From IMG/VR virus record IMGVR_UViG_3300047372_000605, positions 28,959 through 92,958 of that record: a stretch of DNA of 64,000 nucleotides. One strand, 5' to 3'. This DNA is from a virus. The position numbers were made by a program, and so were the translations under genes. The notes beneath the pieces were generated by a model. The model saw only the letters and a program-made list of their open reading frames with translations, had not been told where the DNA came from and made no database searches. Of this stretch, positions 1-64,000 are shown in pieces (position 1 is the stretch's first letter; each line of letters opens with the position of its first letter).

Positions 1-1
1 A

Positions 2-154
2 TATGGAGTAAAAGCAGATACATCAACAGGACATTTTGAAGTTCATGATTATGATGAAGATAGCGAATTAGAATCCCCTTCAAGACCAGTTAATCCTAAC
101 TCTAATTTTGATCATTTTGATCTTAAAAAGTTAAATCAGGAATTTAATTCCTAA
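2..154 (+). CDS. 3' end of an upstream gene (possibly DnaB-like helicase C-terminus)
   Basis: Open frame YGVKADTSTGHFEVHDY...FNS* ending at TAA 152-154; identity is a guess from context. Confidence 0.3.
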   Translation, partial: YGVKADTSTGHFEVHDYDEDSELESPSRPVNPNSNFDHFDLKKLNQEFNS

Positions 155-167
155 AATTAAATAAATT

Positions 168-1154
168 ATGGCTAAAACAAATTTACTCCAGGAAAGGATA
201 GTATATAAACCTTTCGAATACCAAGAAGCAGCTGATTACTGGCTAAAACAACAGCAAGCACATTGGTTACACACAGAAGTTCCAATGATGTCAGATGTTA
301 ACGATTGGAAACAAAACCTATCAAAAACAGAAAAAAACATTATAGGGTCAATATTAAAAGGTTTTGCTCAAACTGAAACAGTTGTAAATGATTATTGGAG
401 TGGATTAGTAACAAAATGGTTTAGAAAACCTGAAGTTATAATGATGGCTACTACATTTGGAGCATTTGAAACAATACATGCTGAAGCTTATTCTTTATTA
501 AATGAAACACTAGGTTTAGAAAATTTTGCTGAATTTATGGAAGATGAAGCAACAATGGCTAAAATAGAAAATTTAACAGCCGTTAGAGACAGCTTTAATG
601 GTGAAAAAGACATACATGAAATAGCAAAATCATTAGCTATATTTTCTGCATTTACAGAAGGTGTAAATTTATTTTCTTCATTTGCAGTTTTACTATCTTT
701 TAAAATGCAAAATAAACTTAAAGGAGTAGGTCAGATAGTAGAATGGAGTATTAGAGATGAATCATTACACTCAGAAGCTGGATGTTGGTTATTTAGAACA
801 TTAATAGCTGAAAACCCAAAAATAAAAACACCAGAATTAGAAGCAGCAATAAATGAAGCAGCTTTATTATCACTACAATTAGAACTTGATTTTATAGATA
901 AAGTATATGAACTTGGTGATTTAGAAGGATGTTCAAAATATGATTTAGTTAATTTTATAAAAAACAGAGTTAACACAAAATTAGGAGATTTAGGATACAA
1001 TCCTATAATAGGAGATGTAGACATGACAGCGGTAAATAATATGAAATGGTTTGATGCTTTAAGTGCAGGTAAACAACATACAGATTTTTTCGCTTCAAGA
1101 GTAACAAATTATGCAAAAGGTACTAAAGACTGGGATGCAGCAACATTATTTTAA
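168..1154 (+). CDS. nrdB: Ribonucleotide reductase class I beta subunit
   Basis: Ferritin-like ligands QTE, ETIHAEAY (radical Tyr kept), TEG, RDESLH; HTDFF C-terminal motif. Confidence 0.95.
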   Translation: MAKTNLLQERIVYKPFEYQEAADYWLKQQQAHWLHTEVPMMSDVNDWKQNLSKTEKNIIGSILKGFAQTETVVNDYWSGLVTKWFRKPEVIMMATTFGAFETIHAEAYSLLNETLGLENFAEFMEDEATMAKIENLTAVRDSFNGEKDIHEIAKSLAIFSAFTEGVNLFSSFAVLLSFKMQNKLKGVGQIVEWSIRDESLHSEAGCWLFRTLIAENPKIKTPELEAAINEAALLSLQLELDFIDKVYELGDLEGCSKYDLVNFIKNRVNTKLGDLGYNPIIGDVDMTAVNNMKWFDALSAGKQHTDFFASRVTNYAKGTKDWDAATLF

Positions 1155-1157
1155 GAT

Positions 1158-2867
1158 ATGGATAACAATTTAATAGCAGACACAACAAATTGGGAAAAGG
1201 GTAAAGATTATCCTGAGTGGATGAATGAAGTAGCACTAGCAACTATTTCTAAAGGATATTTAATCCCTGGAGAAACACCTAGAAAAGCCTATAAAAGAGT
1301 ATCAGGTGCAATATCTTCAAAATTAAACAGACCAGATCTAGAAAGCAAATTTTTTAAGTATATTTGGAATGGTTGGATTGGTTTAGCATCACCTGTTTTA
1401 TCTAACACAGGAACAGATAGAGGTTTACCTATTTCATGTTATGGTGTTGATACGCCCGATTCAATTAGAGGTATAGGTTTAACAAATGCAGAATTAATGA
1501 AACTTACCTCAGCAGGAGGAGGTGTTGGTATTTCTTTATCAAGAATTAGAGAAAGAGGTGCACCTATAAAAGGAAACGGCCAATCTGAAGGAGTAGTTCC
1601 ATGGGCTAAAATATATGATTCAACTATAATAGCTACTAACCAGGGTAGTGTACGAAGAGGTGCTGCTAGTGTTAATTTAGACATTAATCACCCTGATATT
1701 AGTGAATATCTTCAAATTAGAAGACCAAAAGGTGACCCAAATAGACAATGTTTAAATTTACATCAATGTGTAGTAGTAGATGATGCTTTTATGAGAAAGC
1801 TAAACGACAGAGATGAAGAAGCTATGGGATTATGGTTAGAAATTTTAAAAGCTAGAGTTGAAACAGGTGAACCTTACATAATGTTTAAAGATAATGTTAA
1901 TAAAGATAATCCAATGGCTTATCTAATGAATAATTTAGATGTTTCAATGACTAATATTTGTTCTGAGATTACATTACATACAGATGAAGAGCATAGTTTT
2001 ATATGTTGTTTAAGTTCTTTAAATTTAGCTAAATACGATGAATGGAAAGATACAGATGTAGTAGAAACTGCTACATATTTTTTAGATGGTGTAATGCAAG
2101 AATTTATTGATAAAACCAGTGGTCAAGAATCAATGAAACGAACACATAGACATGCTGTTAAAGGAAGAGCATTAGGTTTAGGTGTAATGGGTTGGCATAC
2201 ATTTTTACAGAAAAAGGATTTACCATTTAATTCAATAGCATCTACAGCTTGGACACATACTATATTTTCTCAAATAAAATTAAAAGCTGAAACAGCATCT
2301 AGACAATTAGCAGATGAATATGGAGAGCCTTTATGGTGTAAAGGAACAGGTATGAGGAATACTCATTTACTAGCAGTAGCACCAACAGTATCAAATTCAA
2401 GAATATCAGGATGCTCAGCAGGGATAGAGCCACAACCTGCAAATGTTTATACATTTAATGGAGCTAAAGGTACTTTTATAGTTAAAAATCCAGAATTAGT
2501 AGCTAAATTAAAAACTACTAAAAACAATACTGATAAAATATGGGATCAAATTTTAGCAGATAATGGTTCAGTACAAAATTTACCTGCAGAAGTACTACCT
2601 GAAGAAGATAAAGAAGTATTTTTAACATTTTCTGAAGTAAATCAATTAGGTTTAGTTCAGCAAGCAGCTATAAGACAAAAATACATAGATCAAACACAAT
2701 CATTAAATCTATGTTTTGATCCTACAGATTCTCCTCGATGGATTAATCAAGTTCATTTAGAAGCTTGGAAATTAGGAGTAAAAACATTATATTATTTAAG
2801 AACAGATTCAGTTATTAAAGGAGATTTAGGATCTCGTGTAGCAGATTGTGTATCTTGTGATGGATAA
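1158..2867 (+). CDS. nrdA: Ribonucleotide reductase class I alpha subunit, compact, no ATP-cone
   Basis: ISCY, TNICSE, APTVSNS, KTLYYLR and C-terminal CVSCDG. Confidence 0.95.
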   Translation: MDNNLIADTTNWEKGKDYPEWMNEVALATISKGYLIPGETPRKAYKRVSGAISSKLNRPDLESKFFKYIWNGWIGLASPVLSNTGTDRGLPISCYGVDTPDSIRGIGLTNAELMKLTSAGGGVGISLSRIRERGAPIKGNGQSEGVVPWAKIYDSTIIATNQGSVRRGAASVNLDINHPDISEYLQIRRPKGDPNRQCLNLHQCVVVDDAFMRKLNDRDEEAMGLWLEILKARVETGEPYIMFKDNVNKDNPMAYLMNNLDVSMTNICSEITLHTDEEHSFICCLSSLNLAKYDEWKDTDVVETATYFLDGVMQEFIDKTSGQESMKRTHRHAVKGRALGLGVMGWHTFLQKKDLPFNSIASTAWTHTIFSQIKLKAETASRQLADEYGEPLWCKGTGMRNTHLLAVAPTVSNSRISGCSAGIEPQPANVYTFNGAKGTFIVKNPELVAKLKTTKNNTDKIWDQILADNGSVQNLPAEVLPEEDKEVFLTFSEVNQLGLVQQAAIRQKYIDQTQSLNLCFDPTDSPRWINQVHLEAWKLGVKTLYYLRTDSVIKGDLGSRVADCVSCDG

Positions 2868-2897
2868 CCGTATTTATAAACATATAAAAATAAATTT

Positions 2898-2942
2898 GTT
2901 GGCCCTAATAAAGGGAAGTGGACTTCACCGTAAGTAGCCAAC
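2898..2942 (+). ncRNA. Candidate structured leader RNA upstream of the tail fibre gene
   Basis: GC-rich island: GTTGGC/GCCAAC closing stem enclosing CCCT-AATAA-AGGG and GTG-GACTT-CAC hairpins. Confidence 0.45.
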
Positions 2943-2959
2943 CGCAAAAATAAAAAATT

Positions 2960-4759
2960 ATGCCAAACTGGAAAAAAGTAGCGATATCTGGGTCCAATGT
3001 ATCGCAATTCAATAACGACGGAACTTATATAAAAATGAATGGGAATACCACAAATGGTCTCCTAACATTTGAAGCTGCAGATTGTGCAACAGTAGAATCT
3101 AAAGCAACTTATAATGGTACAACCCAAGAATTAAATAATCATGGTAAAATAGTAGCATTTTCAGGTTCACAATTTTCAACTGCTTCTCCACCTGCTGGGA
3201 ATGGGGCTTTAGTAGGTTTCAAATCCCCACTTGTAGGTTCACCTTGGTCCCCTATTTCAGGTTCAAGAAATCATTCTATATCAGCTACTACTAGATATAC
3301 TAATTTTGGTAGTGGTAATCAATGCGCTGCTACATTAGGTATAACAGCTCAAAAAGGAGTTTCTGATAAAAATGCAACTGTAGAATTAACTAGTATAGCA
3401 AAAGAAGATGGATGCCATGATGCTATATTTTCATTAGCTGTAAAACAAGATGCAGGAGCTGGTGCTGGTTTCCATCCAGTAAGAGAATTATTTAGAATAG
3501 ATGGTAGAGATGAAACTATTTTTCTTTCAGGTTCATTATCTATTAAAACTTCTAAAATGGCAACTACTGCTTCGGCGGGAAATATATTAGTTTATGATAA
3601 TTCCACAGGGCAAATAAAAAAATCATCAGCTACAATTAATACAGGAACTGCAGTAAATAGTGTAAACGGAGCAACTGGAACAGTAACTACAACACAAGTA
3701 TTAAATGGTTCAACTGTTCTTTCAGGTTCATTCCCATCTACTTCACCTGGAGGAGCTTCAGGAAATGTTCAATATAATGATGGGGCTAGTGGGTTTGCTG
3801 GTGAAGCAGCTTTTACATGGAATTCAACTACAGATAAATTAACAGTTAAAAATCCTGGATCAGGTGCTGGTGGTTTAGTAACAAATAATATTGAAGGTGG
3901 TGGAAGTACATTAACTATTAGTGATGGTGGAAATGATCAAAATATGTTATTATGTGTTGGGGATGCAAACATTAATATTTGCAACTATGGAAATAATATG
4001 GTATCAATGGGAGACTCATCAATTTCTATTTGCCAACAGGTAAAGTTACCTGATTTATCCCTTAATGCAGAAACACATTGTATAGTTAAGATACATGCAA
4101 CTACAGGAGAACTTTATTGTGCTGCACCATCTGCAGGAACAACACCAACTTTAGATGCAGTAACTACACAAGGTAATACTACTACAAATGGTATGTGTAT
4201 GACAGGACAAATTTGTGTAGGAGATGGTTCTACTTCTAGCCCTTCTATAGTATTTGCTAGTGATAGTAGTGTTGGATTTTCGAGACCTGGAACTGATTGT
4301 TTAAGAGTAATAGTTGGAACATCGGCACAAAGTTTAGCTACTTTTAATACTGATGGGTTAAATATGTGTAACGGAGCTTTATCAGTGGGTAATATAAGCA
4401 CTTCAACAACAACAGGTAGAATAGATGCTTCAAATGATATAGTAGCATATTCAACTTCAGACTGTAGGTTAAAGAAATATGTTAAACCTATTAAAAATGC
4501 TTTAGATAAAATTGATAAAATTAGAGGTGTAGAATTTGACTGGAAAGTTACTGATGAAAAGATGAAAGAAGAAGTACACTCATTTGAAGGGCATGATATA
4601 GGAGTTATAGCACAAGAGGTAGAAGAAATACTCCCAGAAGTAGTTGCAACAAGGGATAATGGGTATAAAGCAGTTAGATATGAAAAAATAGTTCCATTAT
4701 TAATTCAAGGTATAAAAGAATTAAAAGAAGAAGTAGAAATCATCAAATCTAAAATATAA
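2960..4759 (+). CDS. Tail fibre/spike with C-terminal intramolecular chaperone (Peptidase S74)
   Basis: G/S/T-rich body; C-terminal SDCRLK...GVIAQEVE...VRYEKIVPLLIQGIKEL. Confidence 0.88.
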   Translation: MPNWKKVAISGSNVSQFNNDGTYIKMNGNTTNGLLTFEAADCATVESKATYNGTTQELNNHGKIVAFSGSQFSTASPPAGNGALVGFKSPLVGSPWSPISGSRNHSISATTRYTNFGSGNQCAATLGITAQKGVSDKNATVELTSIAKEDGCHDAIFSLAVKQDAGAGAGFHPVRELFRIDGRDETIFLSGSLSIKTSKMATTASAGNILVYDNSTGQIKKSSATINTGTAVNSVNGATGTVTTTQVLNGSTVLSGSFPSTSPGGASGNVQYNDGASGFAGEAAFTWNSTTDKLTVKNPGSGAGGLVTNNIEGGGSTLTISDGGNDQNMLLCVGDANINICNYGNNMVSMGDSSISICQQVKLPDLSLNAETHCIVKIHATTGELYCAAPSAGTTPTLDAVTTQGNTTTNGMCMTGQICVGDGSTSSPSIVFASDSSVGFSRPGTDCLRVIVGTSAQSLATFNTDGLNMCNGALSVGNISTSTTTGRIDASNDIVAYSTSDCRLKKYVKPIKNALDKIDKIRGVEFDWKVTDEKMKEEVHSFEGHDIGVIAQEVEEILPEVVATRDNGYKAVRYEKIVPLLIQGIKELKEEVEIIKSKI

Positions 4760-5625
4760 TGACTTTACCTGCTTCAGGGCAAATATCAGTATTACAAGCA
4801 GCTGATGAATTAGGTCTTCCTACTCAATCAGTTGGAACAACTTGTCCCCATGCTGGAGTTTCAATAGAAGTTATGGGTAAAATGATTGATGACCAGCAAG
4901 GATCATCAACTACATATAATTTTCCTCAAGATGGTTTTTATGGGTATGATTTTAGTGGTGATTGTATAGCAGCTTTTGATGCTAGAGATGCTAGATCTAA
5001 AAAATCAGGTGTATCTACTTGGTATGATTTATCAGGAAATGAGAATAATATGACCATTCTTAATTCTCCCTTATTTTATACTAATGCTAATGCCGCTGGT
5101 GGATCTTTTTACTTTTATAGTAGTAATTATGGAACACTTTCTGGTTTAAATAATGAAAATGAAACTATTGCATCAACGGGTTTAACTATTGAAATATGGT
5201 CACAAAGAACTTCTGGAACAAATGCTCAATATTTATGGGATGCCAGAGGTACTAATGGACAATCAACAGGTTACATGTTAACTGAATATGCAGGTTATGA
5301 TTGGAATTGGGCAAATGCAGTTAGATATAATTCTAGCAATGGATATAATAATTGGCACCAATGGGCAATAAGTATGAGTCCTACATTTAATGAGGCAAGA
5401 GGAGGATATCCAGCCACAGGATATCTCAACGGGACTTCAGTTGCAACTGGGTATCAATCTCAAACACCAGCTTTACCTAATACTTTTTATATGGGAAAAA
5501 GATTCTCTGGTACTGGTTATCTTACAGGTTATGTTCAAATTTTTAAAATTTATAGCAAACAATTATCTGCTAAACAAATACAGGGTTCATATGATTTTTA
5601 CAAAGGAAGATTTGGTTTAACTTAA
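4759..5625 (+). CDS. LamG/concanavalin-A-like tail-associated protein
   Basis: N-terminal MTLPASGQIS; WYDLSGN, TIEIW, YLNG, IYSKQLS motifs. Confidence 0.75.
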   Translation: MTLPASGQISVLQAADELGLPTQSVGTTCPHAGVSIEVMGKMIDDQQGSSTTYNFPQDGFYGYDFSGDCIAAFDARDARSKKSGVSTWYDLSGNENNMTILNSPLFYTNANAAGGSFYFYSSNYGTLSGLNNENETIASTGLTIEIWSQRTSGTNAQYLWDARGTNGQSTGYMLTEYAGYDWNWANAVRYNSSNGYNNWHQWAISMSPTFNEARGGYPATGYLNGTSVATGYQSQTPALPNTFYMGKRFSGTGYLTGYVQIFKIYSKQLSAKQIQGSYDFYKGRFGLT

Positions 5626-5630
5626 ATAAA

Positions 5631-5900
5631 ATGGAAACACTTGATCATATAATTTTTGCTACTTTATCTAGTTCATACTTAGAACAGATAAATTATTCTC
5701 AGATATTAGAAACAAATTCTACAACAGTAGGTAAATCAATAGATGAGTCTTTATTTTCTATATCCTGGTATACCAGTAGTATTCCTACATTTATAAGTGA
5801 TAACTCAGTTGAATTAAACTGGTCTGGATCTTATACTAATTGGTTAGATATAAGAAGTAGCACATCTTGGACTCCTTTAGACCCTGAAGCTGAAGAATAA
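5631..5900 (+). CDS. Small tail-associated hypothetical protein
   Basis: ORF coupled to the LamG gene. Confidence 0.5.
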   Translation: METLDHIIFATLSSSYLEQINYSQILETNSTTVGKSIDESLFSISWYTSSIPTFISDNSVELNWSGSYTNWLDIRSSTSWTPLDPEAEE

Positions 5901-5930
5901 TTTGGTATCTTTAAATTAATTTATTATATT
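5901..5930 (+). promoter_or_regulatory. TTG-N20-TATATT promoter (variant)
   Basis: TTTGG...ATTATATT with the same spacing as the other copies. Confidence 0.55.
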
Positions 5931-5946
5931 ATATTAAAATTAAGTT

Positions 5947-6831
5947 ATGTCAAAGTATTCAATATTCCATATTGAAGGTGGATTAGGTAAACATGTAGCA
6001 GCAACCGCTGTAGCTAAATGTATAAAAAACAACCACCCAAATAGAAAATTAATAATAGTTTGTGGATGGCCTCAAGTTTTTTTAGGGCTTGATTTTGTAG
6101 AAAAGGTTTATAGACATAACATGACTCCTTACTTTTATGAGGAATATATAGAAAATAAAGATTCCATTATTTTTAGACACGAACCTTATTTTACCACAGA
6201 ACACATAGTAAAAAGAAAACCATTAATAGAAAATTGGTGTAGGCTATATAAGCTAAAATATACTAATGAAACCCCAGAGTTAAAGTTTAATTTAAGACAA
6301 AAACAAATAGGGGCTAATAAATGGAGAAGAGATAAACCAGTATTATTAATCCACACAAACGGTGGACCTTTACAGGGTCAAAAACATGACTATGCTTGGA
6401 CAAGAGACTTACCAGGAAAAAATATAGTAGAAGTAGCAAATCATTTTTTAAAAAAAGATTATCACATAATTCAAATATGTAGAAAAAAGGAACAATGTAT
6501 AGAGGGTATTGAACACGTTTATGAATCGATAGACAATCTAGAACTTTTCCAGTTACTAGCCTATGCAGATAAACGTTTACTTATTGATTCGTGTTTACAA
6601 CACGCTGCTTATGCGATGAATTTACCTTCTACAGTATGTTGGATAGGAACACCTCATACTATATTTGGGTATGATTTCCATAAAAATATCCAGGCTACAT
6701 TACCTAAATATAATTTCCCAGATAGGTATATGTTTGATTCTCAATTTACAGGAGAAACAATGGAATGTCCTTTTGAAAGCGATAACATATTAGATAGTGC
6801 ACAAATTATTAAATCATTGGAAGAACAATGA
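5947..6831 (+). CDS. GT9-like glycosyltransferase
   Basis: GGLGK N-terminus; IDSCLQHAAYAMNLP matches the GT9 DSGxxHxAxA motif. Confidence 0.7.
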   Translation: MSKYSIFHIEGGLGKHVAATAVAKCIKNNHPNRKLIIVCGWPQVFLGLDFVEKVYRHNMTPYFYEEYIENKDSIIFRHEPYFTTEHIVKRKPLIENWCRLYKLKYTNETPELKFNLRQKQIGANKWRRDKPVLLIHTNGGPLQGQKHDYAWTRDLPGKNIVEVANHFLKKDYHIIQICRKKEQCIEGIEHVYESIDNLELFQLLAYADKRLLIDSCLQHAAYAMNLPSTVCWIGTPHTIFGYDFHKNIQATLPKYNFPDRYMFDSQFTGETMECPFESDNILDSAQIIKSLEEQ

Positions 6832-6868
6832 TTTTTTTAGTATTTATAATAAATCAAAAAAATAAAAA

Positions 6869-7099
6869 ATGAAATATTTAAAAAGATTTTGGAACTGGTT
6901 ACTAGGAAAAACTACTATTGACGAGAAGATTGAAGCTAAAGTAGACGAAGTTGTCGAAGAAGTAAAAGAACGAGTTAGTAGAGTAAAAGAAGAAGTTGCT
7001 GATGTAAAAAAAGCAGCTAAAGAAGTAGCTGACCAAGCAAAAGATGTAGTTGATGCTGCCAAAGGTAAAAAAAGAAGAGGCAGACCAAAGAAAAAATAA
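6869..7099 (+). CDS. Small K/E/A-rich protein with AT-hook-like tail
   Basis: Amphipathic helix plus KRRGRPKKK. Confidence 0.6.
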   Translation: MKYLKRFWNWLLGKTTIDEKIEAKVDEVVEEVKERVSRVKEEVADVKKAAKEVADQAKDVVDAAKGKKRRGRPKKK

Positions 7100-7133
7100 T
7101 CAATTAAATTAATAAGTTTTAAAAAATAGTTTT

Positions 7134-7403
7134 ATGAATAGAATTACAAATTATATAAAACATAAACTTATGTCATTTAGGAATATTTTTAAGGATGAAA
7201 ACGACATCAATGAAAAAAATGTAGTTGGATTTGCAGCATTTATGGTAATGGTAGTATTTGCCGCAGTAGATATTATTACAGGAATTTCAGGCAAACATTT
7301 AGAAATTCAAGAATATATTTACAATTCATTTGTTATAATCGCACTAGGTAGCTTTGGTATAGCTGAAGCAGGAAAAATATTTAGTGGTAAAAAAGAAGAA
7401 TAA
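7134..7403 (+). CDS. Putative holin (2 TM)
   Basis: Two hydrophobic segments, charged C-terminus, overlaps the endolysin start. Confidence 0.5.
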   Translation: MNRITNYIKHKLMSFRNIFKDENDINEKNVVGFAAFMVMVVFAAVDIITGISGKHLEIQEYIYNSFVIIALGSFGIAEAGKIFSGKKEE

Positions 7404-8350
7404 TGCTATTAAAAAAAGGGTCTAAAGGACCAGATGTTAAAGACTTGCAAGAGGCCTTAGGACTAGCAGCTGATGGTATATTTGGCTCTGGTACAGAAGC
7501 AGCAGTAAAAGAATTTCAAAAAGAAAATAACTTAACCGTTGATGGTTTAGTAGGTAGAGGAACTTGGGAAATGCTAGGTTTAGATACTGATGAATCAGGA
7601 TGGGATGCTGCAACTGATAAAGATGATAAACTAGAACGTTTAGGTAAATATACAACTAAGGGTGGTTTAGAAATAGATAGAGCTTATTTAGATGGAGATG
7701 AATTTGTTAGAGACTATGGTAAGATAGAACCATTAGGGTTTTTTATTCATCACACAGCTGGTTGGGATAATCCTTACAACACAATTAATAACTGGAACCG
7801 AGACACAAGAGGTAGAGTAGCTACACAATATTGTATAGGTGGTACTAATGTAAAAGGTAAAGATGCACCTCATGATGGTGTAGTAGTAGAATGCTTCCCA
7901 AATAACTATTTAGGATGGCATTTAGGTAAAGTAGGAGGATTTGCTATATCTAAATTTTCAGGAGGTGTAGAATTAAATAATTTTGGTTATTTGACTAAAA
8001 AAGGAGATAAATACTACACTTATGTTAATACAGAAGTAAAACCAGAATATGTTTGTGATTTAGGATATAAATTTAGAGGTCACCAATACTGGCATGCTTA
8101 TTCAGATAAGCAAATAGAAAGTTTAAGACTACTTATTTTACATTTAAAAGACATTTATCCAAAAATGGACTTAGAAAATGGTATTCCTAAAATGTTAAAA
8201 GAAGGAGTACACCCAAAAGAAGCATTTGAATTTAATGAAGATGCTTATAATGCAAAACAATTTGGGTTATGGTCACACACATCTGTAAGAAAAGACAAGT
8301 TTGATTGTTTTCCTCAAGAGGAACTTGTCAATATGCTAAGAAATTTGTAA
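7403..8350 (+). CDS. Endolysin: PG-binding domain + N-acetylmuramoyl-L-alanine amidase
   Basis: DGIFGSGTEAAVKEFQ...DGLVG PG_binding_1 domain; HHTAG and SHTSVRKDKFDCFP Zn ligands. Confidence 0.88.
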   Translation: MLLKKGSKGPDVKDLQEALGLAADGIFGSGTEAAVKEFQKENNLTVDGLVGRGTWEMLGLDTDESGWDAATDKDDKLERLGKYTTKGGLEIDRAYLDGDEFVRDYGKIEPLGFFIHHTAGWDNPYNTINNWNRDTRGRVATQYCIGGTNVKGKDAPHDGVVVECFPNNYLGWHLGKVGGFAISKFSGGVELNNFGYLTKKGDKYYTYVNTEVKPEYVCDLGYKFRGHQYWHAYSDKQIESLRLLILHLKDIYPKMDLENGIPKMLKEGVHPKEAFEFNEDAYNAKQFGLWSHTSVRKDKFDCFPQEELVNMLRNL

Positions 8351-8359
8351 ATTAATCTT

Positions 8360-9523
8360 ATGATTAAAAAAATAACAGATAGGATATTCCCTGCTTTAAT
8401 AGCACTATCGGCACTTTCCGTATCTGCTTCGGCAGCATTTTATTCAATTAGTGGGTTAAGTAAATTATTTGCAGGAGCAGCATTTGCAGTTATAGTAATG
8501 GCAGCTTCATTGGAGATAGCCAAATTAGTAATAGCATCTTTACTTTACCAATATAGAAAAACACTACCTTTTTTACTTAAAGCTTATTTATCAATTGCTT
8601 GTGTGGTATTAATATTAATTACTTCAATGGGCATATATGGGTTTTTATCTGCTGCTTACCAAGATACAGCAAATAAAGAAGGTAATGCTGAAGCCCGAAT
8701 AGTGCTTATAGAAACTAAAAGAGATAATGTTAAAGAACAATTAGAAGTTTATACTGAAGAAAAAACATCTATAAATGAAGCAGTAGCTGAACTTAGAAAA
8801 GGTTTATCTAATAATAAAGTTCAATGGAGAGATAAAGAAACTAATCAAATTATTACTTCAACTTCTAGTAGAACTAGAAAAGCACTAGAAAAACAATTAG
8901 ATCAAGCTATAATCAGACAAACAGAAATAAATGCTAAGGTAGATGTTTTAAATGAAAAAATATTTGAATATGAAACCGAAATAGTAGAAACAAGAATAGG
9001 AGATGGTTCTACAAGTGAATTAGGCCCTCTTAAATATCTTTCAGGTTTAACAGGTTTACCTATGGATAAAATAATAAATTATCTTTTATTAACAATAATA
9101 TTTGTGTTTGATCCTTTAGCAATAGCACTAGTAATAGCAGCTAACTTCGCATTTGCTAGATTAAGAAAACCAACTAAAGAAAATTTATATGGCGAGACAG
9201 TAGAATGCTCTGTGCCCGAAGGTAGAGAATTTAATACTCCCTATGATATAGATGATTTAATACCTAATACTCCTTATACAGAAAAAGAAGTTAATAAAGT
9301 TATAAAAAATGAAGTTGAAAAAATAGAAAAAGAACCACCTGTTGATTTTGATGATGATTCTCAAACAATAAGTGATACTGGATCCAAAATTAAATCATTA
9401 GAATCTCAAAAAGAAAAAATCCAAAGAAATGGAGGTACTGCTAAAAAAGTAGGAGATGCTTTAGCTCAAATAGATAAAAAAATTAAAAAATTAAGAGACG
9501 AAGATAATACAATTACTTATTAA
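8360..9523 (+). CDS. Multi-TM + coiled-coil membrane protein
   Basis: Three to four N-terminal TM helices, long coiled coil, IFVFDPLAI helix. Confidence 0.6.
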   Translation: MIKKITDRIFPALIALSALSVSASAAFYSISGLSKLFAGAAFAVIVMAASLEIAKLVIASLLYQYRKTLPFLLKAYLSIACVVLILITSMGIYGFLSAAYQDTANKEGNAEARIVLIETKRDNVKEQLEVYTEEKTSINEAVAELRKGLSNNKVQWRDKETNQIITSTSSRTRKALEKQLDQAIIRQTEINAKVDVLNEKIFEYETEIVETRIGDGSTSELGPLKYLSGLTGLPMDKIINYLLLTIIFVFDPLAIALVIAANFAFARLRKPTKENLYGETVECSVPEGREFNTPYDIDDLIPNTPYTEKEVNKVIKNEVEKIEKEPPVDFDDDSQTISDTGSKIKSLESQKEKIQRNGGTAKKVGDALAQIDKKIKKLRDEDNTITY

Positions 9524-9528
9524 AATTA

Positions 9529-9558
9529 TTTGGCTTCCCCAATAAAGGTTCGTATATT
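9529..9558 (+). promoter_or_regulatory. TTG-N20-TATATT promoter
   Basis: TTTGGCTTCCCCAATAAAGGTTCGTATATT. Confidence 0.75.
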
Positions 9559-9563
9559 TAAGC

Positions 9564-10076
9564 ATGACTAAAAATTATATTTACGATGTAGATGAAGATA
9601 CAGTTTTAGAAAAAATATCACAACTGCAACCCCTTAATTATAATCAATTTAGATGGTGGAGAAGATTTGATTCTCCAAACAAACCATTACACAAATATTC
9701 TGATTTACTAGATAAAATCCAAAATGGTGATTATGAATTCTCTCATTATTACTGGCAAGCAAGATATGCCGAAATGGAAATAAATCATTTACACCATGAA
9801 ACATATCCCGATGCTGTTTTATTTAATGAAAAAAATGCTATGAACGGTGCTAGAAGAAAACGTTTGTGGGATGATTTTGAAAAAGACGAAAAAGAACGTA
9901 TTAATAGTATTGAAAAAGATTTCTATATGAAGTTCAAAATGTCTCGAAAGCAAGTAAAAGAAGAAATGGGAGGGTTTGGAGGTACACTAGAAAATTTTTA
10001 TCATTATTGTGATAAAGAATTTGGAACAAGACGAGAAAAATTACAAACACGAGGAAGACCAAGAAAAGTTATATGA
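9564..10076 (+). CDS. Hypothetical protein
   Basis: 170-aa ORF, C-terminal TRGRPRK. Confidence 0.6.
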   Translation: MTKNYIYDVDEDTVLEKISQLQPLNYNQFRWWRRFDSPNKPLHKYSDLLDKIQNGDYEFSHYYWQARYAEMEINHLHHETYPDAVLFNEKNAMNGARRKRLWDDFEKDEKERINSIEKDFYMKFKMSRKQVKEEMGGFGGTLENFYHYCDKEFGTRREKLQTRGRPRKVI

Positions 10077-10864
10077 AAGTATCACATGAAGCACCAATTC
10101 CCTACATGAAACAAGTTAGGGGGTTAATTGATTATGACTATTGTTTACCACACTTGCTAGATGAAAGCGAAGAATATAAACAATATTTTCAAGAATCTAA
10201 AGAAATGCAACGTTATATTATTATGGATAATTCCTTACATGAATTAGGAGAACCATATGATTCAGAACGCCTAGCCCATTGGTTATATTATTTTAAACCT
10301 GATGAATTTATAGTACCAGATTACTGGCAAGATAAAACAGCTACATTAGTATCAGCTAAAGAATGGGTTAATAAAAAATATCCTGAAAATACAACCCCAG
10401 TAGCTGTAGTACAAGGTAAAAATGAAGGTGAAGCTAGAGAATGTTATAGAATATTAAAATATCAAGGTTATGAAAAAATAGCATTTAGTTATGGTGCAGA
10501 TTGGTATTATGGTAAGGGAAAAGAAACATCTAAAAATATAGAAAATATAACAGTAACAAAAGCTCATGGTAGATATAACTTTATAAAAGAATTATATGAA
10601 GAAGATACTATTAAAAAATCAGATAGAATACATTTATTAGGATGCAATATTCCTCAAGAATTTAAATGGTATAAAAATATGCCATTTATTAAAACAATAG
10701 ACACATCAAACCCAGTTATACATGGTTTATCAGGAATAAAATATGAGCCCTGGGGATTGGATAACAAAATATCTACTAAGGTAGATAAATTTAAAGGAGA
10801 AGCTGAACATTGGGAAACAGCAATTTATAACATACAATTATTTAAAACATTTATACCAACATGA
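10073..10864 (+). CDS. TGT-fold transglycosylase (DpdA-like)
   Basis: IIMDNS, VVQG, IHLLG, IDTSNP resemble TGT motifs; overlaps queC. Confidence 0.62.
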   Translation: MKVSHEAPIPYMKQVRGLIDYDYCLPHLLDESEEYKQYFQESKEMQRYIIMDNSLHELGEPYDSERLAHWLYYFKPDEFIVPDYWQDKTATLVSAKEWVNKKYPENTTPVAVVQGKNEGEARECYRILKYQGYEKIAFSYGADWYYGKGKETSKNIENITVTKAHGRYNFIKELYEEDTIKKSDRIHLLGCNIPQEFKWYKNMPFIKTIDTSNPVIHGLSGIKYEPWGLDNKISTKVDKFKGEAEHWETAIYNIQLFKTFIPT

Positions 10865-11730
10865 AACAAGCAGTATTAAGTTTAAGTGGTGGAATGGATA
10901 GCAGTACACTATTACTTCACCTATTAGCAAACGATTATAAAGTAACAGCTCTTAGTTTTGATTATGGTCAAAAACATAGAGTTGAATTAGAAAGAGCACA
11001 ACAATTAGTAGATTACTTAAATAGTAAAGCAAGTGAAACTTTAGCTAAAAATGATTTAGGAGAAACTATTAAACATAATTTTGAGCCTATTACATATCAA
11101 TCTATTAAATTAGACGGTTTAACATCACTATTAGATTCAGCTTTAGTAGAAGGTGGAGATGATGTTCCTGAAGGACATTATGAAGAAGATAATATGAAAG
11201 CAACAGTAGTGCCTAATAGAAATAAAATATTTTCATCACTAATACAATCTGTAGCATTATCAATTGCTAACAAAACAGAATCAGCGGTAAAAATAGCAAT
11301 GGGTATTCATGCTGGAGATCATGCAATTTATCCTGATTGTAGACAAGAATTTAGAGATGCAGATTATAAAGCATTTTCGGAAGGTAACTGGGAAGCATCA
11401 AGGGTATCATTATACACACCATATTTAAATGGAGATAAATTTGATATTTTAAAAGATGGAGAAGTATGTTGTAAAGAATTAGGGATTGATTTTAATGAAG
11501 TATATAAAAGAACTAATACATCATATAAACCAACAGCTGAAGGATTATCAGATTATAAATCAGCATCTTCAGTAGAAAGGATAGAAGCATTTTTAAAACT
11601 AGGTAGAAAAGACCCTGTCATATATGTAGATGGTTGGGACACAGCAAAATCTCATGTTGAAAAATTATTAGCCGATCATGCAAATAAGCCTAACATGAAT
11701 GATACTATCGACATGGTAAATAATATGTAA
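10861..11730 (+). CDS. queC: 7-cyano-7-deazaguanine synthase
   Basis: SGGMDS, FDYGQKH, VPNRN, YPDCR. Confidence 0.93.
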   Translation: MKQAVLSLSGGMDSSTLLLHLLANDYKVTALSFDYGQKHRVELERAQQLVDYLNSKASETLAKNDLGETIKHNFEPITYQSIKLDGLTSLLDSALVEGGDDVPEGHYEEDNMKATVVPNRNKIFSSLIQSVALSIANKTESAVKIAMGIHAGDHAIYPDCRQEFRDADYKAFSEGNWEASRVSLYTPYLNGDKFDILKDGEVCCKELGIDFNEVYKRTNTSYKPTAEGLSDYKSASSVERIEAFLKLGRKDPVIYVDGWDTAKSHVEKLLADHANKPNMNDTIDMVNNM

Positions 11731-11731
11731 T

Positions 11732-11887
11732 ATGAAGCAACCAGACGCAAAAAAGCATCAAGTAATAAGTTTTATAAAATCAGGAATTCGTATCTTAGGA
11801 TATGGATTTCTTGTAATTAATTTGCCTATTGCAGTAATTTTACTTATATTAAGTGAAGCAGTAGGAATAATAGAAGAATTAGTATAA
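11732..11887 (+). CDS. 51-aa membrane protein inside the que cluster (not in ORF track)
   Basis: MKQPDAKKHQVISFIKSGIRILG...SEAVGIIEELV*, exactly filling the queC-queD gap. Confidence 0.65.
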   Translation: MKQPDAKKHQVISFIKSGIRILGYGFLVINLPIAVILLILSEAVGIIEELV

Positions 11888-12351
11888 TGGGAAAATTTCA
11901 ATCAAGTAAAGTTTTTGACGGGTTTAGTACAGTGTTTCGTCAATGGAAAGCTGAAGATACACACTGTAGGTTTTTACATGGGTATGGTATTTCATTTAAA
12001 GTATATTTTGAAGGTGAATTAGATGGTAGAAATTGGGTTTGGGATTTTGGAGGAATGAAAAGAGCCAAAACTAAAATTGATGGTAAATCTCCTAAAGAAT
12101 GGTTTGATTTTATGTTTGACCATACTGTAATAATAGCAGAAGATGACCCAGGAATGGGTGGTTGGGAAACAATGAATAAATTGGGAGTTATTCAATTAAG
12201 AGTTATTGAAGCAACAGGAGCAGAAAAATTTGCAGAGTTTATCTTTAATAAAGTAAATGATTTTGTCCATGAAGAAACTGAAGGTAGAGTAAGAGTTACT
12301 AAGGTTAAATTTATGGAACATGGTAAAAATGCAGCTTACTACTGTGAATAA
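11887..12351 (+). CDS. queD: 6-carboxy-5,6,7,8-tetrahydropterin synthase
   Basis: [24 protein letters not shown]. Confidence 0.9.
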
Positions 12352-12358
12352 AAAAATA

Positions 12359-12443
12359 GGAAAGATGGCAGAGCGGTCGAATGCGCTGGTCTTGAAAACC
12401 AGTTTACTGAAAAGTAACGGGGGTTCGAATCCCTCTCTTTCCG
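12359..12443 (+). tRNA. tRNA-Ser(UGA)
   Basis: GGAAAGA/TCTTTCC acceptor, CTGGT-CTTGAAA-ACCAG anticodon arm, long variable arm, GGTTCGAATCC; CCA not encoded. Confidence 0.93.
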
Positions 12444-12450
12444 CAAAAAT

Positions 12451-12521
12451 TACCGGGTCGTCTAGTGGCAGGACATTTGGTTTTGGTCCAGAGAACGGAG
12501 GTTCGAATCCTTCCCCGGTAA
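12451..12521 (+). tRNA. tRNA-Gln(UUG)
   Basis: TACCGGG/CCCGGTA acceptor, loop TTTTGGT, GGTTCGAATCC. Confidence 0.9.
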
Positions 12522-12530
12522 CTATTAAAT

Positions 12531-12607
<77 letters not shown>

Positions 12608-12621
12608 CTAAAATTAAATAA

Positions 12622-13392
12622 ATGAAAAGAATAGAAGATTATAATAAAGTATTACCAGTTTTAGAAGTATATAGGTGTGTACAATCAGAAGGATCTAGAT
12701 TTGGTAGACCTACAATAGCAGTTAGAACAACAGGTTGTACTCACAGATGCTATTTTGGAGAAGGTGGTTGGTGTGATTCTTGGTATACAAGTATACATCC
12801 AGAAAAAGGTACATTTACATTTAATGATATTATTAAAATATATGATGATAATCCTCATGTAAAAGAAATGATGTTAACAGGTGGTTCACCTACAATGCAC
12901 CCTGCTTTAGTAAATGAAATAACACACTTTGCAAATGAAAGAAATATACTTGTTACAATTGAAACTGAAGGTTCTCATTTTCTTGAAACCGATTATCCCT
13001 TGGATCTTATTAGTCTTAGTCCTAAGTTTTCTAATTCAGTTCCTGTAATAGGAGCTATTACACCTAATGGAGCAGTAGCAGATGAAAGAATGATTAAAGT
13101 CCATAACAGACTTAGATTAAATAAAGAAGCTATAGGAAAAACAATTGCATACCATAAAGACTATCATTTTAAACCAGTATGGGATGGCACAGATAAAAAT
13201 TTAGAAGAAATAGAGGCATTTAGAGTTGAAATGGATATACCAAAGGACAAAACATTTATTATGCCAGCTGGAGATACTAGAGAAACACTAATAAAAATGT
13301 ATCCTTTAGTATTTGAATTATGTGCTGAAAAAGGATATAATATGACAGGTAGAGACCATATTATAGCATTTGATACAGAACGAGGTGTCTAA
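12622..13392 (+). CDS. queE: 7-carboxy-7-deazaguanine synthase (radical SAM)
   Basis: QSEG, GCTHRC...WCDS, TGGSP, IETEG, SLSPK. Confidence 0.9.
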   Translation: MKRIEDYNKVLPVLEVYRCVQSEGSRFGRPTIAVRTTGCTHRCYFGEGGWCDSWYTSIHPEKGTFTFNDIIKIYDDNPHVKEMMLTGGSPTMHPALVNEITHFANERNILVTIETEGSHFLETDYPLDLISLSPKFSNSVPVIGAITPNGAVADERMIKVHNRLRLNKEAIGKTIAYHKDYHFKPVWDGTDKNLEEIEAFRVEMDIPKDKTFIMPAGDTRETLIKMYPLVFELCAEKGYNMTGRDHIIAFDTERGV

Positions 13393-13519
13393 GGAGGAAG
13401 CATTAGAAATATTAGAAGAAATAAAAGAAAACGTAAACGTTTGTTGTGCCATTACTATGGAACCAGACGAAGTATTAGATTTAATAGAAAAATTAGAAGA
13501 ATATTTAAGAAATGAATAA
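13385..13519 (+). CDS. 44-aa hypothetical protein (not in ORF track)
   Basis: GTG-start MSKEEALEILEEIKENVNVCCAITMEP...RNE* bridging queE and the nuclease. Confidence 0.5.
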   Translation: MSKEEALEILEEIKENVNVCCAITMEPDEVLDLIEKLEEYLRNE

Positions 13520-14087
13520 AATAAAAATAACATTAATTTTAATACTTAGCAGTGTTTTAAATTATAGTCAAGTAATAAAAACTGACATATTTACAGTTAA
13601 ATATTCTGAAGAATATCAACAACCAATTTGGTTAGAATATACAATACAATGCCCAAACGGACACGCTGAAAGAACAGGTATGAATTTTTGGGTACCTAAA
13701 GGGGTAAAAACATCAGATGATGCAGATTATGTAGATAATATTTACGATAAAGGTCACTTAGCACCTGCGGCAGCATTTAACTGTGATAAAGAAACCCTAC
13801 TTAAAACATTTTCATACTTAAACTCAGCTTTACAACATGAAGGACTAAACAGAGGACAATGGGCAAGACTAGAATCATTTGAAAGAAGTTTAGCTAATTT
13901 CTTTGATAAAGAAGTAAAAGTAAGAGTAGATGTCTTATTCGAAGGTAAATTAAAAAAGGTAAAAGGTGGAGCTACAATACCTAGTGGCTTTAGAAAAACA
14001 ATAATAATGGGAGATATTAAAAAAATATTTGAATTTCCAAACGCCGATACAAAAGGTACAAGTTGGATAGAATATCTCAAAAAATAA
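13512..14087 (+). CDS. DNA/RNA non-specific endonuclease (His-Me finger), secreted
   Basis: Signal-like N-terminus; DKGHLAPAA, LNRGQW..LE. Confidence 0.88.
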   Translation: MNKIKITLILILSSVLNYSQVIKTDIFTVKYSEEYQQPIWLEYTIQCPNGHAERTGMNFWVPKGVKTSDDADYVDNIYDKGHLAPAAAFNCDKETLLKTFSYLNSALQHEGLNRGQWARLESFERSLANFFDKEVKVRVDVLFEGKLKKVKGGATIPSGFRKTIIMGDIKKIFEFPNADTKGTSWIEYLKK

Positions 14088-14093
14088 AAAATT

Positions 14094-14249
14094 ATGAAAG
14101 TAACAAATTTATGGAATAAACTTAGAATATTAAGTGGTAATATTTTAGAAATTAAGATTAGGATAAGTAAATTTATAATATTAGATTTATTTGTAAGTAC
14201 AAACAGATTTAAATTAATGATTTTAAATATTGGATTTGAAAGCAAGTAA
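14094..14249 (+). CDS. 51-aa hypothetical protein (not in ORF track)
   Basis: MKVTNLWNK...IGFESK* fills the gap. Confidence 0.45.
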   Translation: MKVTNLWNKLRILSGNILEIKIRISKFIILDLFVSTNRFKLMILNIGFESK

Positions 14250-14805
14250 AATATTACTTATACTTTTAGTTTTAATAGGTTGCAATAAAGAAGATGAAGA
14301 TGGTTATAGAGTTTATACTATAGATAGAGGTAACCATTACTCAGATGGCCCTATAGATAAATTATTTGGTAATAATAATAGAGCTGAATCATGGGAATGG
14401 GAAGTTATATTTGAACCATCTTGTATTTACTCAGAATCAGATTTATTTAATCCCTCAAATTATTTAGACGTTAATAAATTAATAGGTTTTTCAGATTGTG
14501 ACAGACACCATTCTCAATATTCATGTAGAATAGGTTGGAGAGCATCAGGTGATTCTATTGAATTACTAATATATAAGAGGGATGATAATAATATAGAATT
14601 TAAATCCCTTAAAAAAGTATACCCAGACCAAATAGTAAACGTTACTTTAGATTTTAAAGACACTATTTACACATCTTGTATAGATGGAACTTGTGATACG
14701 TTAATAAGACCTTGTCCAGATTGGTCAGGTAGAAAATATTCACTGTTTCCATTCTTTGGTGGTCAAGAAACGGCACCACATAAAATGAAAATTAGAATAA
14801 AATGA
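14230..14805 (+). CDS. Putative lipoprotein
   Basis: KILLILLVLIG-C lipobox followed by NKEDED. Confidence 0.6.
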   Translation: MDLKASKILLILLVLIGCNKEDEDGYRVYTIDRGNHYSDGPIDKLFGNNNRAESWEWEVIFEPSCIYSESDLFNPSNYLDVNKLIGFSDCDRHHSQYSCRIGWRASGDSIELLIYKRDDNNIEFKSLKKVYPDQIVNVTLDFKDTIYTSCIDGTCDTLIRPCPDWSGRKYSLFPFFGGQETAPHKMKIRIK

Positions 14806-15239
14806 AAAAATACAATGTAGATTGGGATGAAATAAAAGCTTTAGTATTCAGGCTATCCCATAAAATAATTACCAACGATTTAGAATTTAAAAACATATAT
14901 GGTTTACAAAGAGGAGGTTTAATACCTGCAGTAATGTTATCTCACCAATTAGGAATACCTATGGCTAAAGGTGATATAGGACCTGACACTTTAATAGTAG
15001 ACGATATTTGTGATAGTGGAGAAACACTAGATAATTTAGTAAAAAAATATCAAACATTATATTCTTACCCATTTAACCTTAAAACAGCAGTTTTACATTA
15101 TAAACCTCATACTTCATGTTTTGAACCAACTTTATATGCCGAAAAATGGAATAAGGATGTTTGGTTAATATATCCTTGGGAAAAAGAAGATTCAGAAGCT
15201 ATACAAGATTACAAAGTAAAAGTTGGAGAATTGCAATAA
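14802..15239 (+). CDS. Purine-type phosphoribosyltransferase
   Basis: RGGLIP, LIVDDICDSGET PRPP-binding motif, WLIYPWE. Confidence 0.9.
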   Translation: MKKYNVDWDEIKALVFRLSHKIITNDLEFKNIYGLQRGGLIPAVMLSHQLGIPMAKGDIGPDTLIVDDICDSGETLDNLVKKYQTLYSYPFNLKTAVLHYKPHTSCFEPTLYAEKWNKDVWLIYPWEKEDSEAIQDYKVKVGELQ

Positions 15240-15251
15240 TTTTATTATATT
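15222..15251 (+). promoter_or_regulatory. TTG-N20-TATATT promoter (variant) upstream of folE
   Basis: GTTGG...ATTATATT, conserved spacing. Confidence 0.55.
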
Positions 15252-15268
15252 AACGTAAAAATTAGTTA

Positions 15269-15964
15269 ATGGAGAACAAACGAAGAAAAATACACGAGGA
15301 GTTAGAAGTAGTAAAAGAAGGTTTTGCAAACGGAGTTGCACCTGGTTTTCCACTCCCACAATCTGAAAAAGATAAGATGATAGATAAAGCAGAATTGGCG
15401 TATGGTCAATTTTTAGATGCTTTAAAATGTGATTGGAGAAATGATCCAAATTCAATGGAAACACCTAGACGTGTAGCTAAAGCTTATGTTAATGATTTAT
15501 GGGCGGGTAGATACACAGCAATGTCTCCTATTACATCTTTTCCTTCTGATGGTTATGATGGTATTATTATAGAAAGAAACATACCTTTAACATCAATGTG
15601 CTCTCATCATCATCAAACAATTGGAGGTGTAGTTCATATTGGTTATATAGCAGGAGAAGGTGGTCAAGTAATTGGGTTATCAAAACTAAACAGAATTGTA
15701 GAATTATTTGGTAGAAGAGGAGCAATACAAGAGCAACTAACCTCAGCAATTCATAATGCCGTATCTAAAATTACAGAAGGTAATAAAGGTGTTATAGTTA
15801 CAATAGTAGGTACTCATAATTGTGTTAGTTGTAGAGGAGTAAAACATCAAGGAGCAGCCATGGTTACAACTAAAGCTTCAGGTGTGTTTAGAGAAAACGA
15901 TAATTTAGCTAGAAAAGAATTTTTTGACAGCCTAAAGATTAACAACGGAGGGCATAATATATAA
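15269..15964 (+). CDS. folE: GTP cyclohydrolase I
   Basis: ETPRRVAK, SMCSHH, GLSKLNR, QEQLT, HNCVSCRG. Confidence 0.95.
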   Translation: MENKRRKIHEELEVVKEGFANGVAPGFPLPQSEKDKMIDKAELAYGQFLDALKCDWRNDPNSMETPRRVAKAYVNDLWAGRYTAMSPITSFPSDGYDGIIIERNIPLTSMCSHHHQTIGGVVHIGYIAGEGGQVIGLSKLNRIVELFGRRGAIQEQLTSAIHNAVSKITEGNKGVIVTIVGTHNCVSCRGVKHQGAAMVTTKASGVFRENDNLARKEFFDSLKINNGGHNI

Positions 15965-15967
15965 ACA

Positions 15968-16609
15968 ATGAGTAAACAAAGAACATTAAATGAGCTGAGA
16001 CAAACTAAGGATGCACATTATATTCCAAAGTATGATCCTCAAACAGGAGATAAAAATCCTCATTATAAAGAACTAACAGGTGAAGAACTTGAAGAGATGA
16101 TGAATGAAACAGATGCACCTCCAGGAGTTCAATTTGTAAATGAAGTAGAAATATTTAATGCCACATTTGGTAAACCAAACAACTATGTCCCAACAATCCC
16201 AGAAAAGAAAGAAACAGATTTCGTCTACGACTTTTGTATCGAAGAAATCACAGAATATCAAGAAGCTTGCAAAAACGGAGACATCGTGGAAATTTTGGAT
16301 GCTATTTGCGATATTGCTTATGTTACCTTGGGGAATGCCACTATGTTACATGGCCTTAAAGATAAGATTTGGCCAGCGTATAAAGAAGTCCAGGCGTCAA
16401 ATATGTCTAAGTCTTGCAAAACTGAAGAAGAAGCAGCACAAACTGTCACTCAAAGAGCTAAGGAACAAGGTGAAGAATGCCATTTTGAAAAAGTAGGAGA
16501 TAGATATGTTGTATACAGAACAAGAGACAGAAAGGTTATGAAATCTATTAACTATTTTAGACCAGATTTAAAGCAGTTTTTCACTGAAGAGGAATTAAAA
16601 AATGTTTAA
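15968..16609 (+). CDS. All-alpha NTP pyrophosphohydrolase (MazG/PRA-PH-like)
   Basis: EEITEY...EILDAICDIAYV...SNMSK...KVMKS. Confidence 0.85.
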   Translation: MSKQRTLNELRQTKDAHYIPKYDPQTGDKNPHYKELTGEELEEMMNETDAPPGVQFVNEVEIFNATFGKPNNYVPTIPEKKETDFVYDFCIEEITEYQEACKNGDIVEILDAICDIAYVTLGNATMLHGLKDKIWPAYKEVQASNMSKSCKTEEEAAQTVTQRAKEQGEECHFEKVGDRYVVYRTRDRKVMKSINYFRPDLKQFFTEEELKNV

Positions 16610-18278
16610 AAAAGCATTTGCACGAAGAATAGGAGGAAACAAACATTTAATACATCTTTGGACTGACACAGGTTATGAGAAAGTTGAATGGACAAACTTT
16701 GCCTATAAAGAATGCAGTGAAGCAGATGCTGATTATATAGGTTTAAATGGCGAACCACTAAGAAAGACTAGTAAATGGGGTCCTGATGATTCAGGACTCC
16801 ATTTTCATGACATGAAAGCATATCAAAAATTCTTAATTGAAAAATATGGTACTAATGATGAACCATCTACTACACACAGAGAATTATTTTTTGATATTGA
16901 AACTGAAATGGGTGATGCTTTAACACCTGAATACATTCAAAATGCACCTAAAAAAGTTACATCTATAGCTTGGTATGATAAACAAGTAGATGAATGGGGT
17001 ATATTAATTTTAGATACTAAAAACCAATTAGAACATACTAAAGCTAGAAACAAAGAAATTACACCTTGTAAAACCGAAAGTGATTTACTAGCTAAATTCT
17101 TAGAAAAATTTAGAGAAATCGATCCTGATATTATAATAGGATACAATAGTGATTATTTTGATATACCATACCTATACTACAGAATGTGTAATGTATTAGG
17201 TGAAGATTGGGCTAGACATTTATCTCCTATTGGTTATGTAAGAGAAACACCTTGGTTTAAAGACCAATATATTCAAATAGCAGGTGTTGAATCTCTTGAT
17301 TACATGCGTTTACATAAAAAGTTTAGTTGGAAAGATGAACCATCATGGAAATTAGATGCTATTGGAGAAAAATATGCAGGTATAAATAAAGTTGAATATG
17401 AAGGTAATTTAGATTCTTTATTTGAAAGTGACATAAATAAATTCATCCAATATAACTTTGTTGATGTTGAAATACTAGTTGAATTAGATAAAAAATTAGA
17501 ATATTTAGCTTTAACTAAAAATCTATCACATAAAGGTAAACATAACTATAGTGAGGTATATGCTAATACAAATACCCAAGATGGTGCTATTTCGGCTTAC
17601 TTATTATCCCAAAATATTATCCCACCTGCTAAAGACAAAGACTTAAAAGCAGAAAAAGGATATGCTGGAGGTTATTTATTTTGCCCTAAAGCAGGAATAT
17701 ACAACTATATGTTTGATGAGGATTTAACTTCACTATATCCCTCAATTATTATGTCTCTTAATATAGGTAAAGAAACATTAAAAGCAAGAATCATAGATGC
17801 TGATGATAGAAATAATAGATTAGGATTAAATGATTTAAAAGCTAAAGACCCAGATAGTACTATTATTATTAAAAACCATAAAGGCAAACGAGCTGAAGTT
17901 ACAATAGCTAACCTATTAAAATTTATAGAAGGAAATCAATTTACTATATCAGCTAATGGTACTATGTTTGCTACAAATAGACAATCAGTACTATCAACTA
18001 TACTAGCTAAATGGTTTGGTGAAAGAGTATTATATAAAGGTAAAATGAAAAAAGCATACCAAGCTAAAGATAAAGAAGCAGGAGCTAAATATCATTTACT
18101 ACAATATACAATGAAAATTTTATTAAATAGTTTATATGGTGCAACAGCATTACCTAGTTTTAGATATGGTAATGTTAATTTATCAAAAGCTATAACACTT
18201 TCAGGACAAAGAATTATTCAAGAATCAGCTTTAATAGCAAATAAAAAAATGAACGAGGAGATAAAAAATGTTAAGTAA
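16602..18278 (+). CDS. Family B DNA polymerase, N-terminal part (exonuclease, motifs A and B)
   Basis: FFDIET, GYNSDYFD, YNFVD, DLTSLYPS, KILLNSLYG. Confidence 0.93.
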   Translation: MFKKAFARRIGGNKHLIHLWTDTGYEKVEWTNFAYKECSEADADYIGLNGEPLRKTSKWGPDDSGLHFHDMKAYQKFLIEKYGTNDEPSTTHRELFFDIETEMGDALTPEYIQNAPKKVTSIAWYDKQVDEWGILILDTKNQLEHTKARNKEITPCKTESDLLAKFLEKFREIDPDIIIGYNSDYFDIPYLYYRMCNVLGEDWARHLSPIGYVRETPWFKDQYIQIAGVESLDYMRLHKKFSWKDEPSWKLDAIGEKYAGINKVEYEGNLDSLFESDINKFIQYNFVDVEILVELDKKLEYLALTKNLSHKGKHNYSEVYANTNTQDGAISAYLLSQNIIPPAKDKDLKAEKGYAGGYLFCPKAGIYNYMFDEDLTSLYPSIIMSLNIGKETLKARIIDADDRNNRLGLNDLKAKDPDSTIIIKNHKGKRAEVTIANLLKFIEGNQFTISANGTMFATNRQSVLSTILAKWFGERVLYKGKMKKAYQAKDKEAGAKYHLLQYTMKILLNSLYGATALPSFRYGNVNLSKAITLSGQRIIQESALIANKKMNEEIKNVK

Positions 18279-18531
18279 ACAATCCATAAGAAAAGAACAC
18301 ATTATACTTTTAAATAGAGTAAAAATGTCAAAAGATGAAATCATAGAAATATCTAAAGATTTCACAGAACCTGAAGAACAACGATTTAGAAAAATATTAC
18401 AACAAGGTGGTAAAATTTCTATTCAAGGTAAAAAATTTGAAATAGTAAAAGATTTAAAAGACTATGCTAGAAATAGTAAAGGTGAATATGAAGCTCCAGC
18501 TAAACCTCATAGAAACGAAGACTGGGAATGA
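18268..18531 (+). CDS. 87-aa protein between the two polymerase halves
   Basis: Overlaps both neighbours (ATGA coupling at 18528). Confidence 0.65.
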   Translation: MLSKQSIRKEHIILLNRVKMSKDEIIEISKDFTEPEEQRFRKILQQGGKISIQGKKFEIVKDLKDYARNSKGEYEAPAKPHRNEDWE

Positions 18532-19505
18532 AGCATTTAGAAGACACACCATGGTGGATATGTGATCCTGAAGATACTAACTATTGTGCTTATGTAGACA
18601 CAGATAGTAATTATTTTCATGCTGAACCTTTATTAAGACATAGATTTCCTAATTTTGATGGAATGTCTGATAAGGAAAAGGATACTGAACTAGAAAAAAT
18701 TGCCCTAGAATATCAAGATATTATTACAGACCATTACAATAATGTAGCTAAGGACGTTTTTAATATAAATCAATTTGAATGGTTTGATAAGCCACATTGG
18801 TTAGAAATGAAAACTGAATGTGTAATAAGATCAGCTTATTTTAGAGCAACTAGAAGGTATGCACAATGGATCACTAAACAAGAAGGTGTTGAAAAAGAAA
18901 CACTTGATATTAAAGGTTTAGAGTTCCAAAAATCTAATTTTCCACCTATACTAGGTAAATTCTTTAATGATGTTTTAGTAGACGTTTTAAAAGGTGAAAC
19001 ACAAGATGATATAGATGCTAGAGTAAAAACATTTAAAAAGCAAGTATTAGATGGAACCATACCATTAACAGATTTAGGTAACCCAACATCAGTAAAACAA
19101 ATAGGTAAACATCAAGGCAAACCAGCCAGAAAAGGAGAAATGTTATCAACATTTAATCATGTAGAAAATAAAGTAGGCAGAAAATTAGGTGCACCTGCAG
19201 CAGTAAAAGCAGCTATTAGATATAACGATTTACTTAGATTTTGGAAATTAGATAGCAAATACGAATTAATTACCAATGGTACTAAAATAAAATGGATTTA
19301 TCTTAAAAATAACCCATATCAAATTGAAGAAATAGCATTTCTAGATTATGATATGCCAGAAAAAATTCGTACATTCATTGAGCAGTATGCTGATAGAAAA
19401 AAAGTATTTGAAAGTATTTTATTAAATAAATTAGAGGGATTCTATGGTGATTTAGAATGGAACTTAAACTTAAACCCCTACATTAATCAATTTTTTGACT
19501 TATGA
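18528..19505 (+). CDS. Family B DNA polymerase, C-terminal part (motif C, thumb)
   Basis: YVDTDS, RRYA, IKGLE; C-terminal INQFFDL resembles a clamp-binding motif. Confidence 0.92.
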   Translation: MKHLEDTPWWICDPEDTNYCAYVDTDSNYFHAEPLLRHRFPNFDGMSDKEKDTELEKIALEYQDIITDHYNNVAKDVFNINQFEWFDKPHWLEMKTECVIRSAYFRATRRYAQWITKQEGVEKETLDIKGLEFQKSNFPPILGKFFNDVLVDVLKGETQDDIDARVKTFKKQVLDGTIPLTDLGNPTSVKQIGKHQGKPARKGEMLSTFNHVENKVGRKLGAPAAVKAAIRYNDLLRFWKLDSKYELITNGTKIKWIYLKNNPYQIEEIAFLDYDMPEKIRTFIEQYADRKKVFESILLNKLEGFYGDLEWNLNLNPYINQFFDL

Positions 19506-20242
19506 TAAGTAAAACACAATTACAATCAATAATATCTAAATACCATTTAGGTGAAATAGAACAAATCAAATGGGAAATCGAAGACAACCATTTACAAATA
19601 AATTTTATAGCACCATCAAATATGGTATTAGGATCAGTTAAATGCAACGATTTCCAAATGCAAGATGCAGATTTAGCTATATACAACACAAAAAAATTAG
19701 CTAATTTAATTTCAATATGTAGTGGGGATTTAGTATTAGATTTAGAAAGACAAAGAGAAATAATTACTAAATTAAAAATAGCTGATTTGAACTTTAATTT
19801 AGAATATGCTTTATCAGATCCTTTATTAATCAAAAAAGTAGGTAAAGCTAAACCAGTAGATAGTTGGTATGTTGAACTACAATTAAGTAGTGAAGAAATA
19901 TCTAACATATTAAGAGCTAAAAGCGCTATGTCAGAAGTAGAACAATTTTTAGTTACCACTACAAAAGATTTAGATAATATGGATGTATGTGAACTTATAT
20001 TTGGAGATGAAATAGGTCACAACAATAAAATATCATACCAATTACAAGGTACGATAAATAAAGAATTTATGAAAATAAAATATAACTCTAATATGATGAA
20101 AACTATATTAAATGCAAATAAAGATATGGATGAAGGTACATTCAAAATATCTAATGCAGGTTTAATGTATTTACATTTTACAGATGGTGTTATAGAAAGC
20201 GAATATTACATGGTTCCTACAGAGGACGGTATTATTTCTTAA
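19502..20242 (+). CDS. Sliding clamp (gp45/PCNA-like)
   Basis: 246 aa, directly after polymerase; AIYN..KL, ISNAGLM..F pattern. Confidence 0.7.
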   Translation: MISKTQLQSIISKYHLGEIEQIKWEIEDNHLQINFIAPSNMVLGSVKCNDFQMQDADLAIYNTKKLANLISICSGDLVLDLERQREIITKLKIADLNFNLEYALSDPLLIKKVGKAKPVDSWYVELQLSSEEISNILRAKSAMSEVEQFLVTTTKDLDNMDVCELIFGDEIGHNNKISYQLQGTINKEFMKIKYNSNMMKTILNANKDMDEGTFKISNAGLMYLHFTDGVIESEYYMVPTEDGIIS

Positions 20243-20261
20243 TTTTCATATATTTATAGAT

Positions 20262-20790
20262 GCAAACTTAGGATGCACAAACAGCTCACCAAAATGGGAG
20301 CTTAGTAATTTAATAACAGGGTAGTTTAAACACCCACAAAACTAAATGATATGAGTACATTATTTCACGAACGAACACCGTTCGACATTTTATTCAAAAA
20401 CTTCTTTCAAGCAGAAGGAAAATTTCAACCAACAACATTCGAAAACAAACAACCTCACCCACTAGATATATTCTATAATGATGATGGTCTCAATTTTGAG
20501 ATTGCCTGTACAGGTTTAACTAAAAAAGATATACAATTAAAAATTGATGGAGATCAATTAAATATATCTTATGATAAACCATCAGAAGAAGAATCATATG
20601 AGGGTTATATCTATAAAGGACTAGCTAAAAGGTCTTTTAAACTAGGATATAAAATAGCAGCTAAATTTGATTTATCAAAAATAGAAGCTAAAATGGAAAA
20701 TGGTTTACTCCATTTATTCATCCCAACAGCCGCAGATAAAAAATCAAAAATAGTAACAATAAAATAAAAAAAACTGCATCCTAGGTTTGC
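20262..20790. repeat. 16-bp inverted repeat bracketing hsp20
   Basis: GCAAACTTAGGATGCA (20262-20277) vs TGCATCCTAGGTTTGC (20775-20790); the only mismatch is a G-U pair in RNA. Confidence 0.85.
20351..20767 (+). CDS. Small heat-shock protein (Hsp20)
   Basis: YKGLAKRSF...AKMENGLLHLFIP alpha-crystallin domain. Confidence 0.92.
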   Translation: MSTLFHERTPFDILFKNFFQAEGKFQPTTFENKQPHPLDIFYNDDGLNFEIACTGLTKKDIQLKIDGDQLNISYDKPSEEESYEGYIYKGLAKRSFKLGYKIAAKFDLSKIEAKMENGLLHLFIPTAADKKSKIVTIK

Positions 20791-20814
20791 TTATTAAACT
20801 ATTTTTATTATATT
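20785..20814 (+). promoter_or_regulatory. Promoter variant upstream of groES
   Basis: TTTGC...ATTATATT (spacing 1 nt shorter). Confidence 0.5.
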
Positions 20815-20842
20815 ACCCACAAACATTAAATTAAATTAAGTT

Positions 20843-21208
20843 ATGGAATTAGAAGCATTATTCGATGCCGTTATTGTTAAACCTCAAGAAGAGGAAGAGA
20901 CACAATATGGATCAATAGTAGTACCCGATTTAGGAAAAGACAGAAACGAACATGGAGAAGTAGTTGCTGTGGGTCCTGGAAGACAAGTAGCAGGAATTGG
21001 CTTTGTAGAAACTAATATTAAAGTTGGAGATAAAGTAATTCTACCAACAATAGGTTTTACTAAACTTGAACATAAAGGAGATGAATATTATATCGGTTCT
21101 GAAAATCAAATATTAGCAAGAATAAATAATACAACATCAGTAGAGGATGTTTTAGCAGAAACAGAAGTATCAGAGGAAGATTTTGATGCTCTTAAATCAA
21201 TAGATTAA
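20843..21208 (+). CDS. groES: Co-chaperonin GroES
   Basis: GSIVVPD, GEVVAVGPG, VGDKVI. Confidence 0.92.
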   Translation: MELEALFDAVIVKPQEEEETQYGSIVVPDLGKDRNEHGEVVAVGPGRQVAGIGFVETNIKVGDKVILPTIGFTKLEHKGDEYYIGSENQILARINNTTSVEDVLAETEVSEEDFDALKSID

Positions 21209-21209
21209 G

Positions 21210-22817
21210 ATGAGTAAAATTATAGAATTTGGCCCTGAAGCCAGAAAAAAACTAGTAAAAGGAATAGACCAAATAGCAGATGCTGTAGTATCTACATTAG
21301 GTCCAAATGGTAGGAATGTTGTTATTTCTAAACCAGGCCAAACACCACAATCAACAAAAGATGGTGTAACAGTAGCAAAAAATATTTCATTAGAAGATCC
21401 AACTGAAGAGTTAGGAGTTCAAATGCTTAAACAAGCAGCTATTAAAACCGCAGATAAAGCAGGAGATGGTACAACTACTTCTACTCTATTAGCTAGAGAA
21501 ATGGTTAAAGCAGGTTTATCAGCTTTAGATAGTGGAGCAAATGCTGTTGATATTAAAAGAGGAATTGATAAAGCTGTAGAACAGGTAATTCACCATTTAA
21601 CCCCATTTCAAGAAGATGTCTCATCTCAAGAACAATTAGAGCAAGTAGCTACTATTTCAGCTAATAACGATGAAACTATAGGTAAATTAATTGCTACTGC
21701 AATGGAAAAAGTAGGTAGAGAAGGGGTAGTACATATTGAAGAATCTAAAACAGGTGAAACTTATCTTGAAACCGTAGAGGGTATGCAATTTGATAGAGGT
21801 TATAAATCTCCTTATTTTGTTACTGATAATAATACTATGTCTACTACTTTGAATGATTGTTATGTTTTAATAGCAGATCATACTTTTACCCAAGTAAAAG
21901 AATTATTACCGATATTAGAAAGTGTATCAAATACAAATAAATCCCTTTTAATCATTGCCAAAGACATAGACAATGAAGCATTAGCTACCCTTATTGTAAA
22001 TAAAATGAGAGGTTCATTAAAAGTATGTGCTGTTAAAGCTCCTGAATTTGGAGATAGACAAAAATTAGTTCTAGATGACATAGCTGTTCTAACTGGAGGT
22101 CAAGTATTCAGTAAAGAAAAAGGTATGAAACTAGAAAAGTTTAGTTGGGAATGGTTTGGTGAAGCTAGAGTATCTACTATTACTAAAGAAAAAACTACAA
22201 TTGTAGATGGTAAAGGTTCAGAAGAAGCAATTACTGCTAGAGTAGAAGAATTATCTCAACAAATAGAAAGAGCTGATACACCATTTGCAATGGAAAAGTT
22301 ACAAGATAGAATGTCTAAATTCGTAGGTGGAGTAGCAATTGTTCATGTAGGTGGAAATACTGAAACTGAGATGAATGAAAGAAAAGATAGAGTAGATGAT
22401 GCCCTTAATGCCACAAAAGCAGCTATTGAAGAAGGTATTCTACCAGGAGGAGGAGTTGCAATAGCAAGAGCTACACAGTGGGTAGAATATAATGGTAATG
22501 TAGATTTTAACATTGGAGTAGATATTGTTAAAATAGCATGTCAAAAACCATATGAACAAATCTTAAAAAATGCTGGAATAAATGAAATTCCTGAATTGGC
22601 AGAAGATGGAGAGTGGGAAGGATTTGATATTAGACAAAATAAAATGGTAGACTTTAAAGAAGCGGGTATTATAGATCCATTTAAGGTTACTAGAAGTGCA
22701 TTACAAAATGCTGCATCAATAGCTGGAACTATTCTGTTAACAGAAGCCACAGTTGTTGATAAACCATCAGAAAATACAACACCAGAAATAGATCCATCCA
22801 TGATGGGTATGATGTAA
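21210..22817 (+). CDS. groEL: Chaperonin GroEL
   Basis: TLGPNGRNV, KDGVTVAK, GDGTTT, C-terminal MMGMM. Confidence 0.97.
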   Translation: MSKIIEFGPEARKKLVKGIDQIADAVVSTLGPNGRNVVISKPGQTPQSTKDGVTVAKNISLEDPTEELGVQMLKQAAIKTADKAGDGTTTSTLLAREMVKAGLSALDSGANAVDIKRGIDKAVEQVIHHLTPFQEDVSSQEQLEQVATISANNDETIGKLIATAMEKVGREGVVHIEESKTGETYLETVEGMQFDRGYKSPYFVTDNNTMSTTLNDCYVLIADHTFTQVKELLPILESVSNTNKSLLIIAKDIDNEALATLIVNKMRGSLKVCAVKAPEFGDRQKLVLDDIAVLTGGQVFSKEKGMKLEKFSWEWFGEARVSTITKEKTTIVDGKGSEEAITARVEELSQQIERADTPFAMEKLQDRMSKFVGGVAIVHVGGNTETEMNERKDRVDDALNATKAAIEEGILPGGGVAIARATQWVEYNGNVDFNIGVDIVKIACQKPYEQILKNAGINEIPELAEDGEWEGFDIRQNKMVDFKEAGIIDPFKVTRSALQNAASIAGTILLTEATVVDKPSENTTPEIDPSMMGMM

Positions 22818-22818
22818 T

Positions 22819-23082
22819 ATGAAAACAGAAGTTATAGAAAGAAATGAGTTAATAGCTACTAGAGTTCCACCTGGAGACAGATGGAATCTAGTAGATGACT
22901 CAAAAAAAGTTATTCACAAAAGTTTAACAGATGCTTTGGAAGCCTACCTAGGAGTTACTAACTTTAAGGGTGAGTATAGATTAGATCCTATTGGGAGTAA
23001 ATTATATGCTATTAAAACTTCTGAAGAAGAGGTTAAACCTGAACCAATAAAGAAGTATAACATTTATGGAGATGAATATTAA
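22819..23082 (+). CDS. Hypothetical protein
   Basis: 87-aa ORF. Confidence 0.6.
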   Translation: MKTEVIERNELIATRVPPGDRWNLVDDSKKVIHKSLTDALEAYLGVTNFKGEYRLDPIGSKLYAIKTSEEEVKPEPIKKYNIYGDEY

Positions 23083-23416
23083 AATTGATGAGTCCTAAAT
23101 TACCTAAAAAACAACGCTTATGGAAAATTTAGATATAATTATAGGAACCCTGATTGGATCAGGTTTAACTACTTTAGTGGCATTTTTTATTACTAGGGTT
23201 TCAAATCGATTCAAACAGATAAATCAAGATTTACATGATGTAAATCAAGAACAATCAGCTCAATTGAATGAGATGTACGAAAGTACTTCAAAAGAAATTG
23301 AGAATTTACATAGAGAACTTGATTCTCAAATTAATAAACTAGAATCTAGATTGGTAAAACAATTTAAAGATTATAATTACAATAAATAATTAACCAATTT
23401 AGGACTCTCAATTTTA
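23080..23416. repeat. 21-bp inverted repeat (1-nt bulge) bracketing gene 23120-23389
   Basis: TAAAATTGA-t-GAGTCCTAAATT (23080-23101) vs AATTTAGGACTCTCAATTTTA (23396-23416). Confidence 0.88.
23120..23389 (+). CDS. Single-TM + coiled-coil protein
   Basis: N-terminal hydrophobic helix followed by a heptad-rich tail. Confidence 0.65.
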   Translation: MENLDIIIGTLIGSGLTTLVAFFITRVSNRFKQINQDLHDVNQEQSAQLNEMYESTSKEIENLHRELDSQINKLESRLVKQFKDYNYNK

Positions 23417-24339
23417 TGAAAGAACATTCATTATTAGTAGAAAAATATAGATCAAAAGATTTAACAGAGTATGTAGGAAATGAACACATTAAAACACAAA
23501 TACAAAAATATCTAGACCAAGATGATATTCAAAACTTTATATTCTATGGTCCTGCTGGTACTGGAAAAACAACCCTTGCTAAACTTATTGTTAATAATCT
23601 GGAGTGTGACTACCTTTACATCAACGCTTCTGATGAACGAGGTATCGAAACTATTAGGGATAAAGTCACAAGTTTCTCAAGCACTATATCGTTTAAAAAG
23701 ATTAAAGTTGTCATCCTTGATGAGGCGGATTTTCTCACCATCCAAGCACAAGCATCTCTAAGAAATACAATTGAAACGTTTTCAAGAACCACACGTTTCA
23801 TCCTCACTTGTAATTTTATAGAGCGTATTATAGATCCGCTTCAATCAAGGTGTCAAACATTAAAAATAGTACCACCAAGCAAAAAAGAAGTAGCAAAACA
23901 TATAAAAGGGATACTAGACAAAGAACAAACAAAGTTCAAAATTGAAGCTCTTGTTAACATAGTTAATAAACATCATCCGGATATACGAAAAATGTTAAAC
24001 ACTATTCAGTTATCAACACAAAATAATGAATTAGTATTAGATGAATCTATTTTAGTATCATCCAATTATATTAAACAAATTATAGAAGAACTAAAACAGA
24101 AAAAAACCGATTTTAGAAAACTAAGGCAAATAATAGCCGATTCTCAAGTACGTGATTTTGAAGAATTATATAGAGCATTATTTGATCATGCCTCCGAATA
24201 TGCCATTGGTAGAGAAGGAAGTGTAGCCATAATTTTAAATGAGCATCAATATCATTCTAACTTTCGTATTGATAAGGAAGTCAATATAGCGAGTGCATTA
24301 GCCAAAATAATTGAAATAAAAAAACCTCAAGTAATATAA
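23416..24339 (+). CDS. Clamp loader ATPase (gp44/RFC-like)
   Basis: VEKYR, GPAGTGKT, NASDERGI, ILDEAD, SRC. Confidence 0.93.
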   Translation: MKEHSLLVEKYRSKDLTEYVGNEHIKTQIQKYLDQDDIQNFIFYGPAGTGKTTLAKLIVNNLECDYLYINASDERGIETIRDKVTSFSSTISFKKIKVVILDEADFLTIQAQASLRNTIETFSRTTRFILTCNFIERIIDPLQSRCQTLKIVPPSKKEVAKHIKGILDKEQTKFKIEALVNIVNKHHPDIRKMLNTIQLSTQNNELVLDESILVSSNYIKQIIEELKQKKTDFRKLRQIIADSQVRDFEELYRALFDHASEYAIGREGSVAIILNEHQYHSNFRIDKEVNIASALAKIIEIKKPQVI

Positions 24340-24882
24340 ATGGATTTTTATTATCAAATAGGTCCTGTTATAACAACTACACCATGGATAACCCCTCCTC
24401 CATTAGATAAAGTAAATGATTGGTGGAATGATTTTTCTAAAAATAGTTTTGAAGACTATAATGTATGGATAGGAGGAAAATATGTTATTGATCCAGATAA
24501 TACTAATGACGTAGATATAATACTAACAGGACCTGTCTATGATTATATTAGATTATTTAACTTATTTAAAAATGCAACAGAATTAGGATTCAAAAACCAA
24601 ATACTAATAGACATATGTCATTATGATAGTATAGATTTTTTTAAATATCCTAGGAATAAAGATTTTATAAGGTATCATTTAAGGACAAAATTAAGTGGGA
24701 AAGAAATTAAAAAAATAGATGGTAAAACTGTTTTAGAAAATGAATCTACAACATCACTATTAAACCACAATATTCCAAAGGAATTAGCAGTTAATTTAAT
24801 TAAATTTCCTATGGAAAAACAAATAGAAGATAGTAGGATATATGATCCTATATTATTAAATAGAAAAAAAATAAATAAATGA
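24340..24882 (+). CDS. Putative Pol-beta-family nucleotidyltransferase
   Basis: WIGG-x-NDVDII motif and a later IDI. Confidence 0.5.
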   Translation: MDFYYQIGPVITTTPWITPPPLDKVNDWWNDFSKNSFEDYNVWIGGKYVIDPDNTNDVDIILTGPVYDYIRLFNLFKNATELGFKNQILIDICHYDSIDFFKYPRNKDFIRYHLRTKLSGKEIKKIDGKTVLENESTTSLLNHNIPKELAVNLIKFPMEKQIEDSRIYDPILLNRKKINK

Positions 24883-25124
24883 AAAATCCACAACAACAAG
24901 GAATGAATATTGACTTTAAAAACACAACCTCAATTGAAGGATTCGATGGAGGTTTATTATTTGGTCAAGCATTTGTATTAAGAAAAGTATCAAAATTCGT
25001 AGCAGGAACAGATGAAGATGCAATGCTTCCAATACCTGTATTTTATGATTTAGAGACTAAAAAAATAATAGCTGATTCTTTACCAAAAGAAATTAGAGAA
25101 GATTATAAAGATATTACGATATGA
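24879..25124 (+). CDS. Hypothetical protein
   Basis: 81-aa ORF. Confidence 0.6.
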   Translation: MKNPQQQGMNIDFKNTTSIEGFDGGLLFGQAFVLRKVSKFVAGTDEDAMLPIPVFYDLETKKIIADSLPKEIREDYKDITI

Positions 25125-25184
25125 TATATGTAGGAATTACATTTGCGATAGGATTAATTTTAATAGGAATTTGGGTATACAAAG

Positions 25185-25622
25185 GTGAGCAAGAACGAAA
25201 AGGACAAGATTAAAAATATTTTTGACTGGTTACAACATATAACGTTGTATAAGACACCTGCTTCAGAATTCACGGATAACGACTGGGAAAAATTTAATTC
25301 ATATATGGTGCATAGATTTGTTAGTATGCACGTATATTACGTTGAAATCGCAGATTATGCGCAAAGTATGTTACCAACTATGAAAAAACAAATATATAAT
25401 TTTTATAAAGAAATGTTACCTAAAAAGAAAGTATGGTTACAATATATAAAGTCAAAAACTGAAAACATTAACAAAGATTTAGTAGAAGACATAGCAAAAT
25501 ACTATGAAGTTGGAGCAGCAGATGCTCTTTCATATATTACAGTAATGACTAAAGAAGAAATACCCATTATATTACGTGAAATGGGTAAAGACGAAAAAGA
25601 AATTAAAAAATTACTAAAATGA
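25185..25622 (+). CDS. Clamp loader small subunit (gp62-like)
   Basis: FNSYMVHRFVSM...YNFY...PKKK, near gp44. Confidence 0.7.
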   Translation: MSKNEKDKIKNIFDWLQHITLYKTPASEFTDNDWEKFNSYMVHRFVSMHVYYVEIADYAQSMLPTMKKQIYNFYKEMLPKKKVWLQYIKSKTENINKDLVEDIAKYYEVGAADALSYITVMTKEEIPIILREMGKDEKEIKKLLK

Positions 25623-25771
25623 GCAGGTTAGAAGAATTACTTTATAGTGCTGAAGAACATGGCAAACGACAACAAATGTTTGAAGAAATTTTAAAAGTAA
25701 GAGATCAAAATCCTAAATTCACTTTAGAACAACAGTACGAACAAGCATATCAAAATGTAATGAAAACATGA
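25619..25771 (+). CDS. 50-aa hypothetical protein (not in ORF track)
   Basis: MSRLEELLYSAEEHG...MKT*, ATGA-coupled on both sides. Confidence 0.55.
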   Translation: MSRLEELLYSAEEHGKRQQMFEEILKVRDQNPKFTLEQQYEQAYQNVMKT

Positions 25772-25995
25772 AAAAAAGTAAAGTTATACAAGCTTTAACT
25801 GCACAGGCTAATGCAGATAAAGCAAAAGCCATGATGGCACTAGATTTATTAGAAAACCAGGCAGTAGGAATTGGTGATCACACAGTAAATGATTTTATGA
25901 AAGATGCTACAGAAGCATTAGAATTATTAACTGATGCAGATGATAGATTAGAAACATTAAATAAATATTGGGGTGAACAACCTCTACCTTTTTAA
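25768..25995 (+). CDS. Hypothetical helical protein ending PLPF
   Basis: VGIGDH motif, helical hairpin. Confidence 0.6.
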   Translation: MKKSKVIQALTAQANADKAKAMMALDLLENQAVGIGDHTVNDFMKDATEALELLTDADDRLETLNKYWGEQPLPF

Positions 25996-25996
25996 T

Positions 25997-26371
25997 ATGA
26001 ATAAGGAAGAATTAATAAAAGAATTAGAAGAATCAGACCACATAGTGGCTCATTTTGAAAAAGAATATCCTGAATTATCTCAGGAATTTAAAATAATCCA
26101 GGATGAAATGTATAGAATGTTTGCTGCTAAACATATGGATTATGGTTTGCAAAACATTTCATTAGGAGGAGATTTAACTAAAGAAAACGATAAAAAATTT
26201 TCATTAACAGGTTTAGCTATTAGGTTAACAGATAAAATTTCAAGATTAAGAAATTTACTTACTAATGGTAGGAATTTTGTTAAAGGTGAAGGAATGGAAG
26301 ACACGTTTATAGACATAGCTAATTATGGTATAATTGGTTTACTAGTAGGACGTGACAAGTGGAAAAAATAA
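25997..26371 (+). CDS. DUF1599-like nucleotide-modification-associated protein
   Basis: KHMDYG, IRLTDKISRL, EDTFIDIANYGII. Confidence 0.75.
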   Translation: MNKEELIKELEESDHIVAHFEKEYPELSQEFKIIQDEMYRMFAAKHMDYGLQNISLGGDLTKENDKKFSLTGLAIRLTDKISRLRNLLTNGRNFVKGEGMEDTFIDIANYGIIGLLVGRDKWKK

Positions 26372-27319
26372 ATGGCTAAAACACCTGCAATAGTAAAAGA
26401 GATACAACTAGCTCCTAAAAGGGAATTAGATTATTCTTATCAAAAGAACATTTCATATTCACAATATACAATGTGGAAAAAATGTCCTAAACAATGGGCA
26501 TTACAATATAGAGATGGTCACAAAGTATATAAACCAAGCATTCACACAGTATTTGGAAAAGCATTACATGAAGCATTTCAACATTATATTCAAACAATGT
26601 ATGAAACAAGTGCAGCAGCAGCTGATAGGGAAGATATTAATGAAATGCTTAAAGACCAACTTAGAGCACACTATCAAGATGAATATAAGAAAAATAACAA
26701 ACAACATTTTTCTAACCCAGGTGAATTAAGTGAATTTTATCAAGATGGTGTTGAAATATTAAATTACCTAAAAAAACATAGAGGTAAATATTTTTCTAAA
26801 CGAGGTTGGCATTTAGTAGGAATAGAAACACCTATATTAATGCCTCCTGTAAAATATAACCCTAATATTTTATTCATGGGTTATTTAGACATTGTAATGT
26901 ACAATGAAAAATTAAATAAATTTAAAATAATAGACATTAAAACCTCTACTAATGGTTGGAAATTAGATTATGTTAAAAAAGACGAAGACAAACAATTCCA
27001 ACTTATACTATACAAAAAATTCTTTGCAGAACAATTTGGAGTAGACGAAAAAGATATTGATATTGAGTTTTTTATTACAAGAAGGAAAGTATACGAAGAA
27101 GGAGATTTCCCACAGAAACGATTCCAAATGTATTCTCCCCCTTCAGGTAAGATAAAAATAAGTAGGGCAACTAAAGCAATAGAAGAATTTATGAGTGAAT
27201 GTTTTATAAAAAATGAACACTCAACAAAAGAAATGTTACCTAACCCAAGTAAATGGAACTGTACTTTCTGTGCTTTTAAAGAAGACAAAAAACTATGCGG
27301 TTTAGGTGCATTTTTATAA
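26372..27319 (+). CDS. PD-(D/E)XK Cas4/RecB-like exonuclease
   Basis: ISYSQ...CP, GYLD, IIDIKT, QLILY, C-terminal CxxC...C. Confidence 0.85.
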   Translation: MAKTPAIVKEIQLAPKRELDYSYQKNISYSQYTMWKKCPKQWALQYRDGHKVYKPSIHTVFGKALHEAFQHYIQTMYETSAAAADREDINEMLKDQLRAHYQDEYKKNNKQHFSNPGELSEFYQDGVEILNYLKKHRGKYFSKRGWHLVGIETPILMPPVKYNPNILFMGYLDIVMYNEKLNKFKIIDIKTSTNGWKLDYVKKDEDKQFQLILYKKFFAEQFGVDEKDIDIEFFITRRKVYEEGDFPQKRFQMYSPPSGKIKISRATKAIEEFMSECFIKNEHSTKEMLPNPSKWNCTFCAFKEDKKLCGLGAFL

Positions 27320-27362
27320 AAATTAGTATATTTATATATAAAGTTTTAATAAATTAAAGATT

Positions 27363-27551
27363 ATGAATAATAAAAAAGAAAAAACACTAACCAGTGTTAA
27401 AATACAAAGTGATTTATTTCAAGATTTCAAAATAGAGTGCGTAAAACGTAAATTTTCCTTCCAGAAACTTGCCGACCGTGCTATTTATTTGTATCTTACA
27501 GATGAAGATTTTAGAAGAACGATTAGTAATCAAACCAATTTAGAATTATAA
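27363..27551 (+). CDS. Small ribbon-helix-helix-like protein
   Basis: TSVKI strand followed by two helices. Confidence 0.5.
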   Translation: MNNKKEKTLTSVKIQSDLFQDFKIECVKRKFSFQKLADRAIYLYLTDEDFRRTISNQTNLEL

Positions 27552-27552
27552 A

Positions 27553-29010
27553 ATGAATAAAGATTATAAGTACCTTCCTAAAGACCAAAGGAAAAAAATA
27601 CTACTAATATGCGATGATATTAGAGTACATTCAGGGGTAGCAACTATAGCCCAACAAATTGTTAAAAAAACATGCCAACATTATAATTGGGTTCAAATTG
27701 CAGGGGCAATTAAACACCCTGATCAAGGTAAAAAATTATCACTAGATAAAGAAATGGCAAAAGAGACAGGAGTAAAAGATCCAAGTATAATGTTATATCC
27801 AGTACATCAATATGGTGATAGCACTTTTCTTAGACAAATTATCAACCACGAAAAACCAGATGCTATAATGATATTTACAGATCCTAGATATTTTGCTTGG
27901 TTATTTGCTATAGAAAATGAAATTAGAAAAAATATCCCTATTATATACCTTAATATTTGGGATGATTATCCAGCTCCTTTATATAATAAAGAATTTTATG
28001 AGTCGTGTGATTTATTATTTGGAATTTCAAAACAAACAGTAAATATAAATAAAATTGTTTTAGGAGATAAGGCAGCGGATAAAATTATAGAATACCTTCC
28101 ACATGGTTTAGACCATACTGATTATAAACCTTTATCTGAGTATAATGAAGAAGAAAGTAAGGGGTTAGAAAAAATGAAAAAGTATTTTTTTGGTAAAGAT
28201 GAAGTAGATTTTTGTTTATTTTTTAATTCTAGAAATATTAGGAGAAAGCAAATTCCTGATACATTATGGGCTTTTAGAATGTTTTTAGATAATTTACCTA
28301 AAGAAAAAGCAGATAAATGTAGATTTTTATTACATACAGAGATGGTATCTGAAGCAGGAACTGATTTAAGAGCTGTAGCTGAATTATTATTCGGAGATGG
28401 TAAATATCCTAAAGCTATTATTTTTGATACTAAAAGATGGGAAGTTAAAGACTTAAGATACTTATATAATATTTCAGATTGTCAAATTCTTTTAACATCA
28501 AATGAAGGATGGGGATTAACAATAACAGAGGGGATACTTTCAGGTAACCCTATTATAGCTAATACAACAGGAGGAATGCAAGATCAAATGAGATTTAAAG
28601 ATGAAAAAGGAAAATGGTTTACACCATCACCAGAAGTACCTTCAAATAATACAGGCAAATATAAAAAACATGGTGAATGGGCATTTCCGGTTTATCCAAC
28701 TTCTAGATCACTTCAAGGATCACCTGTTACACCTTATATTTGGGATGATAGATGTAAACCTGAAGATGCAGCTGATAGAATAAGAGAAGTATATGATTTA
28801 GGACCAGAAAAGAGAAAAGAAGCAGGTCTTAAAGGTAGAGAATGGGCACTCAGTGATGAAGCTGGATTTACAGCTGAGGCACAAGGTAAAAAATTTATCG
28901 ATGTTACTGATAAATTATTTAATACCTGGGAGTCAAGAGAAGCTTTTGAAGTAATAGATACTGATGAAGCTAATATTTTAAGAATTCAAACACATGATTT
29001 AGTATATTAA
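27553..29010 (+). CDS. GT4-like glycosyltransferase
   Basis: HSGVA, PHG, RNIRRKQ, EGWGLTITE. Confidence 0.85.
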   Translation: MNKDYKYLPKDQRKKILLICDDIRVHSGVATIAQQIVKKTCQHYNWVQIAGAIKHPDQGKKLSLDKEMAKETGVKDPSIMLYPVHQYGDSTFLRQIINHEKPDAIMIFTDPRYFAWLFAIENEIRKNIPIIYLNIWDDYPAPLYNKEFYESCDLLFGISKQTVNINKIVLGDKAADKIIEYLPHGLDHTDYKPLSEYNEEESKGLEKMKKYFFGKDEVDFCLFFNSRNIRRKQIPDTLWAFRMFLDNLPKEKADKCRFLLHTEMVSEAGTDLRAVAELLFGDGKYPKAIIFDTKRWEVKDLRYLYNISDCQILLTSNEGWGLTITEGILSGNPIIANTTGGMQDQMRFKDEKGKWFTPSPEVPSNNTGKYKKHGEWAFPVYPTSRSLQGSPVTPYIWDDRCKPEDAADRIREVYDLGPEKRKEAGLKGREWALSDEAGFTAEAQGKKFIDVTDKLFNTWESREAFEVIDTDEANILRIQTHDLVY

Positions 29011-29011
29011 T

Positions 29012-30334
29012 ATGAAAAAAACAGTTATAATAAGTTGTCCTATAGACACATACTCAGGTTATGGAGCAAGAGGAAGAGATGTAGTTAAAGCATTTTATGA
29101 GTTAGATAATTACGATGTAAAAGTATTACCTCAAAGGTGGGGAGATACACCTTGGGGTTTTATAGATGACCATGAAGAAGAGTGGGGTTTTTTAAATCCT
29201 CTTTTAATAACCCCAGAAACGGGTCAATTACAACAGCCTGATATTTGGGTGCAAATAACAATACCTAATGAATTTATGCCTCAAGGAAAATTTAATATTG
29301 GTATTACTGCAGGGATTGAATCTAATTTAGCACCTGCTGATTGGCTAGTAGGATGTAATAGAATGAATTTAGTATTAGGTTCATCTAAACATACAATTGA
29401 GGTTCTTAAAGCTAGTAAATGGGAACAACAAGATAAAAGAACAGGTCAAAAACAATCAGTAATGGTAAACCCTAACTTACCTATGGATATTTTATTTGAA
29501 GGTTTTAATGAAAAAAATTATAAAAAAACAACTGATAAATTAGATTTGCCCGAAATTAAAGAACAGTTTTGTTTCTTATTTACTGGAATGTGGATTCAAG
29601 GAGACTTTGGACATGATAGAAAAAATATAGGAGTAATGATAAAAACATTTTTAGATACTTTTAAAAATAAACAAAAACAACCAGCTTTAATTCTTAAAAC
29701 AAGTGCTGGAAGTGCTTCTTATTCTAGTAGACAACAAATATTAAAAAGAATTAATGATATTAAATCTCAAGTAAAAGGCAAATTACCTAAAATATATTTA
29801 ATTCATGGAGATCTTACTGATGGAGAAATGAATCAGTTATATAACCACCCTCAGGTAAAATGTATGGTTAGCGCTACAAAAGGAGAAGGATTTGGTAGAC
29901 CATTACTTGAATTTACCCAAACTAAAAAACCTATAATAGCTTCAGGTTGGTCAGGTCATGTTGATTTTCTTAAACCAGATATGAGTTATTTAGTTCAAGG
30001 GAAATTACATAATGTTCATCCAAGTGCAGCTAATAAATGGTTAGTTAAAGAATCTCAATGGTTTGACATTGACACAGCAGCTTTAAATAATGCTTTTAAA
30101 ACGATATATTTAAAATATAAAGACTGGGTTGTAAGAGCTAAAAAACAGGGAAACTTTACTAAAGAAAATTTTAGTTATACAGCTATGAAAGAAAAATTAG
30201 GTAATATTTTAAAAGAAAAAACTGGGAATATGCCTCAACAAGTTGGGTTGAGTTTGCCTAAACTTAAAAAAGTAGGAAAAAATGATAAACCTGAACTTCC
30301 TAAATTAAAACTACCCAAACTTCAAAAATTGTAA
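29012..30334 (+). CDS. GT4-like glycosyltransferase
   Basis: SGYG, DRKN, GEGFGRPLLE. Confidence 0.85.
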   Translation: MKKTVIISCPIDTYSGYGARGRDVVKAFYELDNYDVKVLPQRWGDTPWGFIDDHEEEWGFLNPLLITPETGQLQQPDIWVQITIPNEFMPQGKFNIGITAGIESNLAPADWLVGCNRMNLVLGSSKHTIEVLKASKWEQQDKRTGQKQSVMVNPNLPMDILFEGFNEKNYKKTTDKLDLPEIKEQFCFLFTGMWIQGDFGHDRKNIGVMIKTFLDTFKNKQKQPALILKTSAGSASYSSRQQILKRINDIKSQVKGKLPKIYLIHGDLTDGEMNQLYNHPQVKCMVSATKGEGFGRPLLEFTQTKKPIIASGWSGHVDFLKPDMSYLVQGKLHNVHPSAANKWLVKESQWFDIDTAALNNAFKTIYLKYKDWVVRAKKQGNFTKENFSYTAMKEKLGNILKEKTGNMPQQVGLSLPKLKKVGKNDKPELPKLKLPKLQKL

Positions 30335-30336
30335 AA

Positions 30337-30798
30337 ATGGAATCAGATAAATTACAAATTTGTCCCAGATGCGGATCCGACGCTTGTTATGTTACTGAGG
30401 TAAATCAAGATATAAATAATTATTATTGTTATGGTTGTGGTTTTCAATCTAATACTTTATTAAGAGAAGGAGAATTATTATTTGATGAACAAATGGAAAC
30501 TTTACCAGAATTGTATAAAGATCTTAAATTTGAAGATAAAAATGGTCAAATGTGGTTTCCTACAACTGTAAATTTAACTGAGCAAGGAATGGTATTTGCA
30601 AATGGCTCTTCAACCGAAAACTGGAAATGGGGAGCAGTTTTAGCAATTGAAGTAACAGAAGAAGAAAAACATAAATACCCTATCCCCGGAAAAGAAAATG
30701 AGTTTTATAAATGGAGAATGGATATGAGTACATTAAAACAGTTTGAAGAACGTGATTTTATGGAAGCTCTTTCGTATATTGGAGTATTACCAAGTTAA
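30337..30798 (+). CDS. Zn-ribbon hypothetical protein
   Basis: CPRC...CYGC. Confidence 0.6.
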   Translation: MESDKLQICPRCGSDACYVTEVNQDINNYYCYGCGFQSNTLLREGELLFDEQMETLPELYKDLKFEDKNGQMWFPTTVNLTEQGMVFANGSSTENWKWGAVLAIEVTEEEKHKYPIPGKENEFYKWRMDMSTLKQFEERDFMEALSYIGVLPS

Positions 30799-30801
30799 GA
30801 T

Positions 30802-31425
30802 ATGAAAATAAGTTATGCAATTCCAGTTTGTAATGAATTTGTAGAAATTCAACGTTTATTAGGTTTTTTAATGCAAAATAAACGTAAACAAGATGAAATT
30901 ATAGTATTATATGATACTAATAATGGTACAATTGAAGTAGAAAAAATTTTAAATCATTACTTGCAATTAAACCAATATTCTTTATATAAATCACCTTTTA
31001 ATAAACATTTTGCAGAGTGGAAAAATCAATTATCTTCTTATTGTACTGGGGATTATATTTTTCAAATAGATGCAGATGAAATGATTACAGAAGTTTTAAT
31101 TGGTAATTTACCTACTATACTAGAAAATAATCCCAATAATGAAGTTTATTTAGTCCCCAGAGTAAATACAGTATCTGGTTTAACTCAAGAACATATTACA
31201 AAATGGGGATGGAATGTAGATAAAGAAGATAGGGTAAATTGGCCTGATTATCAATGGCGTATTTGGAAAAATAAACCTGAAATAAAATGGGTAAATAAGG
31301 TACATGAAAAATTAGAAGGATTTAACACTTATGCTCCACTTCCTCAAAATCCTGAATTAGCTCTACAGCATCACAAGACAATAGAAAGACAAGAAAAACA
31401 AAATAATTATTATGACACATTATGA
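30802..31425 (+). CDS. GT2 glycosyltransferase
   Basis: ISYAIPVCNE, QIDADE, KVHE. Confidence 0.85.
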   Translation: MKISYAIPVCNEFVEIQRLLGFLMQNKRKQDEIIVLYDTNNGTIEVEKILNHYLQLNQYSLYKSPFNKHFAEWKNQLSSYCTGDYIFQIDADEMITEVLIGNLPTILENNPNNEVYLVPRVNTVSGLTQEHITKWGWNVDKEDRVNWPDYQWRIWKNKPEIKWVNKVHEKLEGFNTYAPLPQNPELALQHHKTIERQEKQNNYYDTL

Positions 31426-31715
31426 AAATTTATGTAGATATTGATGAGACAATATGTTTTTATGATGGAGAACGTGAATACCCCAACGCTATACCTAGTA
31501 AAGAAAATATAGCTAAAATAAATAAGTTATATGATGAAGGTCATGAAATAACTTATTGGACAGCAAGAGGAACTGTTACGGGCATTAATTGGTTTAATTT
31601 AACAAAAGAACAACTTACAAAATGGGGATGTAAATGGCATAGTTTAGTTGTTGGTGTAAAACCTGCTTATGATTTACTGATATGTGATAAAACTAAAAGA
31701 ATAGAAGAAATATGA
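31422..31715 (+). CDS. Minimal HAD phosphatase
   Basis: DIDET, WTARG, KP.YD...CDK. Confidence 0.8.
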   Translation: MKIYVDIDETICFYDGEREYPNAIPSKENIAKINKLYDEGHEITYWTARGTVTGINWFNLTKEQLTKWGCKWHSLVVGVKPAYDLLICDKTKRIEEI

Positions 31716-32413
31716 AAAATGAAATATTAGATAATTTAAATAAAGTAGGAATATGTGTAATTGAAGATTATTTCAATTCGGATTGGTGTGATAAAGCAGT
31801 ATTAGACTTAGAGGATTCTTTAATAACTTATAAAGATAAGATACAATCTGAAGCTAAAGAGGAAACATCTGGGGATTTTAGAATATTTAAGATGGAAAAT
31901 CAATATGATACTGCTAAAACATTTGCTAATGATAATTTTTTATTAGATATTGGTAGTGAATATTTTGGTTATAAAATAGTTAGTCATTTTGTATTAGGAG
32001 GAAAAGTTCAATATAATCCAAATCAAATAACTAATAGTGGAGGAGGATGGCATAGAGATAATAGAGGTAAACAGATAAAAACAATTGTATATCTTACAGA
32101 TGTAGAAGAAACATCGGGTCCTTTTTCATTTTTACCTTTATCTAATCAGTTCGATCTACAAACTAGAGATGGTATTGGAAAAGCAACAAGATATGATGAT
32201 GATATAGTTAATGAATTTTGTAAAAAAAATAATATAGAACCTTTTAAGGTAATAGGAAAGAAAGGAACTATAATTTTTGTAGATACATCTTACATACACA
32301 GAGGTTTAAATATCCAATCAGGTTCTAGATATACTTACACTAATTATTATTTTGAGGATCATCCCCAACGATTCCAACTAACAGAAGATAAATGGGGTAA
32401 AATGTTCATATAA
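31712..32413 (+). CDS. PhyH-like 2OG-Fe(II) dioxygenase
   Basis: WHRD...YLTDV...GP...IHRG...R. Confidence 0.82.
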   Translation: MKNEILDNLNKVGICVIEDYFNSDWCDKAVLDLEDSLITYKDKIQSEAKEETSGDFRIFKMENQYDTAKTFANDNFLLDIGSEYFGYKIVSHFVLGGKVQYNPNQITNSGGGWHRDNRGKQIKTIVYLTDVEETSGPFSFLPLSNQFDLQTRDGIGKATRYDDDIVNEFCKKNNIEPFKVIGKKGTIIFVDTSYIHRGLNIQSGSRYTYTNYYFEDHPQRFQLTEDKWGKMFI

Positions 32414-33474
32414 TGGCTCATATTTTTAAATATCCTAAAGATAATAGTAAAGGTATTATAGTTTTTACTCATAAGGAATGGCCTTGGTTGCTACAAAATG
32501 CTTTATCAACCCTCCAGGATTTAAAACAAATGTTTTACTTAGGTTGGAACCAAGGAACATATTTTGGAGAAATTCAAATGCCTAATATTGTTGATTTTTC
32601 ATTCTCATCTCCTTCTACTCTTACTTATAAAGATAATGGAAATACTTTATATATTCCTTTATGTGGGAGAAATTTTTTAACTAGTGATTTTAAGAATTTA
32701 GATATTAAAGAAAAAAATTTTGATATAATATCAACTAGTAGAGCAGTTAAAATTAAACAACTCCCCCCATTATTACATTCTATTAAAAAGTTAAACAATA
32801 GAGGAATATATCCTAAAACTTTATTTATAATTCCCACAGCCGAAAATGAAACCCCAGAATATGCTGATATTAATATTGTAAAAACTTTTAATGAATTATT
32901 TACTGTTGAAGAGAAAAAACATATAACTATGATGAGGCTCTCTCCAGAATTAGGTTTTTTAGGAATTAATCAACAAACTTTAAATTGGTTTTATAATAAT
33001 AGTAAAATACTTTACATAGGATCTAAAAGTGAAGGAAATTGTAGAGTAGTTCATGAAGCTCTTATGGGTGGATGTAATATTGTTTATTATAAAAACCATA
33101 AGGGAGCTTTAGTGGATTATTTAGATAAAACTAATAGTACATCATATGATACCCATGAAAATATTGATATCGCATTAGAAAAGGCTTTAAAAAGTTATAC
33201 TTACTCAAAAATAAAAACAGATTCTTATGAAGACATTTTAAGTGAGAGAACTTCATTGAAAAAATTAATCCCCTATTTTGAAAAATTATATGAGTTAAAT
33301 AATTCAAAATTTGATGGAGAATTAATAAATTATGATAATTTATCCAATAGATTCCCAGCTCATTATTTAGATGTTCCTTGGAATAGCAAAGATCCTAAAG
33401 TCCCAACGGCTGATATTAAAACTCTAGATCAGTTAACTATTTTCATAAATTATATAAATGGAAATTGGAATTAG
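32413..33474 (+). CDS. GT-B (GT4-like) glycosyltransferase
   Basis: SRAVKIK, EGNCRVVHEA (E-x7-E). Confidence 0.6.
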   Translation: MAHIFKYPKDNSKGIIVFTHKEWPWLLQNALSTLQDLKQMFYLGWNQGTYFGEIQMPNIVDFSFSSPSTLTYKDNGNTLYIPLCGRNFLTSDFKNLDIKEKNFDIISTSRAVKIKQLPPLLHSIKKLNNRGIYPKTLFIIPTAENETPEYADINIVKTFNELFTVEEKKHITMMRLSPELGFLGINQQTLNWFYNNSKILYIGSKSEGNCRVVHEALMGGCNIVYYKNHKGALVDYLDKTNSTSYDTHENIDIALEKALKSYTYSKIKTDSYEDILSERTSLKKLIPYFEKLYELNNSKFDGELINYDNLSNRFPAHYLDVPWNSKDPKVPTADIKTLDQLTIFINYINGNWN

Positions 33475-33495
33475 TAAAAATTTATCGTATATTTG
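33464..33495 (+). promoter_or_regulatory. Promoter with full Bacteroidota -7 box upstream of neuB
   Basis: TTG-N20-TATATTTG (TAnnTTTG). Confidence 0.75.
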
Positions 33496-33535
33496 AAAAG
33501 CAATAGTTTAGTATAAACAAATAAAAAATAAAAAT

Positions 33536-34999
33536 ATGTTATATATATTTGAAATGGCAAATAATCATATGGGTAGTGTTTCCCATGCCAAAACTATCAT
33601 TGATGAATTTGCAAATTTATCAAAAAAATGGAAAATAACAGCAGGAATTAAATTACAATTTAGAAATCTAGATACTTTTATTCATCCTGATTTTCAACAG
33701 CGTAATGATTTAAAATATGTTAAAAGATTTAATGAAACTAGATTATCTAAATCAGAATTTAAAGAAATAGTTGATTATATTAAATCTACGGGATTATTAG
33801 CCATTACAACTCCTTTCGATAATGAATCAATCCCTATGACTTCAGAATTAAATATTGATGTATTAAAAGTAGCAAGTTGTTCTGTGGATGATTGGCCCTT
33901 ATTAGAAGAATTATCAAATATAAATAAAAAAATAATTATATCAACTGCAGGGGTTGAGTTAAATACTTTACGTAAGGTTTATAGAATATTTAAACAAAAA
34001 AGAAGAGATTTTGCATTTATGCATTGTGTTGGTGAATACCCAACAGCTAACGAAGTTGCAAATTTAAATAGAATTAAAGAATTAAAAAATGAATTTCCTG
34101 ATATAGAAATAGGATTTTCAACACATGAATCTCCTTTAGAAAAATCAATGACTCCTTATGCTGTAGCTATGGGATGTACAATAGTTGAAAAACATGTTGG
34201 GGTGCCTACAGATGAATGGTCTTTAAACGCTTATTCATTAACCAGTAATCAAATGGATAAGGTATTGTTTGAAATTGATGAATTATTAAGAGCATCAATA
34301 GGTAAATCTAATGAGCAAATTAAATCATTAAAATCTTTAAAACGTGGAGTTTATGTAAAAAATGATCTAAAAAAAGGCCATAAAATTAGTAAAAATGATA
34401 TATATTTTGCAATGCCAGTTCAAGATGGTATGCTAGATGCTTCTAACTATTATGATATTTTAAATTCTCATATTAAAACAGATAAAGTAAAAAATGAAGG
34501 GTTATATTTAAGTAATGTTGTAAATTTAGATCGAAAAGAAATAATAGAAAAAATAAAATCCCAAGTTAAAAAACAACTATCAGAAGCTAATGTTACAATT
34601 ACGGATAAGGATGATATAGAAATTTCATCTCATTATGGGTTAGAATCATTTTTTGAAACAGGTTGTGTTATTATTTCAAAAATCAACCGTAAATATTGTA
34701 AAAAAATATTAGTAGTTTTACCAAATCAATCTCATCCTACCCATAGACATATGATAAAAGAAGAATCATTTGAATTATTATCTGGAGATTGTAAATTAGT
34801 TTTAAATGGAAGGGATATAGATCTTAAATTAGGGGAACCAAAGCTTATTAATACAAAAGTTGATCATTCTTTTAGTAGTAAAAAAGGATGTGTAGTAGAA
34901 GAAGTGTCAACAACTCATATTCCTGGGGATTCTATATATCAAAATCCTGAGATAAATAAATTATCTTTAAGTGAACGTAAAATTAAAATATCTTTATAA
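33536..34999 (+). CDS. neuB: NeuB-family nonulosonate synthase with SAF and C-terminal cupin domains
   Basis: EMANNHMG, KLQ, TPFD, KVAS, HCVGEYP, GFSTHE, VEKH; C-terminal HPTHRH..KEE. Confidence 0.9.
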   Translation: MLYIFEMANNHMGSVSHAKTIIDEFANLSKKWKITAGIKLQFRNLDTFIHPDFQQRNDLKYVKRFNETRLSKSEFKEIVDYIKSTGLLAITTPFDNESIPMTSELNIDVLKVASCSVDDWPLLEELSNINKKIIISTAGVELNTLRKVYRIFKQKRRDFAFMHCVGEYPTANEVANLNRIKELKNEFPDIEIGFSTHESPLEKSMTPYAVAMGCTIVEKHVGVPTDEWSLNAYSLTSNQMDKVLFEIDELLRASIGKSNEQIKSLKSLKRGVYVKNDLKKGHKISKNDIYFAMPVQDGMLDASNYYDILNSHIKTDKVKNEGLYLSNVVNLDRKEIIEKIKSQVKKQLSEANVTITDKDDIEISSHYGLESFFETGCVIISKINRKYCKKILVVLPNQSHPTHRHMIKEESFELLSGDCKLVLNGRDIDLKLGEPKLINTKVDHSFSSKKGCVVEEVSTTHIPGDSIYQNPEINKLSLSERKIKISL

Positions 35000-35003
35000 A
35001 AAT

Positions 35004-35621
35004 ATGGGTACTCATTTCATAATACCTGCTCGAAAAAATTCAAAGGGATTTACTTATAAAAATAGATTTTTATTTGAAAATTTACCTTTAGAACTAAAAG
35101 ATAAAAATACTATAATTACTTCTGATGATGAAGTTATTAAAAAAATGAATCAACAACTATATAATTTTAATTTTTTAAAACGCCCTTCCCATTTATCAGA
35201 AGATACAACCAGCATAAAACCTGTATTAGAGCATGTAGTATCTGAATATAATCTTCCTCCAGAAGATGATTTAGTTGTATTATATTTAACTTACCCTGAA
35301 CGCACTTATGATGATATTGAAAGGATACTTACTTTTTACCATCATTGGAAAGGGGAGTCATTGTTATGTAAAGAACCTTTAAAACAACATCCTTATTTAT
35401 GTTTTTATGATAAAGGAATTTATGGTAAACGTATTGTTGATCATAATATGTACCGTCGTCAAGATTATCCAAAATGTTTTTTTGGATCCCATTATGTAGC
35501 AATTGTCAAAGTAAAATTTTTATCTTCAGTTGATTTAAATCTTTATAGTAAAAAAACTTTATTTTATGATTTGCAAGAGCATAAAATTGATGTTGATAAT
35601 AAAAGTGATTTACCCCTATAA
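35004..35621 (+). CDS. neuA: CMP-nonulosonate synthetase (NeuA-like)
   Basis: IIPARKNSKG..YKN, KRP..LSED, TYP.R, RRQD, IDVD. Confidence 0.85.
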   Translation: MGTHFIIPARKNSKGFTYKNRFLFENLPLELKDKNTIITSDDEVIKKMNQQLYNFNFLKRPSHLSEDTTSIKPVLEHVVSEYNLPPEDDLVVLYLTYPERTYDDIERILTFYHHWKGESLLCKEPLKQHPYLCFYDKGIYGKRIVDHNMYRRQDYPKCFFGSHYVAIVKVKFLSSVDLNLYSKKTLFYDLQEHKIDVDNKSDLPL

Positions 35622-35637
35622 AATCTAATTAAATGTA

Positions 35638-36288
35638 ATGATAGTAAATATAAACGATACTAATTTTAACTTATTTTTAAATTCCAATACATCTTTTTTT
35701 AATAATTTAAATGATAAATCAGTAGCGGTAGTTGGAAATAGTGGTATTTTATTAGATAATGAATATGGGTCTAAAATAGATAAACACGATATTACCATTA
35801 GGTTTAATGCTGCTCGAGTTAAAGGATATGAAAAAAATGTGGGTTCTAAAACTGACATAAGACTTATGAATGGTCATATATTTAATGGAAGTTCTAACCC
35901 TAAAAGATTTAAAAAAAATGATCCAAATTTTACTTCAAATTTAAATAATGAAACTTTAATAGTTAAATCATGGAATCAACAAGAATTTGTAGAAGGAATA
36001 CTAAAAACCACTCCCCAAAATAAAGTTTATTTTCTTAATCCTCCTTTTACTCAATATTGTAATTCTTTAACTGGTCAAGAAGCTACTTGTGGTGTGGTAG
36101 GGGTATTGTTTTTAAGTTTATTTACTTCTAAAATTTCTTGTTTTGGGTTTAATTTTTATAAAGATGGTTGGTCTAAAAATCATTATTGGGAAGAGATGGA
36201 AGAATATAAACAAGGACATTCATTTAATGTTGAGGAACAATTATTTGATCAATTAGAACAAGAAGGAAAAATAAAAATATTTAAATGA
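35638..36288 (+). CDS. GT29 sialyltransferase
   Basis: Sialylmotif L (AVVGNSGIL...GSKIDKHD..IRFN...GSKT), S (TCG...CFGF), III (HYWE), VS (HSFNVE). Confidence 0.88.
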   Translation: MIVNINDTNFNLFLNSNTSFFNNLNDKSVAVVGNSGILLDNEYGSKIDKHDITIRFNAARVKGYEKNVGSKTDIRLMNGHIFNGSSNPKRFKKNDPNFTSNLNNETLIVKSWNQQEFVEGILKTTPQNKVYFLNPPFTQYCNSLTGQEATCGVVGVLFLSLFTSKISCFGFNFYKDGWSKNHYWEEMEEYKQGHSFNVEEQLFDQLEQEGKIKIFK

Positions 36289-38309
36289 ATTATACGATTG
36301 AAAAGTTTGACTTAGAAAATTATAAATTTAATTTTGCTCAATGGTCTCATCCCTATTGTTCTCCTAAAAAATTTACCCAAGAACAAATAAATACTCAAAC
36401 TACATATTTAAATAAGGGAGATATTGTAATTGACATTGGAGCTTTTTCTGGAGATACTCCTGTCTTATATGCTAATGCTGTTGGAAAAAAAGGTAAAATT
36501 ATTTCATTTGAAGCTAATCCACATGCTTATGAGATTTTAGAAGTTAATTCAAAACTAAATAATCATTTAAATATAATCCCTATAAATAAAGCAATCACTG
36601 AAAAACCAGGAAAATATACATTTCATTACTCAGATAAAGGATTTTGTAATGGAGGTTTTGCTGAAGAAATTGATATGGGAGTTGGAGCTACAGGTCATGT
36701 GGTACCTTTAGAGGTAGAAGGGGTAAATCTAACAAATTGGTTAGAAAATAATTTAGATAAACAAGAATGGGATAAAATAAGCTTTATTAAAATTGATACT
36801 GAAGGCTATGATTATAAAATTTTAAGATCAAATAAAAAGCTATTTAAACAAATTAGACCCATTTTAGAAGTTGAATTATATCCTGCTTTATCATTAAGAG
36901 AAGTAAAAGAATTTTATAAAATATTAAAGGAAATAGGATATGAAGTATTTCAACAAAATAAAGGAAGAGATTGCTCTTTAAATTCTTTAACTACTAGTTT
37001 GGATGAACGAGGATTTATTCGTACATTTAAAAATATAAAAAGTGGGCAAGATATAGTAGCATATCCTAAAGAAAAAGTACCTAAAGAAAAATTAAAACAA
37101 CCTATGAAAATTAGTTTAATACAACCAAGTAGAAATAACTTAAAATACCTTAAATGGTCTTACAATTCAATTCGTAAAAATCAAGGTGATCATGAAGTAG
37201 AAATTTGTGTTGCTGATGATTTTAGTAATAAAGATAATACTTGGGAGTGGTGTCAAGAAATGATGGAAAAAGATCCATTATTCAAGGCAATTAGAAATGA
37301 AGGCCCAACACGTTTAGGCCATACTATATTATATGATACTCTGGTAAATGACGTGGCTACCAGCGATGTCTGTATGATTTACCATGCTGATATGTACTTA
37401 TGTCCTGGTGCTTTAGATGCGATTGAAAAACATTTAAAAGAAAAAACAATAGTATCACTTACTAGAATTGAACCACCATTACATCCAGATGGGCCAGAAA
37501 AAGTATTAAGAGATTATGGTATAGAACCTGAGGAGTTTAAGGAAGATTTGTTACTAAATAATTTAGGTAGTTCTGATTTTACAGGGCCTGGTCTTAATAC
37601 AACAACAGAAGGTATATTTGCACCTTGGGCATTCTGGAAGAAAGATTTTCAAGAGATAGGAGGACATGATCCTATATTTGCACCTCAATCAAAAGAAGAC
37701 ACAGATATATTTAATCGCTTTCATTTAAACGGAATTAAGTTTATCCAAACATGGGAAGGATTTGTTTATCATATGACTTGTAGAGGTAGTAGATTTGCAG
37801 ATGGAGCCCAAAGAAATCCAAATGGTGAAGTGTTCATGAAAAACCGAGAAACAGATGAATGGTTAAAACAAAATCAAAAATCCACTAGAGAATTTTTACG
37901 TAAATGGGGCCATTTTTGCAAACATGATGCTTTAATGAAACCAATTGTCCCTCCCAAATATGATATTGGTATAATATTAACAAATACAAAAATAGAACAA
38001 TTAGAATTACTAGAACCATGGTGTTCAAACATTTATACAGATGGAGATTATGTGGCTTACCAACAACAAGAATCTTTAAAAACCTCATTTGATTTAAATG
38101 ATAGAGTTAGAATTTTAGAATCTGGAAAAATTAATAATATACTAGTTAATATTGATGGAAATACTTTTACCCAATCTGATTTCCAAATATTACAACAACT
38201 TTCAGAAATAATTCAAGATAGTGGAGAAGTTGGAGAATTTGAATTAGGTAATTTAAAAATTAAAATTAATGATTTAAAAACTTATGAAAATACTTTAATT
38301 AAAGTATGA
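36285..38309 (+). CDS. FkbM-family methyltransferase fused to GT2 glycosyltransferase
   Basis: IDIGA, FEANP, IKIDTEGYD; from ATG 37104 MKISLIQPSRNN, ADD, HADM, IGGHD, EDTD. Confidence 0.85.
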   Translation: MNYTIEKFDLENYKFNFAQWSHPYCSPKKFTQEQINTQTTYLNKGDIVIDIGAFSGDTPVLYANAVGKKGKIISFEANPHAYEILEVNSKLNNHLNIIPINKAITEKPGKYTFHYSDKGFCNGGFAEEIDMGVGATGHVVPLEVEGVNLTNWLENNLDKQEWDKISFIKIDTEGYDYKILRSNKKLFKQIRPILEVELYPALSLREVKEFYKILKEIGYEVFQQNKGRDCSLNSLTTSLDERGFIRTFKNIKSGQDIVAYPKEKVPKEKLKQPMKISLIQPSRNNLKYLKWSYNSIRKNQGDHEVEICVADDFSNKDNTWEWCQEMMEKDPLFKAIRNEGPTRLGHTILYDTLVNDVATSDVCMIYHADMYLCPGALDAIEKHLKEKTIVSLTRIEPPLHPDGPEKVLRDYGIEPEEFKEDLLLNNLGSSDFTGPGLNTTTEGIFAPWAFWKKDFQEIGGHDPIFAPQSKEDTDIFNRFHLNGIKFIQTWEGFVYHMTCRGSRFADGAQRNPNGEVFMKNRETDEWLKQNQKSTREFLRKWGHFCKHDALMKPIVPPKYDIGIILTNTKIEQLELLEPWCSNIYTDGDYVAYQQQESLKTSFDLNDRVRILESGKINNILVNIDGNTFTQSDFQILQQLSEIIQDSGEVGEFELGNLKIKINDLKTYENTLIKV

Positions 38310-38701
38310 AAGATAAAAAATCAAAAAAATCTATTACTATTGGGGGTTTAAAACTTCAAATAGAACAAAATCCTAAAAAGATAGAAAATAAACATAAGAA
38401 ATTTTTTATTCATCTTTTAAATAGATTAGTTTCAATTCAAGAACGTACTGATAAGATATTTACCCAATATGGTTTAAATCTTATAATGTATGAGGATCTA
38501 TATTTTCAAGTAATAGAAGATATGGTATATGAGCATTATGATATAGAAGTAGGCGAAGTTATATTTTGGTATGTTAATGGGGTTAAAATTGAAGATGAAG
38601 ATCAATATATAGAAGATAAAAAAACAGGGAAAAAATATAAAGCAAAAACACCCTTACAAGTATATAATGTTTGTAAAAAATTAAAGTTATTTAAAGATTA
38701 A
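38306..38701 (+). CDS. Hypothetical protein
   Basis: 131-aa ORF. Confidence 0.55.
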   Translation: MKDKKSKKSITIGGLKLQIEQNPKKIENKHKKFFIHLLNRLVSIQERTDKIFTQYGLNLIMYEDLYFQVIEDMVYEHYDIEVGEVIFWYVNGVKIEDEDQYIEDKKTGKKYKAKTPLQVYNVCKKLKLFKD

Positions 38702-38704
38702 TAT

Positions 38705-39016
38705 ATGTATCAAACAAAAACAATGGAAAAATTAGAAATGATGGAATGTCCTCAATGTGATGGACCTATGCCTGTAAAACGAAGAGAATTAGGTTATCAT
38801 GTTTGTGTTAATTGTTCTACAGTTTCAGCTAAAAGAGGTATACCTGTAATGAGAGGAACAGGTGACCATACTTGGGTTGATTTAGAAGTAATGACACAAG
38901 AACAATTTGAGAGATATGAAGAGATGGAAAACAAAACCAAAACTGAAATAACTCCAAATAAAACTGAAGGTAGAAATCTACAAGGCCCATTTACAATAGT
39001 AGAAACCGATAATTAA
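38705..39016 (+). CDS. DksA/TraR-type C4 zinc-finger protein
   Basis: CPQCDGPMPVKRRELG...CVNC. Confidence 0.6.
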   Translation: MYQTKTMEKLEMMECPQCDGPMPVKRRELGYHVCVNCSTVSAKRGIPVMRGTGDHTWVDLEVMTQEQFERYEEMENKTKTEITPNKTEGRNLQGPFTIVETDN

Positions 39017-39663
39017 TGCCTGCGGCAAAAAGTTTTACAAAAGAACAAATTTTGAATGCTATGGATAAAACTCAATCCGTAGCTGGTGCTGCTCGTTACT
39101 TAAATTGTTCTTACCAACATCTTAAAAAATACATGAAATTGTATAAAGATGAAGAATCTGGTAAAACCTTATTTGAAATACACCTAAATCCTTCAGGAAA
39201 GGGTATACCTAAATTTTTAACTAATGGAAAAAAAGATCCTGCTTTATTAGATATAATAGAAGGTAGATTAAATCCATCTTCATTTTCACCTGATAAATTA
39301 AAATATAGATTAACAACTGAGGGTTATTTAGAAGAATGTTGTGGTAATTGTGGGTTTCAAGAGCATAGAGTAACAGATCATAAGGTACCTTTAATATTAC
39401 ATTTTAAAGATAAAAATAAATTAAATTATAACTTAGATAATATTGAATTTTTATGTTATAATTGTTATTTTTTATTTATAGGAGAAGTATTTACTGAAAG
39501 AGACATACAAAAATTAGAAGATAATAAATCAGTCACTAAAACTACTAATGCTGTAGATATGCAACTAGATGACTATCATTTACAAAGATTGCGGGAGCTA
39601 GGTCTAGATGGTGAAAATCCCACAGACGAAGATGATCCTTATAATTTAGTTTCATATAGATAA
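39016..39663 (+). CDS. HTH + degenerate HNH-like protein
   Basis: SVAGAARYLNCSY HTH; CGNCG...LHFKD...N...LCYNCY. Confidence 0.6.
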   Translation: MPAAKSFTKEQILNAMDKTQSVAGAARYLNCSYQHLKKYMKLYKDEESGKTLFEIHLNPSGKGIPKFLTNGKKDPALLDIIEGRLNPSSFSPDKLKYRLTTEGYLEECCGNCGFQEHRVTDHKVPLILHFKDKNKLNYNLDNIEFLCYNCYFLFIGEVFTERDIQKLEDNKSVTKTTNAVDMQLDDYHLQRLRELGLDGENPTDEDDPYNLVSYR

Positions 39664-39693
39664 TTTGCCAATGGTATCTTGCCTTCATATATT
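39664..39693 (+). promoter_or_regulatory. TTG-N20-TATATT promoter
   Basis: TTTGC...TTCATATATT. Confidence 0.6.
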
Positions 39694-39701
39694 TATGGGC
39701 G

Positions 39702-39878
39702 ATGAAAAAAATCAAACCTCTTCTTAAAAAAAAGAAACATGACAAAATTGTAAAAGATTTTGACAAGCAAAAAGCTAAGCATGTAGAAAAATTAGCTACA
39801 CAAATGCTCAAAAAAGATGAGCAGTTTCAAAAACTTAAGGAGAAAAAGATAAATACTAACTTTTTAAAATTGTTTTAA
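39702..39878 (+). CDS. 58-aa basic protein (not in ORF track)
   Basis: MKKIKPLLKKKKHDK...FLKLF*. Confidence 0.55.
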   Translation: MKKIKPLLKKKKHDKIVKDFDKQKAKHVEKLATQMLKKDEQFQKLKEKKINTNFLKLF

Positions 39879-39879
39879 C

Positions 39880-40224
39880 ATGGCAACAGAATTTGAAGTA
39901 CAAAATGCGGAAGAATTTGAGAAATTAATCCGATCAAGAGATTTTAGAGTATACGAAGCACTAGTTAGTACAGTATTAAAAAATCTTACTAGTAAAAAAC
40001 GCCATCACCATGCTTTAAGTGTAATAAGCACAGATGAAGATGCTGTATATGATATTACAATTGATAAGCAAGATTTTCATCACACATTAGAAGAAAGTCT
40101 AATAGCATACGAAGAACAAGAAAAATATGAGAAATGTGCTGAAATTAAAAAAGCAATGGACTTTTTAGATAAAAAAAAAGCTGAAAAAAAATTAACTTCT
40201 ATCATGGATTCCTTGGCTACCTAA
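39880..40224 (+). CDS. Hypothetical protein with UVR-like motif
   Basis: YEEQEKYEKCAEIK. Confidence 0.55.
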   Translation: MATEFEVQNAEEFEKLIRSRDFRVYEALVSTVLKNLTSKKRHHHALSVISTDEDAVYDITIDKQDFHHTLEESLIAYEEQEKYEKCAEIKKAMDFLDKKKAEKKLTSIMDSLAT

Positions 40225-40241
40225 AGAAGGATTCGTATATT
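40212..40241 (+). promoter_or_regulatory. TTG-N20-TATATT promoter
   Basis: CTTGGCTACCTAAAGAAGGATTCGTATATT. Confidence 0.8.
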
Positions 40242-40269
40242 TACGGCATAAATTAAAAAAATAAAGGTT

Positions 40270-40437
40270 ATGCAAGTATTAAGATTTTTCAAAGATGAGT
40301 TAACAGGAGATGAATGTGCAATTGCTTGGAATGGTACAGAAGAAGTTTGTATTACAGAAGCTCAAGCATATGATATATTAGCTAAAGAACAGGCACAACA
40401 CGATGCTTATGAATTAAGATGTGAGAGAGGGTGGTAA
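40270..40437 (+). CDS. 55-aa hypothetical protein (not in ORF track)
   Basis: TAAAGGTT-ATG start; MQVLRFFKDELTG...RGW*. Confidence 0.65.
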   Translation: MQVLRFFKDELTGDECAIAWNGTEEVCITEAQAYDILAKEQAQHDAYELRCERGW

Positions 40438-40440
40438 ATA

Positions 40441-40470
40441 TTTGGCTACCCGAAGAAGGGTTTGTATATT
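40441..40470 (+). promoter_or_regulatory. TTG-N20-TATATT promoter
   Basis: TTTGGCTACCCGAAGAAGGGTTTGTATATT. Confidence 0.8.
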
Positions 40471-40488
40471 CACGTCAAAATTAAGGTT

Positions 40489-40635
40489 ATGAATCAATTA
40501 GATAAAATGTTTGGAGGGAATCCAATAGAAAAAATAAATCAAATATGTGATGAAGCGCTTACATTTGCTAGAACAGCAGGTACAGTTGTAGATTGTGGAG
40601 CATGTAATAATAAAGGTTGTAACATTTGTAAATAA
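40489..40635 (+). CDS. 48-aa Cys-rich protein (not in ORF track)
   Basis: MNQLDKMFGG...CGACNNKGCNICK*. Confidence 0.6.
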   Translation: MNQLDKMFGGNPIEKINQICDEALTFARTAGTVVDCGACNNKGCNICK

Positions 40636-40639
40636 AGGT

Positions 40640-41083
40640 ATGGCATTATTCAAATTTCAAAATTTAAACAAACACGGTAATTTAAGAACTAGAATAGTTC
40701 ACAGTCCAACATCACAATTTTCATTTAAACCAGCTGGTTATGGTAAATTTGTAAATGTGCAAAGATTTTACTATAAAATGGAACACCCATATTTGAGTGC
40801 TTCACTATTCACAGATAATAATGGTGATAAGTTTATATTACCATCAATGGAAAAGGTTCACCCTGAAACAACCTTAAATGATATTATCAATATCAAGCCC
40901 AAAGTTAAAAAAAGAACTGAGCCAATAATAGAAACTAGCATTAGCAGTTCAGGTGATGTTACCTATGAAACTAAGTATTATCCAGATTCAGATAATTACT
41001 ATTGCAGTTGTCCTGGAACATGGAGAGCAAAAGATAGAAGATGTAAGCATATTAAAGCATTAGAAGAAAAAAATAAAAAATGA
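40640..41083 (+). CDS. SWIM zinc-finger protein
   Basis: C-terminal CSCPG...RCKHI; start moved to ATG 40640. Confidence 0.7.
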   Translation: MALFKFQNLNKHGNLRTRIVHSPTSQFSFKPAGYGKFVNVQRFYYKMEHPYLSASLFTDNNGDKFILPSMEKVHPETTLNDIINIKPKVKKRTEPIIETSISSSGDVTYETKYYPDSDNYYCSCPGTWRAKDRRCKHIKALEEKNKK

Positions 41084-41213
41084 AAGCAAAAATTACCAAA
41101 AAATTAATAAAAGAATTAGAAAAAAAAGGAGCAACTTATACATCACCTAAAGAAAATAGTTTAGGTGTTGTTGAAAGTTTCTTAGATTTGACAACTATAA
41201 AAAATAAATAATT

Positions 41214-41810
41214 ATGATATCAACATTCGGATTCGAAAGAAACCCTTATAGAAAAGATGTAAATTTTAATGGATTTTATTGGTCTGAGAATAAATTTACC
41301 TCATATGAATTACAAACCATAGAAGATATGACCGAACGGATTTCATTTGAGGACACATTAATAGGCACAGGAAAGGACATATCTGATGAAAGAAAATCAA
41401 GAATTAAATGGTGTCCCCAAAATGCGGAATGGGCATGGGTTTATAAAAAACTTCATGATGTGATTAAAGAAGCAAATGATGCAATGTGGAAATTTGATTT
41501 ATCTGCAATGAATGAACCAATACAATACACAGAATACTATGGAACACAAGAAGGTGGGTATGAATGGCATATGGATTGTGGAGATGGGCTCCCAAGCCAA
41601 AGAAAAATATCAGTAACAGTACAACTTTCAGATCCAGATGAGTATGAAGGAGGTGATTTAGAATTTAATATAGGCCAAAAATTTGTAGGCCAAAGAAAAC
41701 AAGGTGCAGCAATTATTTTTCCATCATTTTTTTTACATAGAGTAACTCCTGTAACAAAAGGTATAAGAAAATCTTTTGTTTTATGGGTAGGTGGAGAACC
41801 ATATAGATAA
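41214..41810 (+). CDS. 2OG-Fe(II) oxygenase (prolyl-hydroxylase-like)
   Basis: WHMD, RKIS, YEGGDL, FPS..LHRV.PV..G.R.S. Confidence 0.9.
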   Translation: MISTFGFERNPYRKDVNFNGFYWSENKFTSYELQTIEDMTERISFEDTLIGTGKDISDERKSRIKWCPQNAEWAWVYKKLHDVIKEANDAMWKFDLSAMNEPIQYTEYYGTQEGGYEWHMDCGDGLPSQRKISVTVQLSDPDEYEGGDLEFNIGQKFVGQRKQGAAIIFPSFFLHRVTPVTKGIRKSFVLWVGGEPYR

Positions 41811-41923
41811 GATATGAAAGGTAGATATTATTGTGAAATGGAAAGTCCTATATATAGGCAAATAATAGCTGAAAAATTAAAGCTAGAAAAAAAACAAACT
41901 AAAGGTACTAAAAAAGGTAAAAG

Positions 41924-42283
41924 GTGTGTAAAGTAACTTGGTGTAACAAAGATGCTAAAACTTATTGTTCTACCCACATCCAATATAAGGAATGGGTTAG
42001 AAATGCACCTAGAAGACCTTGGCTAATGTACAAATTAGAAAGAATATTAGAAGGAAAAGGTACAATATGTGAAATTTGTAAAGATGATTTGCAAAAGCGA
42101 TTTCCTAATCGTACATTAAAGGATATAATACAAGGGATGGATGTTGACCATATTAATCCTAAAATTAAAGGTACTCTAGAGGGTGAACAGCCATCTAATT
42201 ACCAACTAGTTTGTAAATATTGTCATTTATTTAAATCAATAGATGAAGGAGATTTTATTAATAAAAAACATAAACATGCCTAG
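41924..42283 (+). CDS. HNH endonuclease
   Basis: CEIC, DVDHI, NYQLVCKYCH. Confidence 0.8.
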   Translation: MCKVTWCNKDAKTYCSTHIQYKEWVRNAPRRPWLMYKLERILEGKGTICEICKDDLQKRFPNRTLKDIIQGMDVDHINPKIKGTLEGEQPSNYQLVCKYCHLFKSIDEGDFINKKHKHA

Positions 42284-42503
42284 AGAAAAGTCATATGTAT
42301 ACCCAACAGTATTAGTATTTAAAACGTCAAACCGTTCAAACGCTAAAACAAAAATGAAAGTTTATAAAACTAAAAACGTAGATGAAGTTATAGATGGTCT
42401 TGAAAAAGATAAACTGCCTGGAGTTCCTTCCAAAGCAGAAATATTACATTTATCAATAGGAGAAAGCTTTATCAAAACATATAAAGAAAAATATGTCTTA
42501 TAA
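42276..42503 (+). CDS. Hypothetical protein
   Basis: ORF from ATG 42276. Confidence 0.55.
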   Translation: MPREKSYVYPTVLVFKTSNRSNAKTKMKVYKTKNVDEVIDGLEKDKLPGVPSKAEILHLSIGESFIKTYKEKYVL

Positions 42504-43044
42504 AAAATGGATTCATAAATATAAATTTCTTCAAGAAGACTTAAATGACACTGATGAATTATTAAAAAAATATGTTAAAAATTTTAATGAAGATTTTGAA
42601 GATAATATTAGCGAAGAAGAAATAAGACAAAGAACCATTAATAAAGAAAAACTAAAAAATCTTAAAGAAGAACAAGAAGAAAAAGAAGAAACAAATAAAG
42701 AAGATAAACCTGGAAAAAAATTATATAAAGAATTAAGTAAAATATACCACCCAGATAGAGAAAATGGGGATGAAGATAAATTTAAATTAATCTCAACTTT
42801 ATATAATAGTGGAAATGTTATAGGTCTAATTTTAGAAGCATTAGATATAGATATTGAAGTTAAAAACTATATTAATGAAGAAATGGCTAATTCATTTGAA
42901 CAAACTTGCAGGACGTTAGAGGATAAAATAGCTGGTAAAAAAAATAGTTTAGCTTGGCATTGGTCTAATATACCAGATGATAAGAAAGAAGCATTTAAGG
43001 AACATTTACTTAAAACTCAACCTATAAAAGAAAGAAAAAAATAA
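42493..43044 (+). CDS. J-domain (DnaJ-like) protein
   Basis: LYKELSKIYHPDR...F..I...Y. Confidence 0.7.
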   Translation: MSYKKWIHKYKFLQEDLNDTDELLKKYVKNFNEDFEDNISEEEIRQRTINKEKLKNLKEEQEEKEETNKEDKPGKKLYKELSKIYHPDRENGDEDKFKLISTLYNSGNVIGLILEALDIDIEVKNYINEEMANSFEQTCRTLEDKIAGKKNSLAWHWSNIPDDKKEAFKEHLLKTQPIKERKK

Positions 43045-43046
43045 CA

Positions 43047-43709
43047 ATGGCAGAAAATATTTCAAAAAACCCACCAAAGGGAAATATTAAATTTAGTATT
43101 TCTTTATCTGAAGAGCAAAAAGTAGCTAAAGCTGAGGTATTAAACCATCCTTATAATTTTATTATAGGTAAAGCAGGTAGTGGAAAAACATTATTAGCAG
43201 TTCAAGTTGCATTAGATATGTTTTTTAAAAGAAACGTTAATCAAATTATTATTACTAGACCAACAGTGGCAAATGAAGATAATGGATATTTACCTGGATC
43301 ATTAGATGAAAAAATGGAACCGTGGTTAGTACCAATTCGTTCTAATATGAGAAAAGTATATAATAAACCTAATATATTAGAAAAAATGGAAAACGATGAT
43401 AACATTGAATTAGTATCATTATCACATTTTAGAGGTAGAACATTTGAAAATGCTTGTGTTATAGTAGATGAATTTCAAAACTTAACTAAACAACAGTTAG
43501 GAATGGTATTAGGTAGATTAGGTAAAGGTTCTACAATGATATTAACTGGAGACCCACAACAAATTGATTTAAAATTTGGTAATGATTCAGCTATACATGA
43601 TGTTCCTAAAGTTAAAGAATCTAAATTCGTATATGCTGTCACTTTAAAAGATAATCATAGACATAATGCGTTAAATGAAGTATTAAAGCTTTTACAAGCT
43701 TATGCATAG
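43047..43709 (+). CDS. phoH: PhoH-like ATPase
   Basis: GKAGSGKT, ITRP, GYLPG, RGRTF, DEFQN, GDPQQID. Confidence 0.93.
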   Translation: MAENISKNPPKGNIKFSISLSEEQKVAKAEVLNHPYNFIIGKAGSGKTLLAVQVALDMFFKRNVNQIIITRPTVANEDNGYLPGSLDEKMEPWLVPIRSNMRKVYNKPNILEKMENDDNIELVSLSHFRGRTFENACVIVDEFQNLTKQQLGMVLGRLGKGSTMILTGDPQQIDLKFGNDSAIHDVPKVKESKFVYAVTLKDNHRHNALNEVLKLLQAYA

Positions 43710-43712
43710 ATA

Positions 43713-43742
43713 TTTGGAGAAGCAAAATAGGGTTCGTATATT
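43713..43742 (+). promoter_or_regulatory. TTG-N20-TATATT promoter followed by leader hairpin
   Basis: TTTGGAGAAGCAAAATAGGGTTCGTATATT; AGTTAAG-AAACG-CTTAACT downstream. Confidence 0.8.
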
Positions 43743-43789
43743 CACCAAGAAGTTAAGAAACGCTTAACTCACTAAATTAAATAAAGGTT

Positions 43790-43942
43790 ATGATTAGATA
43801 TATAGCAAAATCAAAAACAACAAATAAATCACTATTACCAGGTAATTATGCAACTCCTGCAAATTTAATTAAAGCAGTAAAAACAGCTGGATTTAGTCTT
43901 CAAGATTTAACAATTCAAACATTTACTAAAGAAATTGAGTAA
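43790..43942 (+). CDS. 50-aa hypothetical protein (not in ORF track)
   Basis: TAAAGGTT-ATG start; MIRYIAKS...KEIE*. Confidence 0.6.
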   Translation: MIRYIAKSKTTNKSLLPGNYATPANLIKAVKTAGFSLQDLTIQTFTKEIE

Positions 43943-43968
43943 AACATTTAAAAATAATTGCGTAAATA

Positions 43969-43998
43969 TTTGGGTACCACAGAAAGGGTTCATATATT
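43969..43998 (+). promoter_or_regulatory. TTG-N20-TATATT promoter
   Basis: TTTGGGTACCACAGAAAGGGTTCATATATT. Confidence 0.78.
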
Positions 43999-44016
43999 TA
44001 CCTCAAAATTAAGGTT

Positions 44017-44481
44017 ATGAATAAAGAAAATTTAGAACATGTAGTAAATGATTATGTGATTTGTTACCCACATAATCAAACTGGAGAAATTGATCAATCC
44101 AGAATATATAAATTGACAGAAAAAATCACACATAAAAAAGGAGAAATGTATAGATATCACTTCAGAGAAAATACAAGACATTATGCTCATTGTGTATTTT
44201 TTGAAAATAGAAAAAAATTAGATCAACATTTAAATAAATCCAAATCCTCTAAAAGAAAAGAATCTAAAAAAACTCCTAGGTATAATATAGATGTACCTGT
44301 TGGAATAGCAGATGAATTAAAATCTATACACAGAGATAAGGGAGGTGGTTTTACTAAGGAATTAGTTGATAAAATTAATCCTTATTTTCCCTATTTTGAT
44401 TTACATACTAAAATACCAAAATATGGAGCATCAGGATATAAAGTATTATTTGCAATGTTAAAACCATTTAAAACAATATAA
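44017..44481 (+). CDS. Hypothetical basic protein
   Basis: 154-aa ORF after promoter. Confidence 0.6.
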   Translation: MNKENLEHVVNDYVICYPHNQTGEIDQSRIYKLTEKITHKKGEMYRYHFRENTRHYAHCVFFENRKKLDQHLNKSKSSKRKESKKTPRYNIDVPVGIADELKSIHRDKGGGFTKELVDKINPYFPYFDLHTKIPKYGASGYKVLFAMLKPFKTI

Positions 44482-44495
44482 AATAAATAAAAGTT

Positions 44496-44747
44496 ATGAT
44501 TAAATTTGATAAAAACACAGAGTTCCCCATCACTAAAGCATGGCAAAAAGGTCAATTAGCAGTTAAAGAAGGTAGAATGGATGAAGCCAGAGATTGGTTT
44601 GATTCTGGAATAGCTATGGTTGCTACTTATTCAATGGAAAATAATGAGTTCGCTGATGAATCTATTATTGAAAATAAAACTAGAAAATTATGGTTAATGA
44701 GATTTTGGAAGGTTGGTTTAGAAAACAATAATTTATTATTAGGCTAA
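44496..44747 (+). CDS. Hypothetical protein
   Basis: 83-aa ORF. Confidence 0.55.
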   Translation: MIKFDKNTEFPITKAWQKGQLAVKEGRMDEARDWFDSGIAMVATYSMENNEFADESIIENKTRKLWLMRFWKVGLENNNLLLG

Positions 44748-44748
44748 T

Positions 44749-45093
44749 ATGAATATTAATATATTATATGGAATGTTGTTTTTTGCTTTAGGGCATTTAG
44801 GAGCATTCTTACAATTAAACGGTCAATTTAAATGGGATTGGTTTAAAAATAATGAATGGATAATAGCTGCTTGTGGTTTTATACTTTCATTCTTTTATAT
44901 TTGGGGTACTAAATACACAGTTGCAGGTACTGAAGGTTTACTTTGGCCAGCTAGATTTATTGGATTTGGTATTGGTATTGTAATTTATGCTTTAATGGTT
45001 AGTTGGTTATTTGGGGAAGGTTTTACTACTAAAACTATAATTTCAATAGCTATATCTGCTTGTTTAATAGCAATTCAAGTATTATGGAAATGA
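44749..45093 (+). CDS. 4-TM small membrane protein (DMT/SMR-like)
   Basis: Four hydrophobic helices; WLFGEGFT.K..I pattern. Confidence 0.6.
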   Translation: MNINILYGMLFFALGHLGAFLQLNGQFKWDWFKNNEWIIAACGFILSFFYIWGTKYTVAGTEGLLWPARFIGFGIGIVIYALMVSWLFGEGFTTKTIISIAISACLIAIQVLWK

Positions 45094-45281
45094 ATTATTA
45101 CCATCACCAAGGCCAATTATATAGAGTGCTTAGAGAAATTAGACACCATAATTTTCCAGATAAAAGTCAACTTAAAGAATTCATGAAAACAATATCCCAT
45201 TGTGACCATGTATTAAGTAGTAAAACCCATTACATGTTTTGCGAAACGGTGCAAGAAGCAGAAGTAGTTGAATATTTATAG
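45090..45281 (+). CDS. Hypothetical protein
   Basis: ORF, ATGA-coupled. Confidence 0.5.
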   Translation: MNYYHHQGQLYRVLREIRHHNFPDKSQLKEFMKTISHCDHVLSSKTHYMFCETVQEAEVVEYL

Positions 45282-45295
45282 CATATACTCAAATT

Positions 45296-47530
45296 ATGAA
45301 GAATTTTAAAAAACTTATTAAAGAAGCTTATTTAGGAAATCCATTAAATGAAGTAGATAGAGCTACACAAGCAGATTTATACTTATCTGGAGAAGAAGAA
45401 TATCCAGAGTTTGATATTAATGATGTTATGGATGATTTAGAGGATGAAGAAAAAGATTATAGTAAAATGCATAATATTGAACTAAATGCTAGATATAAAG
45501 ATAAACTTGGAGTTAGGGATACAAAGGGTTTAACTAGAGATGATCTTATTAGGGGATTAAAATTTCATGAGGCATCAATAAAAATGTTTGATGGTAAAAA
45601 ATTTGATGAATTAGATATTGCTCAAAAGCAAAAACTTCTAAGCTACATGAATAGAGATGCAGAAAAGGAATTTGAAAGAAGAATGGCTATGAGGGAAGAA
45701 TTATTAAAAGAATTTACTTTACCTGGAGGTGATTATAGAGATAGTTATGCAAATCGCTTACCTGAAGAACAACTTACAACTACAGATGACTATGAAGTAT
45801 TCATGGAAATGTTTCCTCGAGGAGAAGCTTCAAGAATTTTAATGAATCCTAATAGAAAAAAACTTTATGACCAACATTTAGAGTGGACAAAAGATAGCCA
45901 ATACAATAATGTTTTTGTTCATATGCAATACCATGAAGTAGAACATGAAGGTGAATTATATAAAATTCATCAAACCCAATACTATAATACTAATTATGAC
46001 GATTTTAGAAGTCCTCGTTTTACTGAATTAATGATTTCAAAAGATGGAAAACGTATGGGGACATATTTAGTTGATACTAAAGAATACGTTGAAGATTTAA
46101 AGAATTTAGATATTAAAAAAAGAGTATCAGAATCATTAAATGAAGATATGGGTGAATGGCCTAAAGAACTTAAATCTAGATACAGTGATGAATATAGATT
46201 TGAGTTAGAAAAAGTAACACCAACTTACAAAGACAAACCAGGAAGAGCTAAGTATAGAGTAATTGATATTGAAAGTGGAGAACTTAAAGGTACACCTGTA
46301 TTTGGGAAACCAGAATCTCTTATGGATTTTGCTGATGATTTAATTAAACCTCAAGGTGGAACACAATCATCCCATTTTGGTACTAATGAAAATATTAATG
46401 ATCCAGTTTTAATGAGAACAAGAGCAGCTCAAATGAAAAGAGATGCTATAGATAAAAAAGATCTAGAAAATAAAAGTAAAAGAATTAGTGCTGATAAAGC
46501 TATAGATTTAAGATATGAACTTGATATCCTAAGTAAGGAAAGAGAAAACATTTTAATGAGAATAGAGGATTTAGGATTTGAAACTGATCAAACTGCTGAA
46601 CCCGAGGGAGGTAAAAAAGCAGATGATGTTGGAAGAAGAATGGAAATAGCCATAAAAGATCTTAGAGATATAGACAGTAAAATAACTGATATTAAAGATG
46701 ACTTAGGAATTTTTGATATGAATGAAGATAAGTTTGCTGGTTCGGATCCTAGAGCAGGTTCTACTATTAGAGGTACTGGTTTTGCTAAGTTTAAACCTAC
46801 ATATGGGGATTTAGTAAAAAAATATGGTAAAGATTTAATTAATTTTGTTATTGGCATAGATGATATTTCTGAAAAAGAAATAGAAGGCATAATTAAAAAA
46901 TATGGTAGTGATTCCTTTATTGAGTATTTAGATGATAGAATTCAAGTTCATTTAGAAGAACCTGGAATTAGACAAAAATTCAAATCAGTTAATGAAGGTA
47001 AATATTCAATTGGGTATGAAGATAAAGATGATAATAGACATTATATTACAATAGAGGCCTCAAGTGAAAAGGAAGCAAAAAGTAAATTAATGAAAGATGC
47101 AGGTGATGAGGTTAGAATTTTAAAATCTATTGAATTAGTTGATGAAGGCACTTGTGGTTATGGGGAAGATGGTAAAGTTGATCCTGAAAATACAGATAAA
47201 TTAAAACCAGCTGGCCCTATAAATGAAATTGAATCAGGTGATATAGTTACTTACAAAGATGAAGATCACACTGTAATGAGAATTGATGATGATGGAAAAA
47301 TATACATTAGACCAAATGAAGAATCTGCTATATTAGGTAAAAAAGATACTTTTTGGGTTAAACCTGAGGATTTAGAGGAAGGAAATGGTGGTGCAAAACA
47401 GGATTTTACACTTAACATTAATAACCCAGGTGCTGAATCACGTGCTCTCGATGATGAAGTAAATAAAACAGGATATTCAGAATCTTTACAAGAATCTTTA
47501 AGAAAAAAACTAAGAGAAAGACTAAAGTAA
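45296..47530 (+). CDS. Acidic mosaic protein, putative internal head polyprotein
   Basis: Recurrent (L/I/V/M)-x-E junction motifs: LIKE, PLNE, LLKE, SLNE, DMNE, SVNE, LVDE, PINE, DLEE, SLQE. Confidence 0.55.
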   Translation: MKNFKKLIKEAYLGNPLNEVDRATQADLYLSGEEEYPEFDINDVMDDLEDEEKDYSKMHNIELNARYKDKLGVRDTKGLTRDDLIRGLKFHEASIKMFDGKKFDELDIAQKQKLLSYMNRDAEKEFERRMAMREELLKEFTLPGGDYRDSYANRLPEEQLTTTDDYEVFMEMFPRGEASRILMNPNRKKLYDQHLEWTKDSQYNNVFVHMQYHEVEHEGELYKIHQTQYYNTNYDDFRSPRFTELMISKDGKRMGTYLVDTKEYVEDLKNLDIKKRVSESLNEDMGEWPKELKSRYSDEYRFELEKVTPTYKDKPGRAKYRVIDIESGELKGTPVFGKPESLMDFADDLIKPQGGTQSSHFGTNENINDPVLMRTRAAQMKRDAIDKKDLENKSKRISADKAIDLRYELDILSKERENILMRIEDLGFETDQTAEPEGGKKADDVGRRMEIAIKDLRDIDSKITDIKDDLGIFDMNEDKFAGSDPRAGSTIRGTGFAKFKPTYGDLVKKYGKDLINFVIGIDDISEKEIEGIIKKYGSDSFIEYLDDRIQVHLEEPGIRQKFKSVNEGKYSIGYEDKDDNRHYITIEASSEKEAKSKLMKDAGDEVRILKSIELVDEGTCGYGEDGKVDPENTDKLKPAGPINEIESGDIVTYKDEDHTVMRIDDDGKIYIRPNEESAILGKKDTFWVKPEDLEEGNGGAKQDFTLNINNPGAESRALDDEVNKTGYSESLQESLRKKLRERLK

Positions 47531-47572
47531 ATAAAAGTTATAATATGTATAATCGTTATACTAATATAGCTT

Positions 47573-50533
47573 ATGAAAAAAATATTATTTAGTTTTATAA
47601 CAGTACTAAGTTTATTATCAACTGTTGTAAACGCTCAAAACACAATCTTCGGCTGTACAGATACAGCTGCAGCAAATTATGATTCAACTGCTACTCAAGC
47701 ATTAGCAGGCCCTGTTGAATTTCCAGTACAATGTAACCAAAACGGTTGGGGAGGTAATTATGTAGGTATAAACTTAGCTTTATATCAAGCACACCCATCT
47801 GAATTTGCAGTAGGTACTAAAGTAACAATAGCAGGACATGATTATTGGATTGATGCTATGAATATACCTGGAAATTGTAACCAAGGTGTAGCTTTAATTT
47901 ATATAGCATTAGCTCCTGGATTAGCAGATGGTAATCCATGGTCACCAGCAGGAAATGTAGTACAACCTGTAGTACCAGGTGATGAATGGAGCATAACAGA
48001 ATGCTTTTATAATCCTGGCTGTATGGATGATGATTATGTAGAATATGATCCAAATGCAGATTGGGATGATGGTAGTTGTCAAACATTAAAATTATATGGT
48101 TGTACTGATTCAACTTCATTAAACTATAATCCTTGGGCTAATACAGATGATGGTTCTTGTATAGCTGATTTAAATTGTGGTTTTAATCATGTTGAAATTA
48201 AGGTAACAATAAAAGTAGATAATTGGCCGGGTGAAACAAGTTGGTTATTATTACATTCAAACCCTAATTTAGGAACCACAGATACAACTTATTATGCGCC
48301 TAGAGGAACTTATGTTTGGGGACAACAAGGACAAACTATAGTAACTCGTTTTTGTGCACCTGCAGGTCCAAATCATTTATTACAATTTGTGTTGCAAGAT
48401 TCATATGGTGATGGTATAAGAGGTTCTTCACCACCAAATAATAGTGGGTTTTGTTTAGTTGAAAATATGTCTTGCCCAGATACTATTTTTTATATGTCTG
48501 AAGCAGATGCTGATTTTGGATATGTAATTACTAGTGATGGTACTTATTGGAGTCAAAGGGAACAATTTTGTGGTAGTACTTTAGTTTATCCTGGTTGTAC
48601 AGATCCAGCATATCAGGAATATGATTCACTAGCTACTAATGATGATGGTAGTTGTCAAAATCTTCATGTTTATGGTTGTATGGATTCTACTTCATATAAT
48701 TATGATCCTAATGCTACAGCTTGGGATAATATAGACCAGTGTGAATATAGAGTTATACTTGAAGATGATGGTGGAGATGGTTGGGGAGAAAGCTTTATAG
48801 GTATTAAACAAGGAAATCAATTATGGGATTTTCGTTTGGATCCAGGAGTATATGTTGATACTGCTATAGTATATTTTGATGTAACTGATAATCCAGGTTT
48901 ACAAGAACCTGTTGAATTATACTATTTTGAAATAGGAGATGGGCAACAATCGGCTCAACAAATAGATATTCAAACAATACAAAACTCAGTTAAAATAGAA
49001 AATGATTATGGAATTTTATTCCATGAAGGTAATTTCCCATGGGCAAATGGAAATAAGTTAAAAAATTATCAAACAACAGCAGATATATATTTTGCAACAC
49101 CATTTTGTGGGTATGAATGTATTCCTGCAGTTTATGGTTGTATGGATCCAACTTCATTAAACTATAACCCAGATGCAAATGTAGATGATGGTAGTTGTAT
49201 TCCTATAATTTATGGTTGTACTAATCCTTTAGCATTTAATTATGATTCAACTGCTACTGTTGATGACAATTCCTGTATAGCAACAGTTTATGGTTGTACA
49301 GATCCTACTTCATTTAACTATGACCCAAATGCTAATGTTGATAATGGAACTTGTATTTACCTAGGTTGTACAGATATTACAGCTTGTAATTATGATTCAA
49401 CCGCAAATGTTGATAATGGAGGTTGTATGTATCCTCCTCAATATTATGATTGTAATTATGTTTGTTTAGAAGATACAGATGGAGATGGTATTTGTGATTC
49501 ATTAGAAATACCGGGCTGTACAAATCCACTTTCATTAAACTATAATCCTAATGCTACTGATGATGATGGTAGTTGTATACCTTATGTTTATGGTTGTACT
49601 GATTCTACAGCTTATAATTATAATCCTTTAGCAAATACTGATGATGGTTCTTGTGTTCCTGTAATTTTAGGTTGTACAGATCCCACTATGTTTAATTTTA
49701 ATCCTAATGCAAATGTAGATGATGGTAGTTGCATTCCTATAGTTTATGGTTGTATGGATAATACAATGTTTAACTATAATCCAAATGCAAATGTAGATAA
49801 TGGAAGTTGTATACCATTTATTTATGGTTGTACTGATTCAACAGCATTTAACTATGATCCTCTAGCTAATACTGATAATGGAACTTGTATTCCTGTAATA
49901 TATGGTTGTACAGATCCAAGTGCATTTAATTATAATCCTTTAGCTAATACAGAAGATTTTAGTTGTATACCTGTAGTTTATGGTTGTACAGATTCATTAG
50001 CAGTAAATTATGACCCTGCAGCAAATGTAGATAACGGTTCTTGTATAACAGCAGTTCCTGGTTGTACAGATCCAAATGCTTATAATTTTGATCCAAATGC
50101 AAATGTTCCAGATTCGGCAACTTGTTTATATGATGCAGGTTGTATTACAGGACCTGGTAACCCATATTGGTTAAATGATGATTGTTATGCTTGGGTAATT
50201 AGTGTAGATCCTTATTGTTGTAATGTAGCTTGGGATGCTAATTGTCAAAGTACTTATGATTACTGTGCTTCAAATAGTGGTTGGGTTGGAGTTGAAGATT
50301 TAATCTACGATGGAGGAATAGCCATTTATCCAAATCCTACTACAGGAGAATTAAATATAGTAAGTTCAAGAATTAAAAATGTACTTGTAACTATATATTC
50401 AGTTTCAGGTCAAGTAGTTGTTAATGAAACTAGTGAAAACGTTATTGATATAAGCCATTTAGAAGATGGTGTTTATTTCATGAATGTGAAAGTAGGAGAA
50501 TTAACATATATAAGAAAAGTGATTAAACAATGA
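47573..50533 (+). CDS. Secreted Cys-repeat protein with T9SS type-A sorting domain
   Basis: Signal peptide ...VNA-Q; ~17 GCTD...NY..A..DDGSC repeats; C-terminal IYPNPT...IYS..GQ...DISHL..GVYF...KVIKQ. Confidence 0.88.
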   Translation: MKKILFSFITVLSLLSTVVNAQNTIFGCTDTAAANYDSTATQALAGPVEFPVQCNQNGWGGNYVGINLALYQAHPSEFAVGTKVTIAGHDYWIDAMNIPGNCNQGVALIYIALAPGLADGNPWSPAGNVVQPVVPGDEWSITECFYNPGCMDDDYVEYDPNADWDDGSCQTLKLYGCTDSTSLNYNPWANTDDGSCIADLNCGFNHVEIKVTIKVDNWPGETSWLLLHSNPNLGTTDTTYYAPRGTYVWGQQGQTIVTRFCAPAGPNHLLQFVLQDSYGDGIRGSSPPNNSGFCLVENMSCPDTIFYMSEADADFGYVITSDGTYWSQREQFCGSTLVYPGCTDPAYQEYDSLATNDDGSCQNLHVYGCMDSTSYNYDPNATAWDNIDQCEYRVILEDDGGDGWGESFIGIKQGNQLWDFRLDPGVYVDTAIVYFDVTDNPGLQEPVELYYFEIGDGQQSAQQIDIQTIQNSVKIENDYGILFHEGNFPWANGNKLKNYQTTADIYFATPFCGYECIPAVYGCMDPTSLNYNPDANVDDGSCIPIIYGCTNPLAFNYDSTATVDDNSCIATVYGCTDPTSFNYDPNANVDNGTCIYLGCTDITACNYDSTANVDNGGCMYPPQYYDCNYVCLEDTDGDGICDSLEIPGCTNPLSLNYNPNATDDDGSCIPYVYGCTDSTAYNYNPLANTDDGSCVPVILGCTDPTMFNFNPNANVDDGSCIPIVYGCMDNTMFNYNPNANVDNGSCIPFIYGCTDSTAFNYDPLANTDNGTCIPVIYGCTDPSAFNYNPLANTEDFSCIPVVYGCTDSLAVNYDPAANVDNGSCITAVPGCTDPNAYNFDPNANVPDSATCLYDAGCITGPGNPYWLNDDCYAWVISVDPYCCNVAWDANCQSTYDYCASNSGWVGVEDLIYDGGIAIYPNPTTGELNIVSSRIKNVLVTIYSVSGQVVVNETSENVIDISHLEDGVYFMNVKVGELTYIRKVIKQ
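49133..50125 (+). repeat. Tandem ~78-nt (26-aa) coding repeats
   Basis: About 12 near-consecutive YGCTD...DDGSC units. Confidence 0.85.
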
Positions 50534-51651
50534 TTAGAATTTTATTAATATTAACCTTAATACCATCCATTTTATTTAGCCAGTTTACAGTAACTACTAA
50601 TACTGAATCTTGGGATAAAGAAAAAAAAGAATGGAAACCATTTGAAGATTTTGATGTAAAGTTTAAGAAAGCAATTAAATTTGCTACTTTTTATGGAGCA
50701 TTCAATGGTAATAATAGTATTGCAGATGTAGACAGATATTCAATCAGTACAGGTCAATTAATAACAAATACAGAAAAAACCCCATTTGATTATTCATTAG
50801 TATTAGGAGTAAGAAAAATAGCTAGATTTGGATATGAAAATAGGCAAGCTGTATTTTATAATGGTGAAGAACATTCATATGCAGATGCAGCTACAATAGG
50901 TAAAGTATCTGGATTTGAATTTTTATTTGAAGCTGATTATAAAAGAAGATTTGGTAATACATTTTTAGACCAACAACACTTTTTAAGATACGTAGCTGAT
51001 CATTGGATAGTAAAAATAGAATACATGCAGCAAGGTTTTGCTGATATAAAATATTTTGAAGCATCTCAAAGGTATAGACAAAAAGTAGGTAAGAAATTTT
51101 CATGGAATATAGGTATAGTTCAAAGAATATCTGAACCTTATGGCTACAATCCACTAGAAGAATTCATATTACCAAATGGAAGTTTACATTACACTTCACT
51201 AGCATTACAAGAAGGATACAATATAGATTTTTTACCTAGTGGTGAAATAAATTACTTAAACCCAGAAGGAGAAGTAGTAGCTGATAATAGTATAATTTGG
51301 GAAGAAGTAGTAATACCTCAAGTATTATCTGATTATGTTAAAAGAAAAAAAGAAGAAATACCACAACAATGGAATCATTCTCTTGTATTAGGGTATGATT
51401 TTTATCATTATACTAAAACATTTTGGGTACACTCTTGGGCAAGCATTATGCCATTTCACTTAGAAAGTGGTGAATATGCTTATCATAAATTCATAGCACC
51501 TAAACAAACATGGGTCGATTTTGGAGCAGGCTTTATTTTAGGACATAAATTTAACAAACATCTTGGTGTATTTATAGAAGGTAAATATAATAAGTATTGG
51601 AATAGACAATGGCACGATTTTAGTGTTGGATTAAACTACGTAATTTTCTAA
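50530..51651 (+). CDS. Putative outer-membrane beta-barrel protein
   Basis: Signal peptide, alternating aromatic strands, C-terminal SVGLNYVIF beta-signal. Confidence 0.7.
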   Translation: MIRILLILTLIPSILFSQFTVTTNTESWDKEKKEWKPFEDFDVKFKKAIKFATFYGAFNGNNSIADVDRYSISTGQLITNTEKTPFDYSLVLGVRKIARFGYENRQAVFYNGEEHSYADAATIGKVSGFEFLFEADYKRRFGNTFLDQQHFLRYVADHWIVKIEYMQQGFADIKYFEASQRYRQKVGKKFSWNIGIVQRISEPYGYNPLEEFILPNGSLHYTSLALQEGYNIDFLPSGEINYLNPEGEVVADNSIIWEEVVIPQVLSDYVKRKKEEIPQQWNHSLVLGYDFYHYTKTFWVHSWASIMPFHLESGEYAYHKFIAPKQTWVDFGAGFILGHKFNKHLGVFIEGKYNKYWNRQWHDFSVGLNYVIF

Positions 51652-51661
51652 AAAAATAGTA

Positions 51662-51955
51662 ATGGCAAAAGAGTTAAGTGAAGAATCAGGTTTTAATGTA
51701 AGTATCAAAAGCTTAGCAGGTATAGGTTTTGTGATGGCTACAATCATCGGAATGTGGTTTACATTACAAGCCGATATTGCTGAAGCAAAAGAATTACCTA
51801 CACCCCCACCTTCAGAAGTAACAAGAATGGAATTTGACATGAAAGATCAATTAATACGTCAAACCATTATGACAACACAAAAAGATGTTGAGGAATTAAA
51901 AGAAGATATGGGGCGTATTGAAGAAAAATTAGATAGGTTAATTGAAAAAAGATGA
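51662..51955 (+). CDS. Single-TM + coiled-coil protein
   Basis: TM helix, PTPPP linker, coiled coil. Confidence 0.6.
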   Translation: MAKELSEESGFNVSIKSLAGIGFVMATIIGMWFTLQADIAEAKELPTPPPSEVTRMEFDMKDQLIRQTIMTTQKDVEELKEDMGRIEEKLDRLIEKR

Positions 51956-52278
51956 AAAAGTTTTTAACATTAGTTGCTTTATTTATAACACTTAGTGTTA
52001 CATCACAAATACAAGTAGTACAATTTAATGCTAACTGGAATGCTGCAAATGGGGTTAATTGGTTAAGCAAATTAACTGATTGTAAAACTAATCAAGTAGA
52101 TATTGCTGTGGATAAAGCAGCACAAGCAAAATATAAAATAATAGTAGTGCCAACTATTGTTATTTTTAATCATGGAGAAGAAGTAAAGCGTTTTCAAGCA
52201 AATATTATGATGCAAATAGAGGCTAAATTAGAAGACATACAAAACGTAGTAGATGAAACCGTAATGGAATCATTTTAA
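51952..52278 (+). CDS. Secreted thioredoxin-like protein lacking CxxC
   Basis: Signal peptide; FNANWN replaces WCxxC; VPTIVIF..GEEVKRF. Confidence 0.7.
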   Translation: MKKFLTLVALFITLSVTSQIQVVQFNANWNAANGVNWLSKLTDCKTNQVDIAVDKAAQAKYKIIVVPTIVIFNHGEEVKRFQANIMMQIEAKLEDIQNVVDETVMESF

Positions 52279-52284
52279 AATTCT

Positions 52285-52314
52285 TTTGGATCCTAAATAT
52301 AGGATTCTTATATT
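52285..52314 (+). promoter_or_regulatory. Promoter whose spacer forms an 8-bp hairpin
   Basis: TTT-GGATCCTA-AATA-TAGGATTC-TTATATT. Confidence 0.7.
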
Positions 52315-52332
52315 ACCCTAAATTTATAAGTT

Positions 52333-52572
52333 ATGTTTACAGATAATGAAATGAAACTTAGTTTAAAACAAGAGAAATATCTTTGTATGTTAAATCGCTT
52401 AGATGCATTTAAGTTAATCAAACTTGAGCAACAAAAACAAGTTCAAAAAGGATTAATTACATATAAATCTGATTTCAACCCACAAAACTTTGATTTTCTT
52501 AAAGCAATAGAATGCGAAAATCAGCTAGAAATGATTGATGCAGTCCTTCGTGTAAGAGCTGTAAGTAATTAA
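52333..52572 (+). CDS. Hypothetical protein
   Basis: 79-aa ORF. Confidence 0.55.
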   Translation: MFTDNEMKLSLKQEKYLCMLNRLDAFKLIKLEQQKQVQKGLITYKSDFNPQNFDFLKAIECENQLEMIDAVLRVRAVSN

Positions 52573-52579
52573 AAAATAA

Positions 52580-52609
52580 CGTGCTATATGCACTTATTTT
52601 TCGTATATT
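52580..52609 (+). promoter_or_regulatory. Promoter variant (GTG-N20-TATATT)
   Basis: CGTGC...TTCGTATATT. Confidence 0.6.
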
Positions 52610-52798
52610 CATGCCATAAAATTAAGGTATGAATAGATATAAAATTTCAATTACAAATTATAATAAACTAGGATACCCAGTTAGTGGTGTATCCAGAGTT
52701 ATTTCTAGTTTAACATTCAGTAAAATTAGAAAATTCCAAAATGCTTATCCAGGTAGGGAAGATTTACATAGAAAATTAGATATTAAAGAAATATAGTC

Positions 52799-53380
52799 AT
52801 GGCAAATAATTTAACAAGTTGGATTACAGTTAGGGCTAATGATGATACATTAAAATATGTTGACTCTTTAGTTACTAAAGCTGAGGAAAGAAATGAAAAT
52901 GATAGTTACGGTATAACATCATTTGCAAAAGCATTTTATAAAGATGTTGATTGTGGAGATGGTGGAGGTGTGATGTATGATTGGGCACTTGATAATATAG
53001 GTGCTAAATGGACTTACTTAGAAGAGGTTCAAGATGAAGGAGAATTTTCCACTACATCAGCTTGGTATCCTCCAAAAGAGTTTTATATTCACTTATATAA
53101 ACTATGTGCTGAATTAGATGAAAATGTAGAAATTGAAGTACAATATGAAGATGAATCATATGATCCAATAGGTGCTTTTGTTATTAAAAAAGATAAAGAT
53201 GGAACTCCTTGTATATGGGGAGAAGAAGATACTATAGAAAATCCAACTGATGATATGGATTGGGAGGATGAAGATTATGATGAAACACAACAAGAGTTTT
53301 ATGATGAACTTTATGAAACTAAACAAGAACTTTTAAAAGAATGTCACTCATTAGTGCTTACTGATGGTGAACCTATTTAA
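52799..53380 (+). CDS. YubB ferredoxin-like/DUF1281-like protein
   Basis: YDWALDNIGAKW...F.T.SAWYPP. Confidence 0.6.
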   Translation: MANNLTSWITVRANDDTLKYVDSLVTKAEERNENDSYGITSFAKAFYKDVDCGDGGGVMYDWALDNIGAKWTYLEEVQDEGEFSTTSAWYPPKEFYIHLYKLCAELDENVEIEVQYEDESYDPIGAFVIKKDKDGTPCIWGEEDTIENPTDDMDWEDEDYDETQQEFYDELYETKQELLKECHSLVLTDGEPI

Positions 53381-53400
53381 TAATAAATAAAAATAAAGTT

Positions 53401-53595
53401 ATGGCAAAATTAACAAGAAATGTAAATTACTGTAATTACAGATGGGAAGAATATGTGTTAACAGAAGAAGAATTAGCAAAGTGGAAAACGGGTGATGAAG
53501 ATCTCCAACAAGAAATCATAGATGATGCAGATTGGGACCTAGTAAGAGATAAACCAATTGATGATTACGGAGACGTAGAATTTGTAGAAGATTAA
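53401..53595 (+). CDS. Small acidic hypothetical protein
   Basis: 64-aa ORF. Confidence 0.55.
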   Translation: MAKLTRNVNYCNYRWEEYVLTEEELAKWKTGDEDLQQEIIDDADWDLVRDKPIDDYGDVEFVED

Positions 53596-55370
53596 TGAAG
53601 TTTTTAAAATTTTTATTAGTATGGATCAGTCAAAATTTAGCTATACCATTTTGGATAGTAGGACATATTCATTTATCAATACATAATTTTCATGATATGG
53701 TAGAAATAGTATCATCAATAGGAATGAATGTATTAGTAGCAATAGGGTTTTGTATAGATTATTATGAAAACGGAAGATAAGAAATGGTAGTATCTTTAGC
53801 TTATGGGTTAGCAGGGTCAATGTTTTTGGTTGTGTTAACAAATTTATTAATTAAATTATTTAAAAAGTTTAACAATATAGGTTATTCAATAATATATGCT
53901 AGTTTATTCCTTAAATTAATATTTTTAAGTGGGTTTGTATTAGTAACTAAAAATGAAATACCTAATCAAATAATATTTGCAGTTGTAATACTTGGAGGTA
54001 TAATGTATTCAACAGTAAACGTAATATTAAAAGTAAAATGATAAAAAAAGAATGGTTTTGGATGTCAAAACAAAATGAAGATCATTGTCATTATTCAGGA
54101 TTACCATCCCCAATGGCATATGAAAATAAAAAAAATAAAATAACAGTTATGAAAGAATCAATTTTAAAATGGTACCCAATTATAATAGCATTTATTTGCC
54201 TATTATATTCAGTTGGATTAGGTTTATATGGCAATACAACTGAAGCAATGTATTCAGCACATTGGCCAGGAACAATATTATTATTTAGTATAGCAATCAA
54301 TCAAATTAAAAGACAATGAGTATAGTATTTTTCGGAGTTGGGTTTATATTATTTTCAATTTATTTAGTATTTCTTATTTGGAATATTATTTACAATGGAA
54401 ATAAACAACAAGAAGAAAATTACCCAACGTTACAAGATAATGTAATTGATATGGATGGAATTGGTAATCAAGGTAGATTTCCAGCCGAAATTAGTAAACG
54501 TAAAAAAGTCAAAAAGAAATGAAAAATTTTGATTATGAATATTTTTTAATAACGGGTTTACTATTAACCTGGTTATTTATAGTTGTTTTTTATGCCTATG
54601 GGATGGCAGAAAGACAATTTAAAAGTCGAGGTAAAAAAATAAAAAAAGGTTGGTTACAACATTTAGTTAGAAATAGAAGACTAACACCTTTAGAAAGATT
54701 AGGTTCAAGGATAGGTTATTTAGGTGCTGGATTATTAATAGCAGCTCAATGGACAGTAGCTCCACCTTTATATATAGGTGGATTTATTTGTGTATTAGTT
54801 CAAACAACAATTCGTAAACAATGGAATTTAGTATTACTTCAGATTAACGGATTAATAGCTTGGATAATACATTTATTATTTTAGCATACGTATATAGAAA
54901 ATGCAAGAAAGAATTGGTCTGATTCTAATAGCTGGTGTGTTATTAGGAACAATGTTTATAGTAGATTATATTAAAGAAACTATAAAGAAAAATAAAAATA
55001 AGAAACGAAAAAGTTATACATGAAATTAAAATTAATAGTTATATTCTTAATAAGTTTTGTTACAATTAGTAGCCAAAAACAATTAAGTCATGAAATAGCT
55101 CTGGAAGAATTAATAAAAGTATTCCCAGAAGTAGAATTAAATTTAACTAAACCACAAAATAAATTTGTAGCAAGAAAGCAAGCTAACAATAAAGCTTTGG
55201 TATTTATAGCAGGCGCAACTTTTACCACAATAGGTACAACACAATTATTACGCGCTAGAAATAGTAGTTTTAGGTTTGATAGACCTAAAAATACCATTCC
55301 AATTAACCCTCACAATATGCTCATAGGGTTAGGTTTGTTAACAATAAGCTTTAGCTTTGTTATATCTTAG
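53595..55370 (+). other. Run of ~7 small membrane-protein genes (53595, 53784, 54038, 54316, 54519, 54901, 55020)
   Basis: Each ORF has 1-3 hydrophobic helices; tightly coupled. Confidence 0.6.
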
Positions 55371-55389
55371 TATTAACCAAAACCAATAT

Positions 55390-55959
55390 ATGAAATTATA
55401 CACTTTTGACTCAAAAACACTAAAATATAAAAGTTTTAATGTGAGAGGAGGATTAGTGAGGATTGTATCTCTATTATTTATAATATTTTTAGTATTAGGT
55501 GTTTCACCTGCTCCAATAAGAACAGAGTATATTACTGCTGAAAAATTATTATTGATAGAAATAGAGGAAGAAAATAAATTTAGTGAAGAAAATTTAATTA
55601 AAGAAATTAGTAAATTAAATTTCAAATACCCTTATATTGTATTAGCTCAAGCTATTTTAGAAACAGGTACATATGAATCTAAAATATTCAGGGAGAATAA
55701 TAATTTATTTGGTATGAAAGAAGCTAGAGTTAGACTTAACTTAGCTAAAGGTACTCAATATGGACATGCTTATTATGATAATTGGAAAGAATCATTATCA
55801 GATTATGCTTTATGGTATTCAACGTTTGCATATAAATGCAAAACTGAGAATCAATTATATACATTGCTAAATAAGCAATATGCTGAGGCAAATCATTATC
55901 CTCAGGCATTAAAAAGAATAATCAAAAAACAACAATTAAAACAAAAATTTAATAAATGA
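55390..55959 (+). CDS. GH73 glucosaminidase, membrane-anchored
   Basis: AQAILETG, NNLFGMK, YA...Y motifs after a TM helix. Confidence 0.85.
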   Translation: MKLYTFDSKTLKYKSFNVRGGLVRIVSLLFIIFLVLGVSPAPIRTEYITAEKLLLIEIEEENKFSEENLIKEISKLNFKYPYIVLAQAILETGTYESKIFRENNNLFGMKEARVRLNLAKGTQYGHAYYDNWKESLSDYALWYSTFAYKCKTENQLYTLLNKQYAEANHYPQALKRIIKKQQLKQKFNK

Positions 55960-56171
55960 AACGAATAATTTGGATTATGTTAATCCTTTCATTATATTCG
56001 TGTGCATCTATTAAAAAAGCAAAGATGAATAGGATAGTTAAAAAGTTTAACTATACCCAACCTCATCAGAGTTATAGTGATAAATCAACAAGAAGGAGAG
56101 TATTAAAAGTAGTAGGACATGCTCACCATTTTAGTTATAAAATAAAAAGATCAGAAAGTTATGGCAAGTAA
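55956..56171 (+). CDS. Small basic lipoprotein
   Basis: LYS-C lipobox. Confidence 0.5.
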   Translation: MKRIIWIMLILSLYSCASIKKAKMNRIVKKFNYTQPHQSYSDKSTRRRVLKVVGHAHHFSYKIKRSESYGK

Positions 56172-56460
56172 AGGAAGACCAACAGGCAGTACAAGTAGAT
56201 ACTGTTTAATTAAAGATGAAGCATTATTACCTTATGAAATCCACGTAGATGAATCAACACATACTTATTTAAAAGTAGTAGCTGAAACACAATCTACAGC
56301 TGGATATTATGCTTCATTACCTCATTTAATAAGAAGTATAGCTAGAGAAAGAAATGTACCTCAAGGTGATAATGGTAAAACATACACTTTAAAAGAATAT
56401 TTAGGTGCAATGGAAAAAATGACAGAAGAAATGAATTCTCTTCTCTTTCCTGCGCAGTAA
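56161..56460 (+). CDS. Hypothetical protein
   Basis: 99-aa ORF. Confidence 0.55.
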   Translation: MASKGRPTGSTSRYCLIKDEALLPYEIHVDESTHTYLKVVAETQSTAGYYASLPHLIRSIARERNVPQGDNGKTYTLKEYLGAMEKMTEEMNSLLFPAQ

Positions 56461-56461
56461 A

Positions 56462-56491
56462 TTTGGCTACCTGAAATATTGTTCGTATATT
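56462..56491 (+). promoter_or_regulatory. TTG-N20-TATATT promoter with leader hairpin
   Basis: TTTGGCTACCTGAAATATTGTTCGTATATT; GTTAAG-AGGTA-CTTAAC downstream. Confidence 0.82.
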
Positions 56492-56540
56492 CACCGGGAA
56501 GTTAAGAGGTACTTAACATCATAAATAAAAAATAAAAGTT

Positions 56541-57347
56541 ATGTTAAATTTAGAAAAAAGTGAATTCTTAAGTAAAGAACAATTAAAAGAAGTATGTCCA
56601 GTTATTTTTGCTGATAAAGCTTCAAAAGAAGTATCAAAACATTATACACACATCCCAACATCTAAAGTAATAGATGATATGGCTACATTAGGTTGGAATG
56701 TAGTAGATGCTAAAGCTGTTAAAGCTAGGAAAGAATCAACTCAAGGTTATCAAAAACATTTAGTAGTATTCAGAAATGATGATGTTGTTATTGATGGTAA
56801 AGGTGGTGACACAGTTTTTCCACAAGTATTACTTACAAATAGCCATGATGGTAAAAATGCATTTACATTTACCGCTGGGTTATTTAGAATGGTTTGCGAA
56901 AACGGTTTAGTTATTTCAACTACGCAATTCGAAGATGTCAAAATGAGACATATGGGTTATTCATTTGAGGAATTACAGGTTAAAATTAAAGAAATGGTTG
57001 AAAAATTACCTTTAACTGTTGAATCAATGAATAAAATGCAAGCAACTGAGCTTGCTCAAAATGAAATGGTTAAATTTGCTAAAAAAGCAATTACAACTAG
57101 ATTTAATGATGATGAGTTAAAAAGAATCAAAATTAATTTTAAAGATTTACTTAATCCTACTAGAGATGAGGATAAAGGTAATGACTTATGGTCAGTATTT
57201 AATGTAGTTCAAGAAAAAATCATTGATGGTGATTTTGAATACAAAGTTGCTGGTAAATTAAGAAAAGCTAGACAAATCAAAAACTTCAAACAAGATCAAA
57301 AGATCAATAAAGAGTTATTTGATGTTGCATTAGAATTTGCAAAGTAA
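56541..57347 (+). CDS. DUF932/DUF945-family protein
   Basis: YTHIPT, NSHDG, GLFRMVCENGLV, DLWSVFNVVQE. Confidence 0.85.
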   Translation: MLNLEKSEFLSKEQLKEVCPVIFADKASKEVSKHYTHIPTSKVIDDMATLGWNVVDAKAVKARKESTQGYQKHLVVFRNDDVVIDGKGGDTVFPQVLLTNSHDGKNAFTFTAGLFRMVCENGLVISTTQFEDVKMRHMGYSFEELQVKIKEMVEKLPLTVESMNKMQATELAQNEMVKFAKKAITTRFNDDELKRIKINFKDLLNPTRDEDKGNDLWSVFNVVQEKIIDGDFEYKVAGKLRKARQIKNFKQDQKINKELFDVALEFAK

Positions 57348-57369
57348 TTTAAAGATAATTGCGTAAATA

Positions 57370-57399
57370 TTTGGAGGAGCGAGAGCTCCTTCGTATATT
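57370..57399 (+). promoter_or_regulatory. Promoter whose spacer forms an 8-bp GNRA hairpin
   Basis: TTT-GGAGGAGC-GAGA-GCTCCTTC-GTATATT. Confidence 0.78.
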
Positions 57400-57553
57400 T
57401 ATGTCATAAATAAATAAAGGTTATGAAAAAAGTATTAAATTATATCAACAACAACTTAGTAGAGCTTATTGCAGTTAGAGATACTATCTTATTAGCAGGA
57501 ATGATTTATCTTGCAGCACAAGCTTGTAAATTTGTATTATTATATTTCGCATA

Positions 57554-57940
57554 ATGTATAAGAAAGAAGTTAAAAATATCGTAGAAGAGGTTTATCCATT
57601 AATACAACAGTATTATGGTAAATCCAAGTTTAATGGTAAAGCACCTAAGGTAGATTACCATCACAACATATATGCTAGAATTACTGGTGTAGCTGAAGCA
57701 GAAGGTGAATGTTCACCATCAGCTGAATTTGAAAGAGAAACAAACACAATTTGGATCTACTATCCAGAAATGAAGAGTGAAAAAGATATTATCCAAACAC
57801 TAATTCATGAATATATTCATTACCTTCAAGATGGAGATGAAATGAAGAGATTATATGATGAAGAAGGATATGAATATGACAATCATCCATTTGAACTAGA
57901 AGCAATAGAAGGTGAAAGTGATTGGCATCTCTTTGCGTAA
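57554..57940 (+). CDS. HExxH zinc metallopeptidase-like protein
   Basis: TLIHEYIHYLQ...HPFELEA. Confidence 0.75.
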   Translation: MYKKEVKNIVEEVYPLIQQYYGKSKFNGKAPKVDYHHNIYARITGVAEAEGECSPSAEFERETNTIWIYYPEMKSEKDIIQTLIHEYIHYLQDGDEMKRLYDEEGYEYDNHPFELEAIEGESDWHLFA

Positions 57941-57943
57941 ATA

Positions 57944-57973
57944 TTTGGCTACCTGAAATACTGTTCGTATATT
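57944..57973 (+). promoter_or_regulatory. TTG-N20-TATATT promoter (near-copy of 56462)
   Basis: TTTGGCTACCTGAAATACTGTTCGTATATTCACCGGGAAGTTAAG. Confidence 0.82.
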
Positions 57974-58012
57974 CACCGGGAAGTTAAGGTTATAAATAAA
58001 TAAATAAAGGTT

Positions 58013-59306
58013 ATGTTAAGTAAAGAAAATATAGAAAAGTTAGTTTTAAGTTGGAATAGTAAATCTGAACACGATTGGGAATTATGTTGTGCTATAAATT
58101 CAGAAAACCCAGTTATTACTTGGGATGAATATTTTGAAATAAATAGAAGATATGCTGCATTTGAGATTGCATTTGAAAAATTAGGAGTTAAATTTATATA
58201 AAATAATACCCCCTTCCGATAAAAGCCCGAAAGGGCTTTTGGGGGCCAAAAATAAAGGTTATGACAAATTTAGAAAAAGCTCAAAATATATTTAATAGTT
58301 TTAAAAGTAAAAACTATACTAGTGAATTAAAAGCAGATACTGCTATTCAATTAGCTCAAAAGGAAGCTAATGAAGTAGGTGTTGGTGTAGAATTTAAAAA
58401 ATTAATTATTCAAGATTTATTAAAATAAAAATTATGAAAGAAGTATTTATCAAAATAAAATATAAGTTAAAAAAATTAAGCCCAACTGGGAGAGAAATGT
58501 TTATAGAGGATTTATTAGAGTTTATTAAAAATTATTAAAATAAAGGTTATGAGATTAAAATTTGATACATTATTAAAAGTTCAAGATTATTATGGATCAT
58601 CTGATTTCCAGGTTGAGGCAAGATATGATAAATTTGATGGTGAAGAATATATTATGTTTAGATTTGGCTATTGGGCTGAAGTAGATTTGATAAAATTAAA
58701 AGAAATATTTAACCCATTAGGTTATGAAGTTGAAGCGAGTGAATTTGAAGATGATGAGTGTGGTTGGTTGTATAGTTATAATATTAAAAGTATAACATTA
58801 TGAGTAATTTAGTAAATGATGAATTAATGGAAAACTTGTTTGAAATGTTTATTGAAGCAGGTTATACAGATAAAGAAGCTGAAATAGCAGTTTTAGAAGC
58901 AATAAGTGCAAAAGGATTATAATATGAGAAATAAAAAAAGATACGCAGTAGTAATAGACACTTATGTCTATGCAGATAACGATTATATGGCTAGAAAAAT
59001 GGCTCATAATCTTAAAAGAAACATAAATGGTGACCATACAAGAGTAATAGACATTTATGAGCAGCCATTTGCAGGTATAAAAACTAGATCATTAGAAGAT
59101 CTTACTGAACCTACAATATCAACATCTAAATGGACTGATAAAGATCCCTTACCATTTTGATAGTAGTAATGAAAACAACAATTGACTATCTAGTGTCAAA
59201 TCAAATGGCAGTAGAATTAGATCAATTAATGGGTCATAATTTACCTTGGCAACAAGCTTCAACAAAAGATGGTGTAAATTATTTCAAATTAGATGAAGAG
59301 CTGTAA
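58013..59306 (+). other. Series of small hypothetical genes (58013, 58261, 58434, 58549, 58800, 58924, 59169)
   Basis: Short ORFs, several with the TAAAGGTT-ATG start. Confidence 0.55.
58209..58246 (+). terminator. GAAA-tetraloop hairpin element, copy 1 (terminator or processing site)
   Basis: CCCCC-ttccgat-AAAAGCCC-GAAA-GGGCTTTT-GGGGG. Confidence 0.6.
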
Positions 59307-59310
59307 AATT

Positions 59311-59435
59311 GTAGGGGTATGGCAGGTAAGCCACCTATTGGAAATGTCTGAAAGCAGAAATGCAAAGTCGAGTGCGAATGGTGGAATATGCACGAGGTAA
59401 TGGCGTAACGAAGAGTTCGAATCCTTCACCCCTAT
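59311..59435 (+). ncRNA. tRNA-like RNA with expanded anticodon domain
   Basis: GTAGGGGT/ACCCCTAT acceptor-like stem, TGGC-AGGTAA-GCCA D-like arm, GAAGAG-TTCGAAT-CCTTC T-arm. Confidence 0.7.
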
Positions 59436-59476
59436 GTTTTACAACTTTAAATTAGATAAAGAGCTTGCGTGAGATA

Positions 59477-59506
59477 TTTGGTTACCTGAAATAGGGTTCG
59501 TATATT
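59477..59506 (+). promoter_or_regulatory. TTG-N20-TATATT promoter
   Basis: TTTGGTTACCTGAAATAGGGTTCGTATATT. Confidence 0.82.
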
Positions 59507-59534
59507 CACATCGTAAGTTAAAAAAATAAAGGTT

Positions 59535-59732
59535 ATGATTAAAAATAAAAATACTACAATTGATAAAATTGCTTTAGCTGAGTTTGATACTCATTATGAT
59601 AATTTAAGTGATAATCTTAAGCAATATTGCCATTTAGAAATGGTAAACAATCCTGTATGGTTACAACCATTTTGGAAGAAAGAAGATTATATGACTGTAG
59701 GTGAAAAGTGGGAAAAGGGTTTACCATTTTAA
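59535..59732 (+). CDS. Hypothetical protein ending GLPF
   Basis: 65-aa ORF between two promoters. Confidence 0.6.
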   Translation: MIKNKNTTIDKIALAEFDTHYDNLSDNLKQYCHLEMVNNPVWLQPFWKKEDYMTVGEKWEKGLPF

Positions 59733-59752
59733 TAAAAGTAATTGCGTAAATA

Positions 59753-59782
59753 TTTGGTTACCTGAAATAGGGTTCGTATATT
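59753..59782 (+). promoter_or_regulatory. TTG-N20-TATATT promoter (identical core to 59477)
   Basis: TTTGGTTACCTGAAATAGGGTTCGTATATT. Confidence 0.82.
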
Positions 59783-59822
59783 TACCATGTAGTTAAGTTA
59801 AAAAATATATAAAATAAAGGTT

Positions 59823-60632
59823 ATGTTAAAAGTAGAAAATAAAGTTAAAAGAGGTCGTCCAAGTAAAAAGCAAGTTATAGGTAATGCTACAGTTACTAAA
59901 TGGAAGCCTGAATTAGTAAAAATGGATAATTTATCATTCGATAAAGATTTATTCGTTCCAATGCCAACTGGTAAAAAAGTAGATGCTTTGCTTTCAAGCG
60001 AAGGTGGATTAATGAAAGGTACAAATTTTGCATTTGTAGGTGATCCAGGAGTTGGTAAATCAACAGTTATGTTAGATATATTAGCTGATTTGCAAGCTAA
60101 AGGTCAAAAATGTTTATTCATTTCTGGTGAGATGACAAGTATTGATATGTTTGGATATGTTAAAAGATTTCCAAAGTTTGGTCAATTAGATATTTTATTT
60201 ATGGGTGATTATATTGAAAAAGATCCTATAATAGTATTAAAAAGCGTATTAGCTCAAGGTTTTGATGTTGTACTAATAGATAGTATGGCTGAAGTTTGTA
60301 CTAACATTGTAGATTTTCATGGTGGTACTTTCAAGAATGCTGAGAGCCAAGTATTAAATTTACTTGAAAAGCATAACAAAGCTGAGAATATAGCTAAAAA
60401 GAATACAACGTTTTTAATAATACAACAAGTTACCAAAGGTGGTGAATTTGCAGGTTCAAACAGATTCAAGCATATGCTTACTGGAATGGGTCATTTAAAA
60501 TTCACTGATGGTAGTAGAGTATTATTTTTCAGCAAAAACCGAAGAGGTGGTAAAATGGATAAATTGCATTTTAGCCTTGATCAGAGTAATCACGTTGGGT
60601 GGTTATTTACTGAAGCAATGAATGCTGAATAA
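59823..60632 (+). CDS. RadA/Sms-like RecA-fold ATPase
   Basis: GDPGVGKST, ISGE, LIDS, QVTKGG.FAG...KHM, KNRRG. Confidence 0.8.
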   Translation: MLKVENKVKRGRPSKKQVIGNATVTKWKPELVKMDNLSFDKDLFVPMPTGKKVDALLSSEGGLMKGTNFAFVGDPGVGKSTVMLDILADLQAKGQKCLFISGEMTSIDMFGYVKRFPKFGQLDILFMGDYIEKDPIIVLKSVLAQGFDVVLIDSMAEVCTNIVDFHGGTFKNAESQVLNLLEKHNKAENIAKKNTTFLIIQQVTKGGEFAGSNRFKHMLTGMGHLKFTDGSRVLFFSKNRRGGKMDKLHFSLDQSNHVGWLFTEAMNAE

Positions 60633-60656
60633 AGGTTTAACTACAACATAACCAAT

Positions 60657-60691
60657 CCTCAAGATTCTAGCCCGAAAGGGCTCTTGGGGGC
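60657..60691 (+). terminator. GAAA-tetraloop hairpin element, copy 2
   Basis: CCTCAAG-attct-AGCCC-GAAA-GGGCT-CTTGGGG. Confidence 0.6.
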
Positions 60692-60714
60692 TGTAAAAAA
60701 CAATTGTCAAAATA

Positions 60715-60744
60715 TTTGGCTACCACAGATAGGGTTCGTATATT
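60715..60744 (+). promoter_or_regulatory. TTG-N20-TATATT promoter
   Basis: TTTGGCTACCACAGATAGGGTTCGTATATT; leader identical to that after 59477. Confidence 0.82.
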
Positions 60745-60772
60745 CACATCGTAAGTTAAAAAAATAAAGGTT

Positions 60773-61129
60773 ATGAATAAAAAAGATAAAAATATAGTAG
60801 TTAGAGAAAAATTAATGACACAAAAAGATGTTGTTTTCACTTGTGGTATTAAAGATGTTTTAGGTAGAATCCAGGAATATAAAGTTCATGGTCATGAAGT
60901 GACAGATGAAATGAGTTATTGTATTGTAGAAAATGATAATTTGTTTGGTAAATCAATGAATGTTCAAAAGTTTGGTCCTACTTGTGTTACACTTTATACA
61001 TTTGATATGTTAAATAATAAAACGACTGGTAAAATTAAATATGAAGATATTAAATTTGTAGAACCAAAAGTTGAAGAATCAAATTCATTAAAAAAATTAC
61101 CTGGTTTTTTAGGTACTGAAAAAGGTTAA
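60773..61129 (+). CDS. Hypothetical protein
   Basis: 118-aa ORF. Confidence 0.6.
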   Translation: MNKKDKNIVVREKLMTQKDVVFTCGIKDVLGRIQEYKVHGHEVTDEMSYCIVENDNLFGKSMNVQKFGPTCVTLYTFDMLNNKTTGKIKYEDIKFVEPKVEESNSLKKLPGFLGTEKG

Positions 61130-61133
61130 AATT

Positions 61134-61349
61134 ATGGAAAAATTAGAAATATTAACTCCAGAAATAGTAGATCAGAGCTATAAAAATGCTCTGGGTCTAC
61201 TTTTAGGTAATTTAAGTTTTGAAGACTTAGAAGAAAAAGGTGAATTTTATTTACCTTCAGATTATGATGATCCCAAAATTATATTAGAGTATTTTGAGGA
61301 CATTGAAGATTATGAAACGTGTATTTTAATCAGAGATAATAAGTTATGA
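61134..61349 (+). CDS. Hypothetical protein with UVR-like motif
   Basis: YFEDIEDYETCILIRD. Confidence 0.55.
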   Translation: MEKLEILTPEIVDQSYKNALGLLLGNLSFEDLEEKGEFYLPSDYDDPKIILEYFEDIEDYETCILIRDNKL

Positions 61350-61570
61350 TAAGAGAAAAACAACCCCATACAGGCCCAATAATAATAGATTTAACAGGTC
61401 CAGATGGTAACGCTTTTGCATTAATGGGATATGCAAAGCGATTTGCAAAGCAATTAGGGTGGAAAGATAATGGTTCTGCTCTTATAAATGAAATGATGGA
61501 AGGCGATTATGAGCATTTATTAGAAGTGTTTGATAACGCATTTGGTGAATTTGTAATATTAGAAAGATGA
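61346..61570 (+). CDS. Hypothetical phage protein
   Basis: IDLTGPDGNAFALMG...EMMEGDYEHLL. Confidence 0.65.
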   Translation: MIREKQPHTGPIIIDLTGPDGNAFALMGYAKRFAKQLGWKDNGSALINEMMEGDYEHLLEVFDNAFGEFVILER

Positions 61571-61699
61571 AAAGTAAAGAAGAAATAATGCTACTTTGGA
61601 TAGTATTGGGTTTAATAGTAATACCTTTAGTAATACTTTATCCTTTAATCCTTGTATTTGGAATATTTATGTACGCAGCAATCAGCTTATATAAACACT

Positions 61700-61915
61700 A
61701 TGCCAATGGATGAAATAATTAGAGACAATCAAGGTAATAAAATTACTACAGGTGATCGTGTTAATTTTTATTGTAAAAATGATAACATAATGAAAGAGGG
61801 TTTAATTACTAAAATGACAGGAGGTACATTTGGTATTAAATGTGATAGGTATGTTATGCTTTATAAGTATAAAGAAGTAGATAAACATATTATATCAAAA
61901 ATAAATAAAAAATAA
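61700..61915 (+). CDS. Small KOW/SH3-like hypothetical protein
   Basis: DNQGNKITTGDRV. Confidence 0.45.
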   Translation: MPMDEIIRDNQGNKITTGDRVNFYCKNDNIMKEGLITKMTGGTFGIKCDRYVMLYKYKEVDKHIISKINKK

Positions 61916-61945
61916 CGTGAGAGGTTATAAAAAAGTTCGTATATT
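61916..61945 (+). promoter_or_regulatory. Promoter variant (GTG-N20-TATATT)
   Basis: CGTGA...TTCGTATATT. Confidence 0.6.
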
Positions 61946-62282
61946 AAATCAAAAAAACAAATGAAAGAGTTTATTTATCATGCATTAGGGATTTGTGGTG
62001 AGCATTCGCATCCACATTTATTAAACATAGGTTATATTGCATTAGCTATGTTTTTAGTATATTTAGTAGTTAATAAAAAAATAAAATCAAATGGGTAGTA
62101 ATAGTATAAGATTAACAGTTGCAACAATGTCTAATTGGAGAAGTGATTTGAAACATATTAAGGAAGCAAAGGCGAAGCAAGATGAGTGGAAGAGGAGAAA
62201 GCAAAAGCGCAACAATATAGAGAAGCAAAATTCAAAAGGCTCTTTTAACAATAATAAATATTAACCTACATATATACAGAAC

Positions 62283-62684
62283 ATGGAATTGGATTATAAG
62301 AAAATAGTGTTGGAGTATTTGAATACTTCTATGGAACATGATGATTTTACTAAAGCCGAGTTTAAAGTATATTCAGAAACTACTGCCGATGGGTATGAGG
62401 TGTATGTTGCTACTTTGGATGATAGGAATCCTTCTATAAATGAGGATGTGTATTATTATGATTCCGATTTGGCAGAGACAGTAATGGATGCTTTGGAGGA
62501 TCATTATTCGGTTTATATTGATTCATATTTGTATGATGATATCTATTTGAATGATACATTTGAGGAGTATTTTAACGAGCATGTGGAGGATATTGTTTCA
62601 GATAGTCCAGATTCATTTACTAAAGAGGAATTAGCATTTGTTAAATCAGAATATTTAGATGAGGAAGAAGCAGCAGCAGAGTAA
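62283..62684 (+). CDS. Highly acidic hypothetical protein
   Basis: D/E/Y-rich, 133 aa. Confidence 0.6.
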   Translation: MELDYKKIVLEYLNTSMEHDDFTKAEFKVYSETTADGYEVYVATLDDRNPSINEDVYYYDSDLAETVMDALEDHYSVYIDSYLYDDIYLNDTFEEYFNEHVEDIVSDSPDSFTKEELAFVKSEYLDEEEAAAE

Positions 62685-62762
62685 TTGGTGGGCATTTTGG
62701 GATAATGTTAATATGCCCTTGTTAAAAAAAATTAGACGTGTTAAACGTGAAAAACCTAGTGT

Positions 62763-63182
62763 ATGGGATCTCAAGTGATGGAAATAATAGTATGGGTGCT
62801 TTCAATTGTTATTGTTAGTACTTTTTTAGGGATGGTATTTCAAGTGTTGAGAGGTATGTTTGATGGTTATATGGATAGGTGGGAAGAAAAGTATTTGGTA
62901 AATAAGAAAGCCGAGTATTTGGAGGATGAAAATATTTTGAGTGTTAATGATCCATTACCAGATGAATATGATGAAGATGATGAAGGTGAAATAGATGATG
63001 AAGATGATCCATTTAATGATCCAGATGTATTGGATTTTTTAGAACGTGCAGATGAACAAGGTCCTTGGGATGAGCAATATGATAAGTCTTATACTGTTGG
63101 GGGTTTATCAGCTGATAAAGATAAAAGTTTTATGGAGTTTCAAAAGAAAATGGACGAGCGAGATAAAGAAAATAAAAAATAA
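62763..63182 (+). CDS. TM + acidic tail protein
   Basis: N-terminal TM helix, D/E-rich tail. Confidence 0.55.
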   Translation: MGSQVMEIIVWVLSIVIVSTFLGMVFQVLRGMFDGYMDRWEEKYLVNKKAEYLEDENILSVNDPLPDEYDEDDEGEIDDEDDPFNDPDVLDFLERADEQGPWDEQYDKSYTVGGLSADKDKSFMEFQKKMDERDKENKK

Positions 63183-63375
63183 GATATTTATTATTGTATG
63201 AATTTTTTTATAAAACATAAAAAACGTAAACACATAGCATATGTTGAAAAACGTGTTGTACAATTACGTAAACAAATTGCAGATCAAGCAGTGCAGTTTG
63301 GATATATTGATCAAATGGCTCGAACTCAGTTCTTAAAATATAATGAGTATTTAAAAAAATTAATCAGTTAAAATT

Positions 63376-63636
63376 ATGAAAACAAATAATATACTAATGA
63401 TATTAATTATACTTTCGTTTACTGGCGCTGTGTGGTTAATAAATGAAAATCATACTTTAAAACATAGGGAAATTGATATGTTGGATAGGTGGTTTCATAT
63501 GGAGGAAGACCTGAGTGATATGCAAGTGGAGATATTCGATATGAAAACTCAGATGAATAGAATTGAATCATTAATTGATGAGATGGCAATTGATTATTCT
63601 GATACTAATTCTGCTAATACTGTAAATTATAATTAA
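63376..63636 (+). CDS. TM + coiled-coil protein
   Basis: N-terminal TM helix. Confidence 0.55.
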   Translation: MKTNNILMILIILSFTGAVWLINENHTLKHREIDMLDRWFHMEEDLSDMQVEIFDMKTQMNRIESLIDEMAIDYSDTNSANTVNYN

Positions 63637-63637
63637 T

Positions 63638-63898
63638 ATGAAAGGAAGATTTATATCATTAATAATAATATTGTCTATGCTTATTATGACTTGGCAATTT
63701 GGGAAAAGTAGAGCGTTAAATCAATTATTAAATGAGTGTAAGGATAAGGATGCTACTCATATTGATTTGATATTTGATTTGGAGCAGGAAAATGCTAAAT
63801 TAAATGATTATATTATTAGTATTGAGGAGGAAAACGCTATATTAAGCTCATGTTGTGCTAATGGTGGTTTACAACCTGATACTGTTATTTTAAATTAA
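63638..63898 (+). CDS. TM + coiled-coil protein
   Basis: N-terminal TM helix. Confidence 0.55.
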   Translation: MKGRFISLIIILSMLIMTWQFGKSRALNQLLNECKDKDATHIDLIFDLEQENAKLNDYIISIEEENAILSSCCANGGLQPDTVILN

Positions 63899-64000
63899 AA
63901 GTTATGGAATGGTTTTATGTTTTTTCTAGGGACCAAAGTAATGATCAGATTGATTTACAAAGATTTGAAACATTGGATGAGGCTAATATCTATAAGACTA

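Follow-up and report, generated by a model that had tools for sequence, protein, structure and literature searches.

The locus described here raises the question of how a phage that encodes the synthesis of a 7-deazaguanine comes to carry this base in its DNA, whether by exchange in the finished polymer or through the nucleotide pool before replication. The material is an uncultured marine phage contig of 92,958 bases (CheckV completeness 59%), of which a window of 64,000 nt, the whole stretch analysed, was examined; the host is probably a member of the Bacteroidota. According to the original prediction, the cluster modifies DNA by a pre-replicative route involving a phosphoribosyltransferase (PRTase), a dGTP-depleting MazG, a dedicated family B polymerase and possibly a DUF1599 protein. 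All genes named in that prediction were recovered at the positions given there by ORF and profile checks (Table 1). The DNA target and the link of the PRTase to the cluster held up, whereas the dGTP-depleting MazG, the dedicated polymerase and the participation of DUF1599 did not.

For comparison, 35 related loci were used that each cover DpdA3 to PolB (full-span loci); all derive from one phage lineage, so that counts among them are not independent. A wider set comprised 88 loci and records, with DpdA3 in each by construction, and the controls were 12 phages that have FolE and a DpdA of another type. Three of the five relatives G001-G005 are 93-100% complete.

Table 1. Features of the window, with positions counted from its first nucleotide.
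Feature	Position	Strand	Evidence or remark
Class I ribonucleotide reductase (RNR) small subunit	168-1154	+	PF00268 5.3e-63
Class I RNR large subunit	1158-2867	+	PF02867 1.9e-105
Conserved 387-aa protein, no assigned family	8360..9523	+	two genes upstream of DpdA3
Conserved 170-aa protein	9564..10076	+	immediately 5' of DpdA3, 4-nt overlap with DpdA3 start
DpdA3-type 7-deazaguanine transglycosylase, 263 aa	10073..10864	+	minimal TGT-fold TIM barrel
QueC (7-cyano-7-deazaguanine synthase), 289 aa	10861..11730	+	PF06508 7.5e-38
QueD (6-carboxytetrahydropterin synthase)	11887..12351	+	PF01242 3.5e-13
tRNA-Ser(UGA), tRNA-Gln(UUG), tRNA-Ala(UGC)	12359..12608	+	ARAGORN; between queD and queE
QueE (7-carboxy-7-deazaguanine synthase, radical SAM)	12622..13392	+	PHROG 2076 QueE-like 3.6e-48
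Non-specific DNA/RNA endonuclease, accessory gene	13512..14087	+	PF01223 3e-25
Lipoprotein-like 191-aa protein	14230..14805	+	lipobox-like N-terminus by eye
Short Gpt-like 6-oxopurine PRTase, 145 aa	14802..15239	+	PF00156 2.7e-8
FolE (GTP cyclohydrolase I)	15269..15964	+	PF01227 9.2e-42; first enzyme of pathway
MazG-like all-alpha NTP pyrophosphohydrolase (PRA-PH type)	15968..16609	+	PF01503 1.3e-11
Family B DNA polymerase, split (16602-18278 + 18528-19505)	16602..19505	+	PF00136 8.7e-24, PF03104 5e-17
87-aa ORF between PolB halves	18268-18531		
DUF1599	25973-26371		profile match 6e-9

The TGT-fold gene belongs to the DpdA3 subfamily, which answers the question of its DpdA type raised by the original prediction. 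In tblastn the protein matched the CP220-group and immuto_2-6A proteins across 98-99% of its length (37-38% identical, E ~1e-44) and Cellulophaga phage phiST gp042 with 20% identity (E 4.6e-4), and all of these align with common invariant columns (D52-N53, D83, Q114, H187, L189, G190 and D210 in alignment A1); D52, D83 and D210 are candidates for the catalytic Asp residues known from TGT. An hhalign comparison with three phage DpdAs was not significant; it paired the D52 motif with their DSG motif at a probability of only 1.2%. The AF2 model (pLDDT 93.9) retrieved TGT 2pot (E 7.4e-8) and DpdA 7ui4 (E 1.5e-7) in Foldseek, and VIA-align placed it on ArcTGT 1iq8 (Z 18.0, 232 aligned, rmsd 3.0) and DpdA 7ui4 (Z 17.9, 228 aligned, rmsd 2.9). 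All TGT-family enzymes among the top fold matches act on a polynucleotide. The Pfam TGT profile PF01702 gave no match for DpdA3 at E <= 0.01 by hmmscan, and no canonical TGT or ArcS (PF01702) was found at E <= 1 in a six-frame search of G000-G004. DpdA3 is encoded together with FolE, QueD and QueE here and in 35/35 full-span relatives. The bacterial and phage DpdA1/DpdA2 preQ0 insertases (e.g. 7ui4; phages CAjan, Rosebush and ValKK3) share the TIM-barrel fold and the Que partners, but are longer (306-413 aa) than the present protein, which also differs from them in having no Pfam TGT match.

In the sections of Cui et al. 2023 (PMC10516641) drawn on here, all G is replaced in the DNA of Campylobacter phage CP220, phiST (DpdA3 member CGPG_00065) and immuto_2-6A, three phages of the DpdA3 subfamily, and only 0.1-30% in DpdA1/DpdA2 phages. 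By analogy with those three phages, DNA is supported as the target of the present enzyme. The same sections conclude that 7-deazaguanine insertion is post-replicative, and report that DpdA3 did not modify DNA in E. coli, so that even its action at the DNA level is putative.

QueD is 63% identical to phiST QueD, FolE 61-62% identical to the immuto and phiST proteins, and over 335 nt the queE gene matches phiST queE at 79% DNA identity; the Radical_SAM match of QueE (1.8e-6, 28.7 bits) lies slightly below the Pfam cut-off of 29.5. Neither queF nor arcS was visible, as stated before: QueF (PF14489) was not found in the contig at its 59% completeness, PF01702 was without match, and in G001-G005 the QueF search gave just two sub-threshold matches, one inside FolE by coordinate arithmetic. 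It was also correct that none of the three tRNAs has a GUN anticodon. With QueC, QueD, QueE and FolE encoded but no QueF, the predicted base, and predicted end product of the module, is preQ0.

Flavobacterium phage immuto_2-6A is similar in DpdA3 (37% identical), QueC (64%), FolE (61%), PRTase (49%) and the MazG-like protein (72.5%, immuto_63), and in local gene order (PRTase-FolE-(x)-NTP pyrophosphatase, followed by the polymerase and after it GroES/GroEL). Its QueF, DpdN formyltransferase and thymidylate-kinase-like gene were, however, not found in the present contig, it has PolA instead of a split PolB, and its end base is formyl-preQ1, whereas preQ0 is predicted here. Both phiST (dDG) and CP220 (dADG) have a DpdA3 homologue with FolE, QueD and QueE. 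In phiST a MazG-type gene follows FolE and a Gpt-like PRTase is encoded as well, but there is no QueC, DpdL is present, the MazG is of the PF03819 type, and the PRTase, which adjoins RNR, is located 17.7 kb downstream of DpdA3. CP220 differs in having no PRTase and in the HD/P-loop and kinase genes that adjoin its DpdA3.

The PRTase gene ends 29 nt upstream of FolE. Its product scored 33.7 bits with PF00156 (cut-off 26.3) and 53 bits with NF006613, the equivalog of cellular xanthine/guanine PRTases (cut-off 138); the best PDB matches were Sulfolobus GpT-1 4trb (4.9e-14), 1vdm and E. coli XGPRT. Residues D67, D68, D71, G73 and T75 (type I domain, PRPP-binding acidic motif) are invariant in 22 sequences, and D71 is presumably the Asp that contacts purine N7. 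In the segment that leads from the first conserved block to the PRPP motif, the protein is ~25 residues shorter than 4trb and 1vdm, with residues 52-61 facing residues 55-89 and 54-78, respectively, a gap common to 11 short phage PRTases (alignment A4). Because of these missing residues, the enzyme may not be a standard catalyst.

A 6-oxopurine PRTase was found in 34/35 full-span loci (12 Gpt-like, 22 Hpt-like, 0 with both), and in 29 of these 34 it lies <=150 nt from FolE or FolE2. Mapped on the DpdA3 tree, PRTase type requires 5 changes, at least 3 of them forced by well-supported branches. Both types are 6-oxopurine enzymes, and guanine is a substrate common to them. Searches of complete records also detected PF00156 in immuto_2-6A, in phiST and in Brevundimonas phage MaInes, an unrelated siphophage in which, as in immuto_2-6A, the PRTase adjoins FolE. 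Among 50,697 phage records, homologues of the two types were confined to 15 and 18, and 11 of those 15 belong to phages that encode DpdA3 or a DpdA3-like protein. No PRTase was found in any of the 12 FolE-bearing control phages (DpdA1/DpdA2 and other non-DpdA3 types), in three of the six cultured DpdA3/DpdA3-like phages checked (CP220, Chryseobacterium phage MA9V-3 and Weizmannia phage Youna2), or in the 95%-complete relative G001. The earlier proposal of a linkage is thus borne out, and the PRTase is genuinely tied to the deazaguanine cluster. Tubercidin/toyocamycin clusters likewise combine FolE, QueD and QueE with a purine-type PRTase, but, as described in the portion of PMC6112128 drawn on here, have no DpdA/TGT and make free nucleosides. 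Their PRTase TubE, compared by description only, uses 7-carboxy-7-deazaguanine and PRPP according to the same portion, a precedent for a deazapurine substrate.

The MazG-like gene overlaps the start of PolB (16602) by 8 nt. The protein scored 45.2 bits with PF01503 (cut-off 21.3), and its acidic, metal-binding residues E59, E92, E93, E96, D111 and D115 are invariant in 29 sequences; a PDB sequence search gave no match at E <= 0.5. The solved structure closest to its model (pLDDT 85.8) was DR2231 (Foldseek 1.6e-4; Z 10.3, 136 aligned), whereas the S-2L MazG-like pyrophosphohydrolase 7ody came at rank 13 (Z 6.5, 94 aligned, rmsd 4.0, 14% identity). DR2231 is described as exclusively active on dUTP in the title of the structure's reference. 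A dUTPase/DCD-like protein occupies the MazG slot in 4/35 loci, namely those without MazG, and in five genomes the two kinds of gene are mutually exclusive. The modelled fold and these replacements suggest that the MazG-like protein is most likely a dUTPase stand-in acting on dUTP; the dGTP-depleting MazG proposed originally is not supported. G004 has a canonical dUTPase besides its in-cluster DCD-like protein, which is hard to square with a simple dUTPase function of the slot. MazG-like genes also occur in 2/12 control phages. The dZ system of cyanophage S-2L (PurZ, MazZ, DatZ) is alike in having an all-alpha MazG-fold enzyme near replication genes. The logic of that system and of T4 hmC would call for an enzyme that removes the canonical dNTP and for a kinase acting on the modified dNMP; the sole NTPase here looks dUTP-type and can be replaced by dUTPase/DCD-like proteins, nothing points to a specificity for removing a canonical dNTP, and polymerase family is not linked to the modification.

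The polymerases of DpdA3 phages are PolB, PolA or PolIII-alpha, and a polymerase dedicated to modified DNA is not supported given this variation; the second part of the present PolB (18528-19505) matched PHROG 262 (2.2e-41). RNR lies upstream of the cluster in most relatives, with the large subunit <=10 kb upstream of DpdA3 in 21/35 full-span loci. DUF1599, which had been thought to take part, was found in 2/9 DpdA3 or DpdA3-like records (among 21 records searched) and was rejected as a cluster member for want of linkage. No nucleotide kinase was found in the contig by tblastn, PF02223 had no match above cut-off in five relatives, and no dGTP-specific hydrolase was evident. In other lineages, small P-loop or kinase-like genes lie beside DpdA3: CP220 gp055 (HD plus P-loop) and gp057, immuto_68 (32% identical to CP220 gp057), phiST gp041 and, in MA9V-3, an AAA_18 match (1.5e-7). 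In Rosebush and phi3ST:2, the genes flanking DpdA are ParB-like. The bacterial DpdB ATPase is a precedent for an ATPase partner of a DNA enzyme.

Other genes of the region are less conserved or have no assigned family. The 170-aa protein, with homologues in 63/88 loci and records, is a candidate partner of DpdA3; Pfam, PHROG and NCBIfam gave no match, and the ESM Atlas yielded no named relative. The 387-aa protein, without a Pfam match, has homologues in 48/88 loci and records; by eye, its N-terminal segments are hydrophobic and its C-terminal half is charged. The endonuclease, whose hydrophobic N-terminus resembles a signal peptide, was found in 8/35 full-span loci, and the 191-aa protein, without a match in Pfam or PHROG, is confined to the present contig (1/88).

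The reading that we prefer, and to which we give about an even chance, is a DpdA3-type module with post-replicative exchange. FolE, QueD, QueE and QueC would convert GTP to the free base preQ0, which DpdA3 would exchange for guanine in phage DNA after replication, probably at every G if the three characterised DpdA3 phages are a guide. Each exchange would expel one guanine, and each preQ0 would cost one GTP. The PRTase encoded beside FolE, for which guanine is proposed as substrate, would join the expelled base to PRPP to give GMP, and host kinases would return this to GTP, closing a recycling loop that supplies FolE. The PRTase thus most likely recycles expelled guanine, and probably does not begin a new nucleotide-pool route. 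The MazG-like protein ahead of the polymerase would most likely clean up dUTP, not dGTP.

The pre-replicative route would have the PRTase make a preQ0 ribonucleotide, host kinases and RNR convert it to a dNTP, MazG remove dGTP and PolB polymerise the product, with DpdA3 merely mopping up residual G. In its favour, the cluster includes the PRTase as an integral component under selection, and this gene is absent from the low-level DpdA1/DpdA2-type phages, TubE provides a biochemical precedent, RNR, NTP pyrophosphatase and polymerase share one gene block, DpdA3 was inactive in the E. coli trial, and a modified-dGTP route has been proposed for Campylobacter phages, as given in the excerpted text of Hutinet et al. 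2019 (PMC6884629). We keep it as a minority possibility and consider it unlikely, since the lineage shows no kinase in the contig or above cut-off in five relatives, the MazG looks like an enzyme specific for dUTP and gives way to dUTPase/DCD-like proteins in 4/35 loci, and the polymerase varies. Moreover, CP220 has all G replaced without a PRTase, the putative N7-contacting Asp is retained in every PRTase, and DpdA3 would be left without an essential role although it is present in 88/88 loci and records (by construction). Slightly less probable still is that PRTase and MazG serve general nucleotide supply, with no specific tie to deazaguanine and adjacency due to shared ancestry alone. Conserved gene order in a single lineage, the PRTase-free cultured phages and G001, and the MazG-like genes of controls are consistent with this, but the PRTase type was replaced at least three times with the slot beside FolE retained, the adjacency recurs in the Brevundimonas siphophage, and PRTases are missing from all controls, rare among phage records and concentrated in those with DpdA3 or DpdA3-like genes.

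Action of DpdA3 on free nucleotides, whereby the base of dGMP or dGTP would be swapped before phosphorylation and polymerisation and the PRTase would still recycle guanine, appears very unlikely. The small P-loop/kinase-like neighbours in CP220, immuto_2-6A, phiST and MA9V-3 would suit it, as would the failure to modify DNA in E. coli, the bare barrel of 263 aa against the 413 aa of DpdA 7ui4, and the cytoplasmic ADG nucleoside of infected cells that the cited sections of Cui et al. (PMC10516641) quote. The present lineage has no such kinase, however, the P-loop neighbours might just as well assist a DNA enzyme as its ATPase partners, a dGTP-specific hydrolase is not evident, and the TGT-family enzymes among the top fold matches all act on polynucleotides.

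The DpdA3-type gene set for replacing guanine in phage DNA with a 7-deazaguanine was known before. The present lineage adds a module that would stop at preQ0, which predicts fully dPreQ0 genomes compared with the <= ~30% G replacement reported for DpdA1 phages, and a strongly retained 6-oxopurine PRTase beside FolE, which is unmentioned in the main text of the 2023 paper as drawn on here (PMC10516641). The DpdA3 subfamily is abundant in seawater viromes, and the present lineage is large: a protein search gave 2,532 matches at E <= 0.001, at least 575 IMG/VR stretches encode relatives, and 14 seawater, marine or virome runs of 11 studies contain near-identical DNA, one of them possibly being the source of the contig itself. 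These runs are stored as assembled contigs, a form without modification signal. Replacement of every guanine is known only from DpdA3 phages, and the published post-replicative claim was drawn from the presence of DpdA3, not from a reconstituted reaction. It is possible, though we hold it doubtful, that complete replacement in these phages arises in the nucleotide pool, through a TubE-like PRTase or DpdA3 acting on dGMP. If so, a 7-deazaguanine nucleotide would be carried into DNA by RNR, host kinases and the phage polymerase, and the published conclusion that insertion is always post-replicative would be wrong for the most efficient subfamily.

Every gene named in the original prediction was found on the contig and confirmed by family searches, and the ORFs of the region are all encoded on the + strand. 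According to CheckV, the IMG/VR virus contig (92,958 bases, of which the window covers 28959-92958) is 59% complete. Megablast of the region against phages gave a sole match, a 335-nt queE stretch shared with the group of Cellulophaga phage phiST. DNA nearly identical to positions 10073-19505 (at least half of the sampled words) was detected in 14 seawater, marine or viral metagenome runs belonging to 11 studies dated 2017-2025, one possibly being the contig's own source.

Features of the region, with positions in the window
Feature	Position	Strand	Basis or remark
RNR subunits	168-2867		
TGT-fold gene, 263 aa	10073-10864	+	DpdA3 homology, fold
QueC	10861-11730	+	family search
QueD	11887-12351	+	family search
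Three tRNAs	between queD and queE		anticodons UGA, UUG, UGC
QueE	12622-13392	+	family search
Type I phosphoribosyltransferase (PRTase)	14802-15239	+	family search; ends 29 nt before FolE
FolE	15269-15964	+	family search
PRA-PH/MazG-like pyrophosphohydrolase	15968-16609	+	family search; 8-nt overlap with polymerase start
Family B polymerase, two pieces	16602-18278 and 18528-19505	+	family search
DUF1599	25973-26371		

The TGT-fold protein had no match in Pfam, NCBIfam or PDB sequence searches, and a PDB sequence search with the MazG-like protein likewise gave nothing significant. Over its whole length, the TGT-fold protein shared 37–38% identity with proteins from Campylobacter phages of the CP220 group (E about 1e-44). 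Its AlphaFold model (pLDDT 93.9, built from 38 sequences) resembled the Zymomonas TGT (Foldseek E 7.4e-8), the DNA preQ0 insertase DpdA 7ui4 (Foldseek E 1.5e-7; Z 17.9, 228 aligned, rmsd 2.9) and archaeosine TGT (Z 18.0). Residues D52-N53, D83, Q114, H187, L189, G190 and D210 were invariant in the alignment with the proteins of CP220, phiST and the Flavobacterium phage immuto_2-6A. Cui et al. 2023 named this group DpdA3 and reported complete replacement of dG by dADG in CP220, by dDG in phiST and by fdPreQ1 in immuto_2-6A (PMC10516641). Homology to this complete-replacement group supports well the predicted DNA target of the TGT gene. The isoelectric point was rejected as a DNA-binding test, since the DpdA3 median of 5.87 (n = 86) did not discriminate from control phage DpdAs (5.47–7.99), and a comparison of the DpdA3 alignment with three phage DpdAs by hhalign was uninformative (probability 1.2%). 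For the 170-aa neighbour of DpdA3, the ESM Atlas yielded no named relative (best score 0.86).

The closest cultured relative of the QueC is that of immuto_2-6A (64% identity), which presumably must supply preQ0 to the QueF of its own phage. QueF was absent from this contig when searched for, and in five relatives, three of them 93–100% complete, gave only two sub-threshold matches, one lying inside FolE by its coordinates. The profile search detected no canonical TGT or ArcS, and tblastn with reference-phage DpdN, DpdL and QueF found no homologue. With QueC present and QueF, DpdN, DpdL and ArcS not found, the modified nucleoside is predicted from gene content to be dPreQ0. Inspection by eye showed that the QueC contains an internal insertion and is extended at its C-terminus; the C-terminal cysteine cluster, which forms the zinc site of cellular QueC, was not visible.

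A DpdA3 profile search of IMG/VR recovered at least 575 relatives, of which 80 loci were kept, and the protein database held 2,532 matches at E ≤ 0.001. Genes were labelled with local HMMs in 88 loci and records; 35 of these, this contig included, span DpdA3 to PolB, and all counts refer to one phage lineage and loci of unequal length. The common order in the 35 loci was RNR, a 387-aa ORF, a 170-aa ORF, DpdA3, QueC, QueD, (thioredoxin), QueE, (secreted nuclease), PRTase, FolE, NTP pyrophosphatase, PolB and GroEL. QueC, QueD and QueE each occurred in all 35, as did either FolE (30) or FolE2 (5). A thioredoxin gene between queD and queE, not found in this contig, was present in 27 of the 35 (e.g. 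locus L042:13490-13744). Here, two ORFs are inserted between queE and the PRTase (13512-14805): one for a non-specific endonuclease whose N-terminus resembles a signal peptide, the other lipoprotein-like. This endonuclease was found in 8/35 related loci, and five of the 88 loci and records had a staphylococcal-nuclease-like family at a similar position; the insertion may serve purine scavenging.

The PRTase lay inside the cluster in 34/35 loci (the exception being L012), and 29 of the 34 had it no more than 150 nt from FolE or FolE2. A motif-based count after the PRTase alignment distinguished 12 short Gpt-like and 22 Hpt-like forms, with no locus carrying both. The former matched purine PRTases of archaea and the XGPRT of E. 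coli, and the latter aligned over the full length with bacterial HPRTs such as 1j7j (2.3e-22) and with TIGR01203 (2.7e-34). On the DpdA3 tree (37 rows) the type required five changes, at least three of them forced by well-supported branches, indicating that the PRTase was replaced repeatedly while its slot was kept. Compared with archaeal GpT-1 (4trb) and 1vdm, the Gpt-like protein of this contig lacks about 25 residues before the PRPP motif, a gap common to the immuto_2-6A protein and nine related environmental phage proteins; the PRTases of phiST and of the unrelated Brevundimonas siphophage MaInes retain part of the segment. The flexible catalytic loop of type I PRTases lies at this position.

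Outside this lineage, immuto_2-6A has the order PRTase-FolE-(DUF4494)-NTP pyrophosphatase, the Gpt-like PRTase of phiST adjoins RNR, and MaInes carries dNMP kinase-FolE-PRTase near a DpdA3-like gene (HMM E 3e-7). In whole records, PF00156 was detected in four of the seven DpdA3 or DpdA3-like phages (this contig, immuto_2-6A, phiST and MaInes); it was absent from CP220, MA9V-3 and Youna2, and from all 12 controls, FolE-bearing phages whose DpdA is of another type. The hypergeometric probability of this split, calculated by hand, is 35/3876 (about 0.009), for lineages that are only partly independent. Among 50,697 phage records, just 15 and 18 held homologues of the two PRTase types, and 11 of the 15 were immuto, phiST-group or MaInes-type phages. 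The near-complete relative G001 had no PRTase at all, indicating a favoured, though dispensable, gene.

The MazG-like protein was 72.5% identical to its immuto_2-6A counterpart, and is far more conserved than DpdA3; its acidic metal-binding residues were invariant. Its model (pLDDT 85.8) was closest to Deinococcus DR2231 (Foldseek 1.6e-4; Z 10.3, 136 residues aligned), which according to PDB entry titles was crystallised with dUMP and dUMPNPP, and to which the title of a cited reference ascribes exclusive activity on dUTP. The S-2L MazG-like pyrophosphohydrolase ranked 13th structurally (Z 6.5). The four loci without the MazG-like gene form one clade, and their slot holds instead a 165–167-aa protein with matches to DCD (PF22769, E as low as 9e-13), to dUTPase and to NF002598, the dUTPase model of NCBIfam (1.3e-23). 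The two slot types were mutually exclusive across five genomes; one of these (G004), however, has a separate canonical dUTPase as well. The plain reading is that the MazG-like gene would have a dUTP-cleaning function at the polymerase. The dGTP-removing enzyme proposed originally is a less likely reading; nothing points to a dGTPase.

The polymerase is PolB here, PolA in immuto_2-6A and Youna2, and PolIII-alpha in phiST; no polymerase family tracks DpdA3, which speaks against the dedicated polymerase of the original prediction. DUF1599 was dropped as a participant because, among 21 records searched, it occurred only in G000 and G001, two of the nine with DpdA3 or a DpdA3-like gene. The split PolB of this contig (16602-19505) comprises 558-aa and 325-aa ORFs with an intervening 87-aa ORF without known family; the polymerase is a single ORF in relatives (e.g. 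888 aa in L066 and 864 aa in L077), and in L012 the halves are separated by a 224-aa ORF. Downstream of the polymerase lie Hsp20, GroES and GroEL (20351-22817); in immuto_2-6A, too, the latter two come after the polymerase. No nucleotide kinase was detected in the contig by tblastn with four reference kinases (from immuto_2-6A, phiST and two CP220 proteins), and PF02223 gave one sub-threshold match and none over the cut-off in five relatives. Small P-loop/kinase-like genes directly adjoin DpdA3 in phiST (L002:10049-10546), Chryseobacterium phage MA9V-3 (L102:8474-8944), CP220 (L013:13868-16361) and immuto_2-6A (L001:13570-14094), and may be nucleotide kinases or ATPase partners. In Rosebush and phi3ST:2, DpdA is instead flanked by ParB-like genes.

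Elsewhere in the window, a 986-aa protein (47573-50533) carries a terminal type IX secretion sorting domain (PF18962, 8.8e-14), pointing to a host among the Bacteroidota. A glycan-synthesis island (27553-38309) encodes several GT1 and GT2 glycosyltransferases, a PhyH-like dioxygenase, NeuB (nonulosonic acid synthase, 4.2e-39), a weak cytidylyltransferase match, a GT29 sialyltransferase (1.1e-29) and a protein with both an FkbM methyltransferase and a GT2 part. Its content suggests synthesis or transfer of a sialic-acid-like sugar by the phage.

In the scheme considered most likely, DpdA3 would exchange G for preQ0 on already replicated DNA, freeing one guanine per exchange at a cost of one GTP per preQ0. 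The PRTase beside FolE would convert guanine to GMP, host kinases would return GMP to GTP for FolE, and the MazG-like enzyme would be a dUTPase stand-in. Guanine is the substrate shared by XGPRT-type and HGPRT-type enzymes, which fits the interchangeability of the PRTase types here. As reconstitution of DpdA3 in E. coli failed (Cui et al., PMC10516641), the post-replicative model is also one that we infer. The route proposed originally, in which the PRTase acts on preQ0, has a biochemical precedent in TubE, described as joining CDG to PRPP (PMC6112128), and appears unlikely. That the genes have no specific link at all is quite unlikely. Action of DpdA3 on dGMP or dGTP is very unlikely.

The module is a member of an already described kind. 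In the main text of Cui et al. (PMC10516641) the term 'phosphoribosyl' does not occur, while PRTase or MazG neighbours may appear in the supplements, including Data S1; literature searches found no described PRTase role. Relative to the literature examined, the preQ0-only DpdA3 configuration, which is not among the characterised DpdA3 phages, is new, as is the conserved, repeatedly replaced 6-oxopurine PRTase adjoining FolE. The scheme as a whole, combining DpdA3 exchange, guanine recycling by the PRTase and a MazG-like dUTPase stand-in, has about an even chance of being correct, with substrate assignments that we infer.

Follow-up and report, generated by a model that had tools for sequence, protein, structure and literature searches.

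Long-range pairing in bacterial mRNAs has only recently come to be seen as common, and to our knowledge very few such pairings have evolutionary support. In the early mRNA of phage T7, RNase III cuts the polycistronic transcript at intergenic double-stranded elements, and the stems that remain stabilise the single-gene products. The replicase start of the RNA phage MS2 is paired with a distant upstream segment and is opened by translating ribosomes. RNase III of Bacillus subtilis cuts intramolecular duplexes of 10–36 bp, the strands of which can lie up to 505 nt apart (PMC11780869). The icaR mRNA of Staphylococcus aureus base-pairs its 3′ UTR with its own 5′ UTR, and this pairing controls icaR translation (PMC3868564).

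Here we analyse two inverted repeats, IR1 and IR2, each enclosing a single gene in a 64,000-nt stretch of phage DNA (the window; positions 28,959–92,958 of IMG/VR record IMGVR_UViG_3300047372_000605). A first-pass annotation of the window had proposed that the repeats form RNA duplexes looping out whole genes. Like the long-range RNase III targets of B. subtilis (PMC11780869) and the 16S and 23S rRNA stems, they are duplexes of ~14–27 bp with arms hundreds of nucleotides apart that enclose a functional unit. Both kinds tolerate G-U pairs and internal loops, and the enclosed loops of 293 and 497 nt fall within the reported spacings of up to 505 nt. In contrast to those systems, the predicted phage stem brackets exactly one protein-coding gene, leader and trailer included, and is conserved within a portable gene module. 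The T7 sites are local hairpins between genes, whereas the helices described here span a gene. The MS2 partner segment lies within a translated gene, whereas that of IR2 starts on a stop codon and the helix spans an entire inserted gene; the MS2 parallel is relevant to IR2 and not to hsp20, the gene enclosed by IR1. Pairing of the 3′ UTR with the ribosome-binding region, which icaR reportedly uses to cover its ribosome-binding site, is not found here, as the upstream arm ends 18–74 nt before the ATG and leaves the start free. The phage helices are a variant, not previously known, of long-range pairing between 5′ and 3′ UTRs.

Results

Two single genes enclosed by inverted repeats

All features described below lie on the plus strand. 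IR1 surrounds hsp20 (20351..20767; 138 aa; Pfam HSP20, E 3.7e-12; PHROG 432). Its arms, at 20262..20277 and 20775..20790 as the first-pass annotation had placed them, form 16 pairs, of which U20268–G20784 is the sole non-Watson–Crick pair. The first base of arm 1 lies 3 nt past a promoter-like box, TATTTATA (20251..20258), which puts the arm at, or a few nucleotides from, the 5′ end predicted for the hsp20 transcript. The box belongs to a recurrent TATTTATAA-type intergenic motif of this genome; the motif is found in many of its intergenic regions and is also kept in relatives that have another gene upstream, such as L009/L010. Arm 2 begins 7 nt past the hsp20 stop codon. The arm ends in TTTG, which overlaps the upstream element of a groES promoter-like site (20786..20816; TTTG, 19 nt, TATATT), a site assigned from the recurrent TTTGG...TTCGTATATT intergenic motif and conserved in relatives. 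The groES start lies 52 nt past arm 2. A generic sigma-70 promoter scan returned sites no more frequently than in shuffled sequence.

Two local hairpins lie in the hsp20 leader. The hairpin at 20283..20302, with a 5-bp stem and the loop ACCAAAATGG, is conserved in window-type and L022-type loci. With one misaligned row (L012) gapped, its four inner stem pairs are kept in 9/9 scorable rows and the outer pair in 9/10, with G-U/A-U and C-G/U-G changes. A second hairpin, predicted by RNAalifold at 20319..20335, ~16 nt 5′ of the hsp20 ATG, shows compensatory changes across both hsp20 families. For the long-range helix, an RNA thermometer of the ROSE or fourU type was considered and rejected, the helix being clear of the start region and Rfam giving no match. 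Rfam identified only three tRNAs in the window and nothing credible in 20150–23500 at E up to 5.

IR2 encloses an 89-aa ORF (23120..23389) that has a transmembrane segment at its N terminus and also a coiled coil. Pfam and PHROG matches of this protein are weak, and its relatives comprise 91 protein clusters, every one from marine metagenomes. The arms (23080..23101 and 23396..23416) had been described correctly: they form 21 bp, as a 9-bp outer block (23080–23088 with 23408–23416) and a 12-bp inner block (23090–23101 with 23396–23407), with T23089 as the one bulge between them. Arm 1 begins on the TAA of an upstream 87-aa ORF (22819..23082), the stop codon being the first three bases of the arm. 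Arm 2 ends on the A of the ATG of the clamp-loader large subunit gene (23416..24339; PHROG 168, E 7.5e-75), the initiation region of which lies in the outer block. The stop-codon base U23080 is paired with the start-codon base A23416. Arm 1 is A-rich at its start, and arm 2 is U-rich at or after its end.

The AAyTTAGGA/TCCTA core that had been noted as common to the two repeats is present in both duplexes. The shared TTAGGA/TCCTAA sequence shows no enrichment in the genome's non-coding DNA, nor is it a motif that recurs genome-wide; a repeated family built on it was rejected. The arms are single-copy in the genome. When the full units are folded, the helix closes the minimum-energy structures as well as the centroid ones, with z of –6.6 and –5.5. 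The distance from the end of arm 1 to the enclosed ATG is 72–74 nt for IR1, 18 nt for IR2 and 46–57 nt in a big family of related hsp20 loci, and the helices lie just beyond the regions that initiating and terminating ribosomes are expected to cover. No local terminator was found after either gene.

Frequency of comparable repeats

Among all inverted repeats spaced 40–2500 nt in the 93-kb genome, IR1 and IR2 hold ranks 4 and 9 by duplex energy, and the remaining top-ranked repeats are coding/coding pairs of similar energy. Comparison of gene flanks with permuted flanks places each repeat only at the ~1% tail, and by these two measures on their own the repeats are not compelling. Non-coding DNA makes up 7% of the genome, and among repeats with both arms non-coding the pair stands far apart, with duplex energies of –27.3 and –24.9 kcal/mol vs. 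–15.2 kcal/mol for the next best. A single genome does not by itself prove the repeats. A third repeat (23027–23048 / 23153–23174, –26.7 kcal/mol) has coding arms in which one-sided synonymous changes break pairs, and was treated as chance. In 229 kb of flanks from 72 related loci, repeats of the IR1 and IR2 class at –20 kcal/mol or below numbered 39 for hsp20 vs. 0 for all others.

Conservation and covariation in related phages

Loci of relatives were taken from IMG/VR and JGI scans, with 513 hsp20 loci in IMG/VR. The annotated phage collection contained no named phage with this hsp20, and DNA-level matches to named phages were to GroEL only. Marine phage contigs yielded 67 distinct hsp20 flank pairs. 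The shared CCTA anchor is present in 66, and all 66 form a duplex between leader and trailer (median 25 bp, –30.6 kcal/mol). The UAGG/CCUA core is invariant in these helices, an invariance that rests on the 66/67 flank pairs picked for carrying CCTA. The big hsp20 family has TATGTATAAT where the TATTTATA box sits. In 54 of its flank pairs, 88% of cells pair, compared with 35–52% when the partner columns are slid, and 88% was reached in none of 500 row shuffles. RNAalifold, with the structure not supplied, gave a consensus of 18 units closed by the helix. In the inner helix of those units 196 of 198 cells pair, with three pairs compensatory and five toggling by wobble. When both hsp20 helix types were aligned together, RNAalifold missed the helix, because MAFFT had put the two arm types in different columns; with the big family alone it was found.

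The substitutions in hsp20 arm 1 are G-U/A-U and C-G/U-G toggles, with arm 2 almost unchanged opposite them; several pairs are altered on both sides. All five variable positions of arm 1 keep their pair under transition (R opposite U, Y opposite G), and positions where a transition breaks the pair are invariant. Window-type and big-family helices show both-sided differences at no fewer than four pairs. Two loci (L022 and L018) have an additional A in arm 1 and a matching additional T in arm 2. The arms are 88–94% identical, vs. 57–68% for the enclosed genes; the 5′ arm of IR1 retains 91–94% identity in loci with an hsp20 coding sequence only 57–58% identical.

For IR2, 98.7% of cells pair across 18 distinct sequences. 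One pair changes from G-C to A-U in three sequences, and three pairs are changed on one side, always to G-U. Compensatory events in IR2 are few, being confined to one pair and possibly to a single event. Arm 1 is kept where the upstream sequence is unrelated (L031, with a promoter-like box directly before arm 1 of the 89-aa gene, and L043). Arm 2 is kept ahead of a different downstream gene, which starts 4–6 nt past the helix (L035, L043), and also with a promoter inserted behind it (L020 group). In the commonest relatives the cassette is absent and the upstream ORF overlaps the clamp loader (ATGAGTACTAA). In one locus, L025, the homologue of the 89-aa gene is 30% identical in protein, and the 14-bp repeat that brackets it is of unrelated sequence and lacks the shared core. 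One arm of this repeat overlaps the upstream coding region, and arm 2 is followed by TTTTT, with a tRNA-like sequence rather than an ORF downstream. A search for proteins related to that of L025 found L025 itself and nothing else.

Discussion

The pairing has been conserved through compensating mutations in hundreds of related phages, so the mRNA structure is real and under selection. On this comparative basis, both repeats are selected sense-strand RNA helices that join the leader of a gene with the trailer just past its stop. The helix tolerates only changes that keep the plus-strand RNA pair, and it moves with the enclosed gene into different contexts. The proposal of RNA duplexes looping out whole genes is therefore upheld by the kept pairing and by changes that are compensatory or are G-U/A-U and C-G/U-G toggles compatible with sense-strand RNA only, and the covariation predicted for related phages was found for both IR2 and the hsp20 inner helix. 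The earlier interpretation as a whole is partly supported: the suggested placing of one gene's stop next to a distant start fits IR2 only, since the hsp20 arm 2 and groES have a promoter between them.

Two explanations would dispense with an RNA function. Chance complementarity in an AT-rich genome could draw on the coding/coding repeats of similar energy in the same genome and on the ~1% per gene in the flank permutation; conservation and covariation across many independent contigs, with zero background in the related flanks, leave it almost no credibility. The DNA-level invertible or excisable cassette, which the first-pass annotation had offered as its alternative, fares little better. In this reading the arms would bound a mobile gene cassette, as its terminal inverted repeats or its recombination sites, and the cassette could invert or be excised; we regard it as very unlikely. 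The IR2 arms do coincide with the exact limits of homology across different contexts, junctions without the cassette exist, and a TA duplication would roughly account for the difference between filled and empty sites in the context of L035. The TA at both ends fits that context, yet it is part of the palindrome, and the clamp-loader context gives no clean fit. However, each arm sequence occurs at its own locus only, with mismatch-tolerant counts equal to those in shuffled sequence, and orientation variants of the enclosed gene number 0 in ~25 and ~90 related loci. One-sided changes are biased to G-U on the sense strand, the conserved hsp20 promoter-like box lies outside arm 1, and the homologous gene of L025 has unrelated arms, one inside the upstream coding region. 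No recombinase or transposase is found among the proteins of 18528–25124. More specific forms were likewise rejected: a transposon or MITE, as multiple copies of the same ends were not found in the genome, and an invertible segment, as no related locus shows the other orientation and no recombinase was found at 18528–25124.

By analogy with known stems, the sense-strand helix may be an RNase III-type processing and stabilising stem that gives a panhandle single-gene mRNA, a reading that we favour tentatively. It would resemble the stems flanking rRNAs, with a GC-richer inner block of ~12 bp, a bulge or internal loop and an AU-rich outer block of ~9–14 bp, in total about two helical turns, a size that host RNase III would accept. 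Once cut, any longer transcript would yield a single-gene mRNA, and both mRNA ends would stay in the inner block as a panhandle shielded from attack at either end. For transcription from the gene's own promoter-like box, the 5′ end would already lie in the helix. The IR2 outer block would also cover the clamp-loader start, which could be exposed by cleavage, or by melting as ribosomes finish the upstream ORF. The predicted duplexes (16 bp for IR1, 21 bp plus a bulge for IR2, a median of 25 bp in hsp20 relatives) fall within the 10–36 bp of B. subtilis RNase III targets.

Several observations count against RNase III. IR1 has only 16 bp, of which only 12–13 bp are firmly conserved, and the L025 repeat has 14 bp; both are short for an E. 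coli-type RNase III. Cleavage of IR2 would leave the essential clamp-loader mRNA a leader of a few nucleotides. The invariant UAGG/CCUA core hints at sequence-specific recognition, which RNase III leaves unexplained. No match to Ribonucleas_3_3 or dsrm was found in the 93-kb, 59%-complete phage fragment; RNase III was detected in control genomes, including Bacteroides.

The same helix could serve other functions. It may act uncleaved, as a clamp in which the 5′-terminal nucleotides of the primary transcript pair with the 3′ trailer for end protection or ribosome re-use (a closed-loop mRNA). We hold this to be somewhat unlikely. 5′-terminal stems stabilise bacterial mRNAs, and in both hsp20 helix families arm 1 lies 1–6 nt past the promoter-like box, which places the predicted +1 in the helix; the 89-aa gene of L031 also has such a box before arm 1. 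Being outside the ribosome footprints, the helix can persist during translation. Arm 1 of IR2 in the window, however, has no promoter and is internal to a longer transcript, so that 5′-end protection would need processing, and the 3′ end past arm 2 is undefined, with no terminator and with a promoter or gene start next. A long-range translational mask, in which the next gene would have its initiation region concealed by the 3′ arm until ribosomes finishing the upstream ORF melt the helix, is suggested by the stop-to-start pairing in the window, by the downstream genes 4–6 nt past the helix in L035 and L043, and by MS2 as a precedent for distant masking of a start opened by upstream translation. 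Such a mask would restore, across the inserted gene, the coupling of neighbours seen in the commonest cassette-free relatives, where the upstream ORF and clamp loader overlap. It is nonetheless unlikely, because hsp20 arm 1 lies behind a promoter-like box rather than a stop codon, groES begins 52 nt past arm 2 with its own promoter-like site, the L020 group keeps the helix despite a promoter and new leader between arm 2 and the clamp-loader ATG, and arm 2 of L025 leads into tRNA-like sequence with no ORF. Finally, an intrinsic terminator with a gene-sized loop, insulating a self-contained promoter–gene–terminator module, would account for the U-rich 3′ arm of IR2, the TTTTT of L025, the A-rich 5′ arm (as in bidirectional terminators), the position of hsp20 arm 2 directly before a promoter-like site and the absence of an ordinary terminator after both genes. 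It is quite improbable: big-family hsp20 helices lack a U-tract behind the inner block, and efficient termination at IR2 would be harmful to the window's clamp loader, which has no promoter of its own past IR2. We know of no terminators with loops of hundreds of nucleotides, and against the usual GC-rich stem with a short loop and a U-tract directly behind it, the loops here are 293 and 497 nt, although L025 and, in part, IR2 do have a U-tract.

Helices with clear covariation enclose whole protein-coding genes of two unrelated families, and the contigs of uncultured marine phages that carry them number in the hundreds. They provide a clean natural system in which to ask whether such a helix serves processing, end protection, coupling or insulation, and an RNA signature usable for annotating accessory-gene modules of phages. 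Pairing the flanks of orthologous genes finds gene-spanning structures that local fold scans and Rfam miss. More speculatively, and with less confidence than in the processing stem, we suggest that the helix might be a portable insulation device: an accessory gene would carry its own leader/trailer pairing and keep a defined, protected mRNA wherever it is inserted, and between coupled essential genes the coupling would be kept by setting the upstream stop against the downstream start. If true, this would be a way for phages to tolerate gene insertion that has not been described before.

Results

The window comprises bases 28959–92958 of one 92,958-bp viral contig with every gene on the plus strand. 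The contig has a G+C content of 29.6% and an estimated completeness of 59% (CheckV), and its relatives, all from marine metagenomes, reach sizes of up to ~160 kb. Named phages match it at the DNA level by GroEL only, and none carries this hsp20. The region of both repeats lies in the replication module, where the gene order is DNA-polymerase pieces, an unknown ORF, hsp20, groES, groEL, an 87-aa ORF (22819–23082), an 89-aa membrane/coiled-coil ORF (23120–23389) and the clamp loader (23416–24339). The DNA polymerase is apparently split (16602–19505): the ORF at 18528–19505 matches phage DNA-polymerase profiles only in their C-terminal third, and an ORF of 87 aa lies between it and a 558-aa ORF upstream. 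Elsewhere, three tRNA genes cluster at 12359–12607. In the intergenic regions of 39664–62000, a promoter-like motif (TTTGG, ~16 nt, TTCGTATATTCAC) recurs ahead of many short genes, other genes are preceded by a second motif, TATTTATAATAAAT, and there are a few canonical terminator hairpins (e.g. 58202–58260 and 60633–60772).

The repeat around hsp20 (IR1) pairs 20262–20277 with 20775–20790 (16 pairs, one U-G), and that around the 89-aa ORF (IR2) pairs 23080–23088 and 23090–23101 with 23416–23408 and 23407–23396, with T23089 bulged, both exactly as described in the first-pass annotation. IR2 opens on the upstream ORF's stop codon (TAA) and closes on the A of the clamp-loader ATG, with the U of that stop codon paired to the A of the start codon. 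When the full units are folded, the long-range helix closes both the minimum-energy and the centroid structures, with z-scores against shuffles of –6.6 and –5.5; no Rfam family was matched by the units. Another strong inverted repeat (–26.7 kcal/mol; 23027–23048/23153–23174), from the end of the 87-aa ORF to the start of the 89-aa ORF, is probably due to chance, with synonymous-site variation in one arm and no compensation.

Among all inverted repeats in the genome with spacings of 40–2500 nt, IR1 ranks 4th and IR2 9th by duplex energy, the others being coding/coding pairs. Compared with all other flank combinations, the two genes' own flanks rank 1st and 3rd of 129, placing both only at the ~1% tail, and a single genome is therefore insufficient as proof of the repeats. 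The repeats stand out by where their arms lie: among repeats with both arms non-coding, they reach –27.3 and –24.9 kcal/mol vs. –15.2 for the next. The arms are single-copy and belong to no repeat family. As a background control, 229 kb of flanking DNA at the related hsp20 loci contained no further non-coding/non-coding repeat of –20 kcal/mol or stronger.

Scans of IMG/VR and JGI data yielded ~25 loci with the 89-aa gene (L-numbers denote related loci on metagenome contigs). In 18 distinct sequences, 98.7% of IR2 cells are paired and 15 of the 21 pairs are invariant; at one pair, 13 sequences have G-C and three have A-U, and three pairs are altered on one side only, every time giving G-U. In L043 and L044, the bulge is shifted by one base with the helix retained, and identity to the window is 88–91% in the arms vs. 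56% in the leader spacer and 66–68% in the coding sequence. The arms accompany the gene despite unrelated upstream sequence (L031, L043) or a different downstream gene (L035, L043), and are retained in the L020 group, where a promoter-like box is inserted past the 3′ arm (arm 2).

The homologue of the 89-aa protein in L025 is only 30% identical, with homology still clear, and lies inside a repeat whose sequence is unrelated (14 pairs, one of them G-U, L025 3944–3957/4291–4304). This bracket is the strongest point for IR2; by a rough estimate, not a computed value, two given 50-nt flanks would form such a duplex with a probability of ~0.005. The same contig contains a second long-range non-coding repeat (583–1775; ~16 bp, one pair being G-U; –21.6 kcal/mol), whose arms lie 1176 nt apart with a 186-aa ORF inside. 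Within the 89-aa ORF itself, the first 110 nt (23120–23229) show hardly any synonymous change, with 86–87% DNA identity vs. 52–55% for the remainder in the most distant pair. In L040 (1–700), the 5′ part of this ORF is fused to the 3′ end of the upstream ORF, present here as a second copy, and the clamp loader follows directly; the join is either an assembly artefact (a chimera of variants with and without the cassette) or a recombinant of natural origin.

At hsp20, close relatives keep an IR1 core of 12–13 bp, and its inner end decays with no compensation. Loci whose hsp20 protein is only 51% identical have nearly unchanged arms (91–94% vs. 57–58% for coding DNA), and L022 and L018 have an additional A in the 5′ arm (arm 1) with a counterpart additional T in arm 2. 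From an hsp20 profile scan, 80 of the 513 related loci in IMG/VR were obtained. The CCTA anchor is found in 66 of 67 distinct flank pairs, and all 66 have a leader/trailer duplex (median 25 bp, –30.6 kcal/mol). In this large hsp20 family, an internal loop separates an inner block of 11–13 bp from an AU-rich outer block of 10–14 bp, and the helix differs from the window-type helix on both sides of at least four pairs. Arm 2 is near-invariant. Variation in arm 1 is confined to five positions, each with G or A facing U or with C or U facing G, where a transition preserves pairing; no variation is seen at positions that a transition would unpair. In the outer block, there are compensatory transversions, and single pairs have been deleted in step from both arms.

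Using a single member's structure, 88% of the cells in 54 distinct large-family sequences are paired, vs. 35–52% for slid partner columns, and none of 500 row shuffles reached the observed value. RNAalifold, run on 18 whole units without a supplied structure, returned a consensus fold closed by the inner block, with 196 of 198 cells paired, three compensatory pairs and five pairs with wobble changes. Two local hairpins are also conserved in the hsp20 leader (20283–20302 and 20319–20335), the second ~16 nt before the ATG and with compensatory changes across both hsp20 families.

At the centre of each helix, four pairs (UAGG with CCUA) occupy 20269–20272 with 20780–20783 in IR1 and 23094–23097 with 23400–23403 in IR2, where the strands are swapped, bearing out the shared core in opposite orientations noted at first pass. 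This core is invariant in the 66 of 67 hsp20 flank pairs, while neighbouring pairs covary; as these flank pairs were chosen for carrying CCTA, the CCUA half is fixed by that choice and independent evidence comes from the paired UAGG half only. The L025 helix lacks the core, and non-coding DNA shows no enrichment for it. Its invariance may reflect a sequence-specific partner.

In both helix families, hsp20 has a promoter-like box 1–6 nt ahead of arm 1, so that the predicted transcript start falls within the first helix bases; L031 has such a box ahead of arm 1 of the 89-aa gene as well. Arm 1 finishes 18–74 nt upstream of the ATG and arm 2 starts 5–17 nt past the stop codon, which puts the helix immediately beyond the expected footprints of ribosomes, and the enclosed gene could be translated undisturbed. 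IR2 and the large hsp20 family share a design in which a bulge or internal loop separates a ~12-bp inner block from an AU-rich outer block, about two helical turns in all. No ordinary terminator was found after hsp20 or the 89-aa gene.

Discussion

Sequence comparison establishes the repeats as sense-strand RNA helices under selection. The RNA-duplex reading of the first-pass annotation thus gains strong support from conserved pairing, compensatory changes and sense-strand wobble, and the arm covariation it proposed to look for was found at both the IR2 and the hsp20 loci. A helix in an antisense transcript does not fit, because a sense G-U is an A-C mismatch on the opposite strand, and a DNA cruciform would gain nothing from a bias toward G-T.

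We tentatively favour, at somewhat less than an even chance, a stem with a processing and stabilising role, comparable to those around rRNAs. B. subtilis RNase III cuts intramolecular duplexes of 10–36 bp with strands up to 505 nt apart (PMC11780869), and both phage helices fall within these ranges. Cut in the outer part of the helix by an RNase III-type enzyme, a read-through transcript would yield a single-gene mRNA whose two ends the inner block would keep together; transcripts from the gene's own promoter-like box would start already inside the helix. At IR2, cleavage or melting by ribosomes would also uncover the clamp-loader start.

The remaining probability is shared by four other readings, one of which is that the helix acts as a clamp without cleavage. 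Long-range translational masking would suit IR2, but hsp20 does not fit it, and a terminator with a gene-sized loop is hard to reconcile with the dependence of the clamp loader on read-through. DNA-level explanations (cassette ends, inversion), among them the invertible or excisable cassette offered as the alternative at first pass, are argued against by single-copy arms, the same orientation in all relatives, base changes biased to sense-strand wobble, a conserved promoter-like box outside arm 1 at hsp20, and L025 arms that are unrelated in sequence, one lying inside the upstream coding region; moreover, 18528–25124 contains no recombinase. Presence/absence polymorphism of the IR2 cassette is nevertheless real among relatives. 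The boundary at which the 87-aa ORF meets the clamp loader (23065–23082/23416; loci L136–L190) is a hypervariable hot spot, most commonly with no cassette and the two genes overlapping by 11 nt, and otherwise with a promoter-like insert, a different gene or a repeat-bounded cassette. The polymorphism shows gain or loss of a module, without implicating the arms in it. The leader/trailer helices described here represent a new variant of long-range 5′/3′ UTR pairing.

What the first reader, a model, noticed from the sequence alone, without database searches (positions are those of the whole stretch)
33464..36288. Self-contained phage sialylation module: NeuB + NeuA + GT29 sialyltransferase
Seen: three adjacent genes behind their own promoter encode synthesis (NeuB), CMP activation (NeuA) and transfer. 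The transferase has all four sialylmotifs (L, S, III HYWE, VS HxxxxE) and no TM anchor. Known: GT29 is the eukaryote-type sialyltransferase family; most characterised bacterial sialyltransferases are GT38/42/52/80. Inference: the phage makes and attaches a nonulosonic acid (Neu5Ac, KDN or related) to virion glycans or host surface glycans. The nearby HAD phosphatase (31422) could supply a 9-phosphate-removal step, and the cupin fused to NeuB could supply or isomerise the hexose substrate.
Basis: partly seen in the sequence, partly recalled or inferred. Interest (0 to 1): 0.85.

Follow-up and report, generated by a model that had tools for sequence, protein, structure and literature searches.

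The report
Phage acidic-sugar pathway with soluble GT29
An uncultured marine tailed phage carries genes that should build a sialic-acid-like sugar (probably the deaminated form, Kdn), activate it with CMP and attach it with a small soluble relative of animal sialyltransferases; related phages keep the transferase but swap the sugar-making genes, and what gets decorated is still unknown.

Summary
At 33536-36288 lie a NeuB-family synthase fused to SAF and cupin domains, a divergent CMP-sugar synthetase, and a 216-aa GT29 with all four sialylmotifs, no membrane anchor and no L/S disulfide cysteines. The cupin is a D-lyxose/D-mannose isomerase by profile and fold. The 97-aa gene at 31422 is a minimal HAD phosphatase. 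In about 32 of 79 bacterial loci its homologue is fused to a cytidylyltransferase directly upstream of the same synthase-isomerase fusion. The four activities parallel the Kdo and Kdn pathways, and no NeuC is present. I therefore favour a 5-hydroxy sugar such as Kdn over Neu5Ac, but this is inferred. GT29 travels with a cytidylyltransferase in 15 of 18 viral loci, and natural cytidylyltransferase-GT29 fusions exist. Related phages keep the island backbone and GT29 but exchange the synthase cassette (NeuC-type, short NeuB, KdsA-type). The "own promoter" claim is not supported: promoter-like sites occur at chance level. The acceptor is unknown. All island proteins are soluble, and the host is probably Bacteroidota. 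This scan has noted similar phage GT29 modules in at least 58 other genomes. I found no paper describing them in phages. Bacterial GT29 homologues were described in 2018.

The parts
31422..31715 (+). Minimal (capless, 97 aa) HAD-superfamily sugar-phosphate phosphatase; proposed ulosonate-phosphate (e.g. Kdn-9-P) phosphatase
   Evidence: HAD motifs I-IV (D6, D8, T47, K80, D84, D89) invariant in 28 homologues. AlphaFold model pLDDT 93.6. Best PDB folds: phage HY126 AfhF sugar-bisphosphate phosphatase 9iqw (35% id, E 1e-7), 1xpj, HisB-N, T4 Pnkp, Kdn-9-P and Kdo-8-P phosphatases. The homologue is the C-terminal domain of a CTP_transf_3-HAD fusion directly upstream of NeuB-LI in bacteria.
33475..33535 (.). 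61-nt AT-rich intergenic gap, the only sizeable gap inside the island; promoter not demonstrable
   Evidence: sigma-70-like matches at chance level; one TAnnTTTG box at 33488, but that motif is not enriched in intergenic DNA.
33536..34522 (+). NeuB-family PEP-dependent ulosonic acid synthase domain plus SAF (antifreeze-like) domain, residues 1-329 of the 487-aa fusion
   Evidence: Pfam NeuB 4.2e-39, SAF 1.1e-4. PDB 3g8r (uncharacterised SpsE-like, Chromobacterium) 2.4e-74, against NmNeuB 4.5e-20 and PseI 1.4e-17. NCBIfam NeuB 133 bits against cut-off 400, PseI 128 against 340.
34523..34999 (+). C-terminal cupin domain of the same protein: D-lyxose/D-mannose isomerase family (aldose-ketose isomerase)
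   Evidence: Profile against PDB: B. subtilis D-lyxose isomerase 2y0o 1.7e-17, Thermofilum 7nzo 3.6e-15, over the whole domain. Model pLDDT 94.9. Foldseek 2y0o TM 0.77, rmsd 1.8 A; 7nzp/7nzq fructose and mannose complexes. H405, K408, E410 and H444 are invariant and align with the Mn ligands and lysine of lyxose isomerases.
34971..35621 (+). Divergent CMP-ulosonic acid synthetase (CTP_transf_3 superfamily); likely true start ATG at 35004
   Evidence: weak direct matches. Motifs IIPARKNSKG, LTYPERT, RRQDYP and DVDNKSDL are read directly. 929 representatives at E<=1e-3, and relatives at 40-48% identity pass the Pfam cut-off. Natural fusions of this subfamily with GT29 domains: P0190, P0195, P0222, P0225, P0229.
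35638..36288 (+). Minimal soluble GT29 (sialyltransferase-family) glycosyltransferase, 216 aa
27553..31425 (+). Upstream part of the glycan island: two GT-B (GT4-like) transferases, a 153-aa unknown, a GT2 transferase
   Evidence: Conserved at 50-67% identity in related phage loci L002-L009 and L011.
31712..33474 (+). PhyH-family Fe/2OG dioxygenase (233 aa) and a GT-B transferase (353 aa), the backbone genes just upstream of the variable cassette
36285..38309 (+). FkbM-type methyltransferase fused to a GT2 transferase (674 aa), overlapping the GT29 stop by 4 nt
   Evidence: The GT2 half is 63-64% identical in related phages, where it lacks the FkbM domain.

Best explanation
A phage-encoded pathway makes, activates and transfers a 3-deoxy-2-ulosonic (sialic-acid-like) sugar, most probably the deaminated nonulosonic acid Kdn. 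The proposed steps are as follows. (1) The lyxose/mannose-isomerase cupin domain converts a ketose, or ketose phosphate (fructose-6-P or fructose), into the manno-configured aldose. (2) The fused NeuB-SAF domain condenses it with PEP. (3) The 97-aa HAD enzyme removes the phosphate. (4) The NeuA-like enzyme makes the CMP-sugar. (5) The soluble GT29 transfers it, with inversion, onto a glycan assembled in the cytoplasm by the six other transferase domains of the island and tailored by a methyltransferase and a dioxygenase. Shown here by computation: domain identities, catalytic motifs, folds of the HAD and cupin domains, linkage of the four activities in bacteria and phages, and linkage of GT29 to CMP-sugar synthetases. 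Inferred: the order of steps 1-3, the identity of the sugar, the donor specificity of the GT29, and the acceptor. Related phages keep GT29 and the island backbone but carry other synthase cassettes, so the module appears to be a swappable 'terminal acidic sugar' unit.
For: Domain calls. Bacterial linkage: the gene directly upstream of the NeuB-SAF-isomerase fusion is a CTP_transf_3-HAD fusion in about 32 of 79 loci across many phyla. A tree splits the fusion family by context, and the window's protein falls on the CTP-HAD side (SH-aLRT 100). Fusing phosphatase to cytidylyltransferase and isomerase to synthase fits the order isomerase, synthase, phosphatase, activation, the same logic as KdsD/A/C/B and the animal/Bacteroides Kdn route (established knowledge). 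Viral linkage: 15 of 18 viral GT29 loci have CTP_transf_3, in 10 of them abutting GT29, and 14 have a NeuB or KdsA synthase. Of 33 viral NeuB-isomerase loci, 24 have CTP_transf_3, 14 have the HAD and 5 have GT29, including L121 with GT29-CTP-NeuB-LI-HAD packed in that order with gaps of 8 nt at most. Natural CTP_transf_3-GT29 fusion proteins exist. The HAD homologue accompanies the short-NeuB and KdsA cassettes but not the NeuC cassettes, as expected for phospho-sugar routes. No NeuC in the 93 kb held. All island proteins lack TM segments.
Against: No enzyme of this NeuB subfamily (3g8r-like), of this cytidylyltransferase subfamily or of any prokaryotic or phage GT29 has, to my knowledge, been assayed, so everything rests on homology and context. 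Characterised lyxose isomerases act on unphosphorylated sugars, which fits a fructose to mannose to Kdn route in which the HAD would act first, or a C5 substrate giving an 8-carbon acid. A second bacterial clade of the same fusion sits in quite different clusters (NDP-sugar dehydratase, aminotransferase, TPP enzyme, C-methyltransferase, radical SAM), so the family is not restricted to simple hexoses. The contig is only about 59% complete, so missing genes such as NeuC cannot be excluded. The NeuA-like protein itself is below Pfam's cut-off.
Confidence: 0.68

Rival explanations
1. True sialylation: the module makes CMP-Neu5Ac and the GT29 adds N-acetylneuraminic acid, with ManNAc or ManNAc-6-P supplied by the host or by a gene on the missing 40% of the genome.
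For: GT29 enzymes characterised so far use CMP-Neu5Ac (established knowledge). The best solved match of the NeuA-like protein is a CMP-Neu5Ac synthetase. Relatives L006-L009 do carry NeuC next to a canonical NeuB.
Against: No NeuC in the contig. The synthase reaches 133 bits against the 400-bit cut-off of the NeuB equivalog. It is fused to an aldose-ketose isomerase that cannot make an N-acetylated sugar. The NeuC-type cassette of relatives is a different, non-homologous cassette with a different NeuB (24% identity).
Confidence: 0.07
2. A different ulosonic acid. This could be an 8-carbon 3-deoxy-octulosonic acid made from D-lyxose (xylulose to lyxose), or a further tailored (methylated or hydroxylated) nonulosonic acid that is not Kdn itself.
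For: The closest solved relatives of the cupin are D-lyxose isomerases. Relatives pair GT29 with KdsA-type (Kdo-like) cassettes (L011, L014). A FkbM methyltransferase and a PhyH dioxygenase flank the module. The class II bacterial clade of the fusion sits in clusters for complex sugars.
Against: Lyxose isomerases also interconvert fructose and mannose (7nzp/7nzq complexes), and hexose phosphates are far more abundant precursors. The window's enzyme groups with the simple CTP-HAD clade, not the complex one.
Confidence: 0.2
3. The GT29 is not functionally tied to the NeuB/NeuA genes. It uses another donor, as claimed for plant GALT29A, a galactosyltransferase, and the adjacency is only island packing.
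For: Plant GT29 members are annotated as beta-1,6-galactosyltransferases (names). No assay exists for any prokaryotic GT29.
Against: CTP_transf_3 accompanies GT29 in 15 of 18 independent viral loci despite changing synthase types. Natural CTP_transf_3-GT29 fusions exist. The CMP-binding and catalytic motif residues are invariant.
Confidence: 0.05

Closest known systems
Bacterial GT29 sialyltransferase-like proteins (Petit et al. 2018, Sci Rep 8:2946, PMC5811610)
   Same: Same Pfam/CAZy family. All four sialylmotifs, no transmembrane anchor, and no L/S disulfide cysteines, exactly as that paper reports for bacterial sequences.
   Different: Those are cellular (mostly alphaproteobacterial) sequences described bioinformatically, and the paper does not mention phages. 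Here the gene is phage-borne, only 216 aa long, and embedded in a swappable CMP-ulosonate cassette.
Animal Golgi sialyltransferases, e.g. pig ST3Gal-I (PDB 2wnb)
   Same: The catalytic domain aligns over about 195 residues (profile E 2e-43). Motif III HYWE and the VS-motif His/Glu are conserved.
   Different: No N-terminal anchor or stem, no disulfides, about 80 residues shorter, cytoplasmic. The donor is probably not Neu5Ac.
Kdn pathway of vertebrates and Bacteroides thetaiotaomicron (Man-6-P + PEP to Kdn-9-P by a NeuB-family synthase, then a HAD Kdn-9-P phosphatase, then CMP-Kdn synthetase); the Kdo pathway KdsD/A/C/B is its 8-carbon parallel
   Same: Same four chemical steps and three of the same protein superfamilies (NeuB family, HAD, CTP_transf_3). 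Kdn-9-P phosphatase structures appear among the fold matches of the 97-aa protein.
   Different: The isomerase is a lyxose-isomerase-type cupin fused to the synthase. The HAD is a 97-aa capless form closer to phage AfhF (9iqw) than to the KdsC/Kdn9P-phosphatase family. The synthase belongs to the uncharacterised 3g8r-like branch. None has been assayed.
Bacterial two-gene module [CTP_transf_3-HAD] + [NeuB-SAF-lyxose-isomerase cupin], found here in about 32 of 79 loci from many phyla
   Same: The same four domains. The window's synthase groups with this clade, and its HAD is 38-48% identical to the fused HAD domains.
   Different: In the phage the HAD and the cytidylyltransferase are separate genes, the cytidylyltransferase is from another subfamily (26-27% identity), and a GT29 is attached. 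No GT29 was detected by tblastn in the 80 bacterial loci. I found no publication on this module.

Membership tests
CAZy GT29 / Pfam PF00777 | Match to the family model above the curated cut-off | tested here: met
   104.1 bits against cut-off 23, E 1.1e-29; also 102 bits in the genome search.
CAZy GT29 / Pfam PF00777 | Sialylmotifs L, S, III and VS, with the motif III His-Tyr and the VS His...Glu | tested here: met
   H182, Y183, H194 and E199 are invariant in 15 sequences including fish ST3Gal-I-like and plant GALT29A-like. They align with the corresponding residues of 2wnb.
CAZy GT29 / Pfam PF00777 | Type II membrane anchor and the conserved L-S disulfide (features of the eukaryotic Golgi enzymes, not of the bacterial branch) | tested here: not met
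   No N-terminal hydrophobic segment. Ser replaces the L-motif Cys, and the S-motif Cys position is not conserved. Petit 2018 reports the same for bacterial GT29.
CAZy GT29 / Pfam PF00777 | Transfer from a CMP-activated sialic/ulosonic acid | not testable with these tools
   Only context: CTP_transf_3 in 15 of 18 viral GT29 loci and CTP_transf_3-GT29 fusions.
NeuB family nonulosonic acid synthases (PF03102 + SAF) | NeuB TIM-barrel domain followed by SAF/antifreeze-like domain | tested here: met
   NeuB 134.9 bits, SAF 23.1 bits, both above cut-off.
N-acetylneuraminate synthase (TIGR03569) or pseudaminic acid synthase (TIGR03586) equivalogs | Score above the equivalog cut-off | tested here: not met
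   133.3 against 399.65 and 128.5 against 340.25. The closest solved protein is the uncharacterised 3g8r.
D-lyxose/D-mannose isomerase (PF07385, YdaE type) | Cupin fold with N-terminal helix and the His-His-Glu-His metal site plus conserved Lys | tested here: met
   Pfam 23.5 against 20.8, on a short stretch. Profile against 2y0o 1.7e-17 over the whole domain. Fold TM 0.77, rmsd 1.8 A. H405, K408, E410 and H444 are invariant, and H403 is conserved in most sequences.
CMP-nonulosonate/Kdo synthetases (PF02348 CTP_transf_3) | Match above the curated cut-off | tested here: not met
   17.6 against 22.6 bits; 15.7 bits. PseF model E 2e-6, full length but far below cut-off. Relatives at 40-48% identity do pass, so superfamily membership is by transitive homology.
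CMP-nonulosonate/Kdo synthetases (PF02348 CTP_transf_3) | N-terminal P-loop-like PARxxSKG, the QPTSPxR-like loop, the RRQD sugar-binding motif and C-terminal acidic D-x-D | tested here: met
   IIPARKNSKG, LTYPERT, YRRQDYP and IDVDNKSD are read and aligned to 6ifd. The comparison of motifs with the literature is from my own knowledge.
HAD-superfamily phosphatases | Motifs I (DxD), II (T/S), III (K) and IV (acidic pair) on a Rossmannoid fold | tested here: met
   D6, D8, T47, K80, D84 and D89 are invariant. Model pLDDT 93.6, and the top PDB folds are all HAD phosphatases. Direct HMM matches are only weak (TIGR01689, E 0.007).

The most novel reading that the evidence does not exclude
Phage and prokaryotic GT29 enzymes are general CMP-ulosonate transferases (Kdn, Kdo-like, Leg/Neu-like). 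A lineage of marine Bacteroidota myoviruses keeps one GT29 in a fixed glycan island while exchanging the upstream sugar-synthesis cassette. That would re-code the terminal acidic sugar on a host envelope glycan or on the virion as an arms-race device. If so, these 200-220-aa, disulfide-free, anchor-free GT29s would be the first soluble minimal members of the animal sialyltransferase family with natural donor diversity.
Probability: 0.35. Interest if true: 0.75.

Novelty: new variant of a known kind. Interest (0 to 1): 0.6.

Why it matters
GT29 is the family that sialylates animal cell surfaces. Its prokaryotic branch has been described only bioinformatically (2018), and I found no assay of it and no paper on phage copies. 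A phage that carries a whole donor pathway plus a minimal cytoplasmic GT29 offers an enzyme set that may express easily in bacteria, since it has no disulfides and no membrane anchor. That set could test what the ancestral branch of the family transfers. The cassette swapping suggests that terminal acidic sugars are a contested trait in phage-host interactions in the sea. The work also exposes a widespread bacterial four-domain module (cytidylyltransferase-phosphatase plus synthase-isomerase) on which I found no published work. It probably makes a CMP-activated deaminated sialic acid.

Tried and rejected
1. DNA similarity to GenBank phages: none. tblastn of the GT29 gave a single 30% hit, in a 484-kb uncultured phage.

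The single scan then went to the synthase fusion, so bacterial GT29 neighbourhoods were not examined. Three bacterial genomes holding the synthase fusion have no GT29.

4. Promoter claim: chance-level matches.

5. DNA-glycosylation reading. It was prompted by the island's place among replication genes and by the HAD's best fold match to a phage arabinose-bisphosphate phosphatase. No thymidylate-synthase-like hydroxymethylase was found in the 93 kb. I kept this reading only as a remote possibility.

6. Literature: searches combining GT29, phage, sialyltransferase, nonulosonic, Kdn, cupin, 3G8R and AfhF found nothing on phage GT29 or on the synthase-isomerase fusion.

7. The profile search with A1 was dominated by eukaryotic hits, because two eukaryotic rows were in the profile, and added little.

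Their assignments rest on sequence profiles and motifs.


Full report
WHAT THE DNA IS. The window is bases 28959-92958 of a 92,958-bp IMG/VR viral contig that CheckV estimates to be about 59% complete. G+C is 26-33%, and almost all genes lie on the + strand. The contig encodes a tail sheath, a baseplate-wedge protein and tail-fibre-like proteins. It also has a T4-like replication set: family B polymerase, clamp loader, UvsX-like recombinase, DnaB-like helicase and an exonuclease. Ribonucleotide reductase, GroEL and three tRNAs are present too. It is therefore a large myovirus. One 986-aa protein ends in a type IX secretion sorting domain (Por_Secre_tail, 52 bits, cut-off 27). Close protein relatives come from Tara and other marine assemblies. 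A marine Bacteroidota host is likely but not shown.

THE OBSERVATION. Three adjacent ORFs are present as described.

- The first (33536-34999, 487 aa) has a NeuB domain (E 4e-39), a SAF domain and a C-terminal cupin with a short Lyx_isomer match.
- The second (34971-35621) is only weakly similar to CTP_transf_3: 17.6 bits against a cut-off of 22.6, PseF E 2e-6 over its full length, and CMP-Neu5Ac synthetase 6ifd at 1.5e-3. It does carry the family's sequence motifs. A full HMMER search found 929 representative relatives. The 40-48% identical ones pass Pfam's cut-off. Its real start is probably the ATG at 35004.
- The third (35638-36288, 216 aa) is a clear GT29 (104 bits against 23). A profile of it and its relatives hits pig ST3Gal-I at 2e-43 and also ST6Gal-I, ST8Sia-III and ST6GalNAc-II. 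Motifs L, S, III (HYWE) and VS are present. H182, Y183, H194 and E199 are invariant from phage to fish and plant sequences.

There is no membrane anchor, and the two cysteines that form the L-S disulfide in animal enzymes are absent. Petit et al. 2018 reported the same two features for bacterial GT29 homologues (PMC5811610).

The claimed private promoter is not supported. A 61-nt gap precedes the synthase, but promoter-like sites occur at the chance rate (90 found, 89.1 expected). A Bacteroidota-type -7 box in the gap belongs to a motif that is no commoner between genes than within them.

THE CUPIN AND THE HAD GENE. A 46-sequence profile of the C-terminal 158 residues matches the D-lyxose isomerases 2y0o (1.7e-17) and 7nzo (3.6e-15) end to end. 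An AlphaFold model (pLDDT 94.9) superposes best on the same enzymes (TM 0.77, rmsd 1.8 A), including the fructose and mannose complexes 7nzp and 7nzq. The residues aligned with their metal ligands and active-site lysine are invariant.

The 97-aa gene at 31422 has all four HAD motifs, invariant across 28 homologues. Its confident model (pLDDT 93.6) has nearest solved folds that are all HAD phosphatases. The first is the phage HY126 sugar-bisphosphate phosphatase AfhF (35% identity). Kdn-9-P and Kdo-8-P phosphatases lie further down the list.

WHY THESE GENES BELONG TOGETHER. The synthase-isomerase fusion is widespread, with more than 4000 related proteins in the metagenome collection. It turned up in at least 461 species genomes.

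In about 32 of the 79 bacterial loci analysed, the gene immediately upstream is a fusion of a CTP_transf_3 cytidylyltransferase with a C-terminal HAD domain. That HAD domain is 38-48% identical to the phage's 97-aa protein. A second group of about 35 loci, including Mycobacterium szulgai and M. angelicum, places the fusion in a quite different cluster. That cluster has a nucleotidyltransferase, an SDR dehydratase, a DegT aminotransferase, another HAD-like protein, a TPP enzyme, a C-methyltransferase, a NUDIX hydrolase and radical SAM enzymes.

A maximum-likelihood tree separates the two context groups, and the window's protein falls on the side of the simple CTP-HAD group (SH-aLRT 100). This was the quick IQ-TREE search, not the finished careful one.

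Bacteria therefore encode the same four activities as two fusion proteins: isomerase with synthase, and phosphatase with cytidylyltransferase. Fusions tend to join consecutive steps. The most economical order is ketose phosphate to aldose phosphate, to ulosonate phosphate, to ulosonate, to CMP-ulosonate. This is the logic of the Kdo pathway and of the animal and Bacteroides Kdn pathway (established knowledge). An aldose-ketose isomerase yields a 2-hydroxy aldose, not an N-acetylated one. The contig has no NeuC, and the synthase scores far below the NeuB and PseI equivalog cut-offs. I therefore favour Kdn made from fructose-6-P via mannose-6-P. A route through free fructose and mannose, or an 8-carbon product from lyxose, cannot be excluded.

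WHY GT29 BELONGS TO THE PATHWAY. In IMG/VR, 18 loci encode a GT29 relative. Fifteen of them hold a CTP_transf_3 gene, in ten cases abutting the GT29. Fourteen hold a NeuB- or KdsA-type synthase. At least two of the exceptions are cut by contig ends.

Among 33 viral loci with the synthase-isomerase fusion, 24 have the cytidylyltransferase, 14 have the HAD and 5 have a GT29. One of them (L121) has GT29, cytidylyltransferase, synthase-isomerase and HAD packed in that order with gaps of 8 nt at most. Natural proteins also exist in which a close relative of the window's cytidylyltransferase is fused to a GT29 domain, in some cases with further transferase domains.

CASSETTE SWAPPING. Loci L002-L009 and L011 are relatives of this phage. 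They share the island backbone at 50-77% identity: two GT-B transferases, a 153-aa protein and a GT2, plus in most of them the HAD, the PhyH dioxygenase, a third GT-B, the downstream GT2, a TraR-like protein and an HNH-like protein. What differs is the stretch between the third GT-B and GT29:

- This phage: synthase-isomerase plus NeuA-like.
- L002-L004: methyltransferase, short NeuB and cytidylyltransferase.
- L006-L009: canonical NeuB-SAF, NeuC, a PseB/LegB-like dehydratase and cytidylyltransferase, with no HAD.
- L011: DHDPS-like aldolase, KdsA-like synthase, dioxygenase, methyltransferase and cytidylyltransferase.

L017 is more distant. It has GT29, a cytidylyltransferase 40% identical to the window's, and a NeuB-SAF fused to a xylose-isomerase-like TIM barrel. 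That is a second, independent synthase-isomerase fusion. GT29 identity falls to 39-47% where the cassette type differs, and in L006-L009 the flanking backbone genes stay at 59-63%. This fits adaptation to the donor or co-replacement with the cassette.

WHAT IS DECORATED. This is unknown. No island protein has a transmembrane segment, and there is no flippase, polymerase or initiating phosphotransferase. Assembly is therefore cytoplasmic. The acceptor could be a host lipid-linked precursor (LPS, capsule or the Bacteroidota O-glycan). It could also be phage proteins directly. The island lies among replication genes, not next to structural genes, which mildly favours host remodelling. A DNA target is remote, since no hydroxymethylase was found.

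NOVELTY. Bacterial GT29 homologues are published. I found no paper on phage GT29, on phage Kdn-type pathways or on the synthase-isomerase fusion. The library searched is limited to open-access papers and preprints. Earlier notes of this scan describe similar phage GT29 modules in at least 58 other genomes, so this is a recurrent, not a unique, feature of uncultured phages. This window adds four things:

- the identification of the isomerase and phosphatase steps;
- the matching bacterial two-gene module;
- the natural cytidylyltransferase-GT29 fusions;
- the cassette exchange around a constant GT29.

LIMITS. The GT29 alignment could not be used on genome contigs. The GT29 and NeuA-like proteins were not folded because the two structure jobs went to the HAD and the cupin.

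Noticed in passing
L021-L099 (bacterial loci), e.g. L028:8000-16000 (Mycobacterium szulgai), L066, L059: A second clade of the NeuB-SAF-lyxose-isomerase fusion sits in a conserved cluster: nucleotidyltransferase, SDR, DegT, fusion, NT5C/HAD-like, TPP enzyme, C-methyltransferase, NUDIX and radical SAM enzymes. It looks like a pathway for a complex higher-carbon or branched sugar and appears uncharacterised.
   Followed up: partly
L017:9653-11542: A 629-aa NeuB-SAF protein fused to a xylose-isomerase-like TIM barrel (AP_endonuc_2), next to a cytidylyltransferase and a GT29. It is an independent second kind of synthase-isomerase fusion in a phage.
   Followed up: partly
L011:6239-10579: A related phage replaces the NeuB cassette by a DHDPS-like aldolase, a KdsA-like synthase, a PhyH dioxygenase and a methyltransferase in front of the cytidylyltransferase and GT29. 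This suggests a tailored Kdo-like donor for a GT29.
   Followed up: partly
window 31422-31715: The closest solved structure to the 97-aa HAD protein is phage HY126 AfhF, a D-arabinose-1,5-diphosphate phosphatase (9iqw, 35% identity). This minimal capless HAD type therefore seems to be a recurrent phage sugar-phosphate phosphatase.
   Followed up: partly
window 47573-50533: A 986-aa phage protein ends in a type IX secretion C-terminal sorting domain (Por_Secre_tail, E 8.8e-14). This points to a Bacteroidota host and to phage use of the host's secretion system.
   Followed up: partly
window 34971-35010: The ORF finder starts the NeuA-like gene at GTG 34971, overlapping the synthase. The ATG at 35004, 5 nt after the synthase stop, fits the family's N-terminus better.
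   Followed up: no
L020 (2.7-kb contig binned in a Flavobacteriales MAG): It carries the synthase-isomerase (76% identity), the HAD (79%) and the NeuA-like gene (72%) in that order. It is probably a fragment of a related phage, and is weak support for a Flavobacteriales host.
   Followed up: no
window 36285-38309 against L002:12224-13405: The window's GT2 downstream of GT29 carries an N-terminal FkbM methyltransferase domain that relatives lack. Those relatives instead have separate DUF2334-like and other genes there, a second variable spot in the island.
   Followed up: no
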